From an uncultured Thermoleophilia bacterium (GTDB lineage Bacteria > Actinomycetota > Thermoleophilia > UBA2241): a stretch of DNA of 64,000 bases. The notes under the pieces were generated by a model, which did not search any database, was not told the DNA's origin, and worked only from the letters and a program-made list of their open reading frames with translations. This document shows, piece by piece, positions 1 to 64,000 of this stretch (position 1 is the stretch's first letter; each line of letters opens with the position of its first letter). Where the stretch lies: assembly GCA_963808735.1 (NCBI GenBank), contig CAWEHE010000008.1, forward strand, positions 192,719 through 256,718. Reading direction: 5' to 3'. The position numbers were made by a program, and so were the translations under genes.

Positions 1-212
1 GCGAAGACGGCGTGTACCTGCGCATCGGCCACGAGATGACCTCGCCCTCCTTGCAGGAGTGCTCACTCGTGGCGGCCAACTACGGGGTGGCGAACCGCAA
101 TCTCGGCACGGTGAGCGTGCTCGGGCCCACGCGCATGGACTACCAGCGCGTGATCGCGACGGTGCGTGCCACCGCCGACGGCCTGAGCTCCTACCTCGAA
201 GACATCTGGTGA
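1..212 (+). CDS. hrcA: HrcA heat-inducible repressor, C-terminal fragment (5' end outside window)
   Basis: ORF 12..212 ends in an HrcA-like C-terminus (..GPTRMDYQRVIATVRATADGLSSYLEDIW). It sits directly upstream of dnaJ. Confidence 0.5.
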   Translation, partial: EDGVYLRIGHEMTSPSLQECSLVAANYGVANRNLGTVSVLGPTRMDYQRVIATVRATADGLSSYLEDIW

Positions 213-234
213 CCACTCCCGACTGGGGCGACCT

Positions 235-1383
235 GTGAAGCGTGACTACTACGACGTCCTCGGCGTGCGGCGCGACGCCGACGCCGGCGAGATCAAGAAG
301 GCCTTCCGCAAGCTGGCGCGCGAGTGCCACCCGGACGTGAACCAGCACGACCCCGAGGCCGAGGCGCTCTTCAAGGAGGCGGCGGAGGCCTACGAAGTGC
401 TGAACGACGCCGACTCGCGCGCCGCGTACGACCACTACGGGTTCGACGGCCTGCGCGGGCGGCAGATGACCGATTTCGAGCACGTCGGCTTCGGCGACCT
501 CTTCAACATCTTCTTCGGCGGGGGCATGTTCGACTCGGTGCTGCGCGACGCCGGCGGGATGTGGGGCGCGGCGACCGGCAGTGCGCCCGCGCCGCGCGGC
601 GACGACGTTGAGGCGCGCCTTGAGCTCACCTTTGCCGAGGCGGTCTTCGGGGTCACCAGGGAGGTCGAGGTCAAGGCCGATGCGACCTGCGAGACCTGCA
701 GCGGGAGCGGCGCCAAGACGGGCACCGGCCGCGAGCAGTGCCCTCAGTGCCACGGCAGCGGGCGCATGCGCGAGGTCTCCAGCCTCGGTGGCTTCGGGCA
801 GTTCATCCGCACCAGCACCTGCACCGTCTGTCGCGGGCAGGGGACCATCGTCAAGGAGCCGTGCGAGACGTGCCTGGGCACGGGCCGCGTGCGGCAGACA
901 CGCACGGTGCCGGTGGACGTGCCGGCCGGCATCTCCGACGGTCAGCGCCTGCGCCTCGCCGGAGAGGGCGGCGCCGGCTCCCGCGGCGGGCGACCCGGCG
1001 ACCTCTACGTCTCGATCGCCGTCGAGTCCCACGACCACTTCATGCGCGACGGCGACGACCTGATCTACCGGCTCGACGTGACCATGGTCGAGGCGGCACT
1101 CGGGACCACCGCGTACGTGCCCGCGCTCGACGGGGACATCGAGGTGCAGCTCAAGCCCGGGACCCAGCCCGGCGAGGTCAAGTCCTACCGCAGCCGCGGC
1201 GTGCCGGTGCTCCAGGGCTACGGCAGAGGCGACCTCAAGGTGGTGGTCAACGTCCTCGTGCCGCGGCAGCTCACGGACGAGCAGAGCGAGCTGCTCGAGC
1301 AGTTCTCGGCGCTCAGCAGCGAGGCCACATACGAGCCCGACCAGAGCTTCCTCGACAAGGTCCGCGCCGTCTTCCGCCAGTGA
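235..1383 (+). CDS. dnaJ: chaperone DnaJ
   Basis: 382 aa. J-domain with HPD motif (RECHPDVNQHD), G/F-rich linker, four CxxCxGxG zinc-finger repeats, C-terminal substrate-binding domain. Confidence 0.95.
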   Translation: MKRDYYDVLGVRRDADAGEIKKAFRKLARECHPDVNQHDPEAEALFKEAAEAYEVLNDADSRAAYDHYGFDGLRGRQMTDFEHVGFGDLFNIFFGGGMFDSVLRDAGGMWGAATGSAPAPRGDDVEARLELTFAEAVFGVTREVEVKADATCETCSGSGAKTGTGREQCPQCHGSGRMREVSSLGGFGQFIRTSTCTVCRGQGTIVKEPCETCLGTGRVRQTRTVPVDVPAGISDGQRLRLAGEGGAGSRGGRPGDLYVSIAVESHDHFMRDGDDLIYRLDVTMVEAALGTTAYVPALDGDIEVQLKPGTQPGEVKSYRSRGVPVLQGYGRGDLKVVVNVLVPRQLTDEQSELLEQFSALSSEATYEPDQSFLDKVRAVFRQ

Positions 1384-2393
1384 GGCGGCCGCAGTACACG
1401 CGCTACGCGCTGCGGCTGGGGCCGCCGGCGGGGGCGCGGCCGCCTGCCGAGCCGGATCCGCCGGCCGCTCCGGTCCCGCCGCAGGCGCTCGTGGCCGACC
1501 CCGACGACGACTGGTCGGGAGTGGGTGCTCCAGCACCCGGCCCGGACCGGCAGGCGCTCGACTACCGCGCGCCGGCGGCCGTCCGCGAGATCGTCGCCCT
1601 GCAGCCGGCCGGGTGGCAGGAGGAGGAGGACGGCCGGGCTCTCGTGTTCTGGCTCGAGGACGGCGCCGAGGCCGACGCCTCGGTCGGCGCGGCGCTGCAA
1701 CGGATCGGGGCTCTCGGACGCCTCGAGGTCACGCGCGAGCCCCCCGGCTGGGAGGACGCGTGGCGGCGGTTCCACAGGCCGCACGTGATCGGGCGGCTCT
1801 ACGTGCGCCCGCCCTGGTACCCGGCGCGCGCCGGCCTCCTCGACATCGTCGTCGAGGCCGGGCTTGCCTTTGGGACTGGGGGGCACGCGACCACGCGCCA
1901 GTGCCTCGAGCTCATCCAGACGATCCCGACCGGCTCGCTGCTCGACCTCGGCTCAGGCTCGGGCGTCGTCTCCTTCGCCGCCCTGCGACTCGGGTTCGCG
2001 CCGGTCTGCGGCATCGACGTCGACCCGGTCGCCGTCCACGCCGCCGCGGGCAACGCGGCGATGAACGACCTGGCGCCGACGTTCCTGGTCGGCGACGCGA
2101 CCGACCCCTCGTTCCCGCTGCCCGCGGCGGAGGTGGTGGTCGCCAACATCGCGCTCCGTCCGATCCTGCGGCTGGCGGAGCGCTGGCGGCCGGCGGAGCG
2201 CGGCGGAGCCGAGGGGACCCGCGCGGGCGTGCCGGCGCGGGCCGTCGGGGCCGATTCCCCGGCGCACCTGCTGCTCTCCGGTCTCTTGGTGGAACAGGCG
2301 GACGAGGCGCTGGCGGCGTTCCCGGCCTTCGCCGAGATCGCGCGCGCCGACGACGGCACCTGGCTCACGCTGCACCTCACGAGGCGGGCGTGA
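1380..2393 (+). CDS. prmA: ribosomal protein L11 methyltransferase PrmA
   Basis: GTG at 1380 overlaps the dnaJ stop (GTGA). Methyltransferase motif region: LDLGSGSGVVSFAALRLGFAPVCGIDVDPVAV. The longer track ORF 738..2393 runs out-of-frame through dnaJ and is a GC-rich artifact. Confidence 0.8.
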   Translation: MRRPQYTRYALRLGPPAGARPPAEPDPPAAPVPPQALVADPDDDWSGVGAPAPGPDRQALDYRAPAAVREIVALQPAGWQEEEDGRALVFWLEDGAEADASVGAALQRIGALGRLEVTREPPGWEDAWRRFHRPHVIGRLYVRPPWYPARAGLLDIVVEAGLAFGTGGHATTRQCLELIQTIPTGSLLDLGSGSGVVSFAALRLGFAPVCGIDVDPVAVHAAAGNAAMNDLAPTFLVGDATDPSFPLPAAEVVVANIALRPILRLAERWRPAERGGAEGTRAGVPARAVGADSPAHLLLSGLLVEQADEALAAFPAFAEIARADDGTWLTLHLTRRA

Positions 2394-3833
2394 CGCGAGT
2401 CGCCGCCCGCTTCGTGGGCTGCAAGGTCAGTCAGGCCGACGGGGAGGAGGCCCTGGCCCGCCTCGCCGCCGCCGGCCTTCACCCGGTGACGGCACAGGAA
2501 GTCGCGGACGTCGTCGTCGTCCACACGTGCTGCGTGACGGCGGAGGCCGAGCGCAAGTCGCGCCGGCTCGTCCGGCGCGCGGCCTCGGCCGGCACGCGCG
2601 TGGTGGTGGCCGGCTGCGCCGCGGCGTTGCGCCCCGAGCAGTTCGAGGGCGAAGGCGTGACCGTGGAGGCGAGGCCGGACTGGTCACAGGTGGCCGAGCG
2701 GTTGGCGGGCCACGCCGGCGGCGGCCGCGTCGCCGGGAGGGAAGGGACTCTCGCGGCGTCTGGCGCCTTTGGTGGCATCGCCGATGGTGCCGCGGATGGT
2801 GCCGCGGATGGTGCCGCGCGATGGTGCCGCGGATGGTGCCGCGGATGGTGCCGCTGTGGAGAGCACACCTGCCGCTCGGGCTCGGGCCGGCGCCGGCCGG
2901 GCCGCAGCAGCGACCGCGACCGTGGACGGGCCGGCGGAAGCGGCGGACGAGGCGCCGCGCGCCACTCCGGGCGCGAGGACCCGGCTGGTGCTCAAGGTCC
3001 AGGACGGCTGTGCGGGCGTCTGCGCGTACTGCGTGGTGCGGCTGGTACGCGGGGCGCCTCGCAGCGTCCCGCTCGAGGAGGCGCTCGCCGCCGCCCGCGC
3101 GGGCCTGGCACGTGGCTGTGGAGAGGTCGTGCTCAGCGGCATCGACCTCGGCGCGTGGCGCGACGGCGACGCGCGTCTGCCCGGCTTGGTGGCGGCGATC
3201 GCCGGACTGGACGGGCTGCGGCGCGTGCGCCTGTCGTCGGTCGAGCCGCGGCACGTCGATGCGCCGCTCGTCGAGCTGCTCGGGCATCCGCGCGTCGCCC
3301 GCCACCTGCACGTGCCTCTTCAGTCCGCGGACGACGGCGTGCTGCGCGCGATGCGCCGCCCGTACACCTTCGCCGGGTACCTGAGCGCCGTCGAGCCACT
3401 GCAGCGCGTTCCCGGGGGAGCTATGCTGAGCACCGACGTCATCGTCGGGTATCCGACCGAGGACGAAACCGCGTTCGCGCGCACGCTGGAGGCCCTCGAG
3501 AGCGGTCTCTTCGGGCGCGCGCACGTCTTCGCCTTCTCGGCGCGGCCGGGGACGGCGGCGGCGGAGTTGCCGCCCCTGCCGGCCGCGGTGGTCAAAGAGC
3601 GCATGGGGCGCGCGCTGGCGGCCGCCGAGGCGGCCGCCCTGGCCGCGCGCCGCGCGGCAGTCGGCCGCGCCGCCGAGGTCCTCGTCGAGGAGCGGCGCGA
3701 CGGGCTCTGGAGAGGGTACAGTTCGGAGTACATCCGCTACGCGCTGCGGGGCACGGCACGCCGCGGCGACCTGGTGCGCGTCGTTGGCGACGAGGTGAAG
3801 AGCGGCGGCGTGATCGGCGGCGTGAAGGAGTGA
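2390..3833 (+). CDS. mtaB: MiaB-family radical-SAM methylthiotransferase (MtaB-like, by yqeV synteny); frameshifted inside a 12-bp tandem repeat
   Basis: N-terminal MTTase domain (VAARFVGCKVSQ..VVVVHTCCVTAEAE) is in frame 2 up to about 2819. The radical-SAM core (CAGVCAYCVV) and TRAM-like C-terminus continue in frame 0 (track ORF 2769..3833). The join lies in the ADGA-repeat region. Gene order hrcA-dnaJ-prmA-mtaB matches B. subtilis yqeT-yqeV. Confidence 0.7.
2783..2855 (+). repeat. 12-bp tandem repeat GATGGTGCCGCG x6 with one extra C (about 2819) inside the mtaB-like gene
   Basis: Direct reading of the sequence. Encodes (ADGA)n, or MVPR in the other frame. The single inserted C changes the frame. 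Confidence 0.85.
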
Positions 3834-3845
3834 GGGAGTGAGGCG

Positions 3846-4082
3846 ATGAGCGACTGCATCTTCTGCGGGATCGCCGCCGGGGAGGTCCCGGCGCGGGTGG
3901 TGGCCCTGGACGGCGACGCCTCGGCCCGCGCGCTCGGCTGCATCGCCGCCACCGCCCGCTCCGCCGGCGTGGCGGAGAGTGGCTACAGAGTCATCACGAA
4001 CACGGGTCCCGACGCCGGCCAGGAGGTCATGCACCTGCTCTGGCACGTCATCGGCGGGACTCCCCTTGGAGGAACGGCATGA
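3846..4082 (+). CDS. HIT-family (histidine triad) like protein, short/degenerate
   Basis: N-terminus MSDCIFCGIAAGEVPA and C-terminus QEVMHLLWHVIGG match HIT proteins. The middle region, including the HxHxH triad context, is shortened or altered at 78 aa. Confidence 0.45.
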   Translation: MSDCIFCGIAAGEVPARVVALDGDASARALGCIAATARSAGVAESGYRVITNTGPDAGQEVMHLLWHVIGGTPLGGTA

Positions 4083-4537
4083 GAGAGCTCGGCACCATCG
4101 AACAACGCATCAAGGACGACGCCACCGCGGCGCTCAAGGCCGGCGACAAGCGCCGCCGCGAGGCGCTCAACTCGTTCGTCGCCGCGCTCAAGAAGGAGCG
4201 CATCGACAGTCGCAAGCAGCCCACCGAGGCCGACGAGCTCACGGTGCTCAAGCGCGAGCGCAAGCGGCGCGCGGAGGCGATCGAGCTGTACGACCAGGCC
4301 GGACGCGCCGATCTCGCCGATCAGGAACGCTTCGAGGAGGAGCTCCTGAAGGGATACATGCCCGAGGAGCTCACCGACGCCGAGCTCGAGGAGCTGGTGG
4401 ACGAAGGCATCGCCGCCACCGATGCCGTCACGCCCAAGGACATGGGCAAGGTGATGGGCTGGCTCAAGCCCAAGGTCGCCGGCCGCGCCGACGGCAAGAA
4501 GCTCAGCGACCTCGTCCGCGGTCGTCTGGGGGGCTGA
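4079..4537 (+). CDS. yqeY: GatB/YqeY domain protein
   Basis: 152 aa. Start overlaps the previous stop. Typical YqeY composition (KAGDKRRREALNSF..ELLKGYMPEELTDAELEELV). Confidence 0.75.
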   Translation: MRELGTIEQRIKDDATAALKAGDKRRREALNSFVAALKKERIDSRKQPTEADELTVLKRERKRRAEAIELYDQAGRADLADQERFEEELLKGYMPEELTDAELEELVDEGIAATDAVTPKDMGKVMGWLKPKVAGRADGKKLSDLVRGRLGG

Positions 4538-4539
4538 AG

Positions 4540-5556
4540 GTGACGCCGGTGACGCGCATGGTGATCGATCTCGACAGCAACAGCGTCGCCCTCGGCCTCG
4601 CCGGGGAACACGACGCTCACCTCAAGATCCTCGAGCAGCGGCTCGACTGCACGCTGACGCTGCGCGGCAACGTGCTCATCCTCGAGGGCGACACGGACGC
4701 CGTGGAGAAGGCGCGCGCCGCTATCGACGAGCTGCTCACAGTGATCCAGAGCGGCCGTCCGATCAACCCGGGCATCGTCGAGTCGCTCATGGACATCGCC
4801 GTCAACTCCTCGGGCAAGCCCTCGGAGGTCTACGGCGACGTGGTGTGGACGCACCGCGGCCGCCAGATCGGCCCGCGCACCGTCAACCAGAAGTTGTACG
4901 TCGACGCCATCCGCAAGAACACCATCACGTTCGGCATCGGCCCTGCCGGCACCGGCAAGACCTATCTGGCCACCGCGATGGCCGTGAACGCCTTCTTCGG
5001 CAAGCAGGTCGGACGCATCATCCTCACGCGGCCGGCGGTGGAGGCTGGGGAGAGCCTCGGGTTTCTGCCCGGGACGGTGAGCGAGAAGGTCGATCCGTAC
5101 TTCCGGCCGCTGTTCGATGCCCTCTACGACATGATCGACGGCGAACGGCTCGCGGCGCTCATCGAGAAGGGCGAGATCGAGGTGGCGCCGCTCGCCTACA
5201 TGCGCGGGCGCACGCTCAACGACTCGTTCATCATCCTCGACGAGGCGCAGAACACCTCACCCGAGCAGATGAAGATGTTCCTCACGCGCCTCGGGTTCGG
5301 AAGCAAGATGGTGGTCACCGGCGACGTCACGCAGATCGACCTGCCGCACAGCCGGACCTCGGGGCTGGTGACGGTGCCCGAGGTCCTCGACGATGTCGAC
5401 GACATCACCATCGTCGAGTTCGACGGGCACGACGTCGTGCGTCACAAGCTCGTCCAGCGCATCGTCAACGCGTACAAGGCGCACGACGACCAGCTGGATG
5501 CGGCGCGGGCGCAGCGCTCCGCGTCCGGCCCGCACCACGACCGGAGTGACTCGTGA
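4540..5556 (+). CDS. phoH: PhoH-like ATPase (PhoH/YbeZ family)
   Basis: Walker A GPAGTGKTYLA, Walker B IILDEAQN, and a KH-like N-terminal region. GTG 4540 (or ATG 4558) just after the yqeY stop. The track ORF 3979..5556 has an out-of-frame N-terminal extension. Confidence 0.85.
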   Translation: MTPVTRMVIDLDSNSVALGLAGEHDAHLKILEQRLDCTLTLRGNVLILEGDTDAVEKARAAIDELLTVIQSGRPINPGIVESLMDIAVNSSGKPSEVYGDVVWTHRGRQIGPRTVNQKLYVDAIRKNTITFGIGPAGTGKTYLATAMAVNAFFGKQVGRIILTRPAVEAGESLGFLPGTVSEKVDPYFRPLFDALYDMIDGERLAALIEKGEIEVAPLAYMRGRTLNDSFIILDEAQNTSPEQMKMFLTRLGFGSKMVVTGDVTQIDLPHSRTSGLVTVPEVLDDVDDITIVEFDGHDVVRHKLVQRIVNAYKAHDDQLDAARAQRSASGPHHDRSDS

Positions 5557-6116
5557 ACCTCGTCGAGGTGGTCAACGCCACGCGTACGGACATCGACGAG
5601 GAGCTCGTCGCCCGCCTCGTGGCCACGGTGCTCGAGGCGGAGGGCGTGGCCGGCGCCGAGGTCGCCGTGGAGTTCGTCGGCGAGGCGCGCATCCGCGCCT
5701 TGAACCGCGAGCATCGCGGCAGGGACGAGGTCACCGACGTGCTCTCCTTTCCGCTCGAGGACTGGGACGAGGCCGACGACGCGCCGGCTCCCGCCGGCCC
5801 GGCGGGCGAAGGCCGCACTCGCCCGGCAGCTTCGCCGGCGCCCGACCTTGGCGAGGTCGCCGCGGCGGTCGTCGCCGGCGAGGCCGGGCCGCCGCTCATG
5901 CTCGGCGACATCGTCGTGTGCACGCGCCGGGCGCTGCGGCAGGCGCACGCCGACTCGCTGCCGCCGGCCCTGGAGCTCGCCGTCCTGCTCGCCCACGGCA
6001 CGCTGCACCTGCTCGGCTACGACCACGAGACCGATGCCGGCCAGATGGCGTTCCGCCAGGCCGAGGTGCTCGAGCTCGTCGATTGGGAGGGCCTCGTTGT
6101 CGCAGCGTCGCGGTAA
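5553..6116 (+). CDS. ybeY: rRNA maturation endoribonuclease YbeY
   Basis: GTG overlaps the phoH stop. Conserved HGTLHLLGYDH metal-binding motif. Contains a Pro/Ala-rich insertion. Confidence 0.85.
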   Translation: MNLVEVVNATRTDIDEELVARLVATVLEAEGVAGAEVAVEFVGEARIRALNREHRGRDEVTDVLSFPLEDWDEADDAPAPAGPAGEGRTRPAASPAPDLGEVAAAVVAGEAGPPLMLGDIVVCTRRALRQAHADSLPPALELAVLLAHGTLHLLGYDHETDAGQMAFRQAEVLELVDWEGLVVAASR

Positions 6117-6819
6117 CCTGCTCCACAGCTTCAACTACGCCTTCGACGGTGTGGTGTACGCGCTCCGTCGCGAGCGCAACATGTGGGTCCATTTCGGCAT
6201 CGCCGGGCTGGTGCTCATCGCCGCCCTGTTCTTCGCGCTCACCCGCCTCGAGGTCATTGCGCTGCTGGTGGCGATCTCCTTCGTGCTCATCACCGAGATG
6301 TTCAACACGGCGCTCGAGCACGTCGTCGACCTGGTCACCGACGAGGACGACCCGCGCGCCCGGATCGCCAAGGACGTTGCCGCCGGCGCCGTCCTCATCG
6401 CCGCGGTCAACGCCGTCGCCGTGGCCTACCTGGTCTTCTACGACAAGATCACCAGCGTGCCGTACACGATCCTGAGCAAGCTGCGCGGCTCACCCATCGA
6501 CGTCACCGTCATCGCCCTGTTCATCGTCGTCCTGGCCGCGATCGCCCTCAAGGCGCTCACGCACCGCGGCACCGCGTTCCACGGCGGGCTGCCGTCGGTC
6601 CACGCCGCGCTGGCCTTCGCCGCGTGGGTGGCGGTCACGTTCGTCGCCGTCGGGACGACCTTCGCGCTGCCGATCTCGGCGATCACCTTGTTCCTGGCCT
6701 TCCTCGTCGCCCAGAGTCGCGTCCAGGCCAAGATCCACACCTTCGCTGAGGTGTTCGTGGGCGCCGCGCTCGGCATCGCGATCACGAGCCTGCTCTTCAG
6801 GATCTGGTACCCGTTGTGA
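6097..6819 (+). CDS. dgkA: diacylglycerol/undecaprenol kinase DgkA fused to a PAP2-like phosphatase domain
   Basis: TTG 6097 with a GGGAGG RBS 7 nt upstream. DgkA motifs (LLHSFNYAFDG..RRERNM..EMFNTALE). C-terminal half has PAP2-like PSVHAA and SRVQAKIHTFAEV motifs. Position after phoH-ybeY as in B. subtilis. Confidence 0.65.
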   Translation: MSQRRGNLLHSFNYAFDGVVYALRRERNMWVHFGIAGLVLIAALFFALTRLEVIALLVAISFVLITEMFNTALEHVVDLVTDEDDPRARIAKDVAAGAVLIAAVNAVAVAYLVFYDKITSVPYTILSKLRGSPIDVTVIALFIVVLAAIALKALTHRGTAFHGGLPSVHAALAFAAWVAVTFVAVGTTFALPISAITLFLAFLVAQSRVQAKIHTFAEVFVGAALGIAITSLLFRIWYPL

Positions 6820-7229
6820 GCCGGCTCCCCGAAGCACCGGAACTGCAGCTCTTCGAGGAGGCGCGCGGCGTCGCCGAGAGGGCCTACGCACCGTACTCGG
6901 GGTACGCCGTGGGCGCCGTGGCGGTCGGCCCGTCGGGCCGCGGCCACCACGGCGTCAACGTCGAGAACGCCGCGTCTCCCGCCGGCCTCTGCGCGGAGCG
7001 GGCCGCTGTGGCTGCGCTCGTCCTCTCCGGCGAGCGCGAGCTCGCGTACGTCGCGGTCGCCGCCCTCGACGGCTCCGACTGCCTGCCCTGCGGGATGTGC
7101 CTGCAGGCGCTCGCCGAGTTCGGCGACCCCGAGATCGTCGCCCGCGCCGGCGGCGACGTGCGCGTCGTGCGACTGCGCGACCTGTTGACGGCGCCGTTCG
7201 CGCTGCCGGAACCGGGCGCCGATGGGTGA
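6816..7229 (+). CDS. cdd: cytidine deaminase
   Basis: 137 aa. CAERAA and PCGMC zinc-binding motifs. Follows dgkA as in the phoH-ybeY-dgkA-cdd-era operon. Confidence 0.85.
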   Translation: MSRLPEAPELQLFEEARGVAERAYAPYSGYAVGAVAVGPSGRGHHGVNVENAASPAGLCAERAAVAALVLSGERELAYVAVAALDGSDCLPCGMCLQALAEFGDPEIVARAGGDVRVVRLRDLLTAPFALPEPGADG

Positions 7230-8109
7230 CGACTTCCGCAGCGGGTTCGTCGCCGTCTTCGGCCGGCCGAACGTCGGCAAGTCGACGCTGGTGAACGCCC
7301 TCGTGGGGCGCAAGGTAAGCATCGTCAGCGACCATCCGCAGACGACGCGGCGGCGCATCACCGGCGTGGTCACGCTCGACGGATGCCAGATCGTCCTGCT
7401 CGACCTGCCCGGCTTCCAGAAGCCGTTCGACTCCCTCACCAGGCGCATGCAGACCACCGTCGACGACGCGCTCGGTGAGGTCGACGGGGCGCTCGTGCTG
7501 CTCAATGCGACCGAGACCTTCGGGTCCGGCGACCGCTACATCGCGCAGGCGGTCGCCTCCTCCGGTCTGCCGGCGCTGTTCGTGCTCAACAAGATCGACC
7601 TCGTGGACGGGCGCCGGCTGGGCGCGCGTCTGGGCGAGGCGCGCGCCCTCTCCGGCGGAGGGGAGGTCCTCGCCGTCTCCGCGCTGCGCGGGGACGGGCT
7701 CGCCGACGTGCTCTCCCGGCTGGAGGCGGCGATGCCGCCGGGTCCTGTCTACTTCCCCGACGGACAGCAGAGCGACCAGCCGCTCGAGATGCTGATGGCC
7801 GAGCTCATCCGCGAGCAGGCGCTGCGGCTCACCCGCGACGAGGTCCCGCACGCGATCGCCGCCGAGGTCGGCTCGATCACCGAGCGCAGCGACCGCCCGC
7901 TGGTCGAGATCGAGGCGAGCCTGATCGTGGAGACCGAGTCGCAGAAGGCGATCGTGGTCGGCAAGGGCGGCCGCATCGTCAAGGCCATCGGCAGCGGCGC
8001 GCGCCACGAGATCGAGGCGATCCTGGGCGTGCACGTGTTCCTCGACCTGCGCGTCAAGGTGCGCAAGCGCTGGCGCCGCGACGACCGCTACGTCGACCAC
8101 CTGCTGTAA
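7222..8109 (+). CDS. era: GTPase Era
   Basis: G1 GRPNVGKSTL, G3 DLPG, G4 NKID. C-terminal KH domain (AIVVGKGGRIVKAIG). Confidence 0.95.
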   Translation: MGDDFRSGFVAVFGRPNVGKSTLVNALVGRKVSIVSDHPQTTRRRITGVVTLDGCQIVLLDLPGFQKPFDSLTRRMQTTVDDALGEVDGALVLLNATETFGSGDRYIAQAVASSGLPALFVLNKIDLVDGRRLGARLGEARALSGGGEVLAVSALRGDGLADVLSRLEAAMPPGPVYFPDGQQSDQPLEMLMAELIREQALRLTRDEVPHAIAAEVGSITERSDRPLVEIEASLIVETESQKAIVVGKGGRIVKAIGSGARHEIEAILGVHVFLDLRVKVRKRWRRDDRYVDHLL

Positions 8110-8174
8110 GCGCCGGGACTGGTATACTCGCCGACGCTCCGCCCGTCCGTCGCCCGCCGTCCGGAGGTCGAGGC

Positions 8175-8861
8175 GTGCACGCCGAAGAACTCGCCAGGAC
8201 CATCGATCACACGCTGCTGCGCGCCGACTCGACCAGCGCCGACGTCGAGACGCTCTGCGCGGAGGCGGCCGCGTATCACTTCGCCGCCGTCTGCCTGTTC
8301 CCGCACTTCGTCCCGCTGGCCGCCGGCCTGCTGCGCGGCACCGGCGTGCACACGTGCACCGTCATCTCGTTCCCGTTCGGCGCCGACACGCCGATGGTCA
8401 AGGCCCTCGCCGCCGCCGACGCGGTCGCCCGCGGCGCCGACGAGGCGGACGTCGTCATCAACGTGCCCGCCTTCCTCTCCGGCGAGGTCGGGCTGGTGCG
8501 CGACGAGCTCGCCGGCATCGTGCGCGCCGTGCGCGAGCGTGGCGTCGACATCGGGCGCGATCACGTGATCGTGAAGGCGATCATCGAGACCTGCTACCTG
8601 GACGAGGGTCTGAAGCGGCTCGCCTGCCGGGTCTGCGAAGAAGCGGGCGTCGACTTCGTCAAGACCTCGACCGGCCTCGGTCCGAACGGCGCGACCGCGG
8701 AGGACGTCGAGCTGCTCCGCGGTTGCCTCGACGAGCGCATCGGCATCAAGGCGTCCGGCGGCATCCGCACCGCCGACGACGCCGAGCGCATGGTGAATGC
8801 CGGTGCCGGCAGGATCGGCACCAGCGCCGGCGTCGCCATCATGAAGGAGCGCCTCGCCTGA
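8175..8861 (+). CDS. deoC: deoxyribose-phosphate aldolase
   Basis: 228 aa. DeoC pattern: [16 protein letters not shown], active-site Lys context [17 protein letters not shown]. Confidence 0.9.
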
Positions 8862-8892
8862 CGAGGGCGACCGGCGAGGCACAGGCGACATC

Positions 8893-9258
8893 GTGGACCA
8901 CGGCAGCTTCCTCGAGCTCGTGCGCTACAGCGCCGACGGCCTCGTGCCCTGCGTCGTCCAGGCGGCAGAGGGCGGAGAGGTCCTCATGGTCGCCTACGCG
9001 AACGAGGAGGCCATGCGGATGACGCTGGCCACCGGCGAGGCGCACTTCTGGAGCCGCAGCCGGCGCGAGCTCTGGCACAAGGGCGGCACCAGCGGCAACG
9101 TGCAGCGTGTCGTGTCCGCCAGGCTGGACTGCGACCACGACACGGTCCTCCTCGTGGTCGCGCCCGCCGGCCCGGCGTGCCACACGGGAGCCGTGAGCTG
9201 CTTCCGCGACGAGGCCAACGGCGGCGCGGCCACGAGCCCCTCGGCCGAGAGCGAGTGA
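8893..9258 (+). CDS. hisI: phosphoribosyl-AMP cyclohydrolase
   Basis: 121 aa. HisI motifs ([37 protein letters not shown]). Confidence 0.85.
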
Positions 9259-10928
9259 ACCGCGGTCCGGCGGGCCTGTGGCGGCGCCCCGGCGTCGCCG
9301 GCGTTCTGCTGCTCGCCGTGCTCGTCCTGGCCCTGGCGCTCCGCCTCAAGGGGGTCGCGTACGGGCTGCCGTTCAGCTTCGTCAACGCCGACGAGAGCAT
9401 CGTGGTGCCCAAGGCCTTCCAGGCCGCGCGCGGCCACCTGAACCCGCAGTTCTTCTTCTATCCGTCCCTGTACTTCTATCTGGTGGCTGCGCTGTACGTG
9501 GTGGCGGCCCCGGTGTGGTGGCTCCTGGGGAACGGCAACCTGCTCGGAACCACCTCCTTCGTGACCGACCCCGGGGTCCACTTCCTCCTGGGGCGACTGC
9601 TCTCGGTCGCGATGGGGACCGCCTCCGTGTACCTCTTGTATCGCCTGGGCCGGGACGCCTTCGGCCGCCCGGCCGGCCTCGTCGCCGCGGCTCTCCTCGC
9701 CGTGGCGCCGCTGCACGTCGCCTATTCGCACATGGCGGTCACCGACGTCACCGCGGTGGCCTTCTCGCTGTTCGCGCTGGTCCTGCTGCAGCTGGCGGCG
9801 ACCGGACCGGAGCGGTCGCGCTCGGATGTCGCCACGCGCCGCCTGCTGATCCTCGGGGCCGTGGCCGCCGGCCTCGCCACGTCGACCAAGTACAACCTCG
9901 GCATGCTGGTCCTGCCGGCGACCGCGGCGGCCGTGTACGCCTGTCGCCCGGAGGTCGCGCGCCGGACCGCGGAGGGGGCGCGCGGCGCGCTCGTGTGGCT
10001 GCGTCTGCTCGCGCTTCGCGTGTACCTGCCGATGGCCGTGGCGTTCGTGCTCGCGTCGCCCTTCGTCGTGCTCGACGCGCCGCACTTCCTCTCCGACTTC
10101 GCGCGCCAGAACCGGATCATGGACAGGGGGTGGCTGGGGTTCGAGAACGTCGGCAACGGCTTCTGGTACAACGTCACGCCCAACCTGACGGGGGCGGTCG
10201 GGGTCGTCCTCGTGTTGCTGGGCGCTGCCGGCCTGGGCTGGGCCCTCTGGCGGCGCACGCGGCTGGACGTGATGGTCGCGCCCTACACGATCGTCTACTT
10301 CGTCTACATCGGCACCTGGAAGGAGCTGGCCGACCGGTACCTGCTGGTGATCGTGCCGCTCCTTATCCTGCTGGCCGCGCGGTTCTGCGTCGAGGTGGTC
10401 GCGCTGTGGCCGAGGCGCCGCCGCGTCGTCGCGTCGCTGGTGGCGGCAGTGCTCGTCGCGGCCTTCGTGCTGCCGCTCACGTCTTCGATCGCCTACGACC
10501 GTACGCTCAGGGGTACCGACACCCGGGAGCTGGCGCGGGAGTGGATCCAGGACAACCTGCCGCCCGGAGCGCTCATCGCCGTGGAGAACTACGGTCCGCC
10601 GCTGGTGCGCGTCGACGTGCTCGAGCACTACCGCGCCGCCGGCCTGGACCCGGTCGCGTACCGCCTGCTCCGGCTGAAGCTGCCGGCGCCCGGTGTCCCG
10701 GAGAGCTCGCGCGACCTGGACCGGCTGCGGGAGCAGGGAGTGGAGTACGTGGTGGTGAGCTCGCGCATCCGCGCGCGCGTGCTCGCCGCGCCCGAGGTGT
10801 ATCCGACGATCGTCGACTTCTACCGGCGGCTCGACGCGGAGACCGAGCTCGTCAAGGAGTTCCGGCCCGGTCCGGGAGAGCGCGGGCCGGTTCTCAGCCT
10901 CTACCGTATCAGCGGCTCCGGCCGTTGA
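9255..10928 (+). CDS. GT39/ArnT-like polyprenol-phosphate dependent glycosyltransferase (membrane)
   Basis: GTG 9255 overlaps the hisI stop. About 557 aa, many TM segments, family-typical [11 protein letters not shown] motif. C-terminal soluble domain. Confidence 0.7.
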
Positions 10929-11937
10929 GTTCCGCGGGAGCCTCGCCCGCCGCCGCCTCCACCTCGCCCTCGGTGATCGCGCGGCGGCCCGGCCGCACGA
11001 TGGCATAGGCGACGAACCCGGGCGGGATCGGCAGCCAGAAGTTGATGATGCGGTAGATGAGCACGACGGCGACCGCGACTGCCGACGGGACGCCGAAGCT
11101 CACGTAGAGCGCGATGAGGATGCCCTCGACGGCGCCCAGTCCGCCGGGAGTGGGCGCGAGCGTACCGATCGAGTAGGCCACCACGTAGCCGATCAGCAGG
11201 TGGCCGAGGCCGATGGTGTAGCCGAACGCGGCGAACGTGCACCACAGGCAGAGCATATCGAAGAACCAGAAGGCGCAGGCGAGGACCAGCGTGGTCCGGA
11301 AGGCGCCACGGTGGCCCGTCATGCGGCGCATGCCGATGAGCAGGTTGTCGATCCAGCCGTCGATGTGGCGCTCGTGCACGACCTCCCGCCGCATGACCCT
11401 GTTCACGAGGCGGGCGATCTGCGCGACCCTCAGCCGCAGTCGGGTGGGGTGGTTGTACAGGTAGACCCCATAGAACGTGAGCCACAGAAGCAGCAGGATC
11501 AGGACGACCCCGACCAGGTAGCCGAAGACAGAGTCGCCGCCACGGACGACGATCAGATACACGAGGGCGATCGCGAAGAAGAACCAGAGCACCACGTAGT
11601 TGAAGAACTGCTGTGCGGCGACGGCCACGAAGATGATGCCGTGCGGCACGCGGCGCTTCATGAGCGCGTTGTACGTGACCACCCAGCCACCCACGCCTCC
11701 GGCCGAGAGGATGTGGCTCACGGCGAGGCCGCTGAGGGTGATGGCCAGCACCTCGCGCAGGCGGATGCGGATGTCGAGCACGCGCAGCACGTAGCGGAAC
11801 AGGTTGGCGTAGCCGAGCAGCGCGGCGACTTCCAGCGCGACGGCCAGCACGAGCAGCACGTAGCTCGCCTTGGAGATGTACTGGACCGTCTGCTGCGTGT
11901 CGACCAGGCGCGGGAGCAGCAGGTACAGCGCCACCAC
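10909..11937 (-). CDS. flippase-like/UPF0104 (MprF-type LPG-synthase TM region) membrane protein
   Basis: 342 aa, 8 or more TM helices, conserved GGLG motif (PTPGGLGAVEG). In-frame protein-like sequence continues upstream to about 12075 without a canonical start. Confidence 0.65.
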   Translation of the reverse strand: MVALYLLLPRLVDTQQTVQYISKASYVLLVLAVALEVAALLGYANLFRYVLRVLDIRIRLREVLAITLSGLAVSHILSAGGVGGWVVTYNALMKRRVPHGIIFVAVAAQQFFNYVVLWFFFAIALVYLIVVRGGDSVFGYLVGVVLILLLLWLTFYGVYLYNHPTRLRLRVAQIARLVNRVMRREVVHERHIDGWIDNLLIGMRRMTGHRGAFRTTLVLACAFWFFDMLCLWCTFAAFGYTIGLGHLLIGYVVAYSIGTLAPTPGGLGAVEGILIALYVSFGVPSAVAVAVVLIYRIINFWLPIPPGFVAYAIVRPGRRAITEGEVEAAAGEAPAELNGRSR

Positions 11938-12129
11938 GATGATGGCGAAGACGATGATGTGGCGGAGCGTCTTCTTGATGGCGTCCCCCCAGGGGCAGGC
12001 GGGCCCTCCCGCCGGTCCAAGACAGTACCACAGAGCAGGGTGGAGCCGTGCGGGTCCGGAGGAAGCCGCGCGGGCTCAGTGGACGCTCAGGTACGTCCCG
12101 AGTCCGGGGGCCAGGCGGCACCCATGGTC

Positions 12130-12576
12130 TCAGCGCTTCTTCCTGCCGCCGCGGCGCTGGCGCGCGGCGGACACGGGCCCGTCTCCGAGGATGGCGCGCT
12201 CTATCTCCTGGCGGCGGATCCAGGCGTAGGCGGCGCCGGCCGGTACGCAGGTGAGCGGGAGAAGGCAGAGCACGAGCCAGCCCCAGCGTCGCGCGCTGTA
12301 GGTCACGAACACCCCGTAGACCAGTGACGCGGCCCAGCCCGTGAGCAGGACGAGGCCCCAGGCGACGTAGACTCCCCGGGGGATGAAGGTCACCGACAGC
12401 GCCTCGGCGAACGCCCGCATCACGAAGAGGGCGAGGGTGATCCCGGCGACGAGGAAGAGGTTGGCGAGGCGGCGCAGCTCCAGCGCCGTGGCCGCGTCGA
12501 CCTCGGCGCCGGAAGCGTCCTTGTCATACTTGGTGAAGTCGAGAAGCCCTGACATCGCGACCACCACCCCCATGCG
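12130..12576 (-). CDS. hypothetical 3-TM membrane protein
   Basis: ORF 12130..12657. Internal ATG at 12576 (MGVVVAMSG..). Three predicted TM helices. No recognisable family. Confidence 0.35.
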   Translation of the reverse strand, partial: RMGVVVAMSGLLDFTKYDKDASGAEVDAATALELRRLANLFLVAGITLALFVMRAFAEALSVTFIPRGVYVAWGLVLLTGWAASLVYGVFVTYSARRWGWLVLCLLPLTCVPAGAAYAWIRRQEIERAILGDGPVSAARQRRGGRKKR

Positions 12577-12629
12577 TGTGGCGCCGGCCGGCGGGGCATG
12601 TACCGGAAGACGCGAGAGGACGGGCGTAA

Positions 12630-13280
12630 GTGTCGAGGAAGAAGGTGCGAATCTCAACCCCGCCGGCCGGCCACGCGGCCGTGTACGACGCGGCCATGTG
12701 GCCGTTCGAACGCGCCGCCATCGGCGCCTGGCGGCGGCGCCTGGCGGGGGCCGCGGTCGGCCGCGTGCTCGAGATCGGCGCCGGGACGGGAAGCCAGCTC
12801 CGCTGGTACGGTCCCGGCGCCGACGTCACCGCGCTCGAGCCCGACGCCTCGATGCTGGCACGAGCGCGGCGGCAGGCGGCGCAGAGCGCGGCGCGCGTCA
12901 CGCTCGTCGAGGGCTGCGCCGAGGAACTGCCGTTCGCGGACGCCTCCTTCGACACCGCCGTGAGCGCCTTCGCGCTGTGTACGGTGGCCGAGCCAGCGGA
13001 GGCGCTCTCCGAACTCCGCCGGGTCCTCGTTCCCGGAGGGACGCTGCTGCTCCTCGAACACGTGCACCTCGCCTGGGAGCCGGGCCGGTCTCTGCAGACC
13101 AGGGCGGCGCCGGCGTGGGCTGCGGTGGCCGGTGGCTGCCGTCTTGATCGGGACACCGTGAGGCTCGCGCGCGAGGCCGGATTCAACGTCCTGCAGGAGC
13201 GCGCGCACGTCGCCGGATGGATCCGGGAAGCGCAGTTGCGCAGCCCCATCGGGTTGCGCGCAGCCGCCCGACCTGCTTGA
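12630..13280 (+). CDS. class I SAM-dependent methyltransferase (Methyltransf_11-like)
   Basis: Motif I VLEIGAGTG, post-I acidic LEPD, motif II/III (ADASFDTAVSAF, LVPGGTLLLLEH). Confidence 0.75.
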   Translation: MSRKKVRISTPPAGHAAVYDAAMWPFERAAIGAWRRRLAGAAVGRVLEIGAGTGSQLRWYGPGADVTALEPDASMLARARRQAAQSAARVTLVEGCAEELPFADASFDTAVSAFALCTVAEPAEALSELRRVLVPGGTLLLLEHVHLAWEPGRSLQTRAAPAWAAVAGGCRLDRDTVRLAREAGFNVLQERAHVAGWIREAQLRSPIGLRAAARPA

Positions 13281-13461
13281 CTACCTCCCCGAACGAACAA
13301 CGCGGCGTCTCGACGCGCCCCCTCATCCGTTCGCCCTCCTCTTCACCCCCATCACCTCCTGCGGCGTTCGCATGCGGGCATCGCGCGGCCGGGACGCGGA
13401 ACGCCCCCGTCGGCACAGGCGCAGCCGCTGCCCCTGGGGGAACTCACGTCGAAAGGACCTT

Positions 13462-14223
13462 GTGAGTCGAGGAAAGAGCTTGATCGCGATCCTTGCGATC
13501 CTCATCGTCGCCACCGCCATGGTCACCGTCGCCACGCCACAGAAGGCGGAGGCGGCCACCACCCTCAAGGGCAAGCTCAGCATCGCCAAGCGTGCCCTCC
13601 GTCACTCGAACCACCGCCTGAGGACCGCCAGGGCCGCGCTGGCCGCGGCCATCCTGGCGACGACCACCGGGACGCCGACCGTCGACGCGACTGCGGCCAC
13701 CCCCACCCCTTCGCCGTCGCCGACGGATGTCACCCCCACCCCTTCGCCGTCGCCGACGGATGTCACCCCGACCCCGACCCCGTCGCCGCTGGCCGCCACG
13801 GCCGGGCCGTCCGTGGACGAGCTGCGGGCGCGGGTCGGCAAGATCCGCCGCCACGTCCGCATCTTGGAGCGGCGCGTGCACCGTCTGGCGAGGAAGTACC
13901 GCCTGCAGCAGCAGATGGCAGCCTGGGAGCGTCAAGGGAAGTGGATGCCGATCATCGAGATCGCCGCGGCCAAGTACCACGTCAGGGCCAACGGTATCTA
14001 CGGCATGATGATGCGCGAGTCCGGCGGCCAGCGCTACGCGGGCTCGAGCTCGCCCTACAAGGGCCTCTTCCAGTACCACACGGGCACCTGGACGGCCAGC
14101 TGGAACCCGTATCGCCACGACAGCATCTACGACGGCAGCTCGCAGATCTTCGCGACCTGCTACGCCGTGAGTCGCGGCATGGGTCCCTCCATGTGGACCA
14201 CCACCTTCGCCTCGCAGTACTGA
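13462..14223 (+). CDS. secreted transglycosylase-like (Rpf-type) protein
   Basis: GTG 13462 after a GAAAGGAC RBS. Signal peptide (SLIAILAILIVATAMVTVATPQKAEA), coiled-coil, Pro/Thr-rich linker with a 2x repeat. C-terminal RESGGQRYAGSSSPYKGLFQYHTGTW matches the transglycosylase-like domain of resuscitation-promoting factors. Confidence 0.7.
   Translation: MSRGKSLIAILAILIVATAMVTVATPQKAEAATTLKGKLSIAKRALRHSNHRLRTARAALAAAILATTTGTPTVDATAATPTPSPSPTDVTPTPSPSPTDVTPTPTPSPLAATAGPSVDELRARVGKIRRHVRILERRVHRLARKYRLQQQMAAWERQGKWMPIIEIAAAKYHVRANGIYGMMMRESGGQRYAGSSSPYKGLFQYHTGTWTASWNPYRHDSIYDGSSQIFATCYAVSRGMGPSMWTTTFASQY
13699..13764 (+). repeat. 2 x 33-bp exact direct repeat (TPTPSPSPTDV) in the Pro/Thr linker of the Rpf-like protein
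   Basis: ACCCCCACCCCTTCGCCGTCGCCGACGGATGTC occurs twice in tandem. Confidence 0.85.
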
Positions 14224-14233
14224 TCTCGCGGAG

Positions 14234-14264
14234 CTGAGGCGGCGCTCTGCGGGCGCCGCCTCAG
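14234..14264 (+). terminator. GC-rich hairpin downstream of the Rpf-like gene (candidate terminator)
   Basis: CTGAGGCGGCGC-tctgcg-GGCGCCGCCTCAG, 12-bp perfect stem. No U-tract. Confidence 0.4.
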
Positions 14265-14422
14265 GACCGCCGACGGCCGCCGGGGCCTCGAGAGAGGCGC
14301 CGGCGGCCGTCCTCGTTCCGGTCCCGCGTCGCAGCCCGTCGGCTCCGCGCCGCGCCCCGGCCGCCCGCCGGGTGCAGGGACCGCTGCCGATGGGTCAGAA
14401 TAGGGCTCCGCAGGACCTCAGT

Positions 14423-14510
14423 GCCGGTGTGGCGGAACTGGTAGACGCGCTCGACTCAAAATCGGGTGCCCCGAAAGGGCGTGTGGGTTCGAGTCCCACC
14501 TCCGGCACCA
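14423..14510 (+). tRNA. tRNA-Leu (anticodon CAA)
   Basis: Cloverleaf by eye. Acceptor GCCGGTG/CTCCGGC (one mismatch), anticodon loop CTCAAAA, long variable arm, T-arm GTGGGTTCGAGTCCCAC, 3' CCA. Confidence 0.8.
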
Positions 14511-14639
14511 TCCCCCTCGCGGGCGCGTATCCAGCCGACGTCTGGTAGGATTGCTGTCCCGTACGCGACTGCGGGCATCACGATTCCCTTCCGCCCTTCG
14601 TACCCGTGGGGCGGCCGTGCTCGGAGAGGAGCAGGACGC

Positions 14640-15323
14640 ATGACGGTGCGGCTACTGGGGCTCAACTGCAGCCCTCGCGACAACAGCAACAGCGGCATCA
14701 TGCTCGACAAGGCCTTCGAGAAGCTCGACGCCGTCTACCCCGGTGAGGCCGAGCACGAGGTCGTCAACCTGCGCGACCTGCACATCGAGCCCTGCAAGGC
14801 GTGCAACGTCTGCGGAAAGAAGAAGGACGGCACCTTCATCCCCTGCGTCCGGGAGAAGGAGGACGACGTCGAGTCCGTCCTCGAGGCCATGGTGGCTGCT
14901 GACGGCATCCTCGTGGCCACGCCGGTGTACTTCGGGCTCCCGTCGGACCTGTTCGCCAAGTTCATCATGCGCACGCGGCCGCTGCGCCACCAGGACTTCA
15001 AGCTCGCCAACAAGCCCGTCGGGGTGCTCGCCACCGCCGGCCGCCGCTCCGGGGGCGCGGAGACGGCGATCATCGCTACCTGGCTGCCCTTCGTGCGCAA
15101 CGGCTGCCTCGTCGTGGGCAACGGTGACGGCACTTCCCAGTTCGGCGCCTACGGCTGGGCCGGCGCCCGCGGGCACGTCCTCAGCGACGAGTGGGGCCTC
15201 GAGCAGGCCTTCCAGACCGCGCAGCGCGTGTTCACTCTGGGCGGCCTGATCAAGGCCGGCGTCGAGGCCTCGGGCTTCGTGAACCCGATGAAGTTCTCGT
15301 ACAGCCAGGGGACTCGCGGCTGA
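14640..15323 (+). CDS. NADPH-dependent FMN reductase / flavodoxin-like (iron-sulfur flavoprotein-like) protein
   Basis: ATG 14640 after GGAGAGGAGCAGGA. LLGLNCSPRDNSNSG and ILVATPVYFG motifs. The track ORF start 14466 lies inside the tRNA and is rejected. Confidence 0.7.
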   Translation: MTVRLLGLNCSPRDNSNSGIMLDKAFEKLDAVYPGEAEHEVVNLRDLHIEPCKACNVCGKKKDGTFIPCVREKEDDVESVLEAMVAADGILVATPVYFGLPSDLFAKFIMRTRPLRHQDFKLANKPVGVLATAGRRSGGAETAIIATWLPFVRNGCLVVGNGDGTSQFGAYGWAGARGHVLSDEWGLEQAFQTAQRVFTLGGLIKAGVEASGFVNPMKFSYSQGTRG

Positions 15324-15357
15324 GTCCGTCAGCATCCCGACCCGAGAAGGACGCCTC

Positions 15358-15606
15358 ATGACCGACGCCGACACCATCCTCGAGTTCATCCGCGACGAGG
15401 CCGACCTCGAAGAAGACGAGGTCACCGCCGACACGTCGCTGTTCCGCGACCAGCTGCTCGACTCCATGAACCTCACGGCGCTGATCGCGTTTCTCGAAGA
15501 GACATTCGCCATCAAGGTGAAGCCCATGGACATCGTCTTCGAGAACCTCGACACCGTGAACCACATGCTGGCCTACGTCGCGCGCAAGAAGGCGGGCGAT
15601 GCCTGA
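15358..15606 (+). CDS. acyl/peptidyl carrier protein (DltC-like)
   Basis: 82 aa, acidic. Phosphopantetheine-attachment context LLDSMNLTALIAFLE. Confidence 0.75.
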   Translation: MTDADTILEFIRDEADLEEDEVTADTSLFRDQLLDSMNLTALIAFLEETFAIKVKPMDIVFENLDTVNHMLAYVARKKAGDA

Positions 15607-15796
15607 AGCGGGCAGCGACAGGCCGCCGGAGAGCGGCGAGGATGTCCAGTCGCCGTCCGAGCCGCGCGGGCACTGGTTCTACTACGGCCTCGGGCTGAGC
15701 CTGCAGACCTTTCTCTGGTTCCTGGTCTTCCTGGCGATCACCGTCGCCGTGCTCGTGGGCGGCAAGCTCACCGAGTTCAGATACGTCGGCTTCTGA
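15599..15796 (+). CDS. small single-TM membrane protein (DltX-like?)
   Basis: 65 aa, ATG overlaps the carrier-protein stop. One TM helix. C-terminal FRYVGF resembles the FxYxxF tail recalled for DltX. Positioned between the carrier protein and the ligase. Confidence 0.4.
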   Translation: MPEAGSDRPPESGEDVQSPSEPRGHWFYYGLGLSLQTFLWFLVFLAITVAVLVGGKLTEFRYVGF

Positions 15797-15818
15797 CCAC
15801 CGCATCTCCGGCGCTGCG

Positions 15819-17354
15819 ATGACACCCGAACCCCTGATGACCGACGCCGTGGCGCGCCTGCGCCGCTGGGCGGCCGAGCGCGCCGACGAGACGCTGCTGC
15901 GCACGCGCGGCCGCGTCTACGCCTACGCTGATGTGGAGGCGAGGGCGACGCGCGTCGCGGCGGCCCTCCTGGCCGCCGCCGGGCGGCGCGGCGCCCGCGT
16001 CGCGCTGGTGCTCGAGGAGTACGACCAGTTCTTCGTCTGCATGCTCGGCGCCTGGCTTGCCGGCCAGGTGGTCGTGCCGCTCAACACGAGCCTGCCGCAG
16101 AGCGACGTCGACTGGCTGGTCGGCAAGTCGCGACCGGACGTCGTCGTGCTGCCGGACGACGAGGCTTGCCCGACGCCGGGCGACGGCCCTGTCCGGCTTG
16201 TCGTGACCGCCGACGCCGATGGCCTCGTCGACGGCGTGCGCGCGGCCGGCGGCGGAGCCGCTCCGGCAGCCTCCGCGGAGGAGCTCGTGGCCGTGCGCGA
16301 GGACGAGCTCGCGATGATCATGTTCACCTCGGGCACGACCGGCCTGCCCAAAGGCGTCTGCCAGACGCTTCGCGCGATCTCGAGCAACGCCGGCAACGTC
16401 GCGCGGACGTTGGGGCTCGAGGCGGGTGACAGGGTCTTCATCAACACGCCGCCGTACTTCACCAGCGGCATCTGCCACTTCCTGACGCTGCTCGCCAACG
16501 GCGGCGGCGTCGCCGGCCAGCTCGGCTTCTTCTTCGGCGCCGGCCTCCTCGACGAGATGGAGGCCGAGGGCTGCACCGGGTTCGGGGGCGCCCCGGCCCA
16601 TCTGGTGCGCGTGGTCGAGCCGCTGGAGGAGCCGCGCGAGCACGGGTTCCGCTTCTGGGTGAGCAGCGGCGACCACCTGCCGCTGCCGGTGATCGAGAAG
16701 TTCCGCCGCGTCCTGCCCGGCGTCAGCCTCTTCAACATGTACGGCCTCACCGAGGTGAGCGGCCGGCTCTGCATCCTGCCGCCGGCCGACCTCGACGTGT
16801 GCGTCGGCTCCGTCGGCCGGCCGATCGGCGACATGCGCGTGGTCGCGCGGCGCGGCGACGGCGCCGAGGCCGCGCCCGGCGAGACCGGCGAGCTCTTCGT
16901 CACCGGCTCGCTGCTCATGCAGGGCTACCTGGACGAGCCGGACATCACCGCGAAGACGCTCACCCCCCTCGGCCTCAAGACCGGCGACTTCGGCCGCGTC
17001 GACGAGAGCGGCGCGGTGTGGATCGCCGGCCGCAAGGACGACATCATCAAGCGCGGCGGCGAGAAGGTCAGCATCATCCACGTGCAGGAGGCGCTGCAGG
17101 GTCTCGGGCGCTTCGCCGACGTCGCCGTGGTGGCCGCGCCCGACGAGATCCTCGGCCACGTGCCGGTGGCGTTCGTCGTGCCGCACGAGCCCGAGGGGTT
17201 CAAGGCCTCGAAGCTCCTGAGGGAGCTGCGCGGCGTCCTCCCGTCCGCTTCACTGCCCAGCCGGGTGATCGCCGTCGCGGCGATCCCGCGCACCGGCTCC
17301 GGGAAGGCGATCAGGGCCGAGTTGCGGAAGCTGCTCGCCGAGGAGCTGGGGTGA
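15819..17354 (+). CDS. AMP-binding adenylation enzyme (DltA-like carrier-protein ligase)
   Basis: 511 aa. ANL motifs MFTSGTTGLPKGV, YGLTE, GDFGRVDESGAVWIAGRKDDIIKRGGEKV, C-terminal PRTGSGKAIR. Confidence 0.85.
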   Translation: MTPEPLMTDAVARLRRWAAERADETLLRTRGRVYAYADVEARATRVAAALLAAAGRRGARVALVLEEYDQFFVCMLGAWLAGQVVVPLNTSLPQSDVDWLVGKSRPDVVVLPDDEACPTPGDGPVRLVVTADADGLVDGVRAAGGGAAPAASAEELVAVREDELAMIMFTSGTTGLPKGVCQTLRAISSNAGNVARTLGLEAGDRVFINTPPYFTSGICHFLTLLANGGGVAGQLGFFFGAGLLDEMEAEGCTGFGGAPAHLVRVVEPLEEPREHGFRFWVSSGDHLPLPVIEKFRRVLPGVSLFNMYGLTEVSGRLCILPPADLDVCVGSVGRPIGDMRVVARRGDGAEAAPGETGELFVTGSLLMQGYLDEPDITAKTLTPLGLKTGDFGRVDESGAVWIAGRKDDIIKRGGEKVSIIHVQEALQGLGRFADVAVVAAPDEILGHVPVAFVVPHEPEGFKASKLLRELRGVLPSASLPSRVIAVAAIPRTGSGKAIRAELRKLLAEELG

Positions 17355-18424
17355 GCAGCTTCAGACGCGGCCTGAGAAACAGGAACCCTCTCGTGCTCGT
17401 CGTGGCGCTGGCGCTCATCGTGCCCGTGCTCGCTGGCGCCCAGGACTACTTCGCGAGCGGGCGCTGGACCGACGTGCCGCTGGAGTACTGGCTACGGACA
17501 GCCAGCGACGACTACTCCTATGTCTCGTGGGTGGTCGGCAGCGTGAAGCGTGACCCGCCGCAGAAGCCGTCGCTCTTTCTGCTCGGAGGCTCGAGCGCGC
17601 GCGAGTCGATCGTGAGTGGGGCCAGCCTCGCCGCCGACGTCAAGAGGGAGGGCGGCCCCGACGTCGCCGCCTGGGATCTCGGGTCGATGAACCAGAACTT
17701 CGCCCAGAGCCTGGCCGTTGCCGACAACGTGCCGGCGACGCCGACGTACCTGCTCATCGGCGTCGGCCTCGGGCGCTTCACCTCCGACCGTGGTGCCAGC
17801 TTGAAGCAGGCCGAGGGACGCGAGCTCCTTCTGGAGAGCCGGTTCCTCCAGCGGTACGTGGCGCGCACCTACGGCAAGTACAGGTACACGACGACGATTC
17901 TGCCGGGCGTCTTCGCCCAGCTCACGAGCAAGGTCCAGCAGCAGGGCGGCGAGCTGCTCTCGGGCAAGCTGCCTCGCCGCACCTACGGCCAGCACCGCTA
18001 CAACGTCCGCAACAGCCATACGGTGGCGGAGAAGGAGCGCATGGTCACGGTCTGGAACAAGAGGCGCTACCCCAAGTTCCGGCGACACCTGAGGTTCCAT
18101 CTCGACATGCTCGAGCAGCTGCTCGTCCGCGCTCGGCAACGCGGGCTCCACGCGGTCCTCGTCGAGCTCCCGCTCAACCGGGAGATCGTGGGCGATCGCT
18201 TCGACTACGCCATCGCCCAGTACCAGTCGCCGGTCAAAGCCCTGGCCGCCGAGTACGGGGTACCCTACGTCGACTTCAACCGCGACCTGCGTATCCCCGA
18301 CGGTGACTTCCATGACCTCACTCACCTCACGGAGCCGGGGCGCGTGATCTGGCAGCGCCGGCTGGCGCGCGAAGTGGTGACGATCATGGGCGAAGACCCC
18401 CACGGCGGCGGCGAGTCTCAATGA
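17352..18424 (+). CDS. DltD/SGNH-like membrane-anchored protein, paralog 1
   Basis: GTG overlaps the ligase stop. N-terminal anchor RRGLRNRNPLVLVVALALIV, candidate nucleophile LLGGSSARESI, C-terminal DxxH (DFHDLTHL). Paralogous to 18513.. and 20858.. Confidence 0.6.
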
Positions 18425-18512
18425 GCGCTTCCTTCATCAGGCACTCCGTCCGTGACGCGCTTCGGAGGGTGACGCGGACGTCCACGGTCCGCGCTCGCGG
18501 GGAGACCCTCTG

Positions 18513-19578
18513 ATGGGCTCCTTCAGCCGCGGATTCCGCAGCCGCAGCCCGCTGGTGCTGCTGGCCGGCGCTCTGCTGCTCGTGCCGGCGCTGCTCGGCT
18601 TCCAGTGGCTGTTCACCAGCGGGACGTGGACGGTGGTGCCGCTCGACCGCGCCCTGCGCAACCCCCAGGATTCGTTCATCTACGTCTCGTGGATGGTGGG
18701 CCGGGCGCGGCGCGAGCCGCCGGACACGCCCAGCCTCTATCTGGTCGGCGGCTCCAGCGCGCGCGAGTCGATCGTCGGCGGCGACGCGCTCGCCGCCGAG
18801 ATCGAGGCGCTCGGCGGACCTCGCGTCGCCGCCTACGATCTCGGCTCGATGAACCAGAACTTCGCCGAGAGCCTGGCCGTGGTGGACAGCGTGCCGGACA
18901 CACCGGCCTGGCTGCTCGTCGGCGTGAACCTGGGCCGCTTCACGGCGACTCGGGAGCAGAACGCCGCGCAGGCGGAGGGCCGCGAGTTCCTGCTCCGCAG
19001 CACGGCCATCCGCGAGTTCGCGGCCTCCGAGTGGGGTCTCGCGAAGTACCAGTACACGGTCCTGCCGGGCATCTGGTCGTACATCACCGACTGGACCAGG
19101 GCCCACGGGCGGTCGGTGCTCGAGGGTCAGCCGCCCTCGACGCAGTACGAGCTGCATCGATACTCTGAGCAGACCAAGCGGTCGGATCGTCAGAAGGAGC
19201 GCATGGTGACCGTGTGGAACACGAAGCGCCGGCCGGTCTTCGAGGAGAACCTGGACGGCAACCTGCAGATGCTCGAGGCGCTCCTGCAGCGGGCCGGCGA
19301 GCGCGACGTACGCGTGGTCCTCCTCGAGCTGCCCCTCAACGAGGAGATCGTGCGCGGGCGCTTCCACGCCTCGCAGGAACAGTACCGGCGACCGGTGTTG
19401 CGGCTGGCGCGCAGGTACGATGTGCCCTACGTGGACCTGAACGCCGACGTCGCCATCCCGAGCGCCGACTTCCAGGACCTCTCACATCTGATCGCGCCGG
19501 GGCGCGTGATCTGGCAACGTGCGCTGGCGCAAGGAGCTGGTGCGACTCATGGACGGCGGAGACGCTGGAGGGAAGTAG
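18513..19578 (+). CDS. DltD/SGNH-like protein, paralog 2 (apparent frameshift near 19535)
   Basis: Same architecture (SRGFRSRSPLVLL, LVGGSSARESI, DFQDLSHL). After VIWQRALAQ the paralog-like C-terminus KELVRLMDGGDAGGK* is in the +1 frame and ends at 19578. The track ORF runs on to 19859 in the wrong frame. Confidence 0.55.
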
Positions 19579-19581
19579 CGG

Positions 19582-20827
19582 GTGAAGATCTACTTCACGC
19601 TGTATCTGATCCCTGTTGTGGTCGTGGCGCTGCTCGTGTTCTGGCTCGCCCTGCGCAGGGACGTCTACCGTCTGGTGTTCATCCTGCTCCTCAGCGTGGG
19701 TGTCCTGGCCGTGCTCAACCCGGCGTTCGCGATCGTGGCGCTCGGGCTGGTCCTGATCACGCACCAGCTGGTCGAGCTCAAGCGGCGGGAGAAGTTGCGC
19801 GGCGCGCGCGTCGTGCTCATCGCCGTGATCATCGCGCTCGTGACGCTCGGCATCGGTAAGTACGGCCAGAGCGGCGTCATCGCCATCTGGGGTGAGGACG
19901 ACTGGGTCGTCAGCCGCCTGATCATGCCGCTCGGCATCAGCTACTTCGTGTTCCGCATGCTGCAGTACGTCTTCGACTGCATGCGCGGCGTGATCCAGGA
20001 GAACTCACTGCTGCGGCTGGGCGCCTTCATGATGTTCATCCCGACGTTCCCGGCCGGCCCGCTCGAGACCTACCAGGGCTTCTACGAGAAGCGCAGCTTC
20101 ACGTTCGACCGTCAGCTGTTCTACTTCGGCCTCCGGCGCATCGTGATCGGCTACTTCAAGAAGGTCTTCGTCGTCGACTTCCTCTTCTCGATCTTCTTCG
20201 CCGAAGATCGTGACGACCATCGGCCGCACGGACTTCGACCCCGGGGACGTCGGCACGTGGTGGCCGCTGGCCTACTGCATCATCGTCTTCGTGCGCGCCT
20301 ACTTCGACCTCTCCGCCTACACGGACCTGGCGATCGGCTTCTCCGCGCTCTTCGGCTTCCGGATCATGGAGAACTTCCACTACCCGTTCTGGCAGAAGAA
20401 CCTGAGCGACTTCTGGCGCAGCTGGCACATCTCGCTGAGCACGTGGTGCCGCAACAACGTGTACTTCCCGGTGTTCGGGCTCACGCGCAAGGTGTGGCTC
20501 GGTCTCTACGCCAGCATGCTCACCATGGGCCTGTGGCACCGCGTCGACCTCAACTGGCTGGCGTGGGGCCTGTATCACGCCACGGGCCTGGTGATCGTCG
20601 CCCGCTGGGAGCGCTGGAAGAAGAAGCGCAAGAAGGCGCGCAAGAAGGCCGGCCTGCCTCCGGCCGCCGGCTACGAGAAGTTCACCAAGTGGCTGGGCTA
20701 TCCGGTGACGTTCCTGTATGTCGCGCTCGGCTACGCGTTCGTGGCCACGCCGAGCTTCGAGCGCTCCCTCAAGATCCTGTTCAACGTTGTCCGGCTGCCG
20801 CTGGCGTGGCTTACTGGACTGGTGTGA
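19582..20827 (+). CDS. MBOAT-family membrane O-acyltransferase (DltB/AlgI-like), apparent frameshift near 20205
   Basis: N-terminal half in the frame of 19582 (..GYFKKVFVVDFLFSIFF). C-terminal half in the frame of 20210 with MBOAT signature ENFHYPFWQKNLSDFWRSWHISLSTWCRNNVYFP (conserved His). Confidence 0.75.
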
Positions 20828-20857
20828 GGCCATGGCGATGTCGGCAGGGAGCACGGC

Positions 20858-21997
20858 GTGACGCCACGTGAGACACGGCGCACCAGTCCGTGGCGCGCCT
20901 TCGGCCGCGGGTTCCGCCAGCGGAGCCCGCTGGTGCTGGTGGCCGCCGCCGTCCTGACGGCGGCGGCGCTCTTCGCCGCGCAGGGGATCTTCTTCGGCGG
21001 CGGCCTCACCGTGGTCGACGAGGGCCGCCTCCTGCGCATCACCCACGACGACTACGTGCACGTCTCGGTCCGGGTCGAGCAGCTCAAGCAGGACCCGCCG
21101 ACGACCCACACGATCTATCTCTTCGGCGGCTCCGGCACCATGGAGTGCTTCATCAGCGAGGAGTCGCTCGGTGCGGCCGTCACGCGCGACGCCGGCGAGC
21201 CCATCCGGGTCGTGAGCCTGGCCGCGCATCAGGAGAGCATGGCGATGACGCTGGCGCTCGCGGACAACCTGCCGCCCGGGCCCGCCACGCTGGCGATCGG
21301 CCTGGCGCCCATCCGGGTGACGGGCAAGCCCGAGCGCGACGCGGAGCTGCTGAGCGGGCACACGCTCCTCGTGCGCAGCCCGCGCCTCGCCGCGGTGGCT
21401 CCCCGCTACTTCGGGCAGACACCGCCGCCGACGGGGGCGATCCCCGGCCTCTTCGACTACATCGGCTCCTACGTGCGCGAACGCGCGGCCGGCAAGACGC
21501 CTTGGGGCGGCCGCCTGCGCTACGAGACGCACTATTACCCGCCCGGGGCAAAGGGGCACACCCAGCTCGGCAAGCGGCGCAACGTGCTCTACGTGCTCGA
21601 GAAGGACGTGAGGCTGTACCGCAAGTACGCGGACTACAACTTCGCCATGCTCGAGGAGGTGCTCGATCTGGCGCGGGACCGTGGCTACTCCGTCGTGCTC
21701 TACGACCAGCCGCTCAACGCCTCGGCGGCCGGTCCCGACTGGGCCGGCGTGGTGCCGGCCTACCGCAAGCGCGCCGCGCAGCTGGCCGCGCGGTACGACG
21801 TGCCCTACCTGCACATCGAGCGCCGCGTCGAGCTCAACGACCTCGACTTCGCCGATCTCTTCCACCTTTTCGCCCGCGGGCGCGCCAAGTGGCAGCCGGA
21901 GATGGCGCGCCAGCTCGCCGGCGCGCTGAAGGCGCAGGCGGGCGAGCCGTTCGCCTCCGGGATCGCGTCTGCGGTCCCCTCCGCCGCGCTCCGATGA
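20858..21997 (+). CDS. DltD/SGNH-like protein, paralog 3
   Basis: GRGFRQRSPLVLVAA anchor, LFGGSGTMECF, C-terminal DFADLFHLF. More diverged than paralogs 1 and 2. Confidence 0.55.
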   Translation: MTPRETRRTSPWRAFGRGFRQRSPLVLVAAAVLTAAALFAAQGIFFGGGLTVVDEGRLLRITHDDYVHVSVRVEQLKQDPPTTHTIYLFGGSGTMECFISEESLGAAVTRDAGEPIRVVSLAAHQESMAMTLALADNLPPGPATLAIGLAPIRVTGKPERDAELLSGHTLLVRSPRLAAVAPRYFGQTPPPTGAIPGLFDYIGSYVRERAAGKTPWGGRLRYETHYYPPGAKGHTQLGKRRNVLYVLEKDVRLYRKYADYNFAMLEEVLDLARDRGYSVVLYDQPLNASAAGPDWAGVVPAYRKRAAQLAARYDVPYLHIERRVELNDLDFADLFHLFARGRAKWQPEMARQLAGALKAQAGEPFASGIASAVPSAALR

Positions 21998-22036
21998 GCA
22001 TCGGCGGGCCGCCCGGCGCCTGAGGCGCAGCGGCGC

Positions 22037-23108
22037 TCAGACGCGCGGCACGAAGCGCTGCGCGTCCCAGTGGTCGGCCGCGAGACGCCGCGTCACCGCG
22101 GCCGCGAGCAGCGCGCCCGGCCTCGGCGTCGTCCGGCTGCATCACCTCGTACGCCGAGTGCATGTTGCGCACCGGGAGGCTGAACGACAGGGTCGCGGCG
22201 CGTCCGGCGGCCATGAGCTCTTCGGCGTCGGTGGATGTGTTGCCGGGCATCGCCTTGATCTGCACGGGGATGCCCTCGTCCCTGGCCACCTCGATGGCGA
22301 GGTCGGTGAGGGCGAGGTTGCCGGCGGCGCCGCGGTGGATCACCGGGCCGGCGCCGAGCTTGACCTCGCCGCCCAGCTTCTTGGCGTCCGTGCCCGGGTC
22401 GTCGCTGGCGAAGTCGACGTCGACGACGATGATCACGTCGGGCTGCCAGCGGATGGCCATCGCCCGGGCGCCCATGAAGGTCGTCTCCTCGTGCACGGTG
22501 AGCAGCGCCGTCAGGTCGGCGGCCGCCGGCGCCGCGGCGTAGTGCTCGAGGGCGCGCAGGCAGACGTAGACGCCGGCGCGGTTGTCGAAGGCCGGCGAGG
22601 CGTAGCGCCCTCCGGCGAGGGGGAGGAAGGCGGCAGGGAAGGTGATCGGGTCGCCGATCTGCACGAGGCGCATGGCCTCCTCGCGGCTGGAGGCGCCGAG
22701 GTCGAGCCACTGGTCGCTCAGATCCGGCGCCTTGGCACGTTCCTCCTTGGTCATCTTGTGCGAAGGCTTGCGGCCGACGACGCCGTTCACCTGGCCGCCG
22801 GCGCCGTGCACGATGAGGCTGCGCCCGGGGAGCAACTGCGGGTCCACACCGCCGATCTTGTCGAACGAGACGAAACCGTGCTCGTCCACGTAGGTGACGA
22901 TGAGGCCGATCTGGTCGGCGTGAGCGGTGACCACGACGTTGGGCTCGCCTCGGCCGGTGACCGTGCCCCAGACGTTGCCCAGGGGGTCTCCCTCGGGCGC
23001 CGCGAGCGCGGCGAGGCGCGTGCGGACGAGGTCTTGGACGGGGGCTTCGAAGCCGGTGGGAGCGGGCGCGCCGCACAGGTCGCGCAGCAGGTCGAGGTCG
23101 GTCGCCAT
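22037..23108 (-). CDS. M42-family aminopeptidase / endoglucanase-like (apparent frameshift near 22115)
   Basis: ATG at 23108. M42 motifs (VTAHADQIG, FDNRAGV, HEETTFMGA, VRNMHSAYEV). A compact C-terminus ..GRALLAAAVTRRLAADHWDAQRFVPRV* is in the +1 frame. The in-frame continuation to 21834 is Arg-rich low complexity. Confidence 0.65.
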
Positions 23109-23568
23109 GGAGCCCTCCGGAGTCGTGGTCGGCGTGCCGCCGGCGAGGCTGCGCCGGCCGGCCGCAAGCATCCTACCCGCTGCGGCCCCGGCGGGCACCC
23201 GGTCGCGGAGACGGGGCGCACCTCCGGTCGCCGGCGCACTTCGTAGTATCGTTGCGCCATCGAGACGTCGTCCGGGACAGACCGGCGGCCGCCGCGCCGC
23301 CGTTCCGCGCAGCGCCAGCGCCAGCTGCGGCGCCGGCGCGGCCTTGCGCTCGCCGTCCTCCTCCTCGTCCTGCTCCTGATCGTCTGGCGCGCCGCCTCCT
23401 GCGGGGGCTGCGGCTGCGGCGGCGGGACGGCAGCAGGTCGCGCACGCCGGGCCGATCCCGCCGCCGCCGCGGCCGTCGCTCACGGGCGACGGCGTCAAGG
23501 TCGGCACCTTCCTCGGCAACTACGGGCGCCGGTTCTACGGGCTGGGACCGGCGCCGAAGCGCCTGGAC

Positions 23569-24933
23569 GTGCTCTGGAAGGTGCAGCTCGGCGCCGGCTG
23601 GAGCTCCGGCAAGCTCGACACCGACCCCCCGAGCAAGTGGGCCGGCAGCGGCTGGACCGGACAGCCCAACATCGTCGTCGACGGCGGCAGGACCTACGTC
23701 CTCGCCGGCTCCTACGAGTACAAGCTGCGCCGCATCGACGCGCAGACCGGCGAGGTCGTCTGGGCGTACCAGTACGACGACATCATCAAGGGTAGCCCGT
23801 CGGTCTTCCAGAATCCTTCACCGACGGGCCCCGACGACAAGTACATCGTCGTCGCCGGGTCGCGGCGCGGGTACCCGTACAAGCTGGACGACCCGCGCGT
23901 GGCGCCCGTGCGCGCCGTGACCTTCGGCAGCGGCAAAGAGCTGTGGCGGCTGCCCGTGCCGCAGACCCGCTGCTACAGCCGCGACTGCGACGGCAGCGGC
24001 TTCTACTTCGACGGCCGCTACTTCATCGGCGTGGAGAGCGGCTGGTTCTATGCGCTCGACCCGCTCAAGACCGAGACCTGGTCCGAGGGCGAGAAGCCCG
24101 TCGTCGAGGCCCAGCGGCTACTCCTCGGCGACGAGCGCGCCGCGAACCACGGGCGCAACCTCGTGCTGGAGTCGTCGGCCTCGGCGCTCGGCAAGAACCT
24201 GTACATCGCCTCCGGCGCCGGCCACGTGTACGGCCTCCGGCGCTCCGACCTCAAGGTCGTCTGGGACTACTTCATCGGCTCCGACCTCGACGGCACGCCG
24301 GTGCCGACCAGAAAGGGCCTGCTGCTGCAGGCGGTGGAGAAGCAGTACATCCAGGGCAAGGGCGGGATGCTTGCCCTGGACCCGTCCAAGCCGGCCGACC
24401 AGGCGACCGTGTGGTTCTTCCCGACGGGGAACCGCAAGGTCGGCGACTGGGCCGGCGGCATCGTCGGCTCCGCCGCCGTGAACGACGAGTACAACGACGG
24501 CGGCGCCTACCCGGCGCTGTGCGCCTTCAGCGCCATCGACGGCTACCTCTACGTGATCTCCCAGGACGTGATGAGCGAGCAGACGGTCGCGGGGCCGAAC
24601 CGCGAGAAGGGCCTCGCGACGCCCGTGCAGGTCGCCAAGGTCTGGAACGGCGGCGCCATCTCGACGCCGATCATCGTCGGGGACGCGCTGGTGGCCGCCG
24701 GCTACGACCAGCGCGTCCACCTCTTCAACATCAGGTACGCGCCGGCCGAGAAGGGCGACGCCGGCGCGCTGCCCAGCGCCAACGGCGACGGCAGGTACTG
24801 GACGGTGACGCTGGAGGAGCGCGACCAGTTCTACGCCGAAGGCGCCTTCGAGTCCACGCCGACGATGTGGGACGGGCGGATCTACATCGGCTGCCGCGAC
24901 GGCTGGTTCTACTGCCTCGGCGACAAGCCCTGA
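23569..24933 (+). CDS. PQQ-like beta-propeller repeat protein (BamB-like fold)
   Basis: Repeated WxYxxGxxxxxSP/GxxYxxxxdGxxyAlD motifs. True N-terminus unresolved: in-frame protein-like sequence continues upstream to 23380, and a signal-peptide-like segment sits in another frame at 23283..23400. Confidence 0.6.
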   Translation: MLWKVQLGAGWSSGKLDTDPPSKWAGSGWTGQPNIVVDGGRTYVLAGSYEYKLRRIDAQTGEVVWAYQYDDIIKGSPSVFQNPSPTGPDDKYIVVAGSRRGYPYKLDDPRVAPVRAVTFGSGKELWRLPVPQTRCYSRDCDGSGFYFDGRYFIGVESGWFYALDPLKTETWSEGEKPVVEAQRLLLGDERAANHGRNLVLESSASALGKNLYIASGAGHVYGLRRSDLKVVWDYFIGSDLDGTPVPTRKGLLLQAVEKQYIQGKGGMLALDPSKPADQATVWFFPTGNRKVGDWAGGIVGSAAVNDEYNDGGAYPALCAFSAIDGYLYVISQDVMSEQTVAGPNREKGLATPVQVAKVWNGGAISTPIIVGDALVAAGYDQRVHLFNIRYAPAEKGDAGALPSANGDGRYWTVTLEERDQFYAEGAFESTPTMWDGRIYIGCRDGWFYCLGDKP

Positions 24934-24952
24934 CGGCGAGCCGGAGGCGCTC

Positions 24953-24975
24953 GGCGGCCGCTGTGGCCGCCGTCG
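24953..24975. terminator. GC hairpin between convergent genes (PQQ + / VWA -)
   Basis: CGGCGGCC-gctgt-GGCCGCCG, 8-bp stem. Confidence 0.3.
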
Positions 24976-25033
24976 GCGGGGACTGGACAGCGGTGCGCCT
25001 GCGGCGCCCCCCTCGCCAGCTTCTCTCCGTCGG

Positions 25034-26243
25034 CTAGTAGCGCACCATCAGCTTCCGCGTCGCGGCCGTCAGCCCGTCGACGGTGAGCTCGAACATGGGG
25101 AAGACCTCGCGGACCTTGCGGATGGTGACGCTGCCGTAGGCGCGGTCCCAGTCGGCCTCCGAGATGGTGTTGAGCCACACGGAGTGGTCGAAGTGGCGGC
25201 GCAGGCGGCGGAGCCACTCGATGCCGGGCTCGTCGTTGCCGAAGCCCCACCAGATGATGCCGTCGCGCGACAGGAGCTCGCTGGGCGCCATGGCCGCGTC
25301 GCCGACGATGATGAGCTTGTAGTCGCTGGGAAGCTCCTGGAGCACGCGGCGCGTGGAGATCGCCTCGGACGACGTCATGCGCGTGCTCGTGTACAGCCAG
25401 TCGTAGACGCAATTGTGGAAGTAGTAGAAGCGCAGGTCCTTGAAGTGGCTGCTGCGGTTGACGGCGCTGAAGAGCTGGCTGCAGAGGCGGATGTAGGGGT
25501 GCATGGATCCGCCGACGTCCATGAGCAGCAGCACCTTGACGGCGTTCTTGCGGCTCTTGCGCCAGACGAGGCTGAGGCGGCCGGCGTTGCTCGCCGTCTC
25601 CTCGACGGTCTCGTCGAGGTCGAGCTCGTCGGGCACGCCCTCGTTGCGCGACGAGAGCTGACGAAGGCGCCTGAGCGCGAGCTCGAACTGCCGCACGCCG
25701 ACCTCCTGGTCGGTGCGGTAGCCGCGGTAGCGGCGCTCGCCGGCCACCTTGACGGCGCTCCGACCCCGGCTCGCGCCGCCGACGCGGATGCCGCCGGGGT
25801 GGAAGCCGGAGTGGCCGAAGGGACTGGTGCCGCCGGTGCCCACCCAGCGGTTGCCGCCGTGGTGAGCCTCGGTCTGCTCCCGCAGGCGCTCCTCGAACAG
25901 CCGCTGGAGCGCCTCGAGATCGAGGTCCTCGAGCGCGGCGGCCAGCGCCCGCCGCTCCTCGGTCGCTGAGCCCGGGCATGGTCAAGGGGTTCGCCAGCCA
26001 GTCCCAGACCTCGTCGTCGATCTCCACCGGCGTCTCGATGCCCTTGAACATGGCCGCGAACGCCTGGTCGTACTGGTCGAAGTACGCCTCGGACTTGACC
26101 AGGACGCTGCGGGCGACGGCGTAGAACTGGTCGAGTCCGGTCGGCACGAGCCCCATGGCGAGTCCGCGCATGAGGGCCAGCCACTCCGTGACCGTGACCG
26201 GCACCCCGTAGAAGCGCAGCAGGAAGAAGAAGTCGGTGAACAC
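25034..26243 (-). CDS. VWA-domain protein (CoxE-like, MoxR partner); apparent frameshift near 26000
   Basis: N-terminal part in the frame of 26243 (MFTDFFFLLRFYGVPVT..), C-terminal part in the frame of 25843 (vWA core LLLMDVGGSMHPY). Junction at GCCCGGGCTCAGCG, a homopolymer context. Confidence 0.7.
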
Positions 26244-26258
26244 CGGTCCGGCCGCGCG

Positions 26259-26351
26259 TCAGCGCTTGGACATGATCTGGCGCAGCACCAGTCCGGCCAC
26301 CACGATGGCCACCACGATGACGATGAAGAGCTCGATTCCTCCGACGCTCAT
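26259..26351 (-). CDS. possible 30-aa single-TM micro-protein between moxR and the VWA gene
   Basis: MSVGGIELFIVIVVAIVVAGLVLRQIMSKR with an AGAGGAA RBS. Below the ORF-track size cutoff. Confidence 0.25.
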   Translation of the reverse strand: MSVGGIELFIVIVVAIVVAGLVLRQIMSKR

Positions 26352-26383
26352 GCTGTTCCTCTCGCGTTGATCGCGCGGCCCGC

Positions 26384-27220
26384 CTAGCGGCGGCCGCGGC
26401 CGCCCGCCAGCGCGCGCTGGGCGACGTCGACGTCGTGATCCTTCTTGAGCAGCACGCCCATGAACGGCAGGCGCGCGGCGATCTCCTGGGGGTCGACGCC
26501 GCCGCGCGCCAGCGCCTGCACCCAGTCGATGAGCTCGCTGGTGCTGGGCTTCTTCTGCAGGCCGGGCACGTCGCGCAGCCAGTAGAACGCCTGGATGGCG
26601 AGGTCGAGCAGCCGCTTGTCGAGGTCGGGCACGTGCACGTGGACGATGCGCTCCATCATCTCCTCGTCCGGGAACTCGATGTAGTGGAACACGCAGCGGC
26701 GCAGGAACGCGTCGGGCAGTTCCTTCTCGGCGTTGGAGGTGATGAGCACGATGGGGCGCTGCTTCGCCTTGACGGTCTCGTGCGTCTCGGGGATGTGGAA
26801 CTCCATCTGGTCGAGCTCCCAGAGCAGGTCGTTGGGGAACTCGAGGTCGGCCTTGTCGATCTCGTCGATGAGGAGCACGACGCGCTTCTCGCTGGCGAAC
26901 GCCTCGCCCAGCTTGCCGGGCTTGATGTACTGGGCGATGTCACTCACGTCGCGGTCGCCGAACTGGCCGTCGTAGAGGCGCTGCACCGTGTCGTAGACGT
27001 AGAGGCCGTCCTGCGCCTTGGTCGTCGACTTGACGTTCCAGACGAGCAGCGGCATCTCGAGGCCGCGGGCGATGCTCTGCGCGAGCATCGTCTTGCCGGT
27101 GCCGGGCTCGCCCTTGATGAGGAGCGGCCGGCTGAGCTGGACGGCGACGTTGACCGTCTGCATGAGGTCGGGCGCGGCGATGTAGTCGCTGGTGCCCGTG
27201 TACGTGAAGGACTGGCTCAT
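26384..27220 (-). CDS. MoxR-like AAA+ ATPase (AAA_5/CbbQ-NorQ type)
   Basis: Walker A GEPGTGKT, Walker B LLIDEIDKA, sensor region. Immediately upstream of the VWA gene on the same strand. Confidence 0.85.
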   Translation of the reverse strand: MSQSFTYTGTSDYIAAPDLMQTVNVAVQLSRPLLIKGEPGTGKTMLAQSIARGLEMPLLVWNVKSTTKAQDGLYVYDTVQRLYDGQFGDRDVSDIAQYIKPGKLGEAFASEKRVVLLIDEIDKADLEFPNDLLWELDQMEFHIPETHETVKAKQRPIVLITSNAEKELPDAFLRRCVFHYIEFPDEEMMERIVHVHVPDLDKRLLDLAIQAFYWLRDVPGLQKKPSTSELIDWVQALARGGVDPQEIAARLPFMGVLLKKDHDVDVAQRALAGGRGRR

Positions 27221-27390
27221 GGCGTGCGCTTTCGGTCGGTGGCGTGAGCGTGGGGGCGCCGAAGCGGCACCCCGCGGATTCTATCAGACGCCTCCGCGGC
27301 GCCGGACCTCCGCGACAGCCCTGAACACTTCGTCACATCGGTGAACGGGTATACACAGAGTTCATCCATGTCTTCCGGGAGGGGTGCGAC

Positions 27391-27864
27391 ATGAGACCGC
27401 CGACAGCCGACCTGTCCGTCGAGAGCACGCTGGCTCACTGCGAGTTGCTTGAACCGCTCAGCGAGAGCCAGATCACGGCGCTCTCCGACCACTGCACGAT
27501 GGTGACCCTGCGCGAGGGCGAGGCCCTGTTCGACCAGAACACGGTGGCGCACAGCCTGTTCGTGGTGGCCAGTGGCCGACTGGCGATCCGGCTGGCCACG
27601 CCGGAGGGCCGCGTCATCGAGGTGGTGGAGGTCGGCCAGTACGGGCTGTCCGGCTGGTCGTCGATCGTGGCGCCGCACATCTACGTGGCCGACGCGAAGG
27701 CGCTCGAGGACAGCGCCGTCATCGCGATCTCCGCCGACGAGGTGGAGGACATCCTGCTGCGCGACCCCGCCGCCGGCTACCAGGTCATGAAGAAGGTCGC
27801 CGGCGTCATCTCGACGCGGCTGCGCGACATCAAGGAGGAGCTCATCGAGGTGCTCGAGAGCTGA
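27391..27864 (+). CDS. cyclic-nucleotide-binding domain protein (stand-alone CAP effector domain)
   Basis: 157 aa. cNMP-binding pattern (LREGEALFDQNTVAHSLFVVASGRLAI..GQYGLSGWSS). Confidence 0.7.
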   Translation: MRPPTADLSVESTLAHCELLEPLSESQITALSDHCTMVTLREGEALFDQNTVAHSLFVVASGRLAIRLATPEGRVIEVVEVGQYGLSGWSSIVAPHIYVADAKALEDSAVIAISADEVEDILLRDPAAGYQVMKKVAGVISTRLRDIKEELIEVLES

Positions 27865-27900
27865 GCGCGGCGGGATTCTGCCCTCTTTGGGGCGCCGCGG

Positions 27901-28665
27901 TCAGAGCAGGGCGAGCTCCCGCAGGTGGGCGAGGCTCGCAAGCAGGTCGTCTTCGCGGTCGTTCTCGAGCACCACGGAGGCGCCGGCGGCGCGCGCGGCG
28001 GCCATGACGGCCGCCGCGTCGACCACGCCGGCGCCCAGTCCCAGGTGCGGATCGTCGGCGTCGCCTTCGCCGTGGTTGTCGTGCACGTGCAGGTGGCGCA
28101 GCGGCGCCTGCGGGTCGGCCAGCCACTGGTCGAGGCAGCCGCTGATGCTGGCGTGGCCGACGTCGAGGACGAGGCCGAGGCCGCGCAGGTCGAGGTCGCC
28201 GGGATGCGTGAAGTGGGACTGCCCGGCGCCGGGCATGTTCTCGATGACGATCTCGACGCCGTAGTCATCCTGCCATGCGAGCAGCGTGTCGAAGGAGCGG
28301 TCGAGCGCCGCGACCACGGCAGGGTCGCGCGGCGCGATCGCCGGGCGCCAGTCGGGGTGCACCACGTAGACGAGCGCCCCGATCTCCGCGCTCGCCTCGA
28401 GGTGCCGGCGCTGTTCGTCGAGCGCCTCGAGCCGCACGGCCTCGTCGAGGTCCCAGATGCCGGTGTAGCCGAAGGGCCCGTGGACGGAGTACGCGAGGCC
28501 CGCCTCCCGCGCCGCCCTCCGGTTGCGCTCGCTGAGCAGCGTGTGCAGGCCGAACGAGCGGATCTCGGCGGCCGGCGCCAGTTCGGCGACACGCTCGAGC
28601 GCCGCCGGGAGCATGAGCTCGGAGAAGGCGCTGGTCGAGATACCGATGTCGGTGGTGCGGCCCAT
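27901..28665 (-). CDS. sugar phosphate isomerase/epimerase (xylose-isomerase-like TIM barrel)
   Basis: 254 aa. AP-endonuclease-2 / TIM-barrel motifs (VIENMPGAG, HLHVHDNHG). Confidence 0.7.
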   Translation of the reverse strand: MGRTTDIGISTSAFSELMLPAALERVAELAPAAEIRSFGLHTLLSERNRRAAREAGLAYSVHGPFGYTGIWDLDEAVRLEALDEQRRHLEASAEIGALVYVVHPDWRPAIAPRDPAVVAALDRSFDTLLAWQDDYGVEIVIENMPGAGQSHFTHPGDLDLRGLGLVLDVGHASISGCLDQWLADPQAPLRHLHVHDNHGEGDADDPHLGLGAGVVDAAAVMAAARAAGASVVLENDREDDLLASLAHLRELALL

Positions 28666-28743
28666 GCGGTCAAGTATGCCAGAGCCCGGCCGTCGGCCGC
28701 TCCCCGGGGCTTGCGATGACGGCTGCCGGGGAAGAAGGCGCCC

Positions 28744-29868
28744 ATGGAATCACCCCCGACAACCGGCGCCGGCGCGCGTGGCACCACCGGGAGCTCCGAC
28801 GCCGGGTACGGTCGGCTCGCGGGGCTGGGTCTCGCGATCGAGAGCTACCGCACCGAGCGGCGCGAGCTGGACGTCTCGAGCGGCTTCCGCCGCGTCACCA
28901 CGGAGATCGTACTCGGCGGCGGCGGGCTCGAGGGCCGCGGCGAGGACGTCACCTACGCGGCCGAGGACCACGACGACTACCCCGCGGATCTGGCGCTGGC
29001 GGGGGAGTGGACCTTCGACGATTTCTCGCGGCATCTCGGCGGCCTCGACCTGTTCCCCGGCAGGCCGCCGCAGCAGGAGTCCTTCCGCGACTACCGGCGC
29101 TGGGCCTTCGAGAGCGCCGCCCTCGACCTCGCGCTCCGGCAGGCCAAGCTGAACCTGGGCGAGGCCCTCGGGCGGCCCTACGCGCCGGTCCGCTTCGCGC
29201 TCAGCACGCGCCTGGACATCAAGCCGTGGCTGGCGGTGGACCCGCGGCTCGAGTTCAAGCTCGACCCCACGCCGGAGTGGGACGCCGGACTGATGTCCGA
29301 CATCGCCGCCACGGGCCGCGTGCGGGTGCTCGACTTCAAGTCCTTCTACGAGGGCTCGCCCGTGGACAACCCGCCGGACCCCGTGCAGTACCGGCTGGTG
29401 AGCGAGACCTTCCCCGACGCGGTGCTCGAGGATCCGGCGCTGGACGGCGCCGCGCGCGAGGCGCTCCACGGGCAGGAGGCTCGGTTCAGCTTCGACGCGC
29501 CCATCCACTCCTGGGGGGACGTCGAGGCGGTGACGGCACGGGTGGCCGCGGTCTGCGGCCCAGACTGCGACGCCTTCGTGCTGCGCCAGCTGAACATCAA
29601 GCCGTCGCGCTTCGGGAGCCTGAGCGCGCTGCTGGACTGCGTCGGCCGGGCGCAGGCCGCCGGCATGGTCCTGTACGGAGGCGGCCAGTTCGAACTGGGC
29701 ATCGGCCGCGACCAGATCCAGGCGCTCGCCAGTCTGCTCTACCCCGATACGCCCAACGACGTCGCGCCGCGCGAGTACCACGGCGACGCGCATGCCGGCG
29801 TGCCCGCGAGCCCGTTGCAGCCGCTCGCGTTCCAGGGGCCGGGCTTCGGGTTCGCCTTCGCGAGGTAG
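28744..29868 (+). CDS. enolase-superfamily protein (MR/MLE or o-succinylbenzoate-synthase-like)
   Basis: 374 aa. N-terminal capping region (VLGGGGLEGRGED), barrel region (LRQLNIKPSRFGSL..GGGQFELGIG). Family assignment tentative. Confidence 0.5.
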   Translation: MESPPTTGAGARGTTGSSDAGYGRLAGLGLAIESYRTERRELDVSSGFRRVTTEIVLGGGGLEGRGEDVTYAAEDHDDYPADLALAGEWTFDDFSRHLGGLDLFPGRPPQQESFRDYRRWAFESAALDLALRQAKLNLGEALGRPYAPVRFALSTRLDIKPWLAVDPRLEFKLDPTPEWDAGLMSDIAATGRVRVLDFKSFYEGSPVDNPPDPVQYRLVSETFPDAVLEDPALDGAAREALHGQEARFSFDAPIHSWGDVEAVTARVAAVCGPDCDAFVLRQLNIKPSRFGSLSALLDCVGRAQAAGMVLYGGGQFELGIGRDQIQALASLLYPDTPNDVAPREYHGDAHAGVPASPLQPLAFQGPGFGFAFAR

Positions 29869-29891
29869 CCCGGGGCGAAGGCAGCGGCGTC

Positions 29892-30665
29892 TCAGCCGTC
29901 GTCCAGCAGGCCCTTCCGCTCCAGATGCGCCATGCTCTCCACGACGCTGGCCTCGTCGAGCAGTTCCAGGATGACCGTCGCGCCGCTGGCCCGCGCCGCG
30001 CGGATCACGGCGCCGGCGTCGACCACCCCGCGGCCGAGCGGGAGATGCGGGTCGCCGGCGTCGGCCGGGCCGCGGTTGTCGTGCAGGTGGACGTGCGCGA
30101 GCTCCGCGTGCGGCTCGCGCAAGAAGTCGTGCAGGGTGCCGCAGATGGCGGCGTGGCCGGTGTCGAGGATGAGCCCCAGGCCGCCGAGATCGAGGTCGCC
30201 GGGCGCCCCGAAGTGGGAGAAGCCGACGCCGGGCATGTTCTCGACGACGATGCGCACGCCGAGCTCGCGCTGGTAGTCCTCGAGCTCGGCGAACGTCCGC
30301 CGCAACGCATCCAGCACCTTTGGGTCGCGCGGCACCGCGCAGCCCTGGTAGTCGGGATGGACGACGTAGGTCTCGGCGCCGATCTCCGCCGCCGCCTCGA
30401 GGTGGCGGCGGTGGACGGTCAGGGCGTGCCGGCGGTCCCGCTCGCGCGGGCTGCCCGGCTCCAGGTCGTCGAAGGGGCCGTGGACGGTGAGCCGCAGACC
30501 ACTCTCGATCGCGGCTCTGCGGTTCGACTCCGACAGCAGGGTGTGATCCTCGCCGGAGGCGATCTCGGCCAGGGTGGCGTAGTCGGCTACCCTGGCGAGC
30601 GCCTCGCCGAGCGGCAACCGGTACCACACGTCGCTGGGGAGGCCGATGTCGGGCGGAAGCATCAT
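29892..30665 (-). CDS. sugar phosphate isomerase/epimerase, paralog 2
   Basis: Start at internal ATG 30665 (MMLPPDIG..). Same motif set as 27901..28665 (VVENMPGVG, HVHLHDNRG). The track N-terminal extension to 30947 is likely spurious. Confidence 0.65.
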   Translation of the reverse strand: MMLPPDIGLPSDVWYRLPLGEALARVADYATLAEIASGEDHTLLSESNRRAAIESGLRLTVHGPFDDLEPGSPRERDRRHALTVHRRHLEAAAEIGAETYVVHPDYQGCAVPRDPKVLDALRRTFAELEDYQRELGVRIVVENMPGVGFSHFGAPGDLDLGGLGLILDTGHAAICGTLHDFLREPHAELAHVHLHDNRGPADAGDPHLPLGRGVVDAGAVIRAARASGATVILELLDEASVVESMAHLERKGLLDDG

Positions 30666-30789
30666 GGCTCCCAGTGTACCCGGGTCCTGCGGCGGGCTGT
30701 CGGTCCCGGCGAGCATTGGTACACTGGGCGGGCGGCCCCGGCGTACCCCGGGGGAGAACGGCCTACCGCGGCCCACCAGGAGGAGCCCG

Positions 30790-31700
30790 TGACCCCCATC
30801 CGGCAGATCCAGCAGCAGCACGGCATCATCGGGCGCGAGCGCGAGCTGGCGACGGCCCTCGCCGTGCTCGGCACCGGCCGTCACCTGCTGCTCGAGGGGC
30901 CGGTCGGCGTGGGCAAGACCACGGTCGCCCTCGCCGTCTGCGGCCACCTCGGGCGCGACACGGTGCGCGTCGACGGCGACGACCGCTACTCCGAGAGCAA
31001 GCTCACCGGCTGGTTCGACCCGCCGCTGGTCCTCAAGGCGGGGTACGGGGAAGAGGCCTTCTTCCCGGGCCCGCTGACCTCAGCCATGCGGGAGGGGCGC
31101 GTGCTCTTCATCAACGAGCTCAACCGCATGCCCGAGAGCGTGCAGAACGTGCTGCTGCCGGCGCTCGACGAGCGCCTCCTGCAGTTGCCGCACATCGGCG
31201 AGGTGCGCGCGGTGGACGGCTTCCAGGTGGTGGCGACGCAGAACCCCGTCGAATACGTCGCCACCGGCCACCTCTCGGAGGCGCTGCGCGACCGCTTCGA
31301 GCACCTCGCGCTGCTCTATCAGGACGCCGCCGGAGGAGGCGGCGATCGTGGTCGCCGAGACCGGCTCCGACGACGCCCAGCTGGTGCGCACCGCCGTGCG
31401 TCTCACGCGGGCGACGCGGCTGCACCCGCGCTTTCGCAAGGGCGCGTCCGTGCGCGGCGCGATCGCGACGGTCGCGATCGCCGAGCGGCTGTGGGCCGAC
31501 GACCGCGACGCCTGCGGGGCCGGTGAGACCGCGAGACGCTGCGCCGCGCGGCCGAAGCCGCCCTCACCACGCGCGTCGACCTGCGCGACGACATCGACGC
31601 CGACTTCGGCGCCGCGCTCGACGAGCTGCTCGACCTCGTCGTCGAACGCGGCGAGGACCCCGACGTCGCGCTCGCGCCGGCGGCCTCCCCAAAAGCCTGA
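30790..31700 (+). CDS. MoxR-like AAA+ ATPase, second copy; two apparent frameshifts (near 31330 and 31520)
   Basis: GTG 30790. Walker A GPVGVGKTT, Walker B VLFINELNRM. Continues in +1 frame (EEAAIVVAETG..AVRLTRATRLHP..), then back in frame 0 after 31527 (PETLRRAAEAALTTRVDLRDD..ALAPAASPKA*). Confidence 0.65.
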
Positions 31701-31936
31701 GCCCCGTCGGCGGGGCGCCGCTCCGCCACTACGGCCGCGTCGAGGTCCGCGGCCTTCCGGCGTGCGCCCCGGAACTGCCGGCGGGCGACGCGCCGCTCGC
31801 CGCACTCGCCGACCGTTACCGCGTCGACCAGGAGGCGATCGACGGCTGGACCATCGCCGTCAACCTCACGCGCAGCGGTTGCCGCATCGCCGACCCCGGC
31901 CTGCGCTTCTACGCCGAGAAACTCGCGGCGCGGGCC

Positions 31937-32626
31937 GTGCTGCAGCGCGCCGCCCGCCTCGTCGGTCCGCTGCAGTCGGCCAAGCAGACGGTGCGCGAAC
32001 CGCTGCTGGAGCCCTGGGGCGGCGAGCTCGACGTCGAAGCGACCGTGGACAACGTCATCGGCAAGGCGTTTCCGGAACAGAGCGACTGGATCGTGCAGCG
32101 CCGGGTCGACCGGCGGCACCAGGTGGTGCTCATGGTCGACACCTCGCTCAGCATGAGCGGCGAGAACATGGCCATCGCCGCCGTGGCCGCCGCCGTGCTG
32201 GCGCTCAAGCTGCACCCCGAGGACCTCTCCGTGGTCGTCTTCGAGGACAAGGCGAACGCCGTGACGCACCTCGACGTGCCCGACCCGGCGGACGAGGTCG
32301 TGCGCCGCATGCTCGACCAGCCGGTGCGCGGCTACACCAACATCGAGGCCGCGCTGGCGCTCGGCGCCGCCGAGCTGGAGCGCGGCCGCAACCCCCGCCG
32401 CAGCGGCCTGCTGATCACCGACGGCGTGGTCACGGCCGGCGGGGACCCGAGGCCGCTGGCGCACCGCTTCCCGCAGCTCTTCGTGCTGCTCACCGAGGAC
32501 TACAAGATGAACCCGGAGCTGTGCCGCGAGCTGGCCGACGCGGGCCGCGGCGACGTGTTCCCGGTGCGCACCTTCCACGACCTGCCGGCGCGGCTCCTCG
32601 ACGTGGCCAACCGCATCCTGCGGTAG
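31937..32626 (+). CDS. VWA-domain protein, second copy (N-terminus probably extends upstream)
   Basis: MIDAS motif VVLMVDTSLSMSG. First canonical start is GTG 31937, but protein-like in-frame sequence begins near 31700 with no ATG/GTG/TTG. Confidence 0.55.
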   Translation: MLQRAARLVGPLQSAKQTVREPLLEPWGGELDVEATVDNVIGKAFPEQSDWIVQRRVDRRHQVVLMVDTSLSMSGENMAIAAVAAAVLALKLHPEDLSVVVFEDKANAVTHLDVPDPADEVVRRMLDQPVRGYTNIEAALALGAAELERGRNPRRSGLLITDGVVTAGGDPRPLAHRFPQLFVLLTEDYKMNPELCRELADAGRGDVFPVRTFHDLPARLLDVANRILR

Positions 32627-32706
32627 GCGCCGGTAGTCCTCGAGGTGCGGTAGACTGTCACCCGGGCGCCGCGAGGGCGCCCCCAGTCGACCGTGAGGAG
32701 TGGTCT

Positions 32707-33216
32707 GTGGCCGTCTTCGGCCCACCCAACGTCGCCAAACTCGATGCCGCCGGCAAGATCGACGGTCTGGTCCGTGCCGCCAGGTACAAGAAGGACCCCG
32801 AGGTGGCCGCAGCCGCGCGCACGGCGCTCACCGGCTACCTCGACAAGATCATCCAGCGGCTGGACACCAAGAACATCGTCCAGCTCAATACGTCCCGAGA
32901 GGCGCTGCTGATCATCGGCCCGCCGGCGCGGGACAGGCTCATCTTCGTGCTGCAGCAGGGCCACCTGCACCGGCGCCAGGACGCGGCCTTCGTGCTCGGC
33001 ATGATGAAGGACCCGGTCGCGGTCAAGCCACTCTGCGTCGGCCTGCACAACCCCGACCCCCTGCTGCGGGTGATCATCGTCGAGGCGCTGGGCAAGATCG
33101 GCGACCCGGAGGCCACCGACACGCTGCGGCTCGCCCTCGGCGACGTGGACTCGGCCGTATCGGCCGCTGCGAGGAAGTCCCTCAAGCAGGTCGGCGCGCT
33201 TCCGGACAAGAAATGA
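32707..33216 (+). CDS. HEAT-repeat (PBS-lyase-like) protein
   Basis: GTG 32707 after GAGGAG. Repeated A/V..ALG.IGDP motifs (RVIIVEALGKIGDPEATDTL). Confidence 0.6.
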   Translation: MAVFGPPNVAKLDAAGKIDGLVRAARYKKDPEVAAAARTALTGYLDKIIQRLDTKNIVQLNTSREALLIIGPPARDRLIFVLQQGHLHRRQDAAFVLGMMKDPVAVKPLCVGLHNPDPLLRVIIVEALGKIGDPEATDTLRLALGDVDSAVSAAARKSLKQVGALPDKK

Positions 33217-33331
33217 GGACGCCCGGCCCGCCCTCCGGGAGCACGGACTCAGGCGGACACTGAGCGGATCGGCCCCGGGGCGCGGTGCTCGGCGCGGCGG
33301 CCGACGGTAGCACGATGACGCAGGCAGGCAC

Positions 33332-35134
33332 ATGAGCCACAGTGAGGACGACACGACGAAGCTGAGCGGCACCGTGTTCTCGCGCGTGGTGCGCGCGGGC
33401 GCGCTCGCCGTGGTGCGCGAGCAGGAGAGCCTGAACCGCATCAACGTCTTCCCGGTCCGCGACGCGGACACCGGCGCCAATCTGGCGGCGACGCTGAGGG
33501 CGGCGGCCTCGAGGCTGGGGAGCGAGGCGCCCGACTCCGTGGGCGACGCCGCCCGAGTCGCCGCCGACGGCGCCCTCGACGGCGCCCGCGGCAACTCCGG
33601 GGCGATCTTCGCGCAGTTCCTGCACGGACTCGCCTCGTCGATGGAACGGCTCCGCCTGGCGGACGGCCCGCAGTTCGCGGCCGCGGCGGTGAGCGGCACC
33701 GAGTCCGCCTATTCCGCTCTGCAGGATCCGCGCGAGGGCACCATCCTCTCGGTGCTGCGCGCGTGGTCGCACGAGCTCAGCCGGCGCGCGCACGACGAGG
33801 ACTTGCCCGAGCTCATGCACAGCGGGCTGGTGGCGGCGCGCGAGGCCCTCGCCGCCACGCCGCGCCAGCTCGAGGTGCTCGCCCGCAGCCACGTCGTCGA
33901 CGCCGGGGGCCAGGGGTTCGTCTACTTCCTCGAAGGCCTCATGGACTCGCTGCGCGGTGGCCACGAGGCGGCGTGGGCGCCCAGCGAGGCGCCGGCGCGC
34001 GGGCTGCCGCCGTTCTCCGAGGAGCACGACGAGATCGACGACCGCTATCGCTTCTGCACCGAGGCGCTGCTCACGCCTCGCGGCGGGGCGCTGCTCTCGC
34101 GCGACGTGGTGATGACGCGCGTCGCCGGCCTGGGCGAGTCGCTCGTCGTGGCCGGAGGCGACTCGAGGGTGCGCGTCCACCTGCACACCAACGAGCCGCA
34201 GCACTTCCTCGCGGCCGTGGCCGAACTCGGCGTGATCGAGCGCAGCAAGATCGACGACATGGTGCTGCAGCAGCTCGCCGGACGCGAGGCCGCAGTGGCG
34301 ATCGTCACCGACTCGACCGCAGACCTGCCGGAGGACGCCGCCTTCCGCCTCGGCGTGGTGGCCGTCCCGCTCACGCTGACGCTGGGCGAGGAGGAGTACC
34401 TGGACGGCGTGGACATCACGCTGGACGGCTTCATCCACCGCATCGTCGGGGGGAGCGGCGTGCCCCGCTCGTCGCAGCCCGCCGTGGCCGACTTCGCGCA
34501 GACCTACCGCAGGCTGCTCGAGTATCGCGACGGCGTGGTGTCGGTCCACATCGCCGGCGCGATGTCCGGTACCGTGCAGGCGGCGCGGGCGGCGGCGCGG
34601 GAGGTCGACCCCGCGCGCATCCGCGTGATCGACTCGTGCCTGGTCTCGATCGGCACCGGGCTGCTGCTGGACGCCGTCGGCGAGGCCATCGCCGCGGGCG
34701 CCGATCTGGACGAGATCGAGCGGGTCGCGGAGCGCGTCAAGGGTGAGATCAAGATCTTCGGCACCGTGGCCTCGCTCGACTTCGCCGTGCGCGGCGGGCG
34801 CGTGAGCCCGCGCCTGGCGCGCACGCTCACGCGGCTCCACCTCGCACCCATCATCACCTTCGACGAGAGCGGCAAGGCGCAGAAGGGGGGCGCGGCTCTC
34901 GGCTTCGACCGCGCCCTCAACGCGATCGTCAAGCGCGCCGTGCACTACGCCGGCGGCGCGCCGGCCCGCGCCATGGTCGTGCACAGCGGCGACCAGGCGG
35001 GCGCGGATTTCGTGGCCGCCCGCCTCCAGGAGCGCCTCGGCGGCGAGGTCCCGGTGGTGCGCGCCGGCGCCGTCCTCACCACGCACGTCGGCCTCGGCTC
35101 CGTCACGGTGGCCGTGCGCCGCCTGCCCACCTGA
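33332..35134 (+). CDS. DAK2 (DhaL-like) domain fused to a DegV-family fatty-acid-binding domain
   Basis: N-terminal DAK2 signature (DADTGANLAATL, GARGNSGAIFAQF). C-terminal DegV motifs (IVTDSTADLPED, SGTVQAARAAA). Confidence 0.75.
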   Translation: MSHSEDDTTKLSGTVFSRVVRAGALAVVREQESLNRINVFPVRDADTGANLAATLRAAASRLGSEAPDSVGDAARVAADGALDGARGNSGAIFAQFLHGLASSMERLRLADGPQFAAAAVSGTESAYSALQDPREGTILSVLRAWSHELSRRAHDEDLPELMHSGLVAAREALAATPRQLEVLARSHVVDAGGQGFVYFLEGLMDSLRGGHEAAWAPSEAPARGLPPFSEEHDEIDDRYRFCTEALLTPRGGALLSRDVVMTRVAGLGESLVVAGGDSRVRVHLHTNEPQHFLAAVAELGVIERSKIDDMVLQQLAGREAAVAIVTDSTADLPEDAAFRLGVVAVPLTLTLGEEEYLDGVDITLDGFIHRIVGGSGVPRSSQPAVADFAQTYRRLLEYRDGVVSVHIAGAMSGTVQAARAAAREVDPARIRVIDSCLVSIGTGLLLDAVGEAIAAGADLDEIERVAERVKGEIKIFGTVASLDFAVRGGRVSPRLARTLTRLHLAPIITFDESGKAQKGGAALGFDRALNAIVKRAVHYAGGAPARAMVVHSGDQAGADFVAARLQERLGGEVPVVRAGAVLTTHVGLGSVTVAVRRLPT

Positions 35135-35228
35135 CGGCTTTCCACTGCCGCGCAAGGTTTTTCCGCCTCTCGCCTTGGGAACGTGACCCTCGGGCCCGCA
35201 TCCGGGCTCATCGTACGAGGAGGGTTCG

Positions 35229-36793
35229 ATGGCAGTCAGCATTGGCGTGCCCAGGGAGACGGCCACGGGGGAGACGCGCATCGCGCTCGTCCCTGCCGTG
35301 GCGGAGAAGTACGCGGCGCTGGGCGCGGAAGTGCTGGTGGAGCGCAGCGCCGGTCAGCTGAGTCACCTCCGCGACGAGGAGTTCGCGGCGGTCACGCTCG
35401 TCGACACCGCCGCCGAGGTCTTTGCCGCCGACGTCGTCCTCAAGGTCGACCCGCCGACGCCGGCGGAGACCGGGCAGATGCGCGAGGGCGCCGTGGTCAT
35501 CGGCCTGCTCCAGCCCTACAAGGCGGACGACGCGATCAAGGCGCTCCGCGACGCCAAGGTCACCAGCTTCGCCCTCGAGCTGCTGCCGCGCATCACGCGG
35601 GCGCAGTCGATGGACGCGCTGACCTCGCAGGCGTCGATCGCCGGCTACAAGGCGGTGCTGATGTCGGCGTGCATGGCCGGCCGGTACTTCCCGATGCTCA
35701 CGACGCCGGCCGGCACGCTGCGGCCGGCCAAGGTGCTCGTGCTCGGCGTCGGCGTGGCCGGGCTCCAGGCGATCGCCACCGCCCGGCGCCTCGGCGCCGT
35801 CGTCGAGGCCTACGACGTGCGCTCCGTGACCAAGGAGCAGGTGCAGTCGCTGGGCGGCCGCTTCATCGACACCGGCATCGACGCGGAGACGGAGGGCGGC
35901 TACGCCCGCGAGCTCACCGACGAGGAGAAGGCCAAGGCCAAGGAGGTCGTCGACAGCCACATCGTGGAGGCCGACGCCGTGATCACGACGGCCGCGATCC
36001 CCGGGCCGCCCGTCGCCGAAGCTCATCACGGCCGACGTGGTCGACAAGATGAAGCCGGGCGCGGTGATCATCGACATGGCCGCCGAGGGCGGCGGCAACT
36101 GCGAGCTCACCCGGCCCGGCGAGCAGTACAACCACCCCAACGGCGTGTTCATCTACGGGCCGCTCAACATCCCCGGCATGCTGCCGGTGCACGCCAGCGA
36201 CCAGTACGCGCGCAACCTGATGCACTTTCTGACGCCGTTCATCGCCGAGGGCGAGCTCACGCTGGACTGGGACGACGAGGTCCTCGCCGGGAGCGCGCTG
36301 ACGCACGACGGCGCGATCGTCAACAAGGGCGTCCGCGAGCGCATCGAGGGGCCGGACGCGCCGGCGCCGGCGCCCGACCAGGCCACGCAAGAGGCCGAGG
36401 CCATGGGCGCGCCGGACGAGAACGTGCCGCCCAGCCGACGCGGCCGACCAGGACGGAGGCGCGTCATGATCGAGGGCTTCGCGGCCGTCTACATCTTCAT
36501 CCTCGCCGCCTTCGTCGGCTACGAGGTCATCTCCCGCGTGCCGGTCATCCTGCACACGCCCCTGATGAGCGGCTCCAACTTCGTCCACGGCATCGTCGTC
36601 GTGGGCGCGATGGTGGCGCTCGGGGCGGCGGACACGACCCCCGAGCGCATCGTCGGCTTCCTCGCCGTGCTGCTCGGCGCGGCCAACGCCGTCGGCGGCT
36701 ACGCCGTGACCGAACGCATGCTCGAGATGTTCAAGAGCAGCGGCGACCAGAAGAAGAGCGCCGCCGCGGCCGCCGAGACGAAGGGCGGCGGCG

Positions 36794-36801
<8 letters not shown>
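35229..36801 (+). CDS. pntA: NAD(P) transhydrogenase alpha subunit (PntA; alpha1 plus TM alpha2 part), apparent frameshift near 36015
   Basis: N-terminal AlaDH-like domain (VPRETATGETRIALVP, VLVLGVGVAGLQAI). After ..AAIPGPPVAE the frame switches to that of 36037 (KLITADVVDKMKPGAVIIDMAAEGGGNCE). The TM alpha2-like segment from about 36469 may be a separate pntAB gene. Confidence 0.75.
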
Positions 36802-38180
<1,379 letters not shown>

Positions 38181-38190
38181 CGACTCCTGC

Positions 38191-38556
38191 TCACGCGGCG
38201 TACCTCGCCGCGGTCATCCTGGCGGCGGGGGCCAGATGATGGCCCGCGCGGGCGCCGGGCAGCCGGAACCGCCACCTGTCCGACGGGATGTAGATCGACG
38301 GCACCCGGAGCGCGCCGGCGTCGGCGAGACGACGCGCGGCGAAGTCGCCGCTCATGCCGCCGGGGGCGAACGCCACGGCCCCGCCCGGGAGCGCCGAGCT
38401 CGACTGCGTCTGCCCGGCCATGAGGGCGGGCGCCGGCTGCGGGAGGCCGGCCGCCTGCGAGGGGGCGGGCGCCGACGCGATGAACGACCCGGCCACCGCG
38501 AGTGCCGCCAGCGACAGGACCAGGGCGACGGTCACGACTACGGACCTGCGTTCCAT
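38191..38556 (-). CDS. small secreted hypothetical protein
   Basis: ATG 38556 with a strong GAAAGGAGAG RBS. Signal peptide MERRSVVVTVALVLSLAALAVAGS. Confidence 0.5.
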   Translation of the reverse strand: MERRSVVVTVALVLSLAALAVAGSFIASAPAPSQAAGLPQPAPALMAGQTQSSSALPGGAVAFAPGGMSGDFAARRLADAGALRVPSIYIPSDRWRFRLPGARAGHHLAPAARMTAARYAA

Positions 38557-38764
38557 GGGTCTCTCCTTTCGCGTGCCTTCCCGATGCGGCGATGCGTCCC
38601 ACTCAACGTAGCGCGGCCCTGCCGCCGTCGCGTCACCCGGAACGGGTGATTCGCGGCGCAGTTCCCCGGCAGCTCGCGGGCGGGCCGTGCGCGCCGCGAC
38701 CGGCGGCCGGGTTACGTTCCCGGTCACCTCTTGAACCCGGCCGACGCCGCGCCAGACTGGGGCG

Positions 38765-39780
38765 GTGTCCGAGCTGATCGACCAGCTGCAGCGCGCCCTG
38801 CGGGCGCGCCACTACAGCCGCCGCACCGAGCAGGCCTACTGCCTGTGGGTGCGGCGGTACGTCCGCTTTCACGGGCTCCGCCACCCGGCAGACATGGCGG
38901 AGCCCGAGATCAACGCCTTCGTCACGCACCTGGCCGTCACCGAGCACGTCAGCGCCTCGACGCAGACCCAGGCGCTCAGCGCGCTCCTCTTCCTCTACCG
39001 CCACGTGCTGCACCGCCGGGTGGGCGAGCTCCACGAGCTGGTCCGCGCCCGCAAGCAGCCCCGCCTGCCGGTCGTGCTGAGCAGGGAGGAGGTCCGCGCC
39101 GTCCTCCACGAGCTCGACCGCGACGACCGCCAGAGCTGGCTGATCGCCTCGCTGCTCTACGGCGCGGGCCTGCGGCTATCCGAGTGCCTGCGCCTCCGCG
39201 TGCTCGACCTCGACCTGGCCCGAGGCGAACTCACCGTCCGCTCGGGCAAGGGCGGCAAGGACCGCGCCACGACGCTCCCGCGGGCGCTCGTCCCCGACCT
39301 GCGCGAGCAGCTGCGCCGCGCGCGCCTCCTCCACGAGCGCGACCTCGCCGCCGGCTGGGGCGCGGTCGAGCTGCCCGCGGCCCTGGAGCGCAAGTACCCG
39401 CGCGCCCCCTGCGAGTGGCGCTGGCAGTGGGTGTTCCCGCAGCGCGCCGCTGGACGGACAGAGGCACCGGCCGCCAGGGCCGCCACCACGTCCACCCGAC
39501 CAGCGTCCAGCGCGCCGTCCACGACGCCGTGCGGCGCGCCGGCATCGACAAGCACGCCACCTGCCACACGCTCCGCCACTCCTTCGCCACGCACCTGCTC
39601 GAGACCGGCTACGACATCCGCACCATCCAGGAGCTCCTCGGCCACAAGGACGTCGGCACCACCATGATCTACACCCACGTCCTGCAGCGCGGCGGCCAGG
39701 GCGTGCGCAGCCCGCTCGACTCCCTCGCACTCCAGCCGGCAACAGGCCGCCCCCATGGCAGAGGGTCAGAAAGGGAGTAA
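38765..39780 (+). CDS. intI: integron integrase IntI (tyrosine recombinase), apparent frameshift near 39470
   Basis: N-terminal frame: ..LRTEQAY-like [17 protein letters not shown], plus the IntI-specific additional domain [22 protein letters not shown]-terminal part in the +1 frame: [64 protein letters not shown] (box II, catalytic HxxR and Tyr). Confidence 0.85.
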
Positions 39781-40124
39781 TTCATGTGTAGTAAGCGGCC
39801 GCCGCTGCCGCCCTTCGAGTTCGATGTGCGCAAGAGCAGGGTCAACAAGCTCAAGCACGGCATCGACTTCGTCGAGGCGCAGGCGCTGTGGATGGTCGAC
39901 GCGCTCGACAACGAGGCCGTGCGCCTGGCGGTGACCCGGCAGTCGGTGATCAGGGTCTGGCTCTCGGAGAGGATCGACCGGAACTGGCGCGCGCTGGAGG
40001 CCGAGGACGCGCGCCGCAAGAAGCAGACTGGATAATCGGTTCTGCGAGCCCTGTGGTACCTTCTTATGCACAAGTCGGAGGCTGCAGCAGATGTCTTCTC
40101 TCTACTGCAGAAATGCAGTTAGCG
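39781..40124 (+). other. attI region (candidate); proposed crossover GTTAGCG at about 40118
   Basis: Lies between the intI stop and the first attC-bounded cassette. The only GTTRR-like site before the first cassette ORF. Not independently verifiable. Confidence 0.25.
39784..40035 (+). CDS. BrnT/DUF497-like toxin-family ORF (possibly degenerate, no partner)
   Basis: PFEFDVRKSRVNKLKHGIDFVEAQAL resembles the DUF497 N-terminus. Shorter than family members. Confidence 0.3.
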   Translation: MCSKRPPLPPFEFDVRKSRVNKLKHGIDFVEAQALWMVDALDNEAVRLAVTRQSVIRVWLSERIDRNWRALEAEDARRKKQTG

Positions 40125-40145
40125 TGCACATGGCGGTGTCCGAGC

Positions 40146-40682
40146 GTGAACAAGCGGTTCCAGCTGGCCTTCATCGATGAACTCAAGGCGCGCGGGTTCA
40201 AGAAGGCCGGACCGACCTGGCGCAAGCAGGCGGGCGACGCCATCACTGTGTTCAATCTGCAGGGGTCGCAGTTCGGTCCGTCTGTCTACGTCAACTTGGG
40301 CGTCTACTTCCGCCCGCTCGGCGAACTCGAGCGGCCCGACGAAGACCAGTGCCATCTCAGGGCCCGGCTCAGCATGCTCGTCCCCGACGCCGTTCGGCTT
40401 CGCGACCTCCTCGACCTCGATCGGCCGATCCCGGATGACGTCCGCTTCGCCGAGCTGCGGCAGCTGGCCGTGGACTACGCGCTACCGTGGCTCGAGCGGA
40501 CGGCTACTCGCCAGGGCGCCAAGGCATGGGTCACCGCTGGGCCGAATGCCGTTGTACACGTGAAGGCGAGGGTACCTGGGGGTTGCCCGTTGGCACCTAA
40601 CAAGCGGATCAAGCTGGCTCGCCGCGGCGCCGGCGGCCTCACGGGAGGCCGGCGCGCTCGCAGCTTATCCGCGGTGCGTTAG
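40146..40682 (+). CDS. cassette 1 ORF: DUF4304-like hypothetical protein
   Basis: GTG about 40146 (VNKRFQLAFIDELKARGFKKAGPTWRK..). ORF runs into attC and uses the TAG inside the GTTAG core. Confidence 0.45.
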   Translation: MNKRFQLAFIDELKARGFKKAGPTWRKQAGDAITVFNLQGSQFGPSVYVNLGVYFRPLGELERPDEDQCHLRARLSMLVPDAVRLRDLLDLDRPIPDDVRFAELRQLAVDYALPWLERTATRQGAKAWVTAGPNAVVHVKARVPGGCPLAPNKRIKLARRGAGGLTGGRRARSLSAVR

Positions 40683-40685
40683 CCC
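40596..40685 (+). other. attC site 1
   Basis: ACCTAAC..AAGCGGATCAAGCTG..stem-loop..CAGCTTATCCGCGGTGC GTTAGCC. Confidence 0.8.
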
Positions 40686-40855
40686 GGTCGACGGAGCGTT
40701 GTTGAGACTCGTCCTCATCATGGTTGCTGTGCGGCGTACTGGTCGCCGGCGCGTCGCGCATGCGGTGAACCCACGCAGCCCGCCTCGCCCTCTCCCTCCC
40801 AGAGCGGCTGGGCATCCGTGTCGAGCGGTGCGGGCACCTGGACCCGAAGGCCTGG

Positions 40856-41146
40856 GTGCGCGGCGAGAGGTTCCGGCTCACCGTAGGACCGGTCCGCGTC
40901 CGCCTCGTGCAAGAGACTCCTGCCGGGGAGCAGGTTGCTCTCGGCCTCGAGCTCGTCCCGCTCGCACCCGCCGCCGCTCGCAACCAGGCGAGCGCGGGCA
41001 CGAGCCGCGGCGTTCCGAGCGAAGACGGCCGGTCCATGGTCACCGAGTTCCGCACGACCAGGGACGTCCTCGCAGGCACCTACTGCCTCGAACTGCGCGG
41101 GACCGGCCGCTACACAGTCACGGTCTACAGCGCGACTTCGCCATGA
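40856..41146 (+). CDS. cassette 2 ORF: hypothetical protein
   Basis: 96-aa ORF, GTG start, beta-rich C-terminus (TYCLELRGTGRYTVTVYS). Other ORFs in this cassette are low complexity. Confidence 0.3.
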   Translation: MRGERFRLTVGPVRVRLVQETPAGEQVALGLELVPLAPAAARNQASAGTSRGVPSEDGRSMVTEFRTTRDVLAGTYCLELRGTGRYTVTVYSATSP

Positions 41147-41189
41147 GCGCTGCTCGCAGGCATGTAGGCCGGGGGTTGTACAGAGGACG

Positions 41190-41279
41190 GGCTAACAAGC
41201 GGATCAAGCTGGCTCGCCGAAGCGCCGGCGGCCTCACGAGCGGCCGGCGCGCTCGCAGCTTATCCGCGGTGCGTTAGGC
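41190..41279 (+). other. attC site 2
   Basis: GGCTAAC..GTTAGGC, type A arms. Confidence 0.8.
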
Positions 41280-41299
41280 GCACAGAGGCGGTGGCGCGG

Positions 41300-41735
41300 T
41301 GAAGCGAGCGTCAGCGGTCATCGTGCTCGCCGCGGGTTCAAGAAGGCCGGACTCGCCTGGCGCGAGCGGCGGGCGACGCCTCACTGTGTTCATCTGCAGC
41401 GGGTCGCAGCTCGGACGCGGCTGTCTACGGCAGACGTGGGAGCATCCGCCCGCTCGGCGAACTCGAGCTCGGCCGGCCGATGCCAGTGCCGCTCGGGCTC
41501 GGCTCGAGCTACTCGCCGCTGACGCCGCGTCGGCTTCGTCGAGCTCATCGACCTCGACCTGCTCAGTGCCGGCGACGTCGGCTTCGCTCGGCTGCGGCAG
41601 CTGGCGTGGACTACGCGCTGCCGTCTCGAGCGGCGGTCGCCTCGCCTACGGGCGCTCGAGGCATGGGCGCCGCTGGCGTCGGATGCCGTCGCAGCGCGAA
41701 GGCGAGCAGAGTAGCTGGGGGTTGGCGTGACGGCA
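41300..41735 (+). pseudogene. cassette 3: decayed paralog of the cassette-1 DUF4304 gene
   Basis: Nucleotide similarity to 40190..40590 (GGGTTCAAGAAGGCCGGAC, CACTGTGTTCA.CTGCAG, CGCCCGCTCGGCGAACTCGAGC, GAGCTGCGGCAGCTGGC.GTGGACTACGCGCT) with many indels and no intact ORF. Confidence 0.45.
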
Positions 41736-41823
41736 CCAACAAGCGGATCAAGCTGGCTCGCCGCGGCGCCGACGGCCTCACGAGAGGCCGGCGCGCTCGC
41801 AGCTTATCCGCGGTGCGTTAGGC
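41734..41823 (+). other. attC site 3
   Basis: CACCAAC..GTTAGGC, type A arms. Confidence 0.8.
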
Positions 41824-41839
41824 GCGGCAACGGGGCAGC

Positions 41840-42188
41840 ATGAATCAACCGATCCCAGACGTGACCATGGCCGACCTCGACCGGATCGTACGCGCGACTT
41901 CCCGCCGGGGGTCGCACGGGCAGGTTGTCAACATTCTGATTCGCTACGGCAGGGGAGACGGCGGAAAGAATCGCGTCTGCGCCGCCGCGTTGAAGCTAGC
42001 CGATGGCGACATCGAGCAGCTGGAGCACTACGATCTGACGAGGCCAGAAGCGACTACCGCGACGTCTTCGGCCTGGGCCGAGTATCCGGCCTACATGGAC
42101 TGCGTGCTCGGACCCAACGGACGAGAGCGAAGCCAAGGCGCTGATCGACGCTGACTGGGAGCAGTATCAGGACTGGTTCAGCCGGTGA
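41840..42188 (+). CDS. cassette 4 ORF: hypothetical protein (apparent frameshift near 42120)
   Basis: ATG 41840 (MNQPIPDVTMADLDRIVRAT..). The protein-like C-terminus DESEAKALIDADWEQYQDWFSR* is in the +1 frame and ends just before attC. Confidence 0.35.
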
Positions 42189-42195
42189 GCAAGCC

Positions 42196-42285
42196 GCCTA
42201 ACAAGCGCATCAACCTGACGCGCCCAACGGCTTCTGTAGCAACCTCAGACCGCAGCCCGCGCAGGTTATGCGCGGTGCGTTAGCC
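42196..42285 (+). other. attC site 4
   Basis: GCCTAAC AAGCGCATCAACCTG..CAGGTTATGCGCGGTGC GTTAGCC, type B arms. Confidence 0.8.
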
Positions 42286-42308
42286 GGGGCAGGTCGGGAG
42301 GTCACAGG

Positions 42309-42748
42309 ATGTCCACTGAACCAGGCAGGATTTCAGCCGCCGCCGGAGCCCGGCGGACCGCGTTGCCGCGCCCGTCGCGCTGGCGCCGCGCCGCTGGAAC
42401 TGGGGCGCCTTCATGTTCACCTGGCTCTGGGGCCTGTTCAACGGTGCCTGGTGGCCGCTGCTCGGCCTTCTGCTCGCGCTCGTCCCCTCGGTCGAGCTTT
42501 GGCGCCACGCGCTCCCCGGCGGCGGCAGCGTCTGGGTCTCCACCGGCACCCTGCTCTACACCGCCTGGTCGGTGTTCTGCGGCCTCATGGGCGACCGCTG
42601 GGCCCTTCGCAGCCGCCGGTGGCGTGACGCCGCCCACTTCCGCAGCGCTCAGCACAACTGGGCGGTGGCCGCCCTCGTCGTCGCCATCGTCCTCGCCGTC
42701 GTGGTCGTCGCCGTGCTCGCCGCGGCGTCGGCGGGGCTCATCTCCTGA
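42309..42748 (+). pseudogene. cassette 5: DUF2628-family membrane protein, frameshifted copy
   Basis: Near-identical to cassette 7 but with one C missing in GAGCCCCGG (about 42345). ATG 42309 reads out of frame; the FNWGAF-type motif WNWGAFMFTWLWGLF is in the other frame (track ORF 42413..42748). Confidence 0.5.
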
Positions 42749-42770
42749 CCATATGTCTGTTGTTGCGCCC

Positions 42771-42861
42771 GGCTAACAAGCGGATCAAGCTGACTCGACA
42801 AACGGCTTCCGTAGTATCCTCGAAGCGGAAGCGCTCGCAGCTTATCCGCGGTGCGTTGGGC
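42771..42861 (+). other. attC site 5
   Basis: GGCTAAC..GTTGGGC. Confidence 0.8.
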
Positions 42862-42918
42862 AGAGCAGGCGGCCCGCGGGATTTCCCTTCTCGCGCCGTA
42901 GGAAGGGGGAGGTGAGCC

Positions 42919-43266
42919 GTGTCGAAGCGCAGCATCATCGTCCTGTTCGTGATCGTCGCCGCCGGCGTTTGATCCTGGCCGTCACGATTCCGCCTCTCCT
43001 CAGCTCGCCGTCCCAGATCGCCCAGAAGGCAGCCGGTACCTGGCAGGAGGTTGGTGAGGCGCCTGCATACACCATGCAGGTCGTTGGCGCCGGCTCCACC
43101 TATCTGGTCAGCTACCCGCGCTGGCGCTATGACCGTGAAGGCTTTCTCTCTTCAGGGCGACGAGCTCGTCGGGGGCGGTGGCGAGAACACCATGAACGAC
43201 ATGGTGAAGACCATCACCTACGACAATGGGGCCGATCAGCTCACCATCAGCGACGAAGAGCGGTGA
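42919..43266 (+). CDS. cassette 6 ORF: small secreted protein (two compensating apparent frameshifts)
   Basis: GTG 42919 after GGGGGAGGTGA. Signal/TM VSKRSIIVLFVIVAAGV continues as LILAVTIPPLL only after a 1-nt shift at GTTTGATC. Frame returns near TTTCTCTCTT to give ..LQGDELVGGGGENTMNDMVKTITYDNGADQLTISDEER*. Confidence 0.3.
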
Positions 43267-43588
43267 CACGGTACACCCTTCAGCGCGTAGACCGTCCGGC
43301 CGGGATCGTCGGCGTGATGCGCGAGGCGGGCGGACGGTACCCGGGCCTCAGGCGCATGCCCAACGTGCTCATCGAGGTCCGCTGTGCAGTCGGCGGATGG
43401 CCCCGTCGTCTCCAACGCGACCTCCGGCAAGAAGGGGACGTTCAAAGTCACCGTCGCACCGGGTCGCTACTGGGTCGTACCGGTGGCCAAGGGCGACGAG
43501 CAGGTGGTGGCCGATGCGGTGTCGGTCGAGGCAGGTTCGTACGTCGCGGCGAAGCCGTTCTTCTCAGTCAGGTGAGCTGCAGTGGCCT

Positions 43589-43675
43589 GCCCAACAAGCA
43601 CATCAACCTGATGCACCCGAAGGGAGCAGTGGACTCACGGTCAACGGCGCACAGGTTATGTGCCGGACGTTAGCC
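43589..43675 (+). other. attC site 6
   Basis: GCCCAAC AAGCACATCAACCTG..CAGGTTATGTGCCGGAC GTTAGCC, type B variant. Confidence 0.75.
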
Positions 43676-43698
43676 GGGGCAGGTCGGGAGGTCACAGG

Positions 43699-44139
43699 AT
43701 GTCCACTGAACCAGGCAGGATTTCAGCCGCCGCCGGAGCCCCGGCGGACCGCGTTGCCGCGCCCGTCGCGCTGGCGCCGCGCCGCTGGAACTGGGGCGCC
43801 TTCATGTTCACCTGGCTCTGGGGCCTGTTCAACGGTGCCTGGTGGCCGCTGCTCGGCCTTCTGCTCGCGCTCGTCCCCTCGGTCGAGCTTTGGCGCCACG
43901 CGCTCCCCGGCGGCGGCAGCGTCTGGGTCTCCACCGGCACCCTGCTCTACACCGCCTGGTCGGTGTTCTGCGGCCTCATGGGCGACCGCTGGGCCCTTCG
44001 CAGCCGCCGGTGGCGCGACGCCGCCCACTTCCGCAGCGCTCAGCACAACTGGGCGGTGGCCGCCCTCGTCGTCGCCATCGTCCTCGCCGTCGTGGTCGTC
44101 GCCGTGCTCGCCGCGGCGTCGGCGGGGCTCATCTCCTGA
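43699..44139 (+). CDS. cassette 7 ORF: DUF2628-family membrane protein (intact copy)
   Basis: ATG 43699 with GGGAGG RBS. MSTEPGRISAAAGAPADRVAAPVALAPRRWNWGAFMFTWLWGLFNGAWWPLLG.., 2-3 TM helices. Confidence 0.6.
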   Translation: MSTEPGRISAAAGAPADRVAAPVALAPRRWNWGAFMFTWLWGLFNGAWWPLLGLLLALVPSVELWRHALPGGGSVWVSTGTLLYTAWSVFCGLMGDRWALRSRRWRDAAHFRSAQHNWAVAALVVAIVLAVVVVAVLAAASAGLIS

Positions 44140-44172
44140 CCATATGTCTGTTGTTGCGCCCGGCTAACAAGC

Positions 44173-44262
44173 GGATCAAGCTGACTCGACAAACGGCTTC
44201 CGTAGTATCCTCAAGCGGAAGCGCTCGCAGCTTATCCGCGGTGCGTTAGGCGCACAGTAAGA
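44173..44262 (+). other. attC site 7
   Basis: GGCTAAC..GTTAGGC. Near-identical to attC 5. Confidence 0.8.
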
Positions 44263-44559
44263 CGGAACGTGTGAGACCGTCCTCTCTGAGCGTGAACGAA
44301 CTGGTAGTTGGCGCTCGAGCATGCGCTGAACGCCAGCGCCCGCTCATCGCCCGACCTTCTTCGCAGACGCTGCCGTGTGGAGTCGATGCGTGCTACGCTG
44401 GCCTCGGCTCGCAGCGGAGCGGAGCCGGCTACACCGCCGGCGACGTAAGCACGTGCACGAGACCGGTGGAGCAGCTGCGCATCCAGAACTCGGTCGCGCT
44501 CGCACGACGACGGCGTTCGCCGGTGAGCGCCGTGTCTTCGAGCTCGCGGCTCCGACGCG

Positions 44560-44743
44560 ATGCGGCAGGCCATCGACACCGAGGTCCGCGCGATCTCGGA
44601 CGCTCCTCGCAGCTCGCTGCACTGCTTCGAGATCACTGTGCGGCGATGCGCTCGCTGCATCAATCATGGTCTCGCGCGACTACGCAAAAGCGATGTTCCG
44701 GCACGACGAGGTCCGGGCGTTGTCGGAGGCGAATGGTGCCTAA
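44560..44743 (+). CDS. cassette 8 ORF: small hypothetical protein (frame uncertain)
   Basis: ATG 44560 (MRQAIDTEVRAISDAPRSSLHCFEITV..). A +1 frame ends ..MVSRDYAKAMFRHDEVRALSEANGA* using the TAA inside the attC inverse core. Confidence 0.2.
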
Positions 44744-44826
44744 CAAGCGGATCAAGCTGGCTCGCCAAAGCGCCGCGGCAAGACGAGAGGCCGCGGCGCT
44801 CGCAGCTTATCCGCGGTGCGTTAGAC
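44738..44826 (+). other. attC site 8
   Basis: GCCTAAC..GTTAGAC, type A. Confidence 0.8.
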
Positions 44827-44846
44827 AGGCACGGTGAGGCGGCAAG

Positions 44847-45302
44847 GTGGACCTCAATCTGCGACCGGCCTCGAAGCGAGATCGGGAGTTCCTCTACGCG
44901 CTGCACTGCTCCACCATGCGCGACGTGATCGAGCAGACATGGGGCTGGGATGAGGCCTGGCAGCGTGCCGACTTCGAGAAGCGTTTCGAGGTGTGCGCCG
45001 TCTCGATCATCGAGGCCGGAGCGCGCTCTGTCGGGAGTCTGTGGCTCGAGCAGCGACCCGACTCGCTCTACATCCACGAACTGCAGGTGACGCCCCCACA
45101 ACAGGGTAGGGGAATCGGCACGGCGGTGATCGAGATGGTGATCGAGCAGGGTGCCAGTCGCGGACTGCCGATCGTCCTCTCGGTCGTCCCGGCGAACCCA
45201 CGCGCCCGCGATTTGTACGAACGATTGGGCTTCAGAGTGACGTGCGTCGAACCACCATTCATTCGCATGCGACATGACGCGCGCCTAGCGGGAGCTGTCT
45301 AA
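44847..45302 (+). CDS. cassette 9 ORF: GNAT-family N-acetyltransferase
   Basis: 151 aa. Motif A QQGRGIGTAVIEMVIEQ. Stop TAA lies within the inverse core GTCTAAC. Confidence 0.75.
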   Translation: MDLNLRPASKRDREFLYALHCSTMRDVIEQTWGWDEAWQRADFEKRFEVCAVSIIEAGARSVGSLWLEQRPDSLYIHELQVTPPQQGRGIGTAVIEMVIEQGASRGLPIVLSVVPANPRARDLYERLGFRVTCVEPPFIRMRHDARLAGAV

Positions 45303-45386
45303 CATGCGCGTCAACCTGACGCGGTCAACGGTTTCTGTAGTAACTTGGGAGCGCGGCCCGCGCAGGTTACGCGCGGTGCGTTGGAC
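45297..45386 (+). other. attC site 9
   Basis: GTCTAAC ATGCGCGTCAACCTG..CAGGTTACGCGCGGTGC GTTGGAC, type B. Confidence 0.8.
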
Positions 45387-45403
45387 CGACTGACGGAGGG
45401 GTT

Positions 45404-45940
45404 GTGAGGATCGGGGCCGTTCTTCTATTCGTTGTCGCACTCTTGGGGCTCTCCGCATGCGGTCAGTCATCGTCCACCTTTGCGCCGTCGCCCACGTCGA
45501 CGCCCGCCGCTGTCAGCTATGCCGACCCGGCCGAACTGTACGCCGCTATCGAGAAGGCGGGCGCGCCGAAGGTCGAGGGCTTCGGCAGCGGCACGTTCAG
45601 CGAGGGCGGCTCGATGCCAGCTGACGCCAAGGCCGAGCGCGGCAACTTCATGGCCGCCATCTCCTCCGACCGCTACATGCTCTCGCTCGCCGACGGGACG
45701 CCGGCCGTGTCGATGGTTGCAGCCGTCTTCCCTGACGCGGCCTTGCGGGACCTTGGCGTGGCTTTCGGGCAGCATCTCGCCGCCGCGCTCGGGAACCCGT
45801 CTGAGCCGCAACTGCAGGGACCGAACTGGCTCATCTGGGGCGACGAGGAGGCGCTGCGGGCGATCCAGGGCGCGATTGGCGGCGAGATGGGTCGCACGCC
45901 CACCGTCACGGTGTCGCCCGAAGCGGGAGCCGCATCTTGA
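45404..45940 (+). CDS. cassette 10 ORF: lipoprotein, hypothetical
   Basis: Signal peptide plus lipobox LLGLSAC. 178 aa. Confidence 0.6.
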   Translation: MRIGAVLLFVVALLGLSACGQSSSTFAPSPTSTPAAVSYADPAELYAAIEKAGAPKVEGFGSGTFSEGGSMPADAKAERGNFMAAISSDRYMLSLADGTPAVSMVAAVFPDAALRDLGVAFGQHLAAALGNPSEPQLQGPNWLIWGDEEALRAIQGAIGGEMGRTPTVTVSPEAGAAS

Positions 45941-45974
45941 CGTTGCGCAAGGCCATGTGGCAGGTGTTAGAGCG

Positions 45975-46064
45975 GTCCAACCAGCGGATCAAGCTGGCTC
46001 GCCGCAGCGCCGGCGGCCTCACGAGAGGCCGTCGCGCTCGCAGCTTATCCGCGGTGCGTTGGGC
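45975..46064 (+). other. attC site 10
   Basis: GTCCAAC..GTTGGGC, type A. Confidence 0.8.
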
Positions 46065-46097
46065 GCATCCACACCCTATCGCGGAGGTCGGGATGCC

Positions 46098-46529
46098 ATG
46101 AATCGTGAGCACGTGCCGGTGGGCTTCCTGCTGATCGCCGCCTTCTACGCGCTGGGCGTCGCTGCGGTGACGTTCACGCTCTTCACCAACCGGGATGAGG
46201 TCGGCGCCCAGCTCGCTGCCGTGCATGGTCTCACCATGCTTGCCGGCCCTGCCAGCATGCTGCTCACGATCGCGGCGGGCGCCATGGTCGTGGTCGCGTT
46301 CTGCAGACCGCGGCCCTGGGCCTTCTGGCTCGTCGTCGGGTACATGGTGTACCTGCTCATCATCCCCCGACTCATGGTGGGGCCGAACGGCATCTCGGTC
46401 TTCGCCAACGTCGTCTGGCCTCTGTTCATGCTGGCCTATCTCCTTTGGCGGCATCGCTACTTCGGTATCGGCAGGCCCTTGGAGCGCCCAACAAGCGCAT
46501 CGAGCAGAACGCCAGCAGGTCTGCCGTGA
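46098..46529 (+). CDS. cassette 11 ORF: hypothetical 4-TM membrane protein
   Basis: ATG 46098 after GGAGGTCGGG. MNREHVPVGFLLIAAFYALGVAAVTF.. 143 aa. 3' end overlaps attC. Confidence 0.5.
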   Translation: MNREHVPVGFLLIAAFYALGVAAVTFTLFTNRDEVGAQLAAVHGLTMLAGPASMLLTIAAGAMVVVAFCRPRPWAFWLVVGYMVYLLIIPRLMVGPNGISVFANVVWPLFMLAYLLWRHRYFGIGRPLERPTSASSRTPAGLP

Positions 46530-46572
46530 ACCGGCAGGCCGACCGCGTCTGCTCATGCGCGGTGCGTTAGCC
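46486..46572 (+). other. attC site 11
   Basis: GCCCAAC AAGCGCATCGAGCAG..CTGCTCATGCGCGGTGC GTTAGCC, type C arms. Confidence 0.8.
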
Positions 46573-46604
46573 CCATCAACTGCACTGCCTGGGAGGATGC
46601 GTCC

Positions 46605-47267
46605 GTGAATCCCATCGAACGCAGGGTTCGGGCCCACATCATGAACCGCCTGCTCGAGACGGGCGAGGCGCCGAGCGTGAGCCAGGTCTCGGACTCGCTT
46701 GAGATCTCGCGAGCAGACGTGATCGCCGGTCTTCACTCACTCGCAGCTCAGCATCGTCTCGTCTTGCGGCCCGCCTCGGACGCGATCTGGATGGCGCATC
46801 CGTTCTCAGGGATCGAGACGGACTTTGTAGTGAACGCGGCCGGCCGCACATGGTACGCGAACTGCGTTTGGGACGGGCTTTCGATTCTCGGTCACGTCGG
46901 CGACGGACGACTTGAGACGCACTCGCCACAGACAGGGGAGGCCATCCGCTTCGACGTCGAAGACGGCCGCGTAGTAGGTGATGCGATCGTCCACTTCCTC
47001 GTGCCTGCGAAGCTGTTCTGGGATGACATAGGGTTCACGTGAGCCAACATCTCGGCCTTCCGGTCGGAAGGCGAACTCAGCTCGTGGCTGACGTCGACGG
47101 GGTATGCGGTCGGTGCAGTGGTGAGCCCGCAGACCGTCTATGACCTCGGGCGCGACTGGTACGGAACCAGACTCGACCTGGACTTTCAGCCGTTCACGCC
47201 CGAGCAGGCGCAGGACACCTTCGCGAAGCATGGGCTTGTCGGCGCGTTCTGGTCGCTGGTCTCATGA
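46605..47267 (+). pseudogene. cassette 12: MerB-like organomercurial lyase interrupted by an in-frame TGA (47040-47042)
   Basis: N-terminal HTH-like region, then TWYANCVWDGLSILGHVG and ..FLVPAKLFWDDIGFT-TGA-ANISAFRSEGELSSWL..LVS*. The two pieces are in the same frame and total about 220 aa, like MerB. Confidence 0.5.
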
Positions 47268-47269
47268 GG

Positions 47270-47356
47270 GGCTAACAAGCGCATCGAGCAGAACGCCACA
47301 AGGTCCGCCGCACAGCGGCAGGCCAGCCGTGTCTGCTCATGCGCGGTGCGTTAGTC
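47270..47356 (+). other. attC site 12
   Basis: GGCTAAC..GTTAGTC, type C. Confidence 0.8.
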
Positions 47357-47425
47357 ACAGCCTCCTCCACTGGTCGAGAGGGTACGTTAGTGGTACCGTG
47401 ACCGGTAGTACAGGAGGTAGCGTCA

Positions 47426-47701
47426 ATGGCATCAGTACCCGACATCGTACCCATCACCGACCTGCGCCAGGACGCCTCGGGCGTGATCAAGCGGGCCGCC
47501 GACACCCAGCAGCCGGTGTTCATCACGCAGCGCGGTCGCGCGTCCGCCGTCGTCGTCAGCGCGAAGGCCTACGAGCGCACGCAGCACGAGCTCGAGATCC
47601 TGCGCCTGCTCGCCACCGGCGAGGCCGAGATCGAGGCCGGCACCGGCCACGCGCTGGCAGACGTGTTGGCCGAGGCTGACGAGCTGCTCGGCAGGCCGTG
47701 A
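47426..47701 (+). CDS. cassette 13: Phd/YefM-family antitoxin
   Basis: 91 aa. PITDLRQDASGVIKRAADTQQPVFITQRGRASAVVVSAKAYE. Confidence 0.75.
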   Translation: MASVPDIVPITDLRQDASGVIKRAADTQQPVFITQRGRASAVVVSAKAYERTQHELEILRLLATGEAEIEAGTGHALADVLAEADELLGRP

Positions 47702-48006
47702 GCCGCAGGGTCCTCTTCACCCCCGCAGCCCGCGAGCAGTTCCTCGCGGCGCTCGCCTACATCGCGGGCGACGACCCGGCGGCAGCGCGGAATCTGCGCG
47801 ACCGCGCCGGCGCATCGCTCGCGCACCTCGCCGACTACCCGGAATCGGGGCGCGTGCTGCGTGAGTTCCCTGACCTGCCGTTTCGCGAGGTCATCGTGCC
47901 GCCGTACCGCTTCTTCTACCGCGTCAAGGACGACGCGGTGTGGGTGGTCGCGGCCTGGCACTCGGCCCAGCTTCCCGGCGAGCCGGAGGACGTTGGGCGT
48001 GACTAA
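47698..48006 (+). CDS. cassette 13: ParE/RelE-family toxin
   Basis: GTG overlaps the antitoxin stop. LFTPAAREQF..EVIVPPYRFFYRV..VWVVAAWH. Stop TAA inside the inverse core GACTAAC. Confidence 0.7.
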   Translation: MSRRVLFTPAAREQFLAALAYIAGDDPAAARNLRDRAGASLAHLADYPESGRVLREFPDLPFREVIVPPYRFFYRVKDDAVWVVAAWHSAQLPGEPEDVGRD

Positions 48007-48091
48007 CAAGCGGATCAAGCTGGCTCGCCGGCAGCGTCTACGGTACACTTCGTACCGTGAGCGCTCGCAGCTTATCCGCGGTGCGTTGGGC
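48001..48091 (+). other. attC site 13
   Basis: GACTAAC..GTTGGGC, type A with a divergent central loop. Confidence 0.8.
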
Positions 48092-48184
48092 ATACGCTCG
48101 GCGACCCGTGGCGGAGTCCGGAGCGCAGGGTGGACGTTGCCCTCGGGTCGTTGCATTTCCGCAGTCTCCGGTTATACTCACGGT

Positions 48185-48418
48185 ATGAAGACGGCGATCT
48201 CCATACCCGACGACCTGTTCGCCGACGCCGAGCAGCTGGCTCGGGAGCTGAAGAAGTCGCGCAGCAGCCTCTACGGGGACGCGGTGCGTGAGTACGTCGC
48301 CCGCCACTCCGCCGAGAGCATCACCGAGGGCCTGGATCGCCTCTGCGACGAGGTCGATTGCCGCAGCGATTTCGCCGGTGCCGCTGCGCGCCGCACCTTC
48401 GAGCGTAGCGACTGGTGA
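48185..48418 (+). CDS. mazE: cassette 14: ribbon-helix-helix (CopG/MazE-like) antitoxin
   Basis: 77 aa. MKTAISIPDDLFADAEQLARELKKSRSSLYGDAVREYV. Confidence 0.65.
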   Translation: MKTAISIPDDLFADAEQLARELKKSRSSLYGDAVREYVARHSAESITEGLDRLCDEVDCRSDFAGAAARRTFERSDW

Positions 48419-48756
48419 CCGCCCAGGGCGAGGTCTGGTGGGCCGACCTGGGCGAGCCCTCCGGCTCCGAGCCCGGCTTCCGCCGCCCCGTCGTCGTCGT
48501 GCAGGGCGACGCCTTCAACCGCAGCCGCATCGCCACCGTCGTCTGCGTCGCGCTGACCAGCAACCTGCGCTGGGCCGACGCCCCCGGCAACGTCCTCCTC
48601 AGCGCGCGCGCTACCGGTCTGCCCAAGGATTCCGTGGCCAATGTCTCGCAGCTCGTGACCGTCGACCGCGAGGCGCTCACCGAGCGCGTCGGCGCCCTGC
48701 CCGCGAAGAAGCTCGAGCTTGTGCTGCTCGGCATCGACATCGTCCTCGGGCGTTGA
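48415..48756 (+). CDS. mazF: cassette 14: MazF/PemK-family endoribonuclease toxin
   Basis: GTG overlaps the antitoxin stop. GEVWWADLGEPSGSEPGFRRPVVVVQGDAFN.. Confidence 0.75.
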   Translation: MTAQGEVWWADLGEPSGSEPGFRRPVVVVQGDAFNRSRIATVVCVALTSNLRWADAPGNVLLSARATGLPKDSVANVSQLVTVDREALTERVGALPAKKLELVLLGIDIVLGR

Positions 48757-48763
48757 CGCGATT

Positions 48764-48853
48764 GCCCAACAAGCGGATCAAGCTGACTCGCAGATGCGCC
48801 GGCGGCCTCACGGGAGGCCGGCGCGCTCGCAGGTTATGCGTGGTGCGTTAGGC
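48764..48853 (+). other. attC site 14
   Basis: GCCCAAC..GTTAGGC, mixed A/B arms (AAGCTGACTCGC / CAGGTTATGCGTGG). Confidence 0.8.
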
Positions 48854-48875
48854 GCGCGGAGGACCACGGAGACCG

Positions 48876-49478
48876 ATGTATTACGGGCTGCTTATCTACC
48901 CCAACGGCGTGGACGAGGCCCTCGTAGGCAGGATACGTCGTAAGTACGATCCCACGGTCGATGTCATCGCCCCGCACGTGCCGGTCGTCTATCCGGTTCC
49001 CGACGGGGTGGGACGCGACCTGCTCATCTCTCACATTCGGAACGTCACGCTCGCCTGCGCGCCCTTCGAGATCCGCCTCGGCGCCCTGCACCGGTCAGCC
49101 GACCACTGGCTCTTCTTCACGCCGGTCGACGGCAAGGAGGACCTGAGGCGCCTCCATCTAGGTCTCCACACCGGCCTCCTGGCCGAGTTCCGCGAAGCGG
49201 ACAGGGACTACGTACCGCACGTCGGCCTCGGCCACTTCATGAGAGAAGGCGCGACCTACGACTGGGAGAACCCACGCGAAGAGGACTTCGATGCCGAGAG
49301 GTACGAGGCCGCCGTCCGGGAGGCGCAGCCCCTCCTCGATGGTCCAGCCGAGCGTATCGACACGCTCCATCTGGTCACCATCCCCGACGCGGCGGTCGAG
49401 TGGTTCAGTGGAGAGGGGTCGACGTTCCCGAGGGACTCCCGAGCTGAAGAGGTGTGCGCGTTCACGTTCGGCGCCTAA
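48876..49478 (+). CDS. cassette 15 ORF: hypothetical protein (possibly 2H-phosphoesterase-like)
   Basis: 200 aa, no confident family. Stop TAA inside the inverse core GCCTAAC. Confidence 0.5.
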   Translation: MYYGLLIYPNGVDEALVGRIRRKYDPTVDVIAPHVPVVYPVPDGVGRDLLISHIRNVTLACAPFEIRLGALHRSADHWLFFTPVDGKEDLRRLHLGLHTGLLAEFREADRDYVPHVGLGHFMREGATYDWENPREEDFDAERYEAAVREAQPLLDGPAERIDTLHLVTIPDAAVEWFSGEGSTFPRDSRAEEVCAFTFGA

Positions 49479-49562
49479 CAGGCGCATCGAGCAGATTGGC
49501 CCGCAGGCTATGATGTCGGCGAAGGCGCAGGGAGCCAACTGCTCATGCGCGGTGCGTTCGGT
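49473..49562 (+). other. attC site 15
   Basis: GCCTAAC AGGCGCATCGAGCAG..CTGCTCATGCGCGGTGC GTTCGGT, type C. Confidence 0.75.
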
Positions 49563-49581
49563 GGACCATGGAGGCGGGACG

Positions 49582-49980
49582 GTGAAGGCGCTGCTCGGCA
49601 TCGCGATCTTGTTGCTGGCGACGGTTCTCATCGCCTGCGGCGATGCGCAGCAGCCAGCGACGTGCAGCATCGAAGAGCCGTTGCTCTCAGTCCTCGTCAC
49701 GCCCGGGGGCCTCTACGTCGATGACCAAGTCGAACCGGTCACCCTCGCGCAGCTCGACACGATGTTCGCGGCCCTCGCCGATCAGCACGGCGAGGTACGC
49801 TTGGACAGCTTGGCCCCACTCGGCGGCTTCGCGCCGACAAGCTGGGAGCGCTCGAAGGTCGACCACCACTCGGGGCAGGTGGCTGCCCTCGTCAGCAAGC
49901 ATGGCCTCCACATCGTCACCGAGGCCGGCCGCATGCCGGTACGGGGCTGGGCGAGCCCGCCTGGGGGTGTCGACCCGTGA
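49582..49980 (+). CDS. cassette 16 ORF: lipoprotein, hypothetical
   Basis: GTG 49582 after GGAGG. VKALLGIAILLLATVLIACGD (lipobox LIAC). Confidence 0.55.
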   Translation: MKALLGIAILLLATVLIACGDAQQPATCSIEEPLLSVLVTPGGLYVDDQVEPVTLAQLDTMFAALADQHGEVRLDSLAPLGGFAPTSWERSKVDHHSGQVAALVSKHGLHIVTEAGRMPVRGWASPPGGVDP

Positions 49981-49984
49981 GGCC

Positions 49985-50068
49985 ACCGAACAAGCGCATC
50001 AAGCTGGCCCGCAGTAGACTCTACGCTGAAAGCCGTAGCCCGCGCAGGTTATGCCCGGTGCGTTAGAC
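49985..50068 (+). other. attC site 16
   Basis: ACCGAAC AAGCGCATCAAGCTG..CAGGTTATGCCCGGTGC GTTAGAC. Confidence 0.75.
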
Positions 50069-50085
50069 CGACCAATCGAGGACCG

Positions 50086-50670
50086 TTGATTCGCACCCCC
50101 AGCCGCGCCGCCGTCGACCTGTACTGGATCCCCCTGGGCGCCGGTGGCCACGTCGTGCGGCTCAACGGCAAGGTCTTCGAGGCCGTGGTGTCAACGTTCG
50201 AACGCCGGTCCCCCCTCGACCTCTATCACTCGGCGCTTGAGGTGCGCGTGCCGGAGGGCCGCTACACGATTGAGAGTGCCCCGGTTCCGAACGCCCACGC
50301 GCATGAGCGTGGGGCCGTCTCTGGCGGTCCCGTCGGGAGCCGTTGGGCCGGGCGCCTGCGCATCTTTCGCTACGAGATCCGGTGCTGGCCTGGCGGGGTC
50401 ATCCCCGACCTCGGGGAGGCGGTCGAGAGCCCTCAGCGAATGACCGAGGATGAGGCGCGCGCCCGGAGTGTGCTCGCTCTCGCGCCCTGCGTGCCCACAC
50501 CCGTCTGGGGGCGCGATGAGCTGCAAGCCGGCGAGATGTGGAACTCGAACTCGATCATCTCCTGGCTCCTTGTGCGCAGCGGTCTGGGTGTGGAGTCGGC
50601 CAGTATGCCGAGTGGCGGGCGCGCTCCCGGATGGGATGCGGGTCTCGTCGTGGCGCGGCGGCAGGTCTAA
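50086..50670 (+). CDS. cassette 17 ORF: hypothetical protein
   Basis: TTG 50086 after GAGGAC. 194 aa. Stop TAA inside the inverse core GTCTAAC. Confidence 0.45.
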   Translation: MIRTPSRAAVDLYWIPLGAGGHVVRLNGKVFEAVVSTFERRSPLDLYHSALEVRVPEGRYTIESAPVPNAHAHERGAVSGGPVGSRWAGRLRIFRYEIRCWPGGVIPDLGEAVESPQRMTEDEARARSVLALAPCVPTPVWGRDELQAGEMWNSNSIISWLLVRSGLGVESASMPSGGRAPGWDAGLVVARRQV

Positions 50671-50749
50671 CAAGCGCAGCGAGCAGAACGCCAGCACGTA
50701 GACTCAATCCCAAACGCTGCCGCGTCTGCTCATGCGCGGTGCGTTAGCG
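50665..50749 (+). other. attC site 17
   Basis: GTCTAAC AAGCGCAGCGAGCAG..CTGCTCATGCGCGGTGC GTTAGCG, type C. Confidence 0.8.
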
Positions 50750-50823
50750 GTACAGCGAGTCGTGAGGGGAATGTCCACCACTCGGGTGCTGCGTCCGTCC
50801 GGGGCGCGGGGGAGACTGAAGCC

Positions 50824-51054
50824 ATGCGCAGCACCGATCTCGATATCTCCAAGATCTCCGTGGCCGAGCGTATCCAGCTCGCCGAGGACATCTGGGACAG
50901 CGTCGCCGCCGAGACCGGCGACCTCCCGCTCACCGAGGCCCAGGCCGCCGAACTCGATCGTCGCCTTGCCGACCTCGAGCGCGACCCGGACGCCGGTGAG
51001 AGCTGGCCGGTCGTGCGCGCCCGCATCGAGCAGCGTCTGGACGAGGCCGGCTGA
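50824..51054 (+). CDS. cassette 18: putative addiction-module antitoxin component
   Basis: 76 aa acidic helical protein (ISVAERIQLAEDIWDSV..LTEAQAAELDRRLADLERDPDAG) typical of small antitoxin families. Confidence 0.5.
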   Translation: MRSTDLDISKISVAERIQLAEDIWDSVAAETGDLPLTEAQAAELDRRLADLERDPDAGESWPVVRARIEQRLDEAG

Positions 51055-51057
51055 GGC

Positions 51058-51352
51058 ATGCGCCTCGTCGTCCGCGAGGCGGCCGAGGCGGACATCGCCG
51101 AAGCCGCACGCTGGTACGAGCGGCGCTCCCCCGGCCTCGGCTCGGAGTTCCGGGTGCGCTCAGCGTCGAGGCGATCACAGCGCCCGACGCCGCGAGACTG
51201 CTCATGGCCACCAGCGGCCAGCCGGTGCTGGTGAGCGACGACCTAGGCCTGACGTGGTCCGCAAGCGGCCACGCCTCTTGGCTCGGTGATGGCCCTGCCT
51301 GCGACATCGCCGCTGTTATGACCGTGCAGTACCTGGGGAGCAAGGGAGCCTA
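51058..51352 (+). pseudogene. cassette 18: ParE/RelE-like toxin remnant
   Basis: MRLVVREAAEADIAEAARWYERRSPGLGSEFRV.. then loses the family pattern. Ends at the degenerate last attC. Confidence 0.35.
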
Positions 51353-51440
51353 GCAGGCGCATCGAGCAGGGCACTCTAGGATCTATCGCACGGCGGCCGG
51401 CCGGCCGCGCCTGCTCATGCGCGAAGCGCTGGATGGACCG
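51348..51440 (+). other. attC site 18 (degenerate, end of array)
   Basis: GCCTAGC AGGCGCATCGAGCAG..CTGCTCATGCGCGAAGCGCTGG. Inverse core mutated (TAGC) and the GTTRRRY core lost. Confidence 0.5.
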
Positions 51441-51657
51441 CCATGTCCGGCCGGGCGCCGCGCCGGGGAGAAGGATCTCGCCGGAGCCGTGGCCGGGCAT
51501 AGACGGTCTCCTCGTCACCACGGTCCGAGGATTCGCAGTGCCGTCTTTGGGATACGACGCATACGAGCGTGACGGATGATCGAGGCCTCAGGCAGAAGCG
51601 GCACGGTGGCGGTGGCTTCCACTGATCGAAGTCCGGCACCGGGATAGGGGAACACAC

Positions 51658-52056
51658 ATGGTGAAGAGTGCGCCGCAGGATGGCCGGTCTCCCTCTCAGC
51701 TGATCGACGCGAGGATCGAGGAGCTGGGCGACTGGCGGGGCGAGATGCTCAGCCGGCTCCGTGCCTTGGTCAGGGAAGCCGACCCTGAAGTCGTCGAGGA
51801 GTGGAAGTGGAGAGGCGTTCCGGTGTGGTCCCACGACGGAATGGTCTGCACAGGCGAGACCTACAAGAACGTCGTGAAGACGACGTTCGCCAAAGGGGCC
51901 GCTCTGGAGGATCCGTCGGACCTCTTCAATTCCAGTCTCGAAGGGAAGACGAGGCGCGCCATCGACTTCCACGAAGGCGAGAAGATCGACGAGGAGGCGT
52001 TGAAGGCTCTCGTCCGCGCCGCCGTGGCACTGAACACGTCGCGAGCCAAGAGGTAG
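51658..52056 (+). CDS. DUF1801 (YdhG-like) domain protein
   Basis: 132 aa. LIDARIEELGDWRGEMLSRLRALVREADPEVVEEWKW. Confidence 0.6.
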   Translation: MVKSAPQDGRSPSQLIDARIEELGDWRGEMLSRLRALVREADPEVVEEWKWRGVPVWSHDGMVCTGETYKNVVKTTFAKGAALEDPSDLFNSSLEGKTRRAIDFHEGEKIDEEALKALVRAAVALNTSRAKR

Positions 52057-52183
52057 TCCACGCGATGAGGACGGGCCGCGCCGCAGGTCGCTCGACGCCC
52101 GGCACGCGCGTCGACCGCGTCTTCATCGAGCGCCTGGGCGGGCCCGGGACCCCGTCCGGCGAGCGCACCAACAGGGAGGGGAC

Positions 52184-52915
52184 ATGAGGCCGTTCATCCA
52201 TCATCGCGCCGGGGTCCTCGGCGTCGTTCTCGTCGTCGTGGCTGCGGCTACGCTCGTCGCCTATGCTCGGGCAGGTGGTGCTCCTGCGGCCTCGCAGCAG
52301 TCGGCGCCCGTGTGGCTGGACACTGCGTCGCCCGCGCTGACCGGCCACGACGTCGCCGTCAGCGGTGGCATCGACGCGCAGGCGGACCTCTCGGGCACCG
52401 CCGTCAAGATCTACAAGCGTGAGGTGGGCGAGAGCGTCGATACGCTCGTCGGCGACGCGCCCGTCACGTTCAACGTCATGAGCGGGAACGTGTTCGATGC
52501 CGTCATTCCCGCCGTGGCGCGCAGCTGCATCGTCACCGTCTCGTGGGAAGGCAACGCGGACTACCTCGCCTCGACCACGTGGATGTTCGCCGGCGTGAGG
52601 CCGAAGCTCGTGATCAGGGCGCCGGTTGCCACGCGCACGGAGACACGGGTGCGGGTCACGATCGCGCCCGAGCAGCCGCTTCACCGCCAGGGCATGACGC
52701 GGCCGCCGTTCCTCGCCGACGTCCAGTGCCGCAGGCACGGCGTGTGGACGAGGTTCCCCGCGGAGCTCGGAAACATGGGCACCGACGGCGAGTCCTGGTG
52801 CCTCTACACCTTCTACGACGTGAAGCCCGGAACCTATGTGATCCGGGCACGCTTCGCCGGCACCAACTACAACGTCGCGTCGGTGTCGAGGATCACGCGC
52901 ATCATCGTGCCGTGA
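52184..52915 (+). CDS. secreted hypothetical protein
   Basis: Signal peptide LGVVLVVVAAATLVAYARA. 243 aa, no family recognised. Confidence 0.5.
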   Translation: MRPFIHHRAGVLGVVLVVVAAATLVAYARAGGAPAASQQSAPVWLDTASPALTGHDVAVSGGIDAQADLSGTAVKIYKREVGESVDTLVGDAPVTFNVMSGNVFDAVIPAVARSCIVTVSWEGNADYLASTTWMFAGVRPKLVIRAPVATRTETRVRVTIAPEQPLHRQGMTRPPFLADVQCRRHGVWTRFPAELGNMGTDGESWCLYTFYDVKPGTYVIRARFAGTNYNVASVSRITRIIVP

Positions 52916-53005
52916 CCACGAGGGGCCCCCGGTCGTGCGCGGCGCGTCGTGCCGCTCCGCCGCGCCCGGTGCTCCGACCGGAACCGAAGCGAATCGGAGA
53001 CTGAC

Positions 53006-53395
53006 ATGATCCAAGGTTCCTGCCACTGCGGTGCGGTCCACTGGCGCTTCGAAGGGATGCCCGACGCAGCCACCTCGTGCAACTGCACCATCTGTCGACG
53101 CCACGGCGTGCTGTGGGCCTATGACTTCGAAGGCGAGGGCATCAGCGTCTCGGGTCCGACCCAAGCCTATGTGCGGGGCACCTCGATCGGGTTCCACTTC
53201 TGTCCTGCCTGTGGGTGCGTGGCCTATTGGCGCTCGCTGACACCCGACGAGCAGGGACGTCGCCGGATGGCGGTCAACCTGCGGCTGGCGGAACCGGAGG
53301 CCGTGGCGCAGATCCCAGTCGACCGTTTCGACGGGCTCGAGAGGTTCGAAGACCTGCCTCGAGACGGACGCCGTGTCGCGGACTACTGGGGCTGA
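53006..53395 (+). CDS. GFA (glutathione-dependent formaldehyde-activating / CENP-V) family protein
   Basis: ATG about 53006. Zinc-binding cysteines CHCGAV..CNCTICRRHG..CPACG. Confidence 0.7.
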   Translation: MIQGSCHCGAVHWRFEGMPDAATSCNCTICRRHGVLWAYDFEGEGISVSGPTQAYVRGTSIGFHFCPACGCVAYWRSLTPDEQGRRRMAVNLRLAEPEAVAQIPVDRFDGLERFEDLPRDGRRVADYWG

Positions 53396-53505
53396 GCCGT
53401 GACTGTAGCAGCCGAGTCCGTCGTCCGGCTCAAGCCGAACCACAGCCTCGGACACGGTCATGCCACGGCGATCCGGGCGGTCTTCACGGGCAGGGGCTGG
53501 GTCGC

Positions 53506-54015
53506 GTGACGGAGGCGGAGCGGATCTCCGTCGAGGAGATGTGGGCGGCCTTCCTCGAAGCACGGCCCGAGCTCGCGCCGCCGGGCGCGGCCTACTCGGC
53601 CTGGCACTTCTGCGACAACCAGGCCGACGCCGACGAGCTGGCCGATCTGGTCCTGGCGGGGCTCAAACGAGCCACTGCCAGCGCCCTGTGGTCCTACGAG
53701 GCCGAGGAAGAGCCACTGCCGCGCGTGGGCGATCTCAGCGTGATCACGGGCTGGAGTGGCGAGGCGCGATGCGTGATCCGCACGAGCCTGGTGGAGGTGC
53801 TCGCCTTCGCCGACGTCGGCGTCGAGTTCGCGGCCGCCGAGGGCGAGGGGGACGGATCGCTGGCGTACTGGCGCGAAGCGCACTGGGTCGCATTCGGTCG
53901 TGAGCTGGAAGGGTCCGATCGCTCGCCGGCCCCAGACATGCCCGTCGTGTGTGAGCGCTTCGAGGTCGTGTTTCCGCTCGTCGACGGCCCGGCGTCGCCT
54001 GGCCCCGACGTCTGA
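53506..54015 (+). CDS. ASCH-domain protein
   Basis: GTG about 53506. ..AWHFCDNQADADELADLVLAGLKRATASALWSYE.. Confidence 0.55.
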   Translation: MTEAERISVEEMWAAFLEARPELAPPGAAYSAWHFCDNQADADELADLVLAGLKRATASALWSYEAEEEPLPRVGDLSVITGWSGEARCVIRTSLVEVLAFADVGVEFAAAEGEGDGSLAYWREAHWVAFGRELEGSDRSPAPDMPVVCERFEVVFPLVDGPASPGPDV

Positions 54016-54149
54016 CGGCACGGCCGCCGGGCTCACGCTCATCGCCCGAGGAATGGAGGACGTCGCGTTGAGGGAAGACCAATTGCGGCAGTGATCCCGG
54101 CAGAGACCCCCTTCCCGGCGTCCCGGCGCCGTGAGCGACTGGCAGGTGC

Positions 54150-54527
54150 ATGATGACCGACCGTTCGAAGGCCACGACCATCGACGAGTACATCGCCGAG
54201 TTCCCTCCCGAGACGCAGGCGGTCCTGAAGGAGGTGCGCCGCGTCATCCGCGCGGCGGCTCCCGCCGCGACCGAGACCATGAGCTACGCGATCCCGACGT
54301 TCGACCTGAACGCCAGGCACGTGGTGCACTTCGCCGGCTACGCACGGCACATCGGGCTGTACCCGGGTGCGAGCGGCATCGCCGCGTTCGCCGGCGAGCT
54401 CGCGCAGTACAAGCACGCCAAGGGATCGGTGCAGTTCCCGCTCGGCGAGCCGCTGCCCATCGACCTGATCGGCCGGATCGTGGAGTACCGGGTGGAGGAA
54501 AGCGACCGATCGGAGGGAGATGAGTGA
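54150..54527 (+). CDS. DUF1801 (YdhG-like) domain protein, second copy
   Basis: 125 aa. IDEYIAEFPPETQAVLKEVRRVIRAAAP. Confidence 0.6.
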   Translation: MMTDRSKATTIDEYIAEFPPETQAVLKEVRRVIRAAAPAATETMSYAIPTFDLNARHVVHFAGYARHIGLYPGASGIAAFAGELAQYKHAKGSVQFPLGEPLPIDLIGRIVEYRVEESDRSEGDE

Positions 54528-54879
54528 CCGTTGGGTAGTGGGCAAGAAGGCGGACGTCGACGCGACGGCGATGGCCGGCGACGGCATCGAGGGCGTCGTC
54601 AAGCGCGTGCTGGTCTCGCCCGAGCAGGGGTGGGAGGGATGGGTGATGCGGCTGTTCGACGTGGAGTCGGGCGGCCACACGCCCAGGCACGCGCACGACT
54701 GGCCGCACATCAACTTCGTCGCCGGCGGCAGCGGCGTGCTGCTTCTGGACGGCGTGGAGCACCCGCTCGCGCCCGGCGCGTACGCCTACGTGCCGGCCGG
54801 ACACGAGCACCAGTTCCGCGCCGCTGCGGACGCGCCGCTCTCCTTCGTCTGCATCGTGCCGGAGGGCGGCGACTACTGA
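54520..54879 (+). CDS. cupin-domain protein
   Basis: 119 aa. Two His-containing cupin motifs (GGHTPRHAHDWPHINFVAGG, PAGHEHQF). Confidence 0.65.
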   Translation: MSDRWVVGKKADVDATAMAGDGIEGVVKRVLVSPEQGWEGWVMRLFDVESGGHTPRHAHDWPHINFVAGGSGVLLLDGVEHPLAPGAYAYVPAGHEHQFRAAADAPLSFVCIVPEGGDY

Positions 54880-55068
54880 GGCGCGGGGCGGGGCCGCGCC
54901 TGCCCGGCGCGCCGGCCGGGCGCGGCCGAATCCTTGAAATCCCGGCCCAGTGGGCATTGACTAGTCTGAGGCCGTTCGGAGGGCCGGCGCGACGCGCCGG
55001 CGCCGCCGCACGGCCCTCGTGACGCTGACGACGACGCGCCCGGGCCGCAGGCCGTCCGGAGAAGGAGA

Positions 55069-56229
55069 GTGATCGCCGTGTCCCCTGCCGAGAGCCGGCT
55101 CGCCGAACTCCGCCGTCTGGGTCAGAGCCCCTGGTTCGACTACATCAACCGGGCCCTGATCGAGCGCGGAGGTCTCAGGAAGATGGTCGACCGCGATGGC
55201 CTCGGCGGCGTCACCACCAACCCGGCGATCTTCGAGCAGTCCGTCGGCGGGGGCAGGGAGTACGACGAGGAGATCGTCACACTCGCGCGGCAGGGGATGG
55301 ACGCCGCGACGATCCTCGACCGGCTGGCGATCGACGACGTGCGCGCGGCCTGCGACGTCCTCGCGCCCGTGTATCTCGGCAGCGGCGGAGAAGACGGCTT
55401 CGTCAGCATCGAGGTGTCGCCGCACCTCGCCTACGACACTCAGGGGTCCATCGACGAGGCTCACCGTCTGTTCACGGCGGTCGACCGGCCGAACGTGCTG
55501 GTCAAGATCCCGGGCACCCGGGAGGGGGTCCCGGCGATCCTGCGCTGCCTGCAGGACGGCCTCAACATCAACATCACCCTGCTCTTCTCGCTGACCCAGT
55601 ACGAGGCCATCGCCGAGGCCTACATCGACGCGCTCGAATACAGGCTCGGCCGCGACCTCACGATCCGCGCGACCTCGTCGGTCGCGAGCGTCTTCGTCTC
55701 GCGCGTCGACACGCACGTCGACGGACTGCTGGACGAGAGGGTGGAGGCCGCCGCCGACGAGGCGGAGCGGCGGCGGCTCGGCTCTCTCAAGGGACGCGCC
55801 GGCGTGGCCAACGCCAAGGTCGTCTACGAGCGCTTTCGCAGCTACCTCAACGGGCGCGAGTGGCAGCTCATCGCCGCCTCGGGAGCCAAGATCCAGCGGG
55901 TGCTCTGGGCGAGCACGGGAGTCAAGGACCAGACCTACCCCGATACATTGTACGTGGACGAGCTCATCGGCGAGCACACCGTGACCACGCTGCCCGAGCT
56001 CACGTGGCGGGCGTTCAAGGACCACGGCAGCGTGGCGCGCACCGTGGACCGGCACCTCGAGGATGCGCACCGCCTGGTGCGCGAGCTCGGCCAGGCGGGC
56101 ATCGACCTGGAGCGCGTGGGCGCCCAGCTGCAGAGCGAGGGCATCGGACTCTTCATCGAGGCCTACGACAGGCTCCTCGAGATCGTGGAAGAAAAGCGCG
56201 TGAGGCTGCTCGCGGGCGAAGGGAGCTGA
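55069..56229 (+). CDS. tal: transaldolase
   Basis: 386 aa. SPWFDYINR, GVTTNPAIF, active-site Lys region LVKIPGT. Confidence 0.9.
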   Translation: MIAVSPAESRLAELRRLGQSPWFDYINRALIERGGLRKMVDRDGLGGVTTNPAIFEQSVGGGREYDEEIVTLARQGMDAATILDRLAIDDVRAACDVLAPVYLGSGGEDGFVSIEVSPHLAYDTQGSIDEAHRLFTAVDRPNVLVKIPGTREGVPAILRCLQDGLNINITLLFSLTQYEAIAEAYIDALEYRLGRDLTIRATSSVASVFVSRVDTHVDGLLDERVEAAADEAERRRLGSLKGRAGVANAKVVYERFRSYLNGREWQLIAASGAKIQRVLWASTGVKDQTYPDTLYVDELIGEHTVTTLPELTWRAFKDHGSVARTVDRHLEDAHRLVRELGQAGIDLERVGAQLQSEGIGLFIEAYDRLLEIVEEKRVRLLAGEGS

Positions 56230-56230
56230 C

Positions 56231-57922
56231 ATGGAACAAGCACTGCTGCCCGCCTGGCTCGACGAAGCCGTCGAGCGGCGCCTCGAACGCCTGCAGGCCG
56301 ACCGCTACCCCGAGCGCCTCTGGGAGGCCGACGCCAGCCTCTGGAAGCCGGACGACGAGGCGCATCAGGCGATCATCGGCAACTCGCTCGGCTGGCTCAG
56401 CGTCTTCGAGGGCGTGCGCGAGCAGATCGAAGGCGTCAACGAGTTCGTCGACGAGCTGCGCGCCGAGGGCTTCCGCTCCGCGGTGCTGCTCGGCATGGGC
56501 GGCTCGAGCCTCGCGCCGGAGGTGCTCGAGGCCGTGCTCGGCACCAGGGACGGCTATCTCGAGCTGCACGTGCTCGACTCCACCGACCCGGCCGCCGTCC
56601 TTGCCGTCGAGGCGGCCGTCGATCTCGAGTCCACGCTCTTCATCGTCTCGAGCAAGTCGGGCGGCACGACCGAGACGGCGAGCTTCCACGCGTTCTTCTA
56701 CGAGCGCCTCCGGGCCCACTGCGGCGAGCATGCCGGACACCACTTCGTCGCCATCACCGACGAGGGCACCTCCCTCCAGGAGGAGGCACTGGCCCAGGGC
56801 TTCCGCGCCATCTTCGTGAACCCCTCGGACATCGGCGGCCGGTACTCGGCGCTCAGCTTCTTCGGCATGGTGCCGGCGGCGCTGATCGGCGTGGATCTGG
56901 AACGGCTGCTCGACGGCGTGCGCGACGTCGCCGTGGCCTGCGGGCCCGACGTGCCCTCGGCCGAGAACCCCGGCCTGCGCCTCGGCGTCGTCCTCGCTGA
57001 GGCCGCGCTCGCCGGCCGCGACAAACTCACGATCGTCACCGAGCCTCCGCTGCGGGCGCTCGGCGCCTGGGTGGAGCAGCTGGTCGCCGAGAGCACCGGC
57101 AAGGAGGGCACGGGCATCCTGCCGGTGGACCTCGAGCCGGTCGGCGACCCCGAGGTGTACGGCGCGGACCGCGTGTTCGCCGCCGTGGGCCTCGCCAGCG
57201 TCGCCGCGACGGGCTCCGCGGGCCGGCTTATGGACCTGGCCGCCGCCGGTCACCCCGTGTTGGGTCACGAGATGGAAGGCGCCTACGCCCTCGGGGGGGA
57301 GTTCCTTCGCTGGGAGATCGCCGTGGCGACGGCGGGATACGTGCTCGGCATCGACCCGTTCGACCAGCCCAACGTGCAGGAGAGCAAGGACAACACCAGG
57401 CGACTGCTCGCCGGCTTCATCGCCAGCGGCGAACTGCTCGAGGACCTGCCGGCCGGTGACGGCCGGCAGGCGTTCCCGCTGGAGGACGGGGAGCTGCCCG
57501 CGGCGCTCGCCGCGTTCCTGGCGCAGGCCGCGCCGGGCGACTACGTGGCGCTGCAGGCGTACGTGGCCCCCGGCGAAGCGGTCTGGGGCCGACTCCAGAC
57601 GCTGCGCCTGGAGCTGCGCGATCACCTGCGTCTCGCCACGACGCTGGGCTACGGCCCGCGCTTTCTGCACTCCACAGGGCAGCTGCACAAGGGCGGTCCC
57701 AACCGGGGTCTGTTCCTCCAGCTGGTGGGGGACGACCCCGTCGACGCGGACATCCCGGGCCAGCCCTACAGCTTCAGCGTGCTCATGCGGGCCCAGGCGC
57801 GCGGCGACCTCGGCGCCCTCAGGGCCCACGGCTGCCGCGCCCTGCGCGTCGGCCTTGGTGACGACGTTCAGGACGGTGTCCGGCGCCTGACCGATCTGGT
57901 CGCCGCCGCGCTTCCACGGTAG
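56231..57922 (+). CDS. pgi: glucose-6-phosphate isomerase
   Basis: 563 aa. SIS domains (LGMGGSSL, SSKSGGTTET). Confidence 0.9.
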   Translation: MEQALLPAWLDEAVERRLERLQADRYPERLWEADASLWKPDDEAHQAIIGNSLGWLSVFEGVREQIEGVNEFVDELRAEGFRSAVLLGMGGSSLAPEVLEAVLGTRDGYLELHVLDSTDPAAVLAVEAAVDLESTLFIVSSKSGGTTETASFHAFFYERLRAHCGEHAGHHFVAITDEGTSLQEEALAQGFRAIFVNPSDIGGRYSALSFFGMVPAALIGVDLERLLDGVRDVAVACGPDVPSAENPGLRLGVVLAEAALAGRDKLTIVTEPPLRALGAWVEQLVAESTGKEGTGILPVDLEPVGDPEVYGADRVFAAVGLASVAATGSAGRLMDLAAAGHPVLGHEMEGAYALGGEFLRWEIAVATAGYVLGIDPFDQPNVQESKDNTRRLLAGFIASGELLEDLPAGDGRQAFPLEDGELPAALAAFLAQAAPGDYVALQAYVAPGEAVWGRLQTLRLELRDHLRLATTLGYGPRFLHSTGQLHKGGPNRGLFLQLVGDDPVDADIPGQPYSFSVLMRAQARGDLGALRAHGCRALRVGLGDDVQDGVRRLTDLVAAALPR

Positions 57923-57965
57923 AGATCACGGCAGGGGCTTGCCCCGGCGGAACGAGGAGGATGTG

Positions 57966-58868
57966 ATGGACATAGCCATGGTCGGGCTGGGCCGCATGGG
58001 CGGCAACATGGCGCGGCGCCTGCTGCGCGGCGGGCACCGGGTCGTGGTCTGGAACCGCACCTATGCCAAGGCGGAGGAGCTCGGCGCAAAAGGCGCCGAG
58101 CCGGTCCGTCAGCTCACCGACGTGGTCGCCGCGCTCGAGGCGCCGCGCGTCATCTGGATCATGCTGCCGTACGGCGAAGCCACGCAGGCGGCGATCGACG
58201 AGCTGATGCCGCTTCTCGACGAGGGCGACATCCTCGTGGACGGCGGCAACTCGCCGTTCCAGCACGACATAGAGCGCGGCGCCCAGCTGGCGCCGCAGGG
58301 CATCCGCTACCTCGACGCCGGCACCAGCGGCGGGGTCTGGGGGCTCGAGGTCGGGTACTGCCTCATGGTCGGCGGCGACCGCTCGGCGTTCGATCACGTC
58401 GAGCCGCTGCTCGCGACGCTCGCGCCTCCCGGTCACGGCTACGAGTACTGCGGCGGGCACGGCTCGGGCCACTTCGTGAAGATGGTCCACAACGGCATCG
58501 AGTACGGCATGATGCAGGCCTACGCCGAGGGCTTCGAGCTGCTGGAGGCCACGGACTGGGACCTGGACCTCGCATCTATCGCCGACCTCTGGAACCAGGG
58601 CAGCGTGGTCCGCAGCTGGCTGCTCGAGCTGGCCGCCGACGCGTTCAAGAAGGACCCCGGCCTCGAGCACATCACCGGCTACGTCGAGGACACCGGCGAG
58701 GGCCGCTGGACCGTGGAGCAGGGGATCGCCCACTCGGTGCCGATGCCGGCCATCACGGCAGCGCTCTTCATGCGCTTCCGCTCGCGCCAGGCCGACACGT
58801 TCAGCGGCAAGGTGCTGGCGGCGCTGCGCAACGAGTTCGGCGGCCACGCCGTCAAGGAGAAGGAGTGA
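57966..58868 (+). CDS. gnd: 6-phosphogluconate dehydrogenase, decarboxylating (short NAD-dependent Gnd/YqeC-like form)
   Basis: ATG 57966 after GAGGAGGATG. Rossmann VGLGRMGGNMARRL. HNGIEYGMMQAYAEGF 6PGDH signature. Confidence 0.8.
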   Translation: MDIAMVGLGRMGGNMARRLLRGGHRVVVWNRTYAKAEELGAKGAEPVRQLTDVVAALEAPRVIWIMLPYGEATQAAIDELMPLLDEGDILVDGGNSPFQHDIERGAQLAPQGIRYLDAGTSGGVWGLEVGYCLMVGGDRSAFDHVEPLLATLAPPGHGYEYCGGHGSGHFVKMVHNGIEYGMMQAYAEGFELLEATDWDLDLASIADLWNQGSVVRSWLLELAADAFKKDPGLEHITGYVEDTGEGRWTVEQGIAHSVPMPAITAALFMRFRSRQADTFSGKVLAALRNEFGGHAVKEKE

Positions 58869-60538
58869 CGGTGGACGACGAGGCCGCCGGCGGGCACCTC
58901 AGCTACGACGAGCCCGACGACCTCTCCGAGGACGGAGGTATCCACGTCGCCGGCAGGAGCAGGCCGGCCGGGGCGACCTCGCCGTTCGGCGGCGAGCGCC
59001 ACCCGGATCCCTGCAGCCTCGTCATGTTCGGGGTCACGGGTGATCTGGCGCACCGCAAGCTGATCCCGGCTCTGTACGACCTCGGCTGTCACGGCGTGCT
59101 GCCGTTCGGGACCACCCTCGTGGGCTACGGCCGCCAGGAGATCAGCGACGAGGAGTTCCGCGAGCGCATGCGCACGGCGATCGACGACCACTACGGCGAA
59201 GAGCTCGTAGACGGCTCGATGTGCGACCGCCTCCTGCAGGCCCCGCGCTACGTGCAGGGACAGTTCGACGACCCGGAGGGCTACGCGCGGCTCGCCGCCG
59301 TGCTCGAGGAGCTCGACGGCCACGGCGCGCGCGGCAACCGCATGTTCTACCTCGCCACGCCGCCCAGCCAGTTCGAGGTGATCGTCAAGCAGCTCGGCGA
59401 CGCGGGCCTGGCCCGCCCCGGCGCCTACGACCGCGAGCACGCCGCCGGCGAGCCGCGGCCGGGCTGGACGCGGGTCGTCATCGAGAAGCCCTTCGGGCGC
59501 GACCTCGAGACGGCGCACGAGCTCGACGGCATCATCGGCCAGGTCTTCGACGAGCGGCAGGTCTACCGGATCGACCATTACCTGGCCAAGGAGACCGTGC
59601 AGAACCTGCTGGTCCTGCGCTTCGCCAACGGCATCTTCGAGCCGGTCTGGAACCGGCGCTACGTCGACTTCGTGGAGATCACGGCCGCGGAGACTCTAGG
59701 CGTCGAACACCGCGGCCCGTACTACGAGGAGGCCGGCGCGCTGCGGGACATGATCACGCCGCACCTCATCCAGCTGTTCTCGCTGGTCGCCATGGAGCCG
59801 CCGGCCGCGTTCGACGCCGACGGCGTGCGCGACGAGAAGATGAAGCTGCTGCGCGCGGTGCGCCCGATCCCGCTGCAGGCGGTCGACGATTGGGCGGTGC
59901 GCGCGCAGTACGTCCAGGGCCGGGTGCACGGAGAGGACGTCCCGGCCTACCGCGCCGAGGAGCGGGTGGCGCCGGACTCCCACACCGAGACCTACGCGGC
60001 GCTGAAGCTCGTCGTCGACAACTGGCGCTGGCAGGGCGTGCCGTTCTACCTGCGCACCGGCAAGCGGCTGCCGCGCCGCGTCACCGAGATCGCCATCCAC
60101 TTCAAGCGGCCGCCGGTCGCGCTCTTCCGCGACGCCGCCGCGGGCGGCGGCCTGCAACCCAACGTGCTGGTGCTGCGCGTGCAGCCCGATGAGGGCTTCT
60201 CGCTCAGCATCGAGTCCAAGCGGCCCGGCCACGCCGTCGCGCTGCAGGCCGTGGCCATGGACTACTCCTACGGCGTGACCCTGCACGAGCTGCCCTTCAG
60301 CGCCTACGAGACCGTACTCGTGGACGCCATGGAGGGCGACATGACCCTGTTCACGCGCGGCGACCAGGCCGAGGAGGCGTGGCGCATCGTCGGCCCCGTC
60401 CTCGAGGCGTGGGCGAAACGGCCGGAGCGTGACATCTCCATTTACGAGGCCGGCAGCTGGGGGCCCGAGGCGGCGGACGCGCTCATCGCCCGCAGCGGCC
60501 ACTCCTGGCGCCGGCCCGGGAAGGATGACGAGACGTGA
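58865..60538 (+). CDS. zwf: glucose-6-phosphate 1-dehydrogenase
   Basis: FGVTGDLAHRKL NADP site. DHYLAKETVQNLLVLRFAN signature. Confidence 0.9.
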   Translation: MTVDDEAAGGHLSYDEPDDLSEDGGIHVAGRSRPAGATSPFGGERHPDPCSLVMFGVTGDLAHRKLIPALYDLGCHGVLPFGTTLVGYGRQEISDEEFRERMRTAIDDHYGEELVDGSMCDRLLQAPRYVQGQFDDPEGYARLAAVLEELDGHGARGNRMFYLATPPSQFEVIVKQLGDAGLARPGAYDREHAAGEPRPGWTRVVIEKPFGRDLETAHELDGIIGQVFDERQVYRIDHYLAKETVQNLLVLRFANGIFEPVWNRRYVDFVEITAAETLGVEHRGPYYEEAGALRDMITPHLIQLFSLVAMEPPAAFDADGVRDEKMKLLRAVRPIPLQAVDDWAVRAQYVQGRVHGEDVPAYRAEERVAPDSHTETYAALKLVVDNWRWQGVPFYLRTGKRLPRRVTEIAIHFKRPPVALFRDAAAGGGLQPNVLVLRVQPDEGFSLSIESKRPGHAVALQAVAMDYSYGVTLHELPFSAYETVLVDAMEGDMTLFTRGDQAEEAWRIVGPVLEAWAKRPERDISIYEAGSWGPEAADALIARSGHSWRRPGKDDET

Positions 60539-61284
60539 GCATCGAGATCCTGCCGGACGGCGACGCGTTGGCGCTGCGCACCGCCGACCTCTTCGCCATG
60601 GCGGCGCAGGAGGCGGCGGCGGCGCGCGGCCGCTTCGCCGTCGCGCTCGCCGGCGGCGAGACGCCGCGCGCGCTGTACCGCCTGCTCGCCCGCCAGCAGT
60701 TCAGCCAGAAGATCCCGTGGCGCCGCGTCCAGCTCTATTGGGGCGACGAGCGCTGCGTGCCGCCCGAGGATCCGCAGAGCAACTACGGCATGGCGCGTGA
60801 ATCGTTCATCAAGCACGTGCCGATCGCCGATACGAACGTGCACCGGATGCGCGGCGAGGACGCACCGGAGGAGGCCGCGAAGGCGTACGACGCCGAGCTG
60901 CGAGGCCTGGCCGCCCAGGAGCGGCCGCGAGTCGACGTGCCGGTGTTCGACCTCGTGCTGCTCGGCCTCGGCACCGACGGCCACACAGCCTCGCTCTTCC
61001 CCCACAGCGACGCGCTCGCCGTCGAGGACCACTTCGCCGTCGCGACCGCGGCGCCCGACGGCTCGCCGCGGCTCACGGTGACGGCGCCGGTGCTCAACGC
61101 CGCGCGCCGGGTCTGGTTCCTGGTCAGCGGCGCCAAGAAGGCGGGCATGGTCGCCGAGGTACTCGAGGGCCTGCGTGTGCCCAACGCGGTGCCCGCGCAG
61201 GGCGTCGCGCCGGTCCACGGCGTGCTGACGTGGTTCCTCGACGAGGCCGCCGCGGCCGAGCTCAGCCCGGACGCGCGGGCGTAG
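60535..61284 (+). CDS. pgl: 6-phosphogluconolactonase
   Basis: 249 aa. LLGLGTDGHTASLFP motif. Start overlaps the zwf stop. Confidence 0.85.
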   Translation: MSIEILPDGDALALRTADLFAMAAQEAAAARGRFAVALAGGETPRALYRLLARQQFSQKIPWRRVQLYWGDERCVPPEDPQSNYGMARESFIKHVPIADTNVHRMRGEDAPEEAAKAYDAELRGLAAQERPRVDVPVFDLVLLGLGTDGHTASLFPHSDALAVEDHFAVATAAPDGSPRLTVTAPVLNAARRVWFLVSGAKKAGMVAEVLEGLRVPNAVPAQGVAPVHGVLTWFLDEAAAAELSPDARA

Positions 61285-61410
61285 CCCATCAGATCCGGGC
61301 GGCACGGCCTTCCGCCGGACCGAACCTTCTCGTCGACGGCATGAGCGTCATACGATTGTTGTATCGATGATGGCAGCGTATGATGATGGGGATCGACGAG
61401 GAGGTCCTTC

Positions 61411-61620
61411 ATGGCGCGCGCGACCGTTTCCCCCAAGTTCCAGATCGTCATCCCCAAGGAGATCAGAGAGCGCCTCGACCTGAAGCCGGGTCAGCAGGTG
61501 GCGCTCATCGACCGCGACGGCTACGTGGCTCTGGTCCCGCAGCGGCCGATCTCCGAGCTGCGCGGCATCCTCAAGGGCGCCCCACTCGATGACTATCGCG
61601 ACGAGACCGACAGGTACTGA
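61411..61620 (+). CDS. vapB: AbrB/MazE-type (SpoVT-AbrB fold) antitoxin
   Basis: 69 aa. ATVSPKFQIVIPKEIRERLDLKPGQQVALIDRDG. Confidence 0.65.
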   Translation: MARATVSPKFQIVIPKEIRERLDLKPGQQVALIDRDGYVALVPQRPISELRGILKGAPLDDYRDETDRY

Positions 61621-61623
61621 GCC

Positions 61624-62004
61624 GTGTGGGTCCTGGATTCGTCGATCTGGGTCGAGTTTTACGGCGGAGGGCCTCTTGCGGGCGACTGTGCGAAGTACGT
61701 CGCCATGGAGCGCGAGATCTTCACGCCGGTCCAGGTGCTGTACGAGGTCTACCGCTGGGCCCAGCGGAACGGAGGCGACGCAACGGCCATGGCGATCGTG
61801 TCTCACCTCGAGTTCACTCGCTTCGTGCCCGGCGATGTCACGACCGCGATCGTCGCCGTGGACATGAGCACCGACCACGGGTTGGCCGCGGCGGACGCGA
61901 TGATCTACGCGACGGCTCGCTTGAAGCGGTGCGAGCTCGTCACTGCGGACGCGGACTTCCGCGGTCTGCCGGGAGTCACCCTTCTCGAGCGTGCCGCGGA
62001 GTGA
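61624..62004 (+). CDS. vapC: PIN-domain toxin VapC
   Basis: 126 aa. N-terminal LDSSIW acidic Asp. Conserved distal Asp in VTADADF. Confidence 0.65.
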   Translation: MWVLDSSIWVEFYGGGPLAGDCAKYVAMEREIFTPVQVLYEVYRWAQRNGGDATAMAIVSHLEFTRFVPGDVTTAIVAVDMSTDHGLAAADAMIYATARLKRCELVTADADFRGLPGVTLLERAAE

Positions 62005-62594
62005 GCCGGCCTGTCCCCGTTCTGCGCGGGCCGCGGGTCACGCTGCGCCCGCCTGCGGCCGGCGACGCCGACGCCGCGAGGCGCATCGGCGTCCACCCCG
62101 AGATCCACCGGTTCTTCGGCTACGAGGTCCCCGAGTGGCGCGAGCTGACCCCCGTTGAGGCCGAGTGGCTGGTCGCCGATCTCGCGCCGTCATCGAGGGC
62201 CGTGACATGGGTCGTGGATGCGGGGAGGGGCTTCATCGGCACGGCCGCACTGCACTCGTTCGACGAGGCTTCCGGCACGGCCGCCTACGCGGTCGGTCTG
62301 CTTGCCCCCGAGGCGCTTGGTCGCGGGCTCGGCACCGAGGTGACGCGCCTCGTGCTCGCGCACGCCTTCCACGACCTGAGACTGACCGCGCTGACCGTGC
62401 GCGTGCTCGAGTTCAACGCGCGGGCGATCGCCTGCTACGCCCGCTCAGGATTCTCCTTCGACCGGCGAGAGCCCGACGCGGTCTCGCTGGACGGCGTGTC
62501 GTACGCGGACATCCTGATGCGGCTAGAGGCCGGGCGCTACCGGCGGCTGGCGCCCACGTGGGGCGCCGTGGGGGAGTCTCCGGATCTCTTCTGA
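62001..62594 (+). CDS. GNAT-family N-acetyltransferase (RimJ/RimL-like)
   Basis: GTG 62001 overlaps the vapC stop. ..LAPEALGRGLGTEVTRLVLAHAF.. motif A. Confidence 0.65.
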   Translation: MSRPVPVLRGPRVTLRPPAAGDADAARRIGVHPEIHRFFGYEVPEWRELTPVEAEWLVADLAPSSRAVTWVVDAGRGFIGTAALHSFDEASGTAAYAVGLLAPEALGRGLGTEVTRLVLAHAFHDLRLTALTVRVLEFNARAIACYARSGFSFDRREPDAVSLDGVSYADILMRLEAGRYRRLAPTWGAVGESPDLF

Positions 62595-62831
62595 GCCGGC
62601 GGACGCCGCTTCGCGTCCCACATGCAGTCTCGCACACGGGGTAGAGTGCCGTGCGGGCCTCGTGCCCGTGCCGCGACGCGTCGTGGAGTCGCGCACGGCC
62701 AACGAAGGAGTAGACGTGAGCGAGTCTGATCAGACGCATACGGATCCGGCGCGGTCCTTCAGGGAGTCCCCCGAGGCGCACTCCTCGCGGTCGGCGGGCT
62801 GTACGGCGATCCGCGCCTCACGACGTCCGTG

Positions 62832-62990
62832 ATGTCGGCCGCCAACGAGGGGTCGCGCAACAGGCGCCGCCCATGGCTGTGGGCACTGGGCTGGGTGGGC
62901 GGCTTCGTCGTCGTCATCGCCGTTTCATCCTCATCGTGCGCTGACCTGCAGGCGCCGACGGCGCGCCCGGTGCGTCACCGGTACGTCTGA
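62832..62990 (+). CDS. possible small membrane protein (52 aa)
   Basis: MSAANEGSRNRRRPWLWALGWVGGFVVVIAVSS.. Below the ORF-track cutoff. Paralogous to 63085..63312. Confidence 0.2.
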   Translation: MSAANEGSRNRRRPWLWALGWVGGFVVVIAVSSSSCADLQAPTARPVRHRYV

Positions 62991-63084
62991 GCTTCAGCTC
63001 CGGTGATACCCGGAAGCGGCAAGCAGACCGTTGTTGAGGTGGGTATACTCAAATCAAGAGCGGCGGCGACGGAAGGTGGTCACC

Positions 63085-63312
63085 ATGGGGTCTGCTCCGA
63101 AGCACCTCGAGCCGAACGAAGCGGGCACGGAGTCACGGGATGCGCAGTCGGCCTGGGTCGGCGGGGGGCGGTCGCAACCTCTGCTCTCGGCCTCTCGGTT
63201 CGGCGCCGCGAATGAAGGCTCTCGTGGCCGCCGGCACCCCTACGCGTGGGCCGCCGCCTGGGTCGGCGGCGCGGTCGCCGTCGTGGCGGCGCTCATCCTC
63301 ATCCTCCGCTGA
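63085..63312 (+). CDS. possible small membrane protein (75 aa), paralog of 62832..62990
   Basis: ATG 63085 after GAAGGTGG. ..FGAANEGSRGRRHPYAWAAAWVGGAVAVVAALILILR. Confidence 0.3.
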   Translation: MGSAPKHLEPNEAGTESRDAQSAWVGGGRSQPLLSASRFGAANEGSRGRRHPYAWAAAWVGGAVAVVAALILILR

Positions 63313-63387
63313 TCGGCGCCGCAGAGCCCGTTCGGCGTCTCTCCCCGGAAGTCGCGTCTGGGCTTTCTGACCCGGTGGTACACTGAG

Positions 63388-63772
63388 AAGGCAAGCCAGG
63401 TGGCCGCGAGCGGGTCGCGTCGCGGAGCTCTTCGGAGCCCGCAAGGCTCCCGTCCGAGGAAAGTCCGGACACCGCAGAGCAGGGCGCTGGCTAACGGCCA
63501 GCCGGGGAAACCCGAGGGAAAGCGCAACAGAGAGCAGACCGCCAGCGGCCCCTTTCGAGGGGTGCGGGTAAGGGTGAAACGGTGAGGTAAGAGCTCACCA
63601 GCGGTCCTGGCGACAGGCCGGCTCGGCAAGCCCCGCCCGGTGCAAGACCAAATAGGGGAGCGTTCGAGGGTTGCTCGTCCGAGGCTCCCGGGTTTCGGTC
63701 GCATGAGGCGCACGGCAACGTGCGTCCCAGATGGATGGTCACCCACGACAGGATCCGGCTTACGGCTTGCTA
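63388..63772 (+). ncRNA. rnpB: RNase P RNA, bacterial type A
   Basis: GGAAAGTCCGGAC (P4), GGGTGAAACGGTGAGGTAAGAGCTCACCAG, ACAGGATCCGGCTTACGGCTTGC. 5' GCAAGCC pairs with 3' GGCTTGC (P1). Confidence 0.85.
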
Positions 63773-63774
63773 CT

Positions 63775-63812
63775 GAAAGGCCCCTCGGTCCAGCTGGACG
63801 AGGGGCCTTTCC
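63775..63812 (+). terminator. hairpin directly downstream of rnpB
   Basis: AAAGGCCCCTCG-gtccagctggac-GAGGGGCCTTT. Confidence 0.45.
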
Positions 63813-64000
63813 ACTTCTCGGGACGGGATGGCGCTCCGGAGGCGGGAAATGGGCGGGGGGCGAGGGCGGCGAGCGAGTGCCGGCCCGCGCGAGAGGCGTC
63901 GGCCTCGTCGGCGGAGTCCGCGCCCGGCGGGTTATGCTTGCGCATGCGCCCGACCGCCGCACAGATGGCCGCCTCGCTCGGTCTCAGGCCGCACCCCGAG

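Follow-up and report, generated by a model that had tools for sequence, protein, structure and literature searches.

The window analysed here is a 64-kb stretch of DNA from an uncultured bacterium of the class Thermoleophilia. Just downstream of a tRNA-Leu gene (14423-14510), its + strand carries a gene for a flavoprotein of the FMN_red type with a flavodoxin fold (14640..15323; PF03358, E=2.2e-22). There follow, on the same strand, genes for an 82-aa carrier protein (15358..15606), a 65-aa DltX-like microprotein (15599..15796), a 511-aa adenylating ligase of the ANL superfamily (15819..17354), the paralogous SGNH proteins SGNH-1 (357 aa; 17351..18424) and SGNH-2 (18513..19585), a DltB-like MBOAT (19582..20827; 414 aa when repaired) and a divergent paralog, SGNH-3 (379 aa; 20858..21997). 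A preliminary description of this locus listed the last seven genes as co-directional. All seven are indeed present on the + strand, but the upstream flavoprotein gene and two broken frames had been overlooked. The same description placed the cluster outside an obvious teichoic-acid locus, and this is borne out: no teichoic-acid or polysaccharide genes lie near it in the 64 kb or in syntenic relatives, and no acceptor-synthesis genes are linked to it in the neighbourhoods inspected. Start and stop codons overlap between the carrier and microprotein genes, the ligase and SGNH-1 genes, and the SGNH-2 and MBOAT genes, which indicates that they form one operon. The gene set recurs, in the same order, at about 50 independent loci in MAGs of uncultured Thermoleophilia. 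This recurrence is far beyond chance, and the operon is conserved in soil actinobacteria of this class.

The flavoprotein gene is co-directional with the others, and 34 bp separate its end from the carrier-protein gene. About 45 of 50 loci, among them the most divergent locus, L027, have it 3-108 bp 5' of that gene, and the operon probably starts with it. The protein has a CX2CX2CX10C motif whose four cysteines are at least 90% conserved among 44 orthologs. In the PDB, it comes closest to the ene-reductase FLR (7d38), though weakly (E=3e-8). This Fe-S-type flavoprotein may make or condition the acid used by the ligase.

The carrier protein matches PF00550 above the cutoff (E=1.4e-9). The serine in LLDSMNL to which the preliminary description had pointed, Ser36, is the phosphopantetheine attachment site; it aligns with the serine of S. 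aureus DltC. In the NCBIfam search, generic ACP and DltC models matched the protein, all below cutoff. The microprotein gene starts within the carrier-protein gene, overlapping its end by 8 nt. Its product has one transmembrane segment by hydropathy (residues 35-53), an acidic and freely variable N-terminus, and a C-terminus, LTEFRYVGF, shared without change by 52 of 52 loci. The terminal FRYVGF (codons 15776-15793), which contains Tyr62, fits the FxYxxF motif of DltX, experimentally defined as its acyl-shuttle motif (PMC12148441); the DltX of S. aureus ends in FIYNEF. Thus, the earlier comparison with DltX stands for the transmembrane segment and the invariant FxYxxF end, but not at the level of profiles, as the Pfam and NCBIfam models, DltX included, gave zero matches. 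Unannotated metagenomic homologs of the microprotein number 520.

The ligase is confirmed as an adenylation enzyme by its matches to PF00501 (E=4e-63) and PF13193, and the A10 lysine is present. It would presumably load the carrier protein. Judged by its sequence, it is not a DltA-type enzyme, and on this point the initial assignment fails. Its best NCBIfam and PDB matches are fatty-acyl-CoA ligases (FadD13, 157 bits; PRK06187, 260 bits), closer than DltA, which is 22% identical and scores 100 bits (E~1e-27). Moreover, the specificity position holds Thr215 instead of the aspartate that binds the alpha-amino group. This threonine, located in the invariant NTPPYFTSGICHF, sits at the position of Asp235 of NRPS A domains in the alignment to LgrA and at that of the equivalent Asp in FDLS of DltA in the alignment to S. 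aureus DltA. It is invariant in 43 ligase orthologs. Since an invariant Thr replaces the amine-binding Asp of amino-acid-activating enzymes, the acyl group is most likely neither D-alanine nor another alpha-amino acid. The missing Asp speaks against an alpha-amino acid without naming the substrate. By motif mapping, the pocket is predicted to be lined by the polar and invariant Thr215, Ser216, His220, His260, and Arg316, and these putative pocket residues give a weak hint of a small polar or anionic acid.

SGNH-1 begins at a GTG codon that overlaps the ligase stop codon (GTGA). Its predicted triad (Ser81, Asp322, His325) is kept in SGNH-2 and SGNH-3, which are 53% and 34% identical to it, respectively, and the Ser, Asp, and His are invariant in the family. 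SGNH-3 has other residues in place of N114-Q115, a pair that does not vary within the SGNH-1 subfamily. The N-terminal anchors are preceded by Arg residues, which would place the SGNH domains outside the membrane. The SGNH fold is confident, and DltD accounts for the best Foldseek matches and the nearest solved structure, with low TM-scores of about 0.4. At the sequence level, PF04914 (DltD) matches none of the three paralogs at E<0.1, and their only matches, to PF13472, are below threshold. Likewise, aligning the family profile with the DltD profile gave an insignificant hhalign probability of 1.6%. On this evidence the SGNH proteins belong to a family separate from DltD, with homology undetectable at sequence or profile level. 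Calling them DltD-like is therefore apt for membrane-anchored SGNH proteins with DltD as the nearest structures, but not for their family. Similarly, the proposed triplication of DltD describes the three copies at this locus and not a fixed feature, since individual loci carry between 1 and 4 copies. In 40 of the 46 loci that could be judged, SGNH-3 lies downstream of the MBOAT. The presence of 1-4 paralogs probably reflects different acceptor or positional specificities, or a relay. Alternatively, one or more of them might act as esterases in the manner of DltE or Ape1, removing or editing the acyl decoration, so that the locus would encode a writer together with erasers. We consider this unlikely; every paralog retains the triad and the membrane anchor, although sequence cannot separate a transferase from a hydrolase.

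Two genes are frameshifted in the window. GC3 frame plots and alignment to L001, a 93%-identical relative used as the reference for frame repair, revealed 1-nt insertions at 19533 and 19573 in SGNH-2 and at 20203 in the MBOAT gene. The last ~17 codons of SGNH-2 are disrupted, its literal ORF continuing to 19859, and the MBOAT gene is split into pieces at 19582-~20205 and ~20204-20827. In L001 both genes are intact, encoding an SGNH-2 ortholog of 356 aa (10875-11945) and an MBOAT of 414 aa, to which the repaired MBOAT protein is 97% identical. Because L001 is intact and equivalent frame-breaking indels occur in unrelated genes of the window, encoding an M42 peptidase (22116) and VWA_CoxE (~25963), the frameshifts are likely an assembly error. 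Given the two frameshifted genes, this particular genome could carry an inactive system. Finding three 1-nt insertions within 700 bp, all restricted to the window when compared with intact relatives, would also be expected if the cluster were a decaying pseudogene array and the frameshifts real mutations. That reading is quite unlikely in view of the indels in the two neighbouring genes and of similar breaks in 11 of 58 related MAG loci. In addition, the relatives are contig-named MAG assemblies, probably long-read, in which indel errors are expected, and, indels aside, the coding sequence keeps its GC3 signal and its 97% protein identity to L001.

The MBOAT has its catalytic His in FWRSWHISLS and is DltB-like in size (414 aa versus 404 aa for S. 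aureus DltB). It matches DltB in the PDB (8jem, E=5e-34) and aligns with the DltB model TIGR04091 (1.5e-47) over residues 4-385 and model positions 7-374 of 380. In acyl-CoA-type MBOATs, FxYxxF is fused on two extra C-terminal helices (PMC12148441), and our control of this type, a 460-aa MBOAT from Bartonella, ends in FIYFNF. We found no fused C-terminal FxYxxF in the window MBOAT. Of the suggested DltB/AlgI-like character, the likeness to DltB is supported by collinearity and by the unfused motif, but the score of 162 bits stays below the equivalog cutoff of 375 bits. Plasmid searches yielded generic 'MBOAT family O-acyltransferases' that are as similar to the protein as S. aureus DltB is.

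Five functional roles are common to this cluster and to DltXABCD, the teichoic-acid D-alanylation system of Bacillota, here represented by the S. aureus operon (L081). Each system has a small carrier protein and a ligase that adenylates its substrate. Each also has an MBOAT of the DltB type that carries no fused motif, a microprotein with a single TM and an FxYxxF end, and an SGNH-fold protein, anchored at its N-terminus, for which DltD is the nearest solved structure. Unlike DltXABCD, the window cluster follows the order flavoprotein-C-X-A-D-(D)-B-D with an extra Fe-S-type flavoprotein, its 1-4 SGNH copies flank the MBOAT, its microprotein ends in FRYVGF instead of FIYNEF and leaves DltX models unmatched, and its host belongs to the Actinomycetota. 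Genuine D-alanylation, or another aminoacylation, of a teichoic-acid-like polymer by an orthodox Dlt system with shuffled order and extra DltD copies would account for a component list equal to dltXABCD, for the DltD structures among the top Foldseek matches, and for DltA remaining a significant ANL match. It would also fit DltB being the sole named MBOAT family matched, in NCBIfam and PDB collections that possibly lack other bacterial MBOAT subfamilies. Nevertheless, this explanation is very unlikely. The ligase has the invariant Thr215 at the amine-binding position and scores 157-260 bits against acyl-CoA ligases versus 100 bits against DltA, the SGNH paralogs fail both PF04914 and the hhalign comparison, and teichoic-acid genes are absent. 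The likeness to the Dlt machinery initially reported is therefore one of analogous architecture, with D-alanylation disfavoured by the ligase and SGNH family tests. The preliminary description had named two outcomes that would speak against it, paralogs not matching DltD or SGNH profiles and a ligase clustering with fatty-acyl-AMP ligases, and each was observed in part.

Envelope decoration by a ligase and a carrier protein is also known from AlmEFG of Vibrio cholerae, where glycine modification of lipid A depends on a ligase resembling DltA and a carrier protein resembling DltC. The decorated molecule is thus not a teichoic acid, and the substrate is an amino acid. AlmG belongs to the lipid A acyltransferase family and is not an MBOAT, and AlmEFG is not known to include a microprotein or SGNH proteins. 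In PatA/PatB, AlgI/AlgJ/AlgF/AlgX, and WssH-type systems, an MBOAT is likewise combined with SGNH proteins outside the cytoplasm and with an acyl-tyrosine shuttle, and the alginate system, too, does not rely on a single SGNH-like protein but has both AlgJ and AlgX. These acyl-CoA-dependent systems lack the carrier, ligase, and microprotein, and their MBOATs themselves bear FxYxxF as a fused C-terminal motif (PMC12148441; Bartonella example), whereas in the window a separate microprotein bears it, with carrier protein and ligase encoded alongside. It is hardly probable that the locus joins two unrelated modules, a cytoplasmic flavoprotein/carrier/ligase set for a lipid or metabolite and an acyl-CoA-dependent MBOAT-SGNH O-acetylation of the PatA/PatB or AlgI/AlgJ type: the similarity of the ligase to acyl-CoA ligases, the frequency of acetyl-CoA-using MBOAT-SGNH pairs (PMC12148441), and the equally good generic MBOAT matches would agree with it, but the DltB-sized MBOAT lacks the fused motif of acyl-CoA-type enzymes, the motif belongs to a microprotein whose gene lies between those of the carrier and the ligase and overlaps the former, and the two sets never occur apart in about 50 loci.

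Altogether, we favour, with a probability of roughly 0.6, a carrier-protein-dependent, Dlt-type acylation pathway that would move an acyl group across the membrane. By analogy, the cluster probably works like Dlt without being a D-alanylation operon, as a variant of the Dlt-type MBOAT-SGNH pathway. In such a pathway, the ANL ligase would adenylate a carboxylic acid and thioesterify it to the phosphopantetheine on Ser36 of the carrier protein. The acyl-carrier protein would then dock on the DltB-like MBOAT from the cytoplasmic side, and the acyl group would pass through the MBOAT tunnel to Tyr62 of the microprotein, in its extracytoplasmic FRYVGF end. From this tyrosine ester, it would be transferred to the serine of the anchored SGNH proteins (Ser81, with Asp322 and His325), which may hand it on to one or more extracytoplasmic acceptors, at their hydroxyl groups. 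The acceptor may be an envelope polymer other than teichoic acid, as the preliminary description suggested. If this Dlt-type reading is true, an acyl group other than D-alanine would probably be attached to the cell envelope of these bacteria.

In the D-alanylation pathway of Gram-positive bacteria, DltB passes D-alanine from DltC to the invariant tyrosine of an FxYxxF 'acyl shuttle' at the C-terminus of DltX, and DltD takes it onto its own serine and then hands it to lipoteichoic acid (Anderson et al., 2025; PMC12148441). The same work treats acyl transfer that depends on a carrier protein and a microprotein as peculiar to D-alanylation, the non-Dlt MBOAT pathways having neither a carrier protein nor a DltX-like microprotein and carrying the motif fused to the MBOAT (PMC12148441). 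Our analysis supports a Dlt-like architecture for the Thermoleophilia cluster, which combines a carrier protein, an FxYxxF microprotein separate from the MBOAT, and a DltB-like MBOAT. The seven co-directional genes that the preliminary description had placed at 15358-21997 are borne out by the ORF listing and by a GC3 frame plot of the window, whose GC content is about 70%. Start codons overlap stop codons between the carrier-protein and microprotein genes, between the ligase and SGNH-1 genes and, additionally in L001, a close relative of the window, between the SGNH-2 and MBOAT genes. These overlaps indicate a single operon. The description was essentially right, but it left the frameshifts within the cluster unreported and missed a flavoprotein gene at its upstream end.

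Two of the genes, SGNH-2 (from 18513) and MBOAT (from 19582), are not intact in the window, where the coding frame changes near 19520 and near 20200 in the GC3 frame plot. Relative to L001, a metagenomic contig 93% identical to it (ENA ERZ25039527 contig_71765), the window carries 1-nt insertions, which the alignment puts at 19533, 19573 and 20203. An intact 356-aa SGNH-2 and a 414-aa MBOAT are encoded by L001 and by many other relatives, and deleting one base yields a repaired MBOAT that is 97% identical to that of L001. Outside the cluster, frame-breaking 1-nt indels relative to L001 are also found in the genes for an M42 peptidase (22116) and a VWA_CoxE protein (around 25963-25987), which points to general assembly indel noise over cluster-specific decay. 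Because similar indels occur in these unrelated genes, and split genes in 11 of 58 related MAG loci, the frame breaks are likely to be assembly errors. Real pseudogenisation, in which the broken frames of SGNH-2 and MBOAT would be genuine, is improbable on the same evidence. Programmed frameshifting can be rejected, since relatives have intact ORFs at all three sites.

The 82-aa carrier protein (15358-15606, forward strand) matches PF00550 (E=1.4e-9, 38.5 bits, cutoff 20.8), and its Ser36, within LLDSMNL, aligns with the phosphopantetheinyl serine of DltC. Against it, DltC models reach 31 and 19.5 bits (cutoffs 68 and 52); generic ACP models score slightly above them, yet under their own cutoffs. 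The gene that follows (15599-15796, forward strand) encodes a 65-aa microprotein with one hydrophobic or transmembrane segment (residues 35-53) and the C-terminus FRYVGF, where the DltX of S. aureus ends in FIYNEF. The microprotein thus has the single transmembrane segment and the FxYxxF hexapeptide at the extreme C-terminus that are characteristic of DltX (motif as defined in PMC12148441). Across 52 of 52 loci it keeps the same nine C-terminal residues, LTEFRYVGF, and its N-terminus varies freely. Searches against Pfam gave no DltX match, the single hit being a spurious one to DIE2_ALG10 (E=0.025), and NCBIfam gave no hit at E<0.1. The family comprises at least 520 metagenomic members, all of them unannotated ('hypothetical'), and the best 120 matches of the profile search were close orthologs only.

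The repaired MBOAT is collinear from end to end with TIGR04091, the DltB equivalog model, at 162.6 bits (1.5e-47) against a cutoff of 375 bits. Among solved structures, it matches those of DltB (8jem, 5e-34; 6bug, 2e-32), with the WHxSLS histidine aligned. With 414 aa and its histidine in WHISLS, it appears to be DltB-like in size and layout, yet no orthodox DltB. Its C-terminus, LPLAWLTGLV, lacks the FxYxxF motif. By comparison, the fused-motif, acyl-CoA-type MBOAT of a Bartonella plasmid, used as a control, has 460 aa and ends in FIYFNF. In systems of the PatA/AlgI type, the motif sits on two extra C-terminal transmembrane helices and there is no carrier protein or microprotein. The window operon departs from this type on both counts, with the motif on a separate microprotein and with a carrier protein and a ligase among its genes. 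As FRYVGF ends the microprotein while the MBOAT ends in LPLAWLTGLV, the predicted proteins have the split, Dlt-type arrangement of MBOAT and separate microprotein. A further split pair outside dlt operons was observed on the Leptolinea sp. HRD-7 plasmid AP024711.1 (Chloroflexota; 4271-5870), where the gene for a 483-aa MBOAT without a C-terminal FxYxxF is directly preceded by that for a 47-aa microprotein with the C-terminus LWIYQGF. No carrier-protein, ligase or SGNH gene is found near this pair, next to which a lipoprotein and a ProX/YbaK-like editing protein are encoded.

The ligase, an ANL enzyme of 511 aa (15819-17354, forward strand; PF00501 and PF13193), sets this operon apart from D-alanylation. 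Its best NCBIfam matches are acyl-CoA ligases (PRK06187, 260 bits; the exosortase-associated TIGR03098, 229 bits), and DltA models are absent from its top 25 NCBIfam matches. Its best PDB matches are FadD13 (157 bits), FadD5 and LgrA, and the direct comparison with DltA gives 100 bits and 22% identity. Thr215 of the ligase (FTSG) aligns with the Asp that binds the alpha-amino group in LgrA (FDxS) and in S. aureus DltA (FDLS), and the stretch around it, NTPPYFTSGICHF, is invariant in 43 orthologs. As is established for ANL and NRPS adenylation domains, an enzyme that has lost this Asp is not expected to use an alpha- or beta-amino acid. Hence, with Thr215 in place of the Asp, such a substrate is unlikely for this ligase. 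Mapping of motif positions, which is collinear with FadD13, tentatively places Thr215, Ser216, His220, His260 and Arg316 in a putative polar pocket. The label of D-alanylation therefore does not withstand the sequence-level comparison that the preliminary description had itself proposed, in which acyl-CoA ligases outscore DltA and the Asp is replaced by Thr215.

The designation of the three SGNH proteins as DltD-type fared no better in the profile search suggested along with it. None of the three paralogs matches PF04914 (DltD) at E<0.1, and matches to PF13472 are below threshold only; by sequence, the paralogs have no match in the PDB. In hhalign comparisons of the family, the probability was an insignificant 1.3% with the single S. 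aureus DltD and an equally insignificant 1.6% with a profile of 22 DltD sequences, in which only the block around the D-x-x-H motif aligned. The proteins do have the hallmarks of the SGNH superfamily, namely the SGNH fold with its nucleophilic Ser close to the start of the domain and D-x-x-H towards the C-terminus, and the predicted architecture is DltD-like, with an N-anchored SGNH core and extra helical elements. Residues G79, S81, E85, D322 and H325 are invariant in a broad alignment covering all paralog types. SGNH-1 (17351-18424) and SGNH-2 are paralogous N-anchored proteins, and the third paralog, SGNH-3 (20858-21997), is more divergent. Altogether, these proteins constitute a distinct family, DltD-like in structure and position and outside the DltD family. 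An exhaustive HMM search recovered 2010 cluster representatives of it at E<1e-3 and 214 at E<1e-30, and about 200-700 clusters at 50% identity are unannotated and labelled 'hypothetical'. The family is expanded well beyond the operon: stand-alone members with 30-50% identity occur in the same Thermoleophilia genomes at unrelated loci without a nearby MBOAT (for instance L053, L067 and L071, with others among L049-L080), some of them as tandem pairs.

A profile of SGNH-1 homologs recovered 78 loci from GTDB species representatives, almost all of them in MAGs of uncultured Thermoleophilia or other Actinomycetota. Searched by tblastn with the seven proteins of the window, about 50 of the 78 show the order carrier protein, microprotein, ligase, SGNH (one or more), MBOAT, SGNH-3. 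SGNH copies before and after the MBOAT number 1+0 in 6 loci, 1+1 in 19, 2+1, the state of the window, in another 19, and 3+1 in 2. The triplication noted in the preliminary description is thus present in the window but, because copy number differs between loci, represents one state of an expandable set. One full operon carries the label Armatimonadota (L046, JAKPQA010000341.1), and one member of the microprotein cluster is labelled Krumholzibacteria; both probably reflect mis-binned contigs and not a wider distribution.

Clustering of the flanking genes revealed a syntenic housekeeping neighbourhood in which a single gene is tightly linked to the cluster. This gene (14640-15323, forward strand) encodes an FMN_red-type flavoprotein (PF03358, E=2e-22). 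In about 45 of 50 loci, the most divergent one included, it precedes the carrier-protein gene by 3-108 bp. The CX2CX2CX10C motif of the flavoprotein is kept in at least 90% of 44 orthologs, and its nearest solved relative, a weak match (E=3e-8), is a flavone ene-reductase. Since a tRNA-Leu(CAA) gene lies immediately upstream (14423-14510), the operon probably starts at the flavoprotein gene. A scan for promoters and terminators returned 0 promoters, and terminators no more often than at background level. The Rfam scan revealed no riboswitch and matched only the tRNA-Leu and, near the window end (63388-63777), a bacterial class A RNase P RNA (268.6 bits).

The surroundings of the cluster agree with a placement outside an obvious teichoic-acid locus: there are no Tag/Tar/Lta-type or polysaccharide-synthesis genes in the 64-kb window and none of the Tag/Tar/Lta type in syntenic relatives. 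The neighbours encode DnaJ, a radical-SAM protein, YqeY, DAGK/PAP2, Era, a PMT_2 GT-C glycosyltransferase, an MprF-like TM protein, a methyltransferase, a transglycosylase-like protein, the M42 peptidase, a beta-propeller protein, VWA and MoxR proteins, sugar-phosphate isomerase-fold proteins, FakA/DegV, PntAB and a tyrosine recombinase. Two envelope-related proteins are encoded 3-6 kb upstream (8862-12075), namely the PMT_2-type glycosyltransferase (688 aa, forward strand), syntenic in about 25 loci, and the MprF-like LPG_synthase_TM protein (388 aa, reverse strand). The gene at 13372-14223, which 29 loci retain about 1.2 kb upstream of the operon, encodes a Pro/Thr-rich repeat protein (TPTPSPSPTDV units) with a lytic-transglycosylase-like C-terminus; an indel of one 33-nt repeat unit at 13704 distinguishes it from L001. 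The gene at 33311-35134 encodes a 607-aa protein with Dak2, FakA middle and DegV domains, an architecture of the fatty-acid-kinase type. Around the stand-alone SGNH paralogs (L050-L078), no consistent neighbour hinting at an acceptor was found, the genes there encoding HflX, an aminotransferase, GcvP, a rhomboid protease, an SDR and CarboxypepD_reg proteins.

By analogy with the reconstituted Dlt and PatAB systems, the best-supported reading is a three-step route. The ligase would charge the carrier protein with a non-amino carboxylic acid, the DltB-like MBOAT would transfer the acyl group to Tyr62 of the microprotein at the outer face of the membrane, and the anchored SGNH proteins would move it via Ser81 to extracytoplasmic acceptors. 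We tentatively propose, with a probability of about 0.45, that this is the first pathway of the Dlt type, with a carrier protein and a DltX-like acyl shuttle, to transfer something other than D-alanine, and that it is specific to Thermoleophilia. One or more envelope molecules of these actinobacteria would be esterified with a carboxylic acid that is not an amino acid and may be polar or anionic, supplied or conditioned by the Fe-S-type flavoprotein. Transferases of a hitherto unnamed SGNH family, forming an expandable set, would direct the acyl group to different acceptors. We found no description of Dlt-like systems in Actinomycetota in the literature searched. A non-DltA ligase in an actinobacterial operon of the same logic would change the picture in which carrier-protein and microprotein-dependent transfer belongs to D-alanylation only. 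In addition, our analysis defines two families now labelled 'hypothetical', that of the SGNH proteins and that of the microprotein. If the proposal is true, acyl-tyrosine shuttling by a separate microprotein would prove to be a general and re-targetable export route for acyl groups in activated form. The operon would then also be a sign of an envelope modification so far undescribed in Thermoleophilia, a class that is largely uncultured and was recovered here from many soil and other environmental metagenome assemblies.

Follow-up and report, generated by a model that had tools for sequence, protein, structure and literature searches.

A chromosome of the Thermoleophilia (Actinomycetota) very probably carries, at positions 38765-51434 of the window (the whole stretch of 64,000 nucleotides that was analysed), a sedentary chromosomal integron of the co-oriented or 'inverted-integrase' type, located between pntAB and a tal-pgi-zwf cluster. 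This kind of integron is already known and the interesting part is the host lineage. According to many reports, integrons are almost absent from Actinobacteria, which gives weight to the finding of a genuine gene-capture element that is fixed in a soil actinobacterial chromosome of high GC. A preliminary description had called integrons rarely reported in such a background, which agrees with the literature.

On the + strand intI (38765-39780) is followed by attI (about 40040-40124) and by the attC array (40595-51434), which consists of 18 cassettes of 462-814 bp each, all read on the + strand and bounded by 18 attC sites. pntA is found upstream, and tal, pgi and zwf are found downstream. The locus is chromosomal, its site is conserved in relatives and its attC family is homogeneous, as in sedentary chromosomal integrons, and the presence of all 18 attC on the intI strand assigns it to the inverted-integrase type. 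The preliminary description had proposed a chromosomal integron with about 18 attC cassettes co-oriented with intI, core genes on both sides and a host of about 70% GC. All of this could be confirmed, with exactly 18 sites and 18 of 18 attC top strands on the intI strand. The features upstream of the array and the attC sites are as follows:

38710-38728, no strand assigned, palindrome GGTTACGTTCCCGGTCACC, conserved just upstream of the candidate intI promoter
38731-38758, + strand, candidate intI promoter (-35 TTGAAC at 38731-38736, 16-nt spacer, -10 CAGACT at 38753-38758)
38765-39780, + strand, intI, integron integrase with one 1-nt deletion (TIGR02249, PF13495, PF00589, VchIntIA alignment)
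39784-40035, + strand, 83-aa ORF between intI and attI, weak BrnT_toxin match at residues 13-37
40040-40124, + strand, attI, conserved block ending ...TACTGCAGAAATGCA G|TT AGCG, crossover 40118/40119
40054-40062, + strand, candidate cassette promoter Pc, conserved extended -10 motif TGGTACCTT (TGnTAnnnT)
40595-40684, + strand, attC 1, 92.7 bits, folded
41190-41279, + strand, attC 2, 95.4 bits
41734-41823, + strand, attC 3, 90.5 bits
42196-42285, + strand, attC 4, 91.8 bits
42771-42861, + strand, attC 5, 89.5 bits
43589-43675, + strand, attC 6, 61.3 bits
44162-44251, + strand, attC 7, 94.8 bits
44738-44826, + strand, attC 8, 92.5 bits
45297-45386, + strand, attC 9, 81.0 bits
45975-46064, + strand, attC 10, 93.1 bits
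46486-46572, + strand, attC 11, 80.0 bits
47270-47356, + strand, attC 12, 80.3 bits
48001-48091, + strand, attC 13, 82.0 bits
48764-48853, + strand, attC 14, 82.4 bits
49473-49562, + strand, attC 15, 72.5 bits
49985-50068, + strand, attC 16, 67.4 bits
50665-50749, + strand, attC 17, 64.3 bits
51348-51434, + strand, attC 18, terminal, both cores degenerate (AGC...GCT for AAC...GTT), 67.4 bits

The recombinase is an IntI with the integron-specific extra domain. After restoring one base, the protein (GTG start codon) reached 460.8 bits against TIGR02249 'integron integrase' (cut-off 265) over profile positions 1-315 of 315 and was matched by both PF13495 and PF00589. It aligns end to end with VchIntIA (2A3V, E=6e-90), contiguously through residues 8-320 and including the ALERKYP...WVF segment of the extra domain; Xer proteins align with it in two separate stretches only, with about 180-244 being skipped. 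An identity as XerC or XerD was rejected, as the respective models gave 148 bits (cut-off 335) and 143 bits (cut-off 330). Thus the additional domain proposed earlier is present, and the check set in advance for a XerC/D-like recombinase without this domain came out against Xer.

As given, the reading frame of intI is not intact. At 39444, in front of the catalytic HxxR...Y region, a 1-nt deletion relative to seven relatives changes CAGCAGCGC to CAGC-GCGC, as the preliminary description had claimed, and this frameshifted copy may be inactive. One could therefore regard the integron as dead, with intI truly inactivated and the array being a frozen relic (functionally CALIN) that persists only thanks to its toxin-antitoxin cassettes or relies on a different integrase acting in trans. 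We consider this unlikely, even if the deletion is specific to the window (the extra base is present in 7/7 aligned relatives) and lies outside any homopolymer, cassettes 5 and 12 appear frame-broken as well and the terminal attC is degenerate. Lone indels were also found in the housekeeping genes pntA (36006, 36433) and pntB (36920) and twice in a MoxR-like ATPase gene, and the resulting rate of about one frame break per 1-2 kb fits a consensus error of a long-read MAG better than the simultaneous decay of core genes. The duplicated cassettes 5 and 7 differ by indels and substitutions in a 2 : 1 ratio, and intI is flawless save for this one base, with every catalytic motif intact downstream of 39444. 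As pntA, pntB and the MoxR-like gene show similar lone indels, the frameshift is probably a sequencing or assembly error and should not be read as decay.

The layout and the chromosomal site are conserved across the lineage. More than 15 MAGs of Thermoleophilia (Actinomycetota) carry an intI 86-93% identical to that of the window together with the same attC family, always co-oriented, and in eight of the related MAGs fakA-pntA-pntB is located upstream of intI with 79-96% protein identity. A Firmicutes-like host, as suggested earlier, was not borne out: the comparison with Mb-scale MAG contigs, which rests on the MAG labels, assigns the host to the Actinomycetota, class Thermoleophilia. An exact match to a protein of the window was not present in the assembly index. 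Because fakA-pntA-pntB lies upstream in eight MAGs on contigs of up to 2.1 Mb, we conclude that the integron is chromosomal and vertically inherited.

A recent arrival on a mobile element, or a mis-binned or chimeric contig, from which nothing would be learnt about Actinomycetota, is accordingly very improbable. Such an origin could account for the deltaproteobacterial label of the close relatives L010 and L034 despite their 89-93% identical IntI, for the missing pntAB flank in L033, L019, L012 and L018 and for the lower GC content of the cassettes (0.63-0.70) compared to the flanks (0.71-0.74), but the fakA-pntA-pntB-intI junction is shared by eight genomes and IntI identity roughly tracks FakA identity. 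Furthermore, the related host contigs span 0.4-2.1 Mb, neither the locus nor its immediate surroundings showed genes for a transposase, a relaxase or phage functions, and a rough NJ tree unites the Actinomycetota IntI in one clade, which sits among environmental IntIs of Gemmatimonadota, Desulfobacterota and Limnochordia.

For the attC sites, the structure, the number (18 sites of 84-91 nt) and the strand (+ in all of them) are established. As Rfam 15 holds no attC family, a covariance model was built locally from the 18 sites of the window. It recovers 18/18 of them with 61-95 bits in the 64-kb window, scores which are circular as the model was made from the same sites, and detects no further + strand site better than E=0.03 there. 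Its independent validation comes from 206 matches adjoining intI homologues in other genomes, where in every Actinomycetota locus they are located on the intI strand and downstream of intI. The orientation call was validated with a classical Duganella control locus (L053), in which the matches lie on the strand opposite to intI and upstream of it, as expected for a classical integron; the same arrangement was found in the Anaerolineales locus L048. The RYYYAAC/GTTRRRY cores described earlier stood in part: AAC...GTT is invariant in 17/18 sites, but the full consensus is matched loosely (e.g. GTTAGCC, GTTCGGT) and the last site shows AGC...GCT. All sites adopt the canonical R''/L''...L'/R' fold, and in the R and L helices 96.4% of cells pair, with compensatory changes in 8/17 pairs, whereas pairing falls to 21-39% in slid controls. 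The extrahelical C16 is invariant; this extra C in the L'' arm of the + strand means that a G is extrahelical in the bottom strand. The two sides of the spacer are unequal (2 nt vs 5 nt) and the centre is variable. Column identity averages 73%, and the L boxes fall into three covarying subtypes. That a Xer-like recombinase only happens to lie beside unrelated intergenic palindromic repeats (REP-like or terminator-like) has a negligible probability and is already refuted: GC hairpins are abundant in high-GC genomes and the core consensus is loose, but XerC/XerD models give 143-148 bits against cut-offs of about 330, the extra domain is present, the repeats are confined, in this locus and in more than 15 genomes, to the region that follows intI, and G|TT is the exact point at which homology between genomes ends.

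The position of attI as the primary insertion site adjoining intI, with the crossover about 340 nt downstream of the gene, is likewise established. In an alignment of 15 loci conservation stops at GTT: the fraction of the majority base amounts to 0.66-0.78 over the 80 nt before GTT and to 0.45-0.52 after it. attI also holds an imperfect inverted repeat, CTACTGC / GCAGTTAG, around AGAAAT. Eight cassette types also occur in other genomes, where they occupy different array positions. For at least six of these types the entire length of the cassette is shared, and shared whole cassettes show 85-95% identity. Cassette 1 is as a whole unit 95% identical to L013 14292-14767, cassettes 7 and 15 have 91% and 94% identical counterparts in L019, and cassette 9 has one of 87% in L015. 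Cassette 14 recurs in L010, L006 and L009 (86-92%), cassette 18 as a partial cassette in L008 (92%) and cassette 13 in L002, L003, L006 and L012 (85-91%), being the first cassette, adjoining attI, in L002. Homology of shared cassettes stops at GTT on both sides; when the left end of cassette 13 is compared to L002, identity rises from 0.17 to 0.90 across G|TT. Its left neighbour is attC 12 in the window and attI in L002, while cassette 1 follows attI in the window and an attC in L013. Since cassettes recur elsewhere, homology breaks at G|TT and one of them adjoins attI, the integron has recombined in this lineage, and cassettes moved in the past between array positions and into attI. The integron may still be active today.

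The cassette content is typical of chromosomal integrons and includes the following:

40131-40682, + strand, cassette 1 ORF, DUF4304 (PF14137 E=4e-20)
42280-42855, + strand, cassette 5, duplicate of cassette 7 (574/577 identical)
43670-44245, + strand, cassette 7, intact copy, ORF 43699-44139 (146 aa, predicted membrane protein)
44847-45302, + strand, cassette 9 ORF, GNAT acetyltransferase (PF00583 E=2e-14)
46605-47042, + strand, cassette 12 ORF, MerB-like, alkylmercury lyase family (PF03243 E=2e-10)
47426-48006, + strand, cassette 13, Phd/YefM antitoxin (47426-47701) and ParE toxin (47698-48006) (PF02604 E=1e-16, PF05016 E=2e-14)
48170-48756, + strand, cassette 14, RHH/VapB-like antitoxin (PF09957 E=7e-4, weak) and MazF/PemK toxin at 48415-48756 (PF02452 E=3e-26)
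48876-49478, + strand, cassette 15 ORF, 2H phosphoesterase / 2'-5' RNA ligase superfamily (PF13563 E=9e-15)
50824-51054, + strand, cassette 18 ORF, putative addiction-module antitoxin (PF09720 E=1e-15)

The membrane-protein ORF of cassette 5 is broken by a 1-nt homopolymer difference from cassette 7, whose ORF 43699-44139 gave no family match. The cassette 12 ORF matches PF03243 over the first 77/126 profile positions only and is probably frame-broken. The cassettes had earlier been described as promoterless, but those with toxin-antitoxin genes probably carry promoters of their own. The 83-aa ORF between intI and attI is not a cassette and appears to be what a deletion has left of a brnT-brnA toxin-antitoxin pair, with the N-terminus of BrnT fused to a BrnA-like C-terminus. 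Fuller brnT-brnA copies occupy the same place in L004 and L006, and the ORF is absent from this place in L003, L033, L005, L013 and L002.

Upstream of intI, motif conservation suggests a candidate promoter, whose motifs and spacing are kept across relatives. Its -10 ends 6 nt before the GTG start, and therefore a leaderless intI mRNA is predicted. The candidate Pc lies about 56 nt upstream of the crossover and points into the array; the motif is found as TGGTAnnnT or TGATAnnnT in 11/15 aligned loci. A generic scan for the sigma-70 consensus called neither of the two candidates. The palindrome GGTTACGTTCCCGGTCACC precedes the start of intI by about 55 nt in at least 14 related loci and is almost absent elsewhere (1.07 Mb of loci), which makes it a candidate operator for a regulator. 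Upstream of intI, neither the window nor 20 relatives show a conserved LexA box (GAAC-N4-GTTC), and an SOS-regulated type was rejected as this operator was not found and a different palindrome is conserved there. We propose that IntI, a tyrosine recombinase with its extra domain, is probably translated from a leaderless mRNA, the promoter of which adjoins the palindrome. IntI would recombine the folded bottom strands of attC hairpins with each other, leading to cassette excision, and would join a folded attC bottom strand with double-stranded attI, leading to insertion at G|TT 40118/40119. Transcription of the cassettes may start at the candidate Pc between intI and attI (40054-40062) or may result from intI transcripts that read through, and the toxin-antitoxin cassettes (Phd/ParE, MazF and one lone antitoxin) might stabilise the array.

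The co-oriented layout had been described as unusual, but it is a recognised integron type (PMC4889954, PMC13323075) and the rule in this clade. Inverted-integrase integrons are known from Treponema denticola and other non-proteobacterial lineages and the category is recognised in IntegronFinder. As in these, intI shares its strand with the cassette ORFs and the attC top strands (PMC4889954, PMC13323075) and attI lies downstream, not upstream, of intI. Compared to the Treponema type, the host phylum differs and the IntI clade is actinobacterial. The locus shares with the Vibrio cholerae superintegron the chromosomal location, the conservation within a lineage, a homogeneous attC family, mostly unknown-function cassettes, toxin-antitoxin and duplicated cassettes, and an IntI alignable over its full length to VchIntIA. 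In contrast, intI is divergent in Vibrio, the superintegron contains more than 150 cassettes compared to 18 here, and neither the missing LexA box nor the host GC of about 70% fits it. Xanthomonas chromosomal integrons have a fixed site next to ilvD, a classical divergent layout and many truly degraded intI genes. The integron described here also has one fixed site across relatives, next to pntB in eight genomes, and such a single site in related species indicates ancestral acquisition and vertical inheritance; phylum and layout differ from Xanthomonas, and intI is probably not truly degraded here. Another integron, besides the present one, is on record for a phylum of the Gram-positive type. 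A Limnochordia MAG locus (L020), from another phylum and with a GC of 0.55, encodes an IntI 67% identical to that of the window, and its co-oriented attC sites match the model weakly (28-47 bits).

Two thirds of a tyrosine recombinase, from the N-terminus on, are encoded in the reading frame that opens with the GTG codon at 38765, and the C-terminal catalytic part of this IntI runs to 39780 in a different frame. An alignment with seven relatives located a 1-base deletion at 39444, where the window reads CAGC-GCGC and the relatives read CAGCAGCGC. With one base restored at this position, the repaired IntI (38765..39780, + strand) matched the NCBIfam model TIGR02249 ‘integron integrase’ over the whole profile with 460.8 bits (cut-off 265), and Pfam assigned a SAM-like N-terminal domain and a catalytic domain. 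In a search of solved structures IntI aligned with IntIA from Vibrio cholerae (2A3V) without a break through the integron-specific insertion (E=6e-90), whereas Xer proteins aligned in two separate stretches and skipped this insertion. The profile score and the continuous alignment confirm the integrase with an integron-specific domain proposed in the preliminary description, and a reading as a Xer recombinase only is contradicted by the XerC and XerD models, which scored 143–148 bits at cut-offs near 330.

The broken frame could also mean that intI is a true pseudogene. This main rival reading was downgraded, as equivalent indels were found in neighbouring genes: pntA (at 36006 and 36433) and pntB (at 36920) carry lone 1-nt indels relative to all relatives, and the gene of a MoxR-like ATPase shows two frame switches near 31300 and 31540. 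Frame breaks thus occur about once per 1–2 kb in the housekeeping sequence of the window, and consensus error, as in long-read MAGs, is a far more likely explanation for them than simultaneous decay. Among the 18 cassettes of the array (C1–C18, 5' to 3'), C5 and C7 represent a duplicated cassette (574/577 identical) whose copies differ by two indels, one of them a change in the length of a C-run, and one substitution; a 1-nt indel at 42351 breaks one copy. Because similar lone indels affect pntA, pntB and the gene of the MoxR-like ATPase, we regard a technical origin of the intI frameshift as likely. An error-prone (long-read) assembly is the probable source of the window, whose frameshifts should therefore not be taken for pseudogenes without a check of the reads.

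Repeat finding and pattern searches revealed 18 attC elements of 84–91 nt downstream of intI, all on the + strand between 40595 and 51434, in agreement with the number and strand described before. Each folds into R''/R' (TAAC/GTTA) and a 12-bp L''/L' stem, with a short spacer, unpaired and asymmetric, between them and a variable tip rich in GC. In the alignment of the 18 sites the 17 proposed pairs are standard in 96.4% of the cells, eight of them show changes on both sides, and three covarying L-box subtypes can be distinguished (GCGGATCAAGCTG, GCGCATCAACCTG and GCGCATCGAGCAG); sliding the partner by 1–3 columns as a control lowered the pairing to 21–39%. The L''/L' stem of each site is broken by one unpaired base. 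On the + strand this base is C in every site and lies in the 5' arm; on the complementary strand it corresponds to an extrahelical G in the 3' arm. Such an extrahelical G is the canonical mark of the recombinogenic attC bottom strand (see also PMC12614218), and the + strand is therefore the attC top strand, shared with intI. The orientation of the genes and a weak positive GC skew across the window hint that the attC bottom strands may be on the leading-strand template. As for the core motifs reported earlier, AAC and GTT are indeed invariant in 17 of the 18 sites, but the full RYYYAAC/GTTRRRY pattern fits loosely and the terminal attC 18 is degenerate (AGC...GCT).

A covariance model built from these sites (R1) recovers them with 61–95 bits, a result that is circular inside the window, and over the 64 kb it otherwise gave weak reverse-strand echoes and chance-level matches alone. 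Independent evidence for the attC sites therefore comes from other genomes. Rfam contains no attC family, and at gathering thresholds its matches in the window were limited to a class A RNase P RNA (268.6 bits, 63388–63777) and one tRNA (14423–14507).

When one genome per GTDB species was scanned, 80 intI loci (L002, L003 and so on, with their own coordinates) were obtained; in the related ones the number of R1 sites with E<0.001 is 206. The attC sites of every actinobacterial locus follow intI downstream and share its strand, and there are typically 15–25 of them within the available 10 kb. In a Duganella locus (L053), which served as orientation control, R1 matches are on the strand opposite to intI and upstream of it, which is the classical integron layout; an Anaerolineales locus (L048) is arranged likewise, and the attC matches of an Acidobacteriota locus (L069) are co-oriented with intI. 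The co-orientation of intI and cassettes, described before as unusual, is thus real and the rule across the actinobacterial loci, but as a type it is not unusual: it corresponds to the recognised ‘inverted integron-integrase group’, paraphyletic in one analysis (PMC4889954), and is treated as a standard category (PMC13323075). A Limnochordia locus (L020) shows attC-like matches on the intI strand on both sides of intI (6363–7726 and 12025–17436), which suggests a second array or a rearrangement.

An alignment of 12–15 loci revealed a conserved block of about 80 nt after intI, which ends with ...TACTGCAGAAATGCA GTT RG and contains an imperfect inverted repeat (CTACTGC / GCAGTTAG) around the crossover:

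40040–40124, + strand: attI, conserved block across loci, with GTT at 40118–40120

The majority-base fraction is 0.66–0.78 over the 80 nt before the GTT, 1.0 at the GTT and 0.45–0.52 (background) after it. A sequence shared up to the GTT, after which the first cassette differs from genome to genome, is the signature expected of an attI site. Between intI and attI an 83-aa ORF (39784–40035) resembles a deletion fusion of a BrnT toxin N-terminus and a BrnA antitoxin C-terminus; fuller brnT-brnA-like copies are present between intI and attI in L004 (~11020–11600) and L006 (~11016–11600), and the other relatives are empty there. This remnant would be a toxin-antitoxin module of the integron platform and not of a cassette.

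Using BLAST of the cassette bodies against the related loci, we found that eight cassette types of the window are also present in other genomes, where they occupy different array positions; for at least six types the match covers the full length.

Cassettes of the window array with a family assignment or a match in related loci
C1: DUF4304; matched in L013 (95%)
C5/C7: matched in L019 (91%)
C9: GNAT acetyltransferase; matched in L015 (87%)
C12: MerB-like protein, apparently frame-broken
C13: Phd/YefM and ParE; matched in L002, L003, L006 and L012 (85–91%)
C14: RHH-type antitoxin (weak match) and MazF; matched in L010, L006 and L009 (86–92%)
C15: 2H phosphoesterase; matched in L019 (94%)
C17: 164-nt part matched in L015 (82%)
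C18: lone addiction-module antitoxin; part matched in L008 (92%)

The left neighbour of C13 is attC12 in the window and attI in L002, and the identity between the two loci changes from 0.17 before G|TT to 0.90 after it. C1 adjoins attI in the window and an attC in L013, and at its right end an identity of 0.98 up to the GTT drops to 0.33 beyond it. Such breaks of homology at the crossover are the junctions expected from attI x attC and attC x attC recombination, and it follows that the system has functioned as an integron in this lineage, a statement on past events and not on the present activity of the window copy.

All plausible cassette ORFs are located on the + strand. No family match was obtained for cassettes other than C1, C9, C12–C15 and C18; Pfam held no family for nine of the ten main unknown-function cassette ORFs tested, and the PADLOC defence models gave no match among ten unknown-function cassette proteins. 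The GC content of the cassettes (0.63–0.72) is slightly below that of the flanks (0.71–0.74), and the relatives are alike in this respect. Such a cassette profile is typical of sedentary chromosomal integrons. Cassette 3 (41274–41733) is 78% identical in DNA to the L013 copy of cassette 1 (14363–14758; DUF4304), so that, besides the C5/C7 pair, one cassette family is represented in the array by two diverged members.

Protein searches returned thousands of IntI homologues, more than 100 of them metagenomic and 74–91% identical; some of the latter are named Thermoleophilia bacterium or Aeromicrobium sp., and public records already label these proteins as integron integrases. The closest loci of the genome scan are 86–93% identical, several on contigs of 0.2–2.1 Mb, and nearly all belong to MAGs labelled Thermoleophilia, Actinomycetes or Actinomycetota. 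These relatives speak against the Firmicutes-like host suggested previously, and we assign the host to the actinobacterial class Thermoleophilia. The genes fakA, pntA and pntB are located upstream of intI in L002, L003, L005, L006, L008, L009, L011 and L013 as in the window, with a protein identity of 79–96% in these eight loci that roughly tracks the IntI identity. As described before, core genes flank the window locus on both sides: pntA is on the upstream side, and the downstream side has transaldolase, glucose-6-phosphate isomerase and zwf. From this synteny and the core flanks it follows that the element is chromosomal and fixed at one site in related species. The 600-aa protein encoded at 33332–35134 joins an N-terminal part of the DAK2/FakA-like kind to a full DegV (FakB-like) domain, is conserved in related MAGs and is an apparent fusion of fatty-acid kinase subunits.

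The IntI phylogeny called for in the preliminary description did yield a single actinobacterial clade, nested among environmental IntIs of several phyla, in a rough NJ tree without bootstrap support and with a hand-entered IntI1 outgroup sequence. Two loci labelled deltaproteobacteria (L034, on a 968-kb contig, and L010) encode an IntI 89–93% identical to that of the window and share the same attC family; this could reflect mislabelling, mis-binning or a recent cross-phylum transfer.

Upstream of intI the palindrome GGTGACGTTnCCnGTCACC (GTKACGTTnCCnGTCAC) at 38710–38728 abuts the -35 of a candidate intI promoter. The order palindrome, TTGAAC, spacer, CAGACT or CACGCT, 6 nt and GTG or ATG start is common to the relatives, with a spacer between TTGAAC and CAGACT of 16 nt in the window and about 16–17 nt in the relatives, and this arrangement predicts a leaderless intI transcript. 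The palindrome occurs at the same position in at least 14 loci and is nearly absent elsewhere in the 1.07 Mb of fetched loci. A LexA box (GAAC-N4-GTTC) upstream of intI was also considered and rejected, with one poor match in the window that is not conserved in the relatives; intI may therefore be controlled otherwise than by the SOS response, as is known from many integrons. A conserved TGGTAnnnT motif at 40054–40062, about 56 nt upstream of the crossover, is a candidate extended -10 promoter directed into the array, from which a cassette transcript would begin near 40069. As a scan for sigma-70 promoters and terminators from 38500 to 40700 made no calls, conservation is the sole basis of these promoter proposals.

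By every testable defining feature the locus is an integron; its location, conservation and content make it a sedentary chromosomal integron and its orientation places it in the inverted-integrase type. None of these categories is new; it is the host that is unusual. No complete integron was detected in Actinobacteria by surveys of complete genomes (Cury 2016, PMC4889954; IntegronFinder 2.0, PMC9024848), which termed this absence ‘intriguing’, hinting at some barrier, and a 2026 study still stresses that integrons are virtually absent from Actinomycetota (PMC13323075). One review counts Actinobacteriota among the phyla with integrons detected (PMC8618304). Our literature search on integrons in Thermoleophilia, Solirubrobacter or Actinomycetota returned resistome surveys alone and no description of these elements. 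The locus and its more than 15 relatives mean that one abundant soil class of Actinobacteria has large, site-fixed integrons with moved cassettes; any barrier is therefore not phylum-wide, and the locus clearly runs counter to a distribution gap that has been widely repeated. If it is already covered in the literature, the finding is a well-formed example of a known element.

More tentatively, chromosomal integrons might form an old family in Thermoleophilia and possibly other soil Actinomycetota, inherited vertically and active in evolution, with a control logic of its own: intI would be leaderless and preceded by a palindromic operator that is not of the LexA type, and the cassette promoter would lie in the intI–attI spacer. 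If true, the statement that Actinobacteria lack integrons would be an artefact that arose because cultured or complete genomes and short-read assemblies were sampled, and a natural system would be at hand for ssDNA attC folding and integron recombination in a Gram-positive-type host with 70% GC. The intI gene, attI, the attC family, the candidate promoters and the candidate operator are parts for testing integron function and regulation in high-GC actinobacteria, and the locus opens a pool of cassettes, mostly of unknown function, from soil Actinomycetota.

Between the last attC and tal (51435–54900) R1 detected no attC-like site and no intergenic remnant was visible. This region contains a run of small + strand genes with a GC content of 0.68–0.70:

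51658–52056, + strand: DUF1801
52184–52915, + strand: ORF without assigned family
53007–53396, + strand: GFA-like ORF
ending at 54015, + strand: ASCH-domain ORF
54150–54527, + strand: DUF1801
54520–54879, + strand: cupin

Among the related loci a counterpart was seen for the DUF1801 gene at 54150 only (in L007), and these genes may represent either fossil cassettes or a small island of their own.

Follow-up and report, generated by a model that had tools for sequence, protein, structure and literature searches.

In attC sites, the recombination sites of integrons, the described extrahelical bases are G16 and T23/24, separated by 6 bp (PMC5027507). A bias of folding energy and GC skew towards the bottom strand is a feature of the attC sites of mobile integrons (PMC5027507). 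For sedentary integrons, homogeneous attC sites that are specific to the taxon are the usual case (PMC8352920, PMC4889954). In surveys based on complete genomes, complete integrons were reported to be missing from Actinobacteria (PMC4889954, PMC9024848), and a MAG study from 2026 describes a "virtual absence" of integrons in Actinomycetota (PMC13323075). Thermoleophilia (Actinomycetota) are not among the 11 taxa modelled in PMC8352920, and no description of Thermoleophilia integrons such as the one introduced here was found in the literature searched.

We analyzed a 64 kb stretch of DNA (the window) that contains a series of hairpin-forming repeats. Very probably, these repeats are attC recombination sites belonging to a sedentary chromosomal integron, which is carried by a high-GC actinobacterium related to MAGs with the label Thermoleophilia. 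For comparison, a related set of about 500 sites was assembled from about 38 MAGs, mostly with this label; it was gathered with a pattern and models derived from the window, and other attC types in these genomes could be missed. The features of the locus are given below, with the sites named by the arm types A, B and C that the initial annotation had distinguished.

38765..39780, + strand: intI, integron integrase gene, just upstream of the array and co-oriented with the cassettes
39781..40118, + strand: attI region, ending at the first junction between G and TT (GTTAGCG at 40118)
40119..51435, + strand: array of 18 cassettes with an attC site at the end of each, from model matches and ORFs
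40594..40685, + strand: attC s01, type A
41189..41280, + strand: attC s02, type A
41733..41824, + strand: attC s03, type A; its R'' (CACCAAC) mismatches the preceding R'
42195..42286, + strand: attC s04, type B, the sole exact form
42770..42862, + strand: attC s05, type A with a divergent central region
43588..43676, + strand: attC s06, type B, compensated variant GCACAT/ATGTGC
44161..44252, + strand: attC s07, type A, on a duplicate of the s05 cassette
44737..44827, + strand: attC s08, type A
45296..45387, + strand: attC s09, type B' (GCGCGT/ACGCGC, compensated)
45974..46065, + strand: attC s10, type A
46485..46573, + strand: attC s11, type C
47269..47357, + strand: attC s12, type C
48000..48092, + strand: attC s13, type A, on the Phd/ParE cassette
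48763..48854, + strand: attC s14, hybrid of a type A 5' arm and centre with a type B-like 3' arm (CAGGTT-ATGCGT), mispaired
49472..49563, + strand: attC s15, type C
49984..50069, + strand: attC s16, hybrid (GCGCAT-C-AAGCTG / CAGGTT-ATGCCC) with two mispairs
50664..50750, + strand: attC s17, type C with one mismatch (GCGCAG)
51347..51435, + strand: attC s18, type C arms, R'' (CCTAGC) and R' (GCTGGAT) both degenerate

When the 64 kb are searched with a covariance model made from the sites, exactly these 18 attC sites are recovered; all lie on the + strand, and no other match rises above noise. The initial annotation had also counted 18 sites and gave the coordinates 40596-50749; 17 lie within this range, and the eighteenth, s18 at 51347-51435, closes the array. 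With at most one mismatch allowed, the 5' arm pattern GCGSATCRASCWG has 26 matches where 4.2 are expected, and 18 of them form a regular series from 40604 to 51357. The pattern of the 3' arm and spacer has 17 matches against 0.16 expected. The cassette ORFs are all on the + strand, and the cargo includes DUF4304, GNAT, a MerB-like protein, Phd/ParE, RHH/MazF, a 2'-5' RNA ligase family protein and Unstab_antitox.

The gene upstream of the array encodes a tyrosine recombinase with the integron-specific insertion, adjoining attI and the array. After frame repair, IntI scores 459 bits over its full length on the integron integrase model TIGR02249 (cut-off 265) and matches VchIntIA (PDB 2a3v) over its full length (E = 5e-89), including the ALERKYP...WQWVFP segment. 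The repair concerns a 1-nt deletion near 39455, seen in the alignment with loci L081 and L094; intI is intact in 12 related loci. Because of this frameshift, the copy in the window may be inactive. Since pntA in the window is also frameshifted, sequence indel errors are a plausible cause. The similarity of the attI region to the regions just 3' of intI in L044, L094 and L077 stops at about 40112-40138, and the homologues of cassette 1 in L080 and L083 begin at 40118. A short BrnT-like ORF fragment (39784-40035; match below the Pfam cut-off) lies in the attI region.

The integron is found at a fixed chromosomal location with a long array, as is typical of sedentary chromosomal integrons. The pntAB flank is syntenic, with 84-95% nucleotide identity, in six MAGs (five labelled Thermoleophilia and one Actinomycetes). 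In L081, L028 and L048, the match comes as close as about 100-300 nt to intI; in L060, L089 and L008, the flank lies about 1.4-2.2 kb from intI, or the locus yielded no intI. In each of the 21 related loci that show both, intI is upstream of the attC sites and on the same strand. The richest two relatives contain 54-57 detected sites per MAG, and the largest single array has at least about 50. The presence of a complete integron at a conserved chromosomal locus in a Thermoleophilia-like genome may matter for the host range, as the group is reported to be without complete integrons.

Read on the top strand, a site begins with R'' (xCTAAC), AA, a 12-nt arm with an extra C, and a variable centre of 41-44 nt, and continues with the complementary 12-nt arm, GGTGC and R' (GTTRRRY), over about 84-91 bp in total. 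Reading of all 18 sites finds R'' and R' as inverse cores, degenerate in s18, and the five R-box pairs are 93% paired across the window sites. The unequal spacers described by the initial annotation are present, with 2 nt (AA; variants AT, CA and AG) on one side and 5 nt (GGTGC) on the other. The arms of the R-L spacer are AAGCG (5 nt) and CGCGGTGC (8 nt). Within this spacer, GCG/CGC can pair and is nearly invariant, so that 2 and 5 nt remain unpaired. Across the sites, the flanks AACAAGCG and GCGGTGCGTT are uniform.

The unpaired C occupies column 17, that is, position 16 counted from the 7-nt R'', in 18/18 window sites, and position 16 is a top-strand C in 472 of 481 related sites. By the definition in PMC5027507, this position is the canonical bottom-strand G16, in agreement with the earlier proposal that the bulged C is an extrahelical base of strand choice. 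A second unpaired element is located 6 bp beyond the bulged C on the same arm, as T23 in types B and C and as a 3-nt bulge in type A. It is found on this arm in 462 of the 481 related sites, with one nucleotide in 226 and three in another 226. In types B and C, position 23 is a top-strand A (bottom T) in 168 of 195 sites with at least three following pairs. The 3-nt bulge of type A is followed by only two pairs; the side and spacing of the second element are conserved.

The arms are kept complementary by compensatory changes, as had been claimed. RNAalifold recovers an arm helix of 12 bp, formed by columns 11-16/76-81 and 18-23/70-75, and leaves column 17 unpaired; it reports compensatory double changes in 6 of the 12 arm pairs of the window sites. 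By direct counting, pairing holds in 96.4% of the cells, both sides change in 8 pairs, and the observed covariation is reached by none of 500 shuffles. When the 3' partner is slid by 1-3 columns, pairing falls to 21-39%, so the apparent covariation is not due to mis-registration. In the related loci, pairing is 97.4% and again 0/500 shuffles reach the covariation (150 best-scoring of 516 matches). The details of the initial annotation need amendment: not "six positions" but four base pairs (eight positions) differ among the three named types, and two more compensated pairs are private to s06 and s09. The types themselves are real. However, the exact type B occurs once (s04), s14 and s16 are mispaired hybrids, and s17 carries a mismatch. 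In s14, the arm helix is absent from the minimum-energy fold. The B' type of s09 is the second commonest arm type among the related genomes.

Complementary arms could also arise from a mutational mechanism, such as template switching or repair in the hairpin or wholesale hairpin copying, rather than from functional selection. Template switching in inverted repeats is a well-established source of mutation, and whole hairpin bodies have clearly been copied or exchanged between cassettes. Because of this copying, much of the apparent covariation among types A, B and C is the inheritance of a few ancestral modules rather than a large number of separate changes. Nevertheless, we regard a mutational origin as improbable. 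The 481 distinct related sites contain 25 distinct perfectly paired arm haplotypes, many of them rare and each with its own compensated pair. A symmetrizing mechanism would erase the asymmetric unpaired bases, which are preserved (the C in 472/481 sites). Mispaired hybrids are rare, with the 5' and 3' arm types disagreeing in 14 sites and agreeing in 355.

The boundaries of the cassettes are recorded in the R boxes. R'' of a site matches R' of the preceding site at 5.3 of 6 variable positions, whereas it matches R' of its own site at 3.1 of 6, and none of 10000 permutations matches the preceding R' as well. Each R'' therefore corresponds to the cassette's own 5' boundary, with the crossover between G and TT. 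Single cassettes of the window recur in other MAGs with 85-98% identity in other array contexts, and the homology stops at these boundaries. The sharing of cassettes between genomes and the duplication of one of them (s05/s07) are indirect pointers to bottom-strand recombination.

By analogy with the integrons studied elsewhere, recombination at these sites would proceed as follows. The bottom strand would fold into a hairpin, and the IntI encoded upstream would bind its R and L boxes. IntI would choose the strand via the extrahelical G16 together with the second unpaired element at position 23 on the same arm, and it would cleave R' between G and TT. With a cut at this point, cassettes would be excised and inserted as units. 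The hairpin would be kept intact by compensatory changes because IntI recognizes structure rather than sequence. We infer that the sites may fold in vivo, are probably used as the bottom strand and may be active in recombination.

The meaning of the arm types is a separate question. The initial annotation took them to suggest captures from different donor pools, which would be other taxa or other integrons, each with its own attC type. Given the usual uniformity of sedentary attC sites within a taxon, an array with several types could point to a mixed origin. Furthermore, central regions of the same type are somewhat more similar (median 0.64-0.78) than those of different types (0.59), and cassette length varies by arm type. 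However, the three types are mixed in all large arrays. They co-occur in every related MAG with at least 10 detected sites, and this extends to genomes in which IntI shares only about 73% identity with that of the window. Neighbouring arm types are independent, as in random interleaving (chi-square p = 0.16), and cassette GC is alike in types A (0.683), B (0.674) and C (0.678) and near the 0.70 of the host. In addition, 10 of 51 cassette families have more than one arm type. Homologous cassettes in different genomes carry a different arm type with the same gene 3' end and R''. Separate donor pools are thus an unlikely explanation. Instead, the arm types are alternative versions of the hairpin, presumably all accepted by the same integrase, and they circulate in one shared cassette pool of the clade. 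Because a cassette can receive another hairpin body without losing its own R'', the arm type is uninformative on the origin of the cargo gene.

One possibility for the switching of types, to which we give somewhat less than even odds, is that the hairpin body (L'' to L') behaves as an exchangeable module, which recombination within the site, immediately after R'', would pass from one cassette to another. The recipient would retain its gene and its own R'' and gain the hairpin type of another cassette. Such exchange would be visible here because the three arm types are discrete and families with more than one type exist. Two candidate routes can be considered. In the first, IntI would on rare occasions cleave the top strand at AAC in R'', so that gene n becomes fused with the hairpin of a site further downstream and the intervening stretch is deleted. 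The second would be short-homology recombination in the shared flanks AACAAGCG and GCGGTGCGTT. If body exchange is general, it would provide a concrete mechanism for the long-noted homogenization of attC in large chromosomal arrays, and it would make the attC type an unreliable tracer of cassette origin. The finding of the same cassette with different hairpin types across genomes in itself calls for caution in tracing origins by attC similarity, and it offers a handle on homogenization.

A role of the hairpins mainly at the RNA level, as terminators or as translation or stability elements between cassette genes, with the integron context secondary, is very unlikely. The hairpin is present in the top-strand transcript, covariation cannot separate DNA from RNA folding, and four cassette ORFs stop at the TAA of R''. 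However, Rfam families gave no match, and direct reading finds no T-runs after the hairpins. The R''/R' logic at the cassette boundaries, the adjacent integron integrase and the unit-wise sharing of cassettes are explained by site-specific recombination and not by a role in RNA. Generic intergenic palindromic repeats unrelated to integrons (REP, MITE-like or CRISPR-like) share the regular spacing and dyad symmetry, but this can practically be dismissed, since the spacing varies from 450 to 830 bp with one ORF in each spacer, the ends are RYYYAAC and GTTRRRY next to an IntI gene, and nothing similar occurs elsewhere in the 64 kb.

For attC sites, a compensated structure and an extrahelical base of strand choice are defining properties, so that the initial annotation was correct in what is already known. 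Less ordinary are the large complete integrons in Actinomycetota and the swapping of attC bodies between cassettes.

Compared with the attC sites of mobile integrons (attCaadA7, attCoxa2) and the VCR of Vibrio cholerae, the sites share the R'' and R' cores (RYYYAAC and GTTRRRY), an L box that has the extrahelical bottom-strand G16, in types B and C a further extrahelical base at position 23 beyond a 6-bp stem, a terminal structure that varies, and an R'' that belongs to the 5' boundary of the cassette itself. Their length is inside the known attC range of 57-141 bp. The L'' of type A (GATCAAGC) is, we assume, close to L'' of the aadA 59-base element. Unlike mobile attC sites and VCR, the R-L spacer arms have 5 and 8 nt with three potential pairs, where 5-6 unpaired nt each are usual, and the 3-nt bulge of type A replaces the single T. 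The sites also differ in their very high GC and in showing no bias of folding energy, GC skew or purine skew towards the bottom strand.

The locus also resembles the inverted-integrase integrons of the Treponema denticola type (PMC3607928, PMC4889954). In both, intI points towards attI on the same strand as the cassettes, and the integron is chromosomal, with many cassettes of unknown function together with toxin-antitoxin cassettes. Unlike that type, the host belongs to an actinobacterial class. As in the taxon-specific attC families of Vibrionales, Xanthomonadales and other taxa (PMC8352920), the sites are conserved within a clade, are described by one covariance model and form large arrays. 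Unlike those families, each array contains three or four discrete arm types, with a central-region identity of about 0.6-0.78, instead of the one homogeneous repeat seen in sedentary chromosomal integrons. These discrete hairpin types, presumably all accepted by one integrase family, could serve as natural markers in studies of the sequence freedom that IntI tolerates.

The repeats of the window form an array of 18 attC sites (numbered s01 to s18 from 5' to 3'), each an 86-93 nt element on the plus strand, at 40594-51435. Each site has the layout xCTAAC, AA, GCGSAT, C, RASCWG, a variable centre of 41-44 nt, CWGSTY, ATSCGC, GGTGC, GTTRRRY, where the outer parts are the core boxes R'' and R' and the inner ones are the arms. 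The two arm patterns occur in the window far more often than by chance, with 26 matches for 4.2 expected and 17 for 0.16. A covariance model made from the window sites recovered exactly these 18 in 64 kb and none besides; 17 of them lie within the coordinates of the initial annotation. The repeats are not accounted for by an RNA family, as Rfam at gathering thresholds gave zero matches in 38000-52500. The two ends of the system are as follows.

38765-39780, plus strand (that of the cassettes): intI, directly upstream of the array
51347-51435, plus strand: s18, the last site of the array, with degenerate ends

The classical cassette signature is present in the array. R'' of a site matches the 5' boundary of its own cassette, formed by R' of the site before it, at 5.3 of 6 variable positions, compared with 3.1 of 6 for the R' of the site itself, and this match was equalled by none of 10000 permutations. 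The cassette ORFs are all on the plus strand and their content is typical of chromosomal integrons: DUF4304, a GNAT acetyltransferase, a MerB-like protein, a 2'-5' RNA ligase family protein, and three toxin-antitoxin pairs.

47426-48006, plus strand: Phd/ParE toxin-antitoxin cassette, recurring in at least 14 related MAGs
48185-48756, plus strand: RHH/MazF toxin-antitoxin cassette
50824-51300, plus strand: toxin-antitoxin cassette with Unstab_antitox and an apparently truncated toxin

Several features of individual cassettes were also observed. The TAA within R'' (CTAAC) serves as the stop codon of four ORFs, namely GNAT, ParE, the 2'-5' ligase family protein, and a 194-aa ORF (45300, 48004, 49476, and 50668). 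Two small-membrane-protein cassettes with one cassette between them (42282-42857 and 43672-44247) are 99.7% identical (574/576 nt), which looks like a recent cassette duplication judging from the sequence. Cassette 3 (41276-41819) is a copy of cassette 1 (40119-40680, DUF4304) with 84% identity and approximately 50 small indels, and its R'' is mismatched to its own 5' boundary; the choice is between a pseudo-cassette in decay and a repeat with poor polishing. In cassette 1, the DUF4304 ORF begins (40146-40170; GTGAACAAGCGGTTCCAGCTGGCC, 'VNKRFQLA') with a sequence much like the 5' half of attC (TAACAAGCGGATCAAGCTGGCT, 'NKRIKLA'), which may be a leftover half-site or due to chance. The MerB-like ORF (alkylmercury lyase family, 46605-47266) has a stop at 47040-47042, and its coding potential apparently continues to ~47266.

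After repair of one frameshift, IntI scores 459 bits against TIGR02249 (cut-off 265) and aligns along its whole length with VchIntIA (PDB 2a3v, E = 5e-89). The frameshift is due to one nucleotide missing near 39455 when intI is compared with the intact homologues in two related loci, L081 and L094. It may be a sequence indel error, because pntA (35229-36809) also changes frame near 36010-36040, so that 'MVDKMKPGAVIIDMAAEGGGNCELT...' is read in a different frame from the N-terminal part. We infer that indel errors, as in long-read MAGs, could plausibly underlie both frameshifts and several broken cassette ORFs. The attI junction lies at 40118, where the sequence shared with relatives next to intI stops and the homologues of cassette 1 start. 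Between intI and this junction, a short ORF (39784-40035) gives a weak match to the BrnT-toxin N-terminus, below the Pfam cut-off; three related MAGs share this region with 78-83% conservation.

Related loci were collected by scanning 185,579 species-representative genomes with a pattern in which the flanks alone are fixed and the arm positions that covary may take any base. The scan yielded 94 stretches from approximately 38 MAGs, mostly labelled Thermoleophilia and many of them Microflora Danica assemblies, in which nhmmer and a covariance model detected approximately 500 sites. Among the loci with both intI and attC, intI is upstream on the same strand in 21 of 21 and intact in 12 of 21, and the closest IntI is 92.9% identical to that of the window. 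Six MAGs, of which five carry the label Thermoleophilia and one Actinomycetes, share the pntAB flank in synteny at 84-95% nucleotide identity. This match reaches to within ~100-300 nt of intI in L081, L028, and L048. One MAG with the label Thermoleophilia resembles the flank at 92% across 5.5 kb, and on this similarity the window most probably belongs to the class Thermoleophilia of Actinomycetota. On the basis of the shared intI layout and syntenic flank, the integron is sedentary, chromosomal, and vertically inherited. The same attC family is also found in MAGs whose label is Alphaproteobacteria, delta proteobacterium, or Armatimonadota (L025/L059, CAWAIR; L019, CAWGJT; L037, JBLMXT; L034, JAKPQA), and their IntI, where seen, is 88-92% identical to that of the window. 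This occurrence could be due to mislabelling, mis-binning, or transfer of the whole integron. Another locus (L032; CAWCAH010000008.1, 1-8000) carries attC on both strands (minus, 1832-2462; plus, 3660-7725), as if one segment of the array were inverted or two arrays faced each other.

The arms of the attC sites covary to preserve a hairpin, as the initial annotation had proposed. RNAalifold gave a 12-bp arm helix with one unpaired invariant C, and at 6 of its 12 pairs both bases change in a compensatory way. When R-box pairs are included, 96.4% of the cells in the window sites are paired, and the observed covariation was reached by 0 of 500 shuffles. Mis-registration is excluded because sliding the partner columns by 1-3 positions cuts pairing to only 21-39%. 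The 150 top-scoring matches from related loci are 97.4% paired, again with covariation reached by 0 of 500 shuffles. In ssDNA folds of the bottom strand, the arm helix with a bulged extra base appears as the minimum-energy or centroid structure in 16 of 18 sites, including s04 and s18, where it is seen only in the centroid. The helix is missing from s14 and s16, both of which are arm hybrids with broken pairing; s17 has one mismatch. The three arm types described earlier are real, but they differ from one another at four pairs (eight positions) and not at six positions; two further compensated pairs are private, one to s06 and one to s09.

The bulged C occupies top-strand position 16 (counted from the 7-nt R'') and is thereby G16 of the bottom strand, the canonical extrahelical base. 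A second unpaired element is found in the same arm at position 23, 6 bp beyond the C. This element is one nucleotide in types B and C, mostly A on the top strand and thus T on the bottom, and a 3-nt bulge in type A. In 481 distinct related sites, position 16 is C in 472, and the second element lies in the same arm in 462 and in the opposite one in 15, with 4 sites lacking it. The original identification of attC sites with extrahelical bases is correct.

Dominant arm types among the 498 harvested attC sites
Type A (GCGGAT-C-AAGCTG / CAGCTT-ATCCGC): 126 sites
Type B' (GCGCGT/ACGCGC variant, as in s09): 84 sites
Type C (GCGCAT-C-GAGCAG / CTGCTC-ATGCGC): 40 sites
Type B (GCGCAT-C-AACCTG / CAGGTT-ATGCGC): 21 sites
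Perfectly paired A/B intermediate: 9 sites

The coexistence of three arm types had been attributed to cassettes acquired from different donor pools. This explanation is not supported, since the same types are mixed in every MAG with at least 10 detected sites and homologous cassettes carry differing types. Clustering of arm types along arrays and type-specific cassette GC were tested and neither was seen; types follow one another at random (p = 0.16), and cassettes of all arm types have equal GC. The types of the 5' and 3' arms are concordant in 355 sites and discordant in 14, and 25 distinct arm haplotypes have perfect pairing. Pairing is therefore maintained over many variants, not over three alone. 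Cassette length differs by the type at which the cassette ends (window and the 94 related loci; median 654 nt for C, 500 nt for A, and 442 nt for B; Kruskal-Wallis p = 3e-11).

Comparison of homologous cassettes gives evidence of attC-body swapping between cassettes, as read from their sequences. The Phd/ParE cassette ends in type A in the window and three other MAGs, in B' in one, and in C in three. All of these homologues keep the gene 3' end and R'' (GTGACTAAC in six and GTGACCAAC in the related locus L010), followed by AAGCG. More than one arm type is found in 10 of 51 cassette families. In type-discordant pairs, R'' matches at 4.86 of 5 positions, compared with 3.16 for random pairs, and identity of the central region is 0.44, compared with 0.77 in concordant pairs. 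At 85-95% cassette identity, 24 pairs are discordant and 34 concordant, and no discordance was seen above 95%. The hairpin body therefore appears to be exchanged whole over moderate timescales. Such exchange favours one shared cassette pool, in which hairpin modules would pass from cassette to cassette, over separate donor pools. Sites with hybrid arms, s14 among them, resemble scars of within-site recombination. Swapping could come about if IntI occasionally acts on the top strand at AAC of R'', or through short-homology recombination within the conserved flanks; both routes would predict the same product.

A covarying hairpin with an extrahelical base is established integron biology and is not new. 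Known attC sites have G at 16 and T at 23/24 with 6-bp spacing, and the L''-side extrahelical bases steer IntI to the bottom strand (PMC5027507); the window sites have the same arrangement. They are mildly unusual in two respects. The arms of their R-L spacer measure 5 and 8 nt and could form three pairs, and a bottom-strand advantage in folding energy or GC skew, reported for mobile-integron attCs, is absent from these (mean difference 0.00 kcal/mol, p = 0.76). With intI on the cassette strand, the layout is that of the known 'inverted integrase' integrons (PMC3607928, PMC4889954, PMC13323075). The literature searched for integrons of Thermoleophilia or related genera gave only resistance-gene surveys, with no description of these elements, and a 2026 cassette-recovery preprint does not mention an actinobacterial host. 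Two points are worth specialist attention: the evidence of attC-body swapping and the large complete actinobacterial integrons. Complete integrons have been reported to be lacking in Actinobacteria (PMC4889954, PMC9024848, PMC13323075); contrary to such reports, large complete integrons occur in the actinobacterial class Thermoleophilia.

Follow-up and report, generated by a model that had tools for sequence, protein, structure and literature searches.

The question raised by this locus is whether a MerB-like reading frame with an in-frame TGA represents a cassette gene broken by a nonsense mutation, or a complete gene in which the TGA is recoded; the two readings had been left side by side in an earlier note made from the sequence alone. 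The DNA analysed (referred to below as the window) is a stretch of 64,000 nucleotides from an uncultured Thermoleophilia bacterium, and the reading frame occupies positions 46605-47267 of its forward strand. As that note had described, the open reading frame (ORF) stops at a TGA, is followed by 74 further codons in the same frame and ends just before an attC site, and with the TGA read through its total length of 220 codons matches that of MerB (about 212-220 aa). The comparisons reported here indicate that the locus is very probably a single gene of 220 codons (46605-47267) rather than 145 codons followed by debris, in which UGA would specify selenocysteine (Sec) and from which a MerB-fold, lyase-like protein would be made.

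A MerB-like gene in an integron cassette

The features of the locus and of the surrounding array are as follows, in window coordinates.

38765..39780, + strand: intI-like tyrosine recombinase gene, split over two reading frames, heading the array (from ORFs and the Pfam domains Phage_int_SAM_4 and Phage_integrase)
40000..50747, + strand: array of cassettes with about 16 attC sites, in which the MerB-like cassette is about the 11th
46486..46572, + strand: attC of the preceding cassette, from GCCCAAC to GTTAGCC (repeat searches and sequence)
46591..46597, + strand: Shine-Dalgarno-like GGGAGGA, 7 nt 5' of the GTG start (from reading the sequence), kept in the Thermoleophilia copies L001-L003
46605..47039, + strand: first part of the coding sequence, 145 codons, covering a winged-helix N-terminal region and the first two thirds of the MerB domain
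46863..46865, + strand: codon of Cys87, equivalent to MerB Cys96 by alignment and invariant in alignment A3
46872..46874, + strand: codon of Asp90, equivalent to MerB Asp99 by alignment and invariant among the Sec-forms
47040..47042, + strand: in-frame TGA, almost certainly read as selenocysteine (residue 146), pairing with the MerB catalytic Cys159 (from its conservation and from Cys in distant homologues)
47043..47267, + strand: second part of the coding sequence, 74 sense codons and the final stop TGA (47265-47267), completing the MerB fold (Pfam profile positions 87-126)
47055..47072, + strand: SECIS-type hairpin inside the coding sequence, with 5' arm GCCUUCC (47055-47061), loop GGUC (47062-47065) and 3' arm GGAAGGC (47066-47072)
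47270..47356, + strand: attC of the MerB-like cassette, from GGCTAAC to GTTAGTC (repeat searches and sequence)

Translation would begin at the GTG at 46605, and the first part of the coding sequence ends in ...FWDDIGFT (...VPAKLFWDDIGFT) directly before the TGA at 47040-47042. The second part reads ANISAFRSEGELSSWL...FWSLVS, also given as ANISAFRSEGELSSWLTSTGY...HGLVGAFWSLVS. An exact look-up of the 145-aa product of the window returned no record.

The recombination point of the preceding attC (G/TT, 46566/46567) forms the 5' boundary of the MerB-like cassette, a boundary shared by the Thermoleophilia copies L001-L003, and the inverse core GGCTAAC of the cassette's own attC starts at 47270, just past the final stop. 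Given the positions of the flanking attC sites, the cassette spans 46567-47350, an interval filled by the ORF only with read-through of the TGA. Altogether, 16 attC 3' ends were located from 40682 to 50747, all on the + strand, relative to a chance expectation of about 0.5, and the other cassettes of the array encode GNAT, Phd/ParE and MazF proteins and a 2'-5' RNA ligase-like gene. The gene thus has the make-up of a cassette in a chromosomal integron, with attC sites bearing inverse core and core on both sides, in an array that adjoins an intI-like (frameshifted) gene.

The closest copies of the gene (94-96% identity) were found in Thermoleophilia metagenome-assembled genomes (MAGs), where the cassette boundaries and the attC match those of the window; two copies were present in one of these MAGs. 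Similar attC-like repeats flank a homologue of 59% identity from a different Actinomycetes MAG (L013), and direct repeats of 155 nt flank the homologue from NC10 (L008); no such repeats were seen at five other loci checked. This survey of flanking repeats indicates that some lineages carry the gene on a cassette and others in the chromosome.

Conservation and active site across the TGA

For 80 loci taken from GTDB species genomes (36-96% amino-acid identity), the codon at the site could be read in 77, and it was TGA in all 77, with TGC or TGT in none. The carriers comprised Thermoleophilia, other Actinomycetota, Acidimicrobiia, Caldilineaceae, Promineifilum, Acidobacteriota, Gemmatimonadota/Longimicrobiales, NC10, Desulfatibacillum, Bacteroidetes, Gammaproteobacteria and others, all of them represented by MAGs or metagenome contigs. 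A scan of soil metagenomes was seeded with a 4-sequence alignment of Cys-containing relatives, yet returned mostly TGA forms, TGA being present at the site in 78 of 80 relatives. In the protein database, 118 of the best 120 homologues (90%-identity clusters) end exactly at ...GFT, while the remaining two run to full length and have W at this position, as code-4 gene calls of TGA would give; among the 150 closest 50%-identity clusters, 85 stop at the site.

The sequence 3' of the TGA behaves as coding sequence. The open frame there extends over 63-75 conserved codons (73-75 codons in 66 of the 77 GTDB loci) and contains no in-frame stop, the other two frames containing 130 and 87. Divergence at the first, second and third codon positions was 0.44, 0.41 and 0.58 in this part, similar to the 0.36, 0.38 and 0.59 found in the 5' part. 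When codon differences were summed over all pairs of four Thermoleophilia copies, 23 synonymous and 21 non-synonymous differences were counted 3' of the TGA, resembling the 42 and 32, respectively, counted 5' of it. As expected of a selenoprotein gene, the in-frame UGA is thus kept from orthologue to orthologue, and the sequence is conserved as coding sequence both 5' and 3' of it.

These observations bear directly on whether the locus is a pseudogene, in which a Cys codon (TGC or TGT) of the cassette mutated to TGA and left a dead gene with a decaying 3' remnant. A single base change would suffice for this, cassettes far from the integron promoter can decay, and the adjacent integrase is itself frameshifted. 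Nevertheless, the same TGA is present in every readable genome homologue, across many phyla, and in nearly all of the metagenome relatives, the 3' frame is intact and under coding constraint down to the four Thermoleophilia copies, and an identity spread of 36-96% excludes copies of one recent pseudogene, so that the probability left to a dead gene is practically negligible. The choice posed at the outset accordingly falls on recoding, which has strong support from the conserved TGA, the coding constraint, Cys-containing homologues and a covarying hairpin (the last two are described below), the same data refuting a nonsense mutation.

Alignment to Pfam MerB (PF03243) agreed with the MerB-like identity proposed earlier, including that of the C-terminal segment. 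Alone, the N-terminal part scored 41 bits over profile positions 1-77 and the 74-residue tail matched positions 87-126, while the read-through product covered positions 1-126 of 126 with 75.2 bits (cutoff 27; E 6e-21). The whole domain thus scores above the gathering threshold for the MerB superfamily only with the TGA read through. A profile of the family matched solved structures of MerB2 (5c17, E 4.8e-22) and of MerB (3f2g, 3fn8 and 1s6l, E ~1e-12) in HMMER. In these HMMER alignments, 'YANCVWD' of the window protein lies opposite 'YAWCALD' of the MerB structures (Cys96, Asp99), and 'GFT-U-ANISAFRS' lies opposite 'QSFCCHVHFFAS', the TGA column coinciding with Cys159 of 'SFCCHVHFFAS' (5c17, 3f2g, 3fn8 and 1s6l). 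The earlier suggestion that the TGA falls at a conserved Cys motif of MerB was thereby borne out: in terms of the MerB catalytic residues, Cys87 and Asp90 align with Cys96 and Asp99, and the Cys159 column is occupied by UGA, presumed to specify Sec. Chemistry of the MerB kind is plausible at such a site, though it would differ in detail.

An AlphaFold2 model was made for P0001, a homologue 67% identical to the window protein, with full-length Cys-form relatives in the alignment. Its pLDDT was 93.8 over the full length and its pTM 0.90, and the C-terminal 74 residues join the same domain as the N-terminal part, to which they supply strands and helices. When searched against the PDB with Foldseek, the model gave significant matches only to MerB2 and MerB (TM 0.57-0.73, E ~1e-10). 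In an earlier run, with an alignment that was deep for the N-terminal part only, pLDDT was below 50 at residues 130-220.

The structural data also address the idea that two products are made, the 145-residue protein being functional and the 74 codons representing a separate small protein or conservation at the RNA level. Gene callers do predict the 145-aa ORF everywhere, and in the window a GTG at 47118 opens an ORF of 49 codons. Across the family, however, no start codon is conserved 3' of the TGA, the tail aligns with the end of the MerB profile and with MerB structures, and it lies within a single domain of the confident AlphaFold2 model; the N-terminal part alone would lack the second metal ligand (the C-terminal model did collapse in the run that lacked a deep C-terminal alignment). 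Two separate products are for these reasons highly improbable, and one continuous protein is the preferred reading.

Distant full-length homologues (221-235 aa, 25-40% identity) have Cys at the TGA column, as homologues of a selenoprotein are expected to have. Many of them are annotated 'organomercurial lyase' and come from Sphingomonadales, Myxococcaceae and others, and TGT or TGC was confirmed in the DNA of eight Cys-form loci. A Cys sister clade (for example, Qipengyuania gaetbuli P0336 and Sphingopyxis sp. LC81 P0325) is collinear with the window protein over the full length (221-232 aa, 27-35% identity), and both have F-R-[ST]-[ED] after the site. The first motif is C-x-x-C in this clade, in contrast to C-x-x-D in the Sec-forms, and its gene neighbours (an MFS transporter, or an aminotransferase class V together with an ornithine cyclodeaminase) differ from those of the Sec-forms. 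The clade also lacks the hairpin, and its codon choice at the equivalent nucleotides is free. On these sequence comparisons, it is almost certain that the in-frame TGA specifies a selenocysteine located at the metal-binding catalytic site of a MerB-like enzyme.

The hairpin 3' of the TGA and the decoding of UGA

A SECIS-like hairpin 3' of the TGA, as envisaged in the earlier note, is present at 47055-47072 and is supported by covariation. In a gapless alignment, all Sec-forms show, after a fixed 12-nt spacer from the UGA, a stem of 7 bp with GGUC as its loop, and the helix was predicted independently by RNAalifold. Among 95 distinct sequences, 91.7% of cells pair, relative to 49-63% when the partners are slid by 1-3 columns. 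Compensatory changes were present at six of the seven stem pairs (at pair 25:36, for example, UA occurs 51 times, UG 22, CG 17 and GC 3), and none of 500 shuffles reached the observed covariation. Some of these changes alter the protein: the residues on either side of the encoded FRSE change from A..G to G..A or L..E, and FRSE itself becomes LRSE (CUCCUCC/GGAGGAG) or VRSG (CUCGUCC/GGGCGAG).

Codon usage within the hairpin is similarly restricted. The Arg codon is CGG in 77 of 77 sequences and the Ser codon TCG in 73 of 73, these codons making up 34% and 40%, respectively, of their kind elsewhere in the same genes. In the eight Cys-forms, CGA, CGT, AGG, CGC and CGG are found at the Arg position and TCT, TCC, AGC and TCG at the Ser position, and the fold energy at the hairpin site is -2.3 to -4.9 kcal/mol, relative to a mean of -10.5 in 154 Sec-forms. 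Part of the hairpin conservation acts at the protein level, because the encoded FRSE is partly kept in Cys-forms too. The single-sequence fold z-scores of the region were unremarkable (-0.3 and -1.2); the case for the hairpin is made by comparison among sequences and not by thermodynamic stability. No SECIS family was matched in an Rfam scan of 46950-47200 with E up to 10, which returned only a chance match to c-di-GMP-II.

The arrangement is that of a bacterial selenoprotein gene, with a SECIS stem-loop directly 3' of the UGA and G and U in its apical loop. Like the SECIS of Escherichia coli fdhF (the sequence of which was checked against 5,419 E. coli genomes), the hairpin lies directly 3' of the UGA and inside the coding sequence, and its apical GGUC is at nt 23-26 from the U of the UGA, compared with nt 22-25 in fdhF. 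It differs from the fdhF element in having a perfect 7-bp stem with no bulged U and no extended lower helix. A second combination of TGA, 7-bp stem and GGUC loop, at window position 1914 on the - strand, lies in a low-complexity antisense frame and was judged to have arisen by chance.

Recoding could in principle proceed without selenium, by a near-cognate or suppressor tRNA (Trp, Cys or Gly) or in a genetic code in which UGA is a sense codon, with the hairpin merely stimulating read-through; the W at the site in two database entries would fit this. Nevertheless, TGA is the commonest true stop of the MerB-like gene and of neighbouring genes, and has therefore not been reassigned: in the window it terminates Phd, MazF and the MerB-like gene itself, and in 54 of 76 genome loci the MerB-like gene ends with it. 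Since TGA is an ordinary terminator in the carrier genomes, the recoding must be site-specific. A catalytic Cys position with Cys-containing homologues is the classic signature of Sec, the GGUC loop is of the SelB type and at the fdhF distance, and a MerB-type site would be inactive with Trp in place of a metal ligand. Read-through without selenium is very unlikely in view of these points, and insertion of selenocysteine is the reading followed below.

In bacteria, Sec is incorporated through SelA, SelB, SelC and SelD, with the SECIS element inside the ORF. By the E. coli model, the UGA at 47040-47042 would be decoded as selenocysteine, the hairpin at 47055-47072 serving as a bacterial SECIS through which SelB, with GTP and Sec-tRNA(Sec), would be brought to the ribosome halted at this codon. 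The product would consist of a winged helix at the N-terminus followed by the MerB core, with a putative active site formed by Cys87, Asp90 and Sec146. In MerB itself, the carbon-mercury bond is cleaved by thiolates together with an Asp that acts as proton donor. By analogy, an organometal or organometalloid compound may be held between the thiolate and the selenolate while Asp90 protonates the carbon, and the carbon-metal bond would thereby be cleaved.

With selenium in place of sulfur, binding could be tighter and the chemistry faster; among model compounds that mimic MerB, the selenium analogues break the Hg-C bond more quickly than their sulfur counterparts (PMC11639659). On this analogy, methylmercury or other organometals could be demethylated with high affinity at the Sec/Cys/Asp site in organisms that have no mer operon, and the natural Sec- and Cys-forms offer a ready comparison of selenium and sulfur chemistry in Hg-C cleavage. 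The gene structure, the conserved UGA, the coding constraint, the covarying hairpin, the Cys homologues and the equivalences of fold and residues are shown directly by the comparisons; we infer the insertion of Sec, the activity in the host and the nature of the substrate.

Host context and relation to known systems

The 64-kb window yielded no tRNA-Sec in searches with Rfam and ARAGORN, and ARAGORN found none in 60 loci. SelA, SelB and SelD of E. coli, used as tblastn queries on the window and the full set of loci (1.14 Mb), gave no match save a weak GTPase-domain match in L014. The absence of sel genes from the window and from 12-kb loci is expected by chance and is therefore uninformative for the whole genome. 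Clustering of the neighbours in 77 loci showed no conserved neighbour gene, the top cluster being an antisense shadow of the gene itself, and no mer operon context (merR, merT/P, merA) was found, the window neighbours being unrelated cassettes.

Expression of the MerB-like cassette in its host is uncertain, because the cassette stands at about the 11th place of an array whose integrase gene is frameshifted. The family could consequently be a true Sec family and still be silent or non-functional in this bacterium, either through a genome unable to insert Sec or through a cassette that is not transcribed, and the window itself contains no sel genes. Nonetheless, none of the four diverged Thermoleophilia copies has lost the TGA, the hairpin or the frame; this speaks for selection in the lineage and makes a silent gene unlikely. 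A cassette that needs the Sec machinery of its recipient for translation beyond codon 145 would be an unusual, host-dependent cargo.

The closest parallel among known systems is SaoL (NCBIfam NF040728), a MerB-like organometallic lyase selenoprotein of the nine-gene SAO locus, which is characterized by a C-U motif and whose hosts are strict anaerobes (Haft & Gwadz 2022, bioRxiv 10.1101/2022.07.06.499078). SaoL is the only MerB-like entry in the selenoproteome catalogues of 2022 and 2026 (PMC9312934, PMC13188914), and literature searches revealed no MerB-type selenoprotein besides SaoL and no Sec-containing integron cassette. SaoL and the window family are alike in their MerB fold (PF03243), in Sec at the Cys159 position (presumed for the window family) and in Cys and Asp equivalents of Cys96 and Asp99. 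In both, database entries are systematically truncated at the UGA, the true C-terminus probably lying 50-75 residues beyond. For the window family, hundreds of entries are cut short in this way and are without a catalytic ligand, and selenoprotein-aware annotation that includes the family would correct them.

The two families nevertheless differ in several respects. Against the SaoL model, the window protein scored 28.1 bits, well below the cutoff of 140, and the best E-value among 41 family members was 1.7e-13. The window motif is G-F-T-U-A instead of C-U, the residue before U being T in the genome loci and A in the metagenome relative L144, and never Cys. The nine-gene sao neighbourhood of SaoL was not found around the window family (77 loci), and the carriers of the window family belong to soil, aerobic-type phyla (Actinomycetota, Acidobacteriota, Gemmatimonadota and Chloroflexota), in contrast to the strictly anaerobic SAO hosts. 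A further difference from SaoL is the location of the gene in an integron cassette, here and in at least one other lineage.

MerB and MerB2 (EC 4.99.1.2; PDB 3F0P, 1S6L and 5C17) resemble the window protein in fold, catalytic positions and length, and share only 18-20% identity with it. The window protein scored 28.2 bits against NCBIfam MerB model NF009710 (cutoff 193) and 18.7 bits against NF033555 (cutoff 200), the best E-values among 41 family members being 2.4e-16 and 1.9e-13, respectively. The second metal ligand is presumably Sec in the window protein and is Cys in MerB, and there is no merA/merR/merT context in the window.

We regard the chances as evenly balanced that the family is, in all respects taken together, a large uncatalogued MerB-fold selenoprotein family with a Cys-x-x-Asp ... 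Thr-Sec signature, in which Sec is the norm in aerobic soil phyla, which is mobile between lineages as a complete integron cassette with its SECIS inside the ORF, and of which the gene described here would be the first member to be recognised. If so, this would be the first selenoprotein gene shown to be integron-borne, and carbon-metal bonds of organometal or organometalloid compounds might be cleaved in soils in a selenium-dependent manner, independently of mer operons. The family would add a second, independent-looking clade of MerB-type selenoproteins, carried by Acidobacteriota, Gemmatimonadota, Actinomycetota and Chloroflexota from soil, which are poorly covered in selenoproteome catalogues. 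In comparison with the known systems, the sequences are best described as a widespread, apparently uncatalogued selenoprotein family, probably forming a new Sec-containing branch of the MerB superfamily that is distinct both from MerB proper and from SaoL.

Variants at the Sec column and a second TGA site

In soil metagenome loci L114 and L116, a form with TGT (Cys) at the Sec column was found nested among the TGA forms (WWDDIVYTCTTMNLFRSE in the Cys form versus WWDDIVFT*STMNLFRSE in the TGA form), and the hairpin in this TGT form was decayed, reading TTT CGA TCT. From the sequences, this looks like a conversion of Sec to Cys accompanied by loss of the SECIS. A database protein of 128 aa (P0127) carried Gly at the same column (GFTGSTMTAFRLE) together with an internal deletion, and may be a copy in decay or come from a contig that is chimeric.

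A second TGA in the window, at position 1914 on the minus strand, had a 7-bp stem capped by a GGUC loop the same number of nucleotides downstream, in a frame open on both sides. The translation was a low-complexity, R/G/E-rich antisense frame, and the site was judged to be a chance match. Rfam and ARAGORN scans of the window gave no matches besides the following two:

14423-14510, plus strand: tRNA-Leu(CAA)
63388-63777, plus strand: bacterial RNase P RNA class A (Rfam, 268 bits)

Gene neighbours of the Cys-form relatives

The more distant Cys-form relatives (loci L161, L163 and L164) overlapped the stop codon of the gene upstream, which encoded an MFS transporter in Qipengyuania and an aminotransferase class V, preceded by an ornithine cyclodeaminase, in the two other genomes. 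These upstream genes hint at a metabolic rather than a mercury-resistance role.

The cassette array and the integrase-like gene at its head

38765-39780, plus strand: integron-integrase-like gene in two reading frames, with profile matches in both
40660-50750, plus strand: cassette array with two attC sequence families

The N-terminal part of the integrase-like gene matched SAM_4 and Phage_integrase (profile positions 3-106), and the C-terminal part, in a different frame, matched Phage_integrase positions 103-169; the split gene is either a frameshifted pseudogene or the product of an assembly indel error. In the window, the cassettes and this gene had the same orientation and were not divergent. 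Cassettes up to 44824 used the attC family with ...CAGCTTATCCGCGGTGCGTTAG. The family with ...CTGCTCATGCGCGGTGCGTTAG occurred in the MerB-like cassette and in a number of those after it. Genes in the array included GNAT, Phd/ParE, MazF and 2'-5' RNA ligase-like genes.

The MerB-like cassette in other lineages

Actinobacteria were long believed to be without integrons. The nearest relatives of the window, loci L001, L002 and L003 (MAGs CAVTPJ01 and CAVPJG01; Actinomycetota, Thermoleophilia), carried the same MerB-like cassette with the same attC, and one Thermoleophilia MAG held two copies on different contigs. In a further Actinomycetes MAG (L013:4800-9650) the homologue lay between attC-like repeats, and in an NC10 MAG (L008:5802-6869) it lay between direct repeats of 155 nt that were 913 nt apart; these flanking repeats suggest that the gene is cassette-borne in several lineages.
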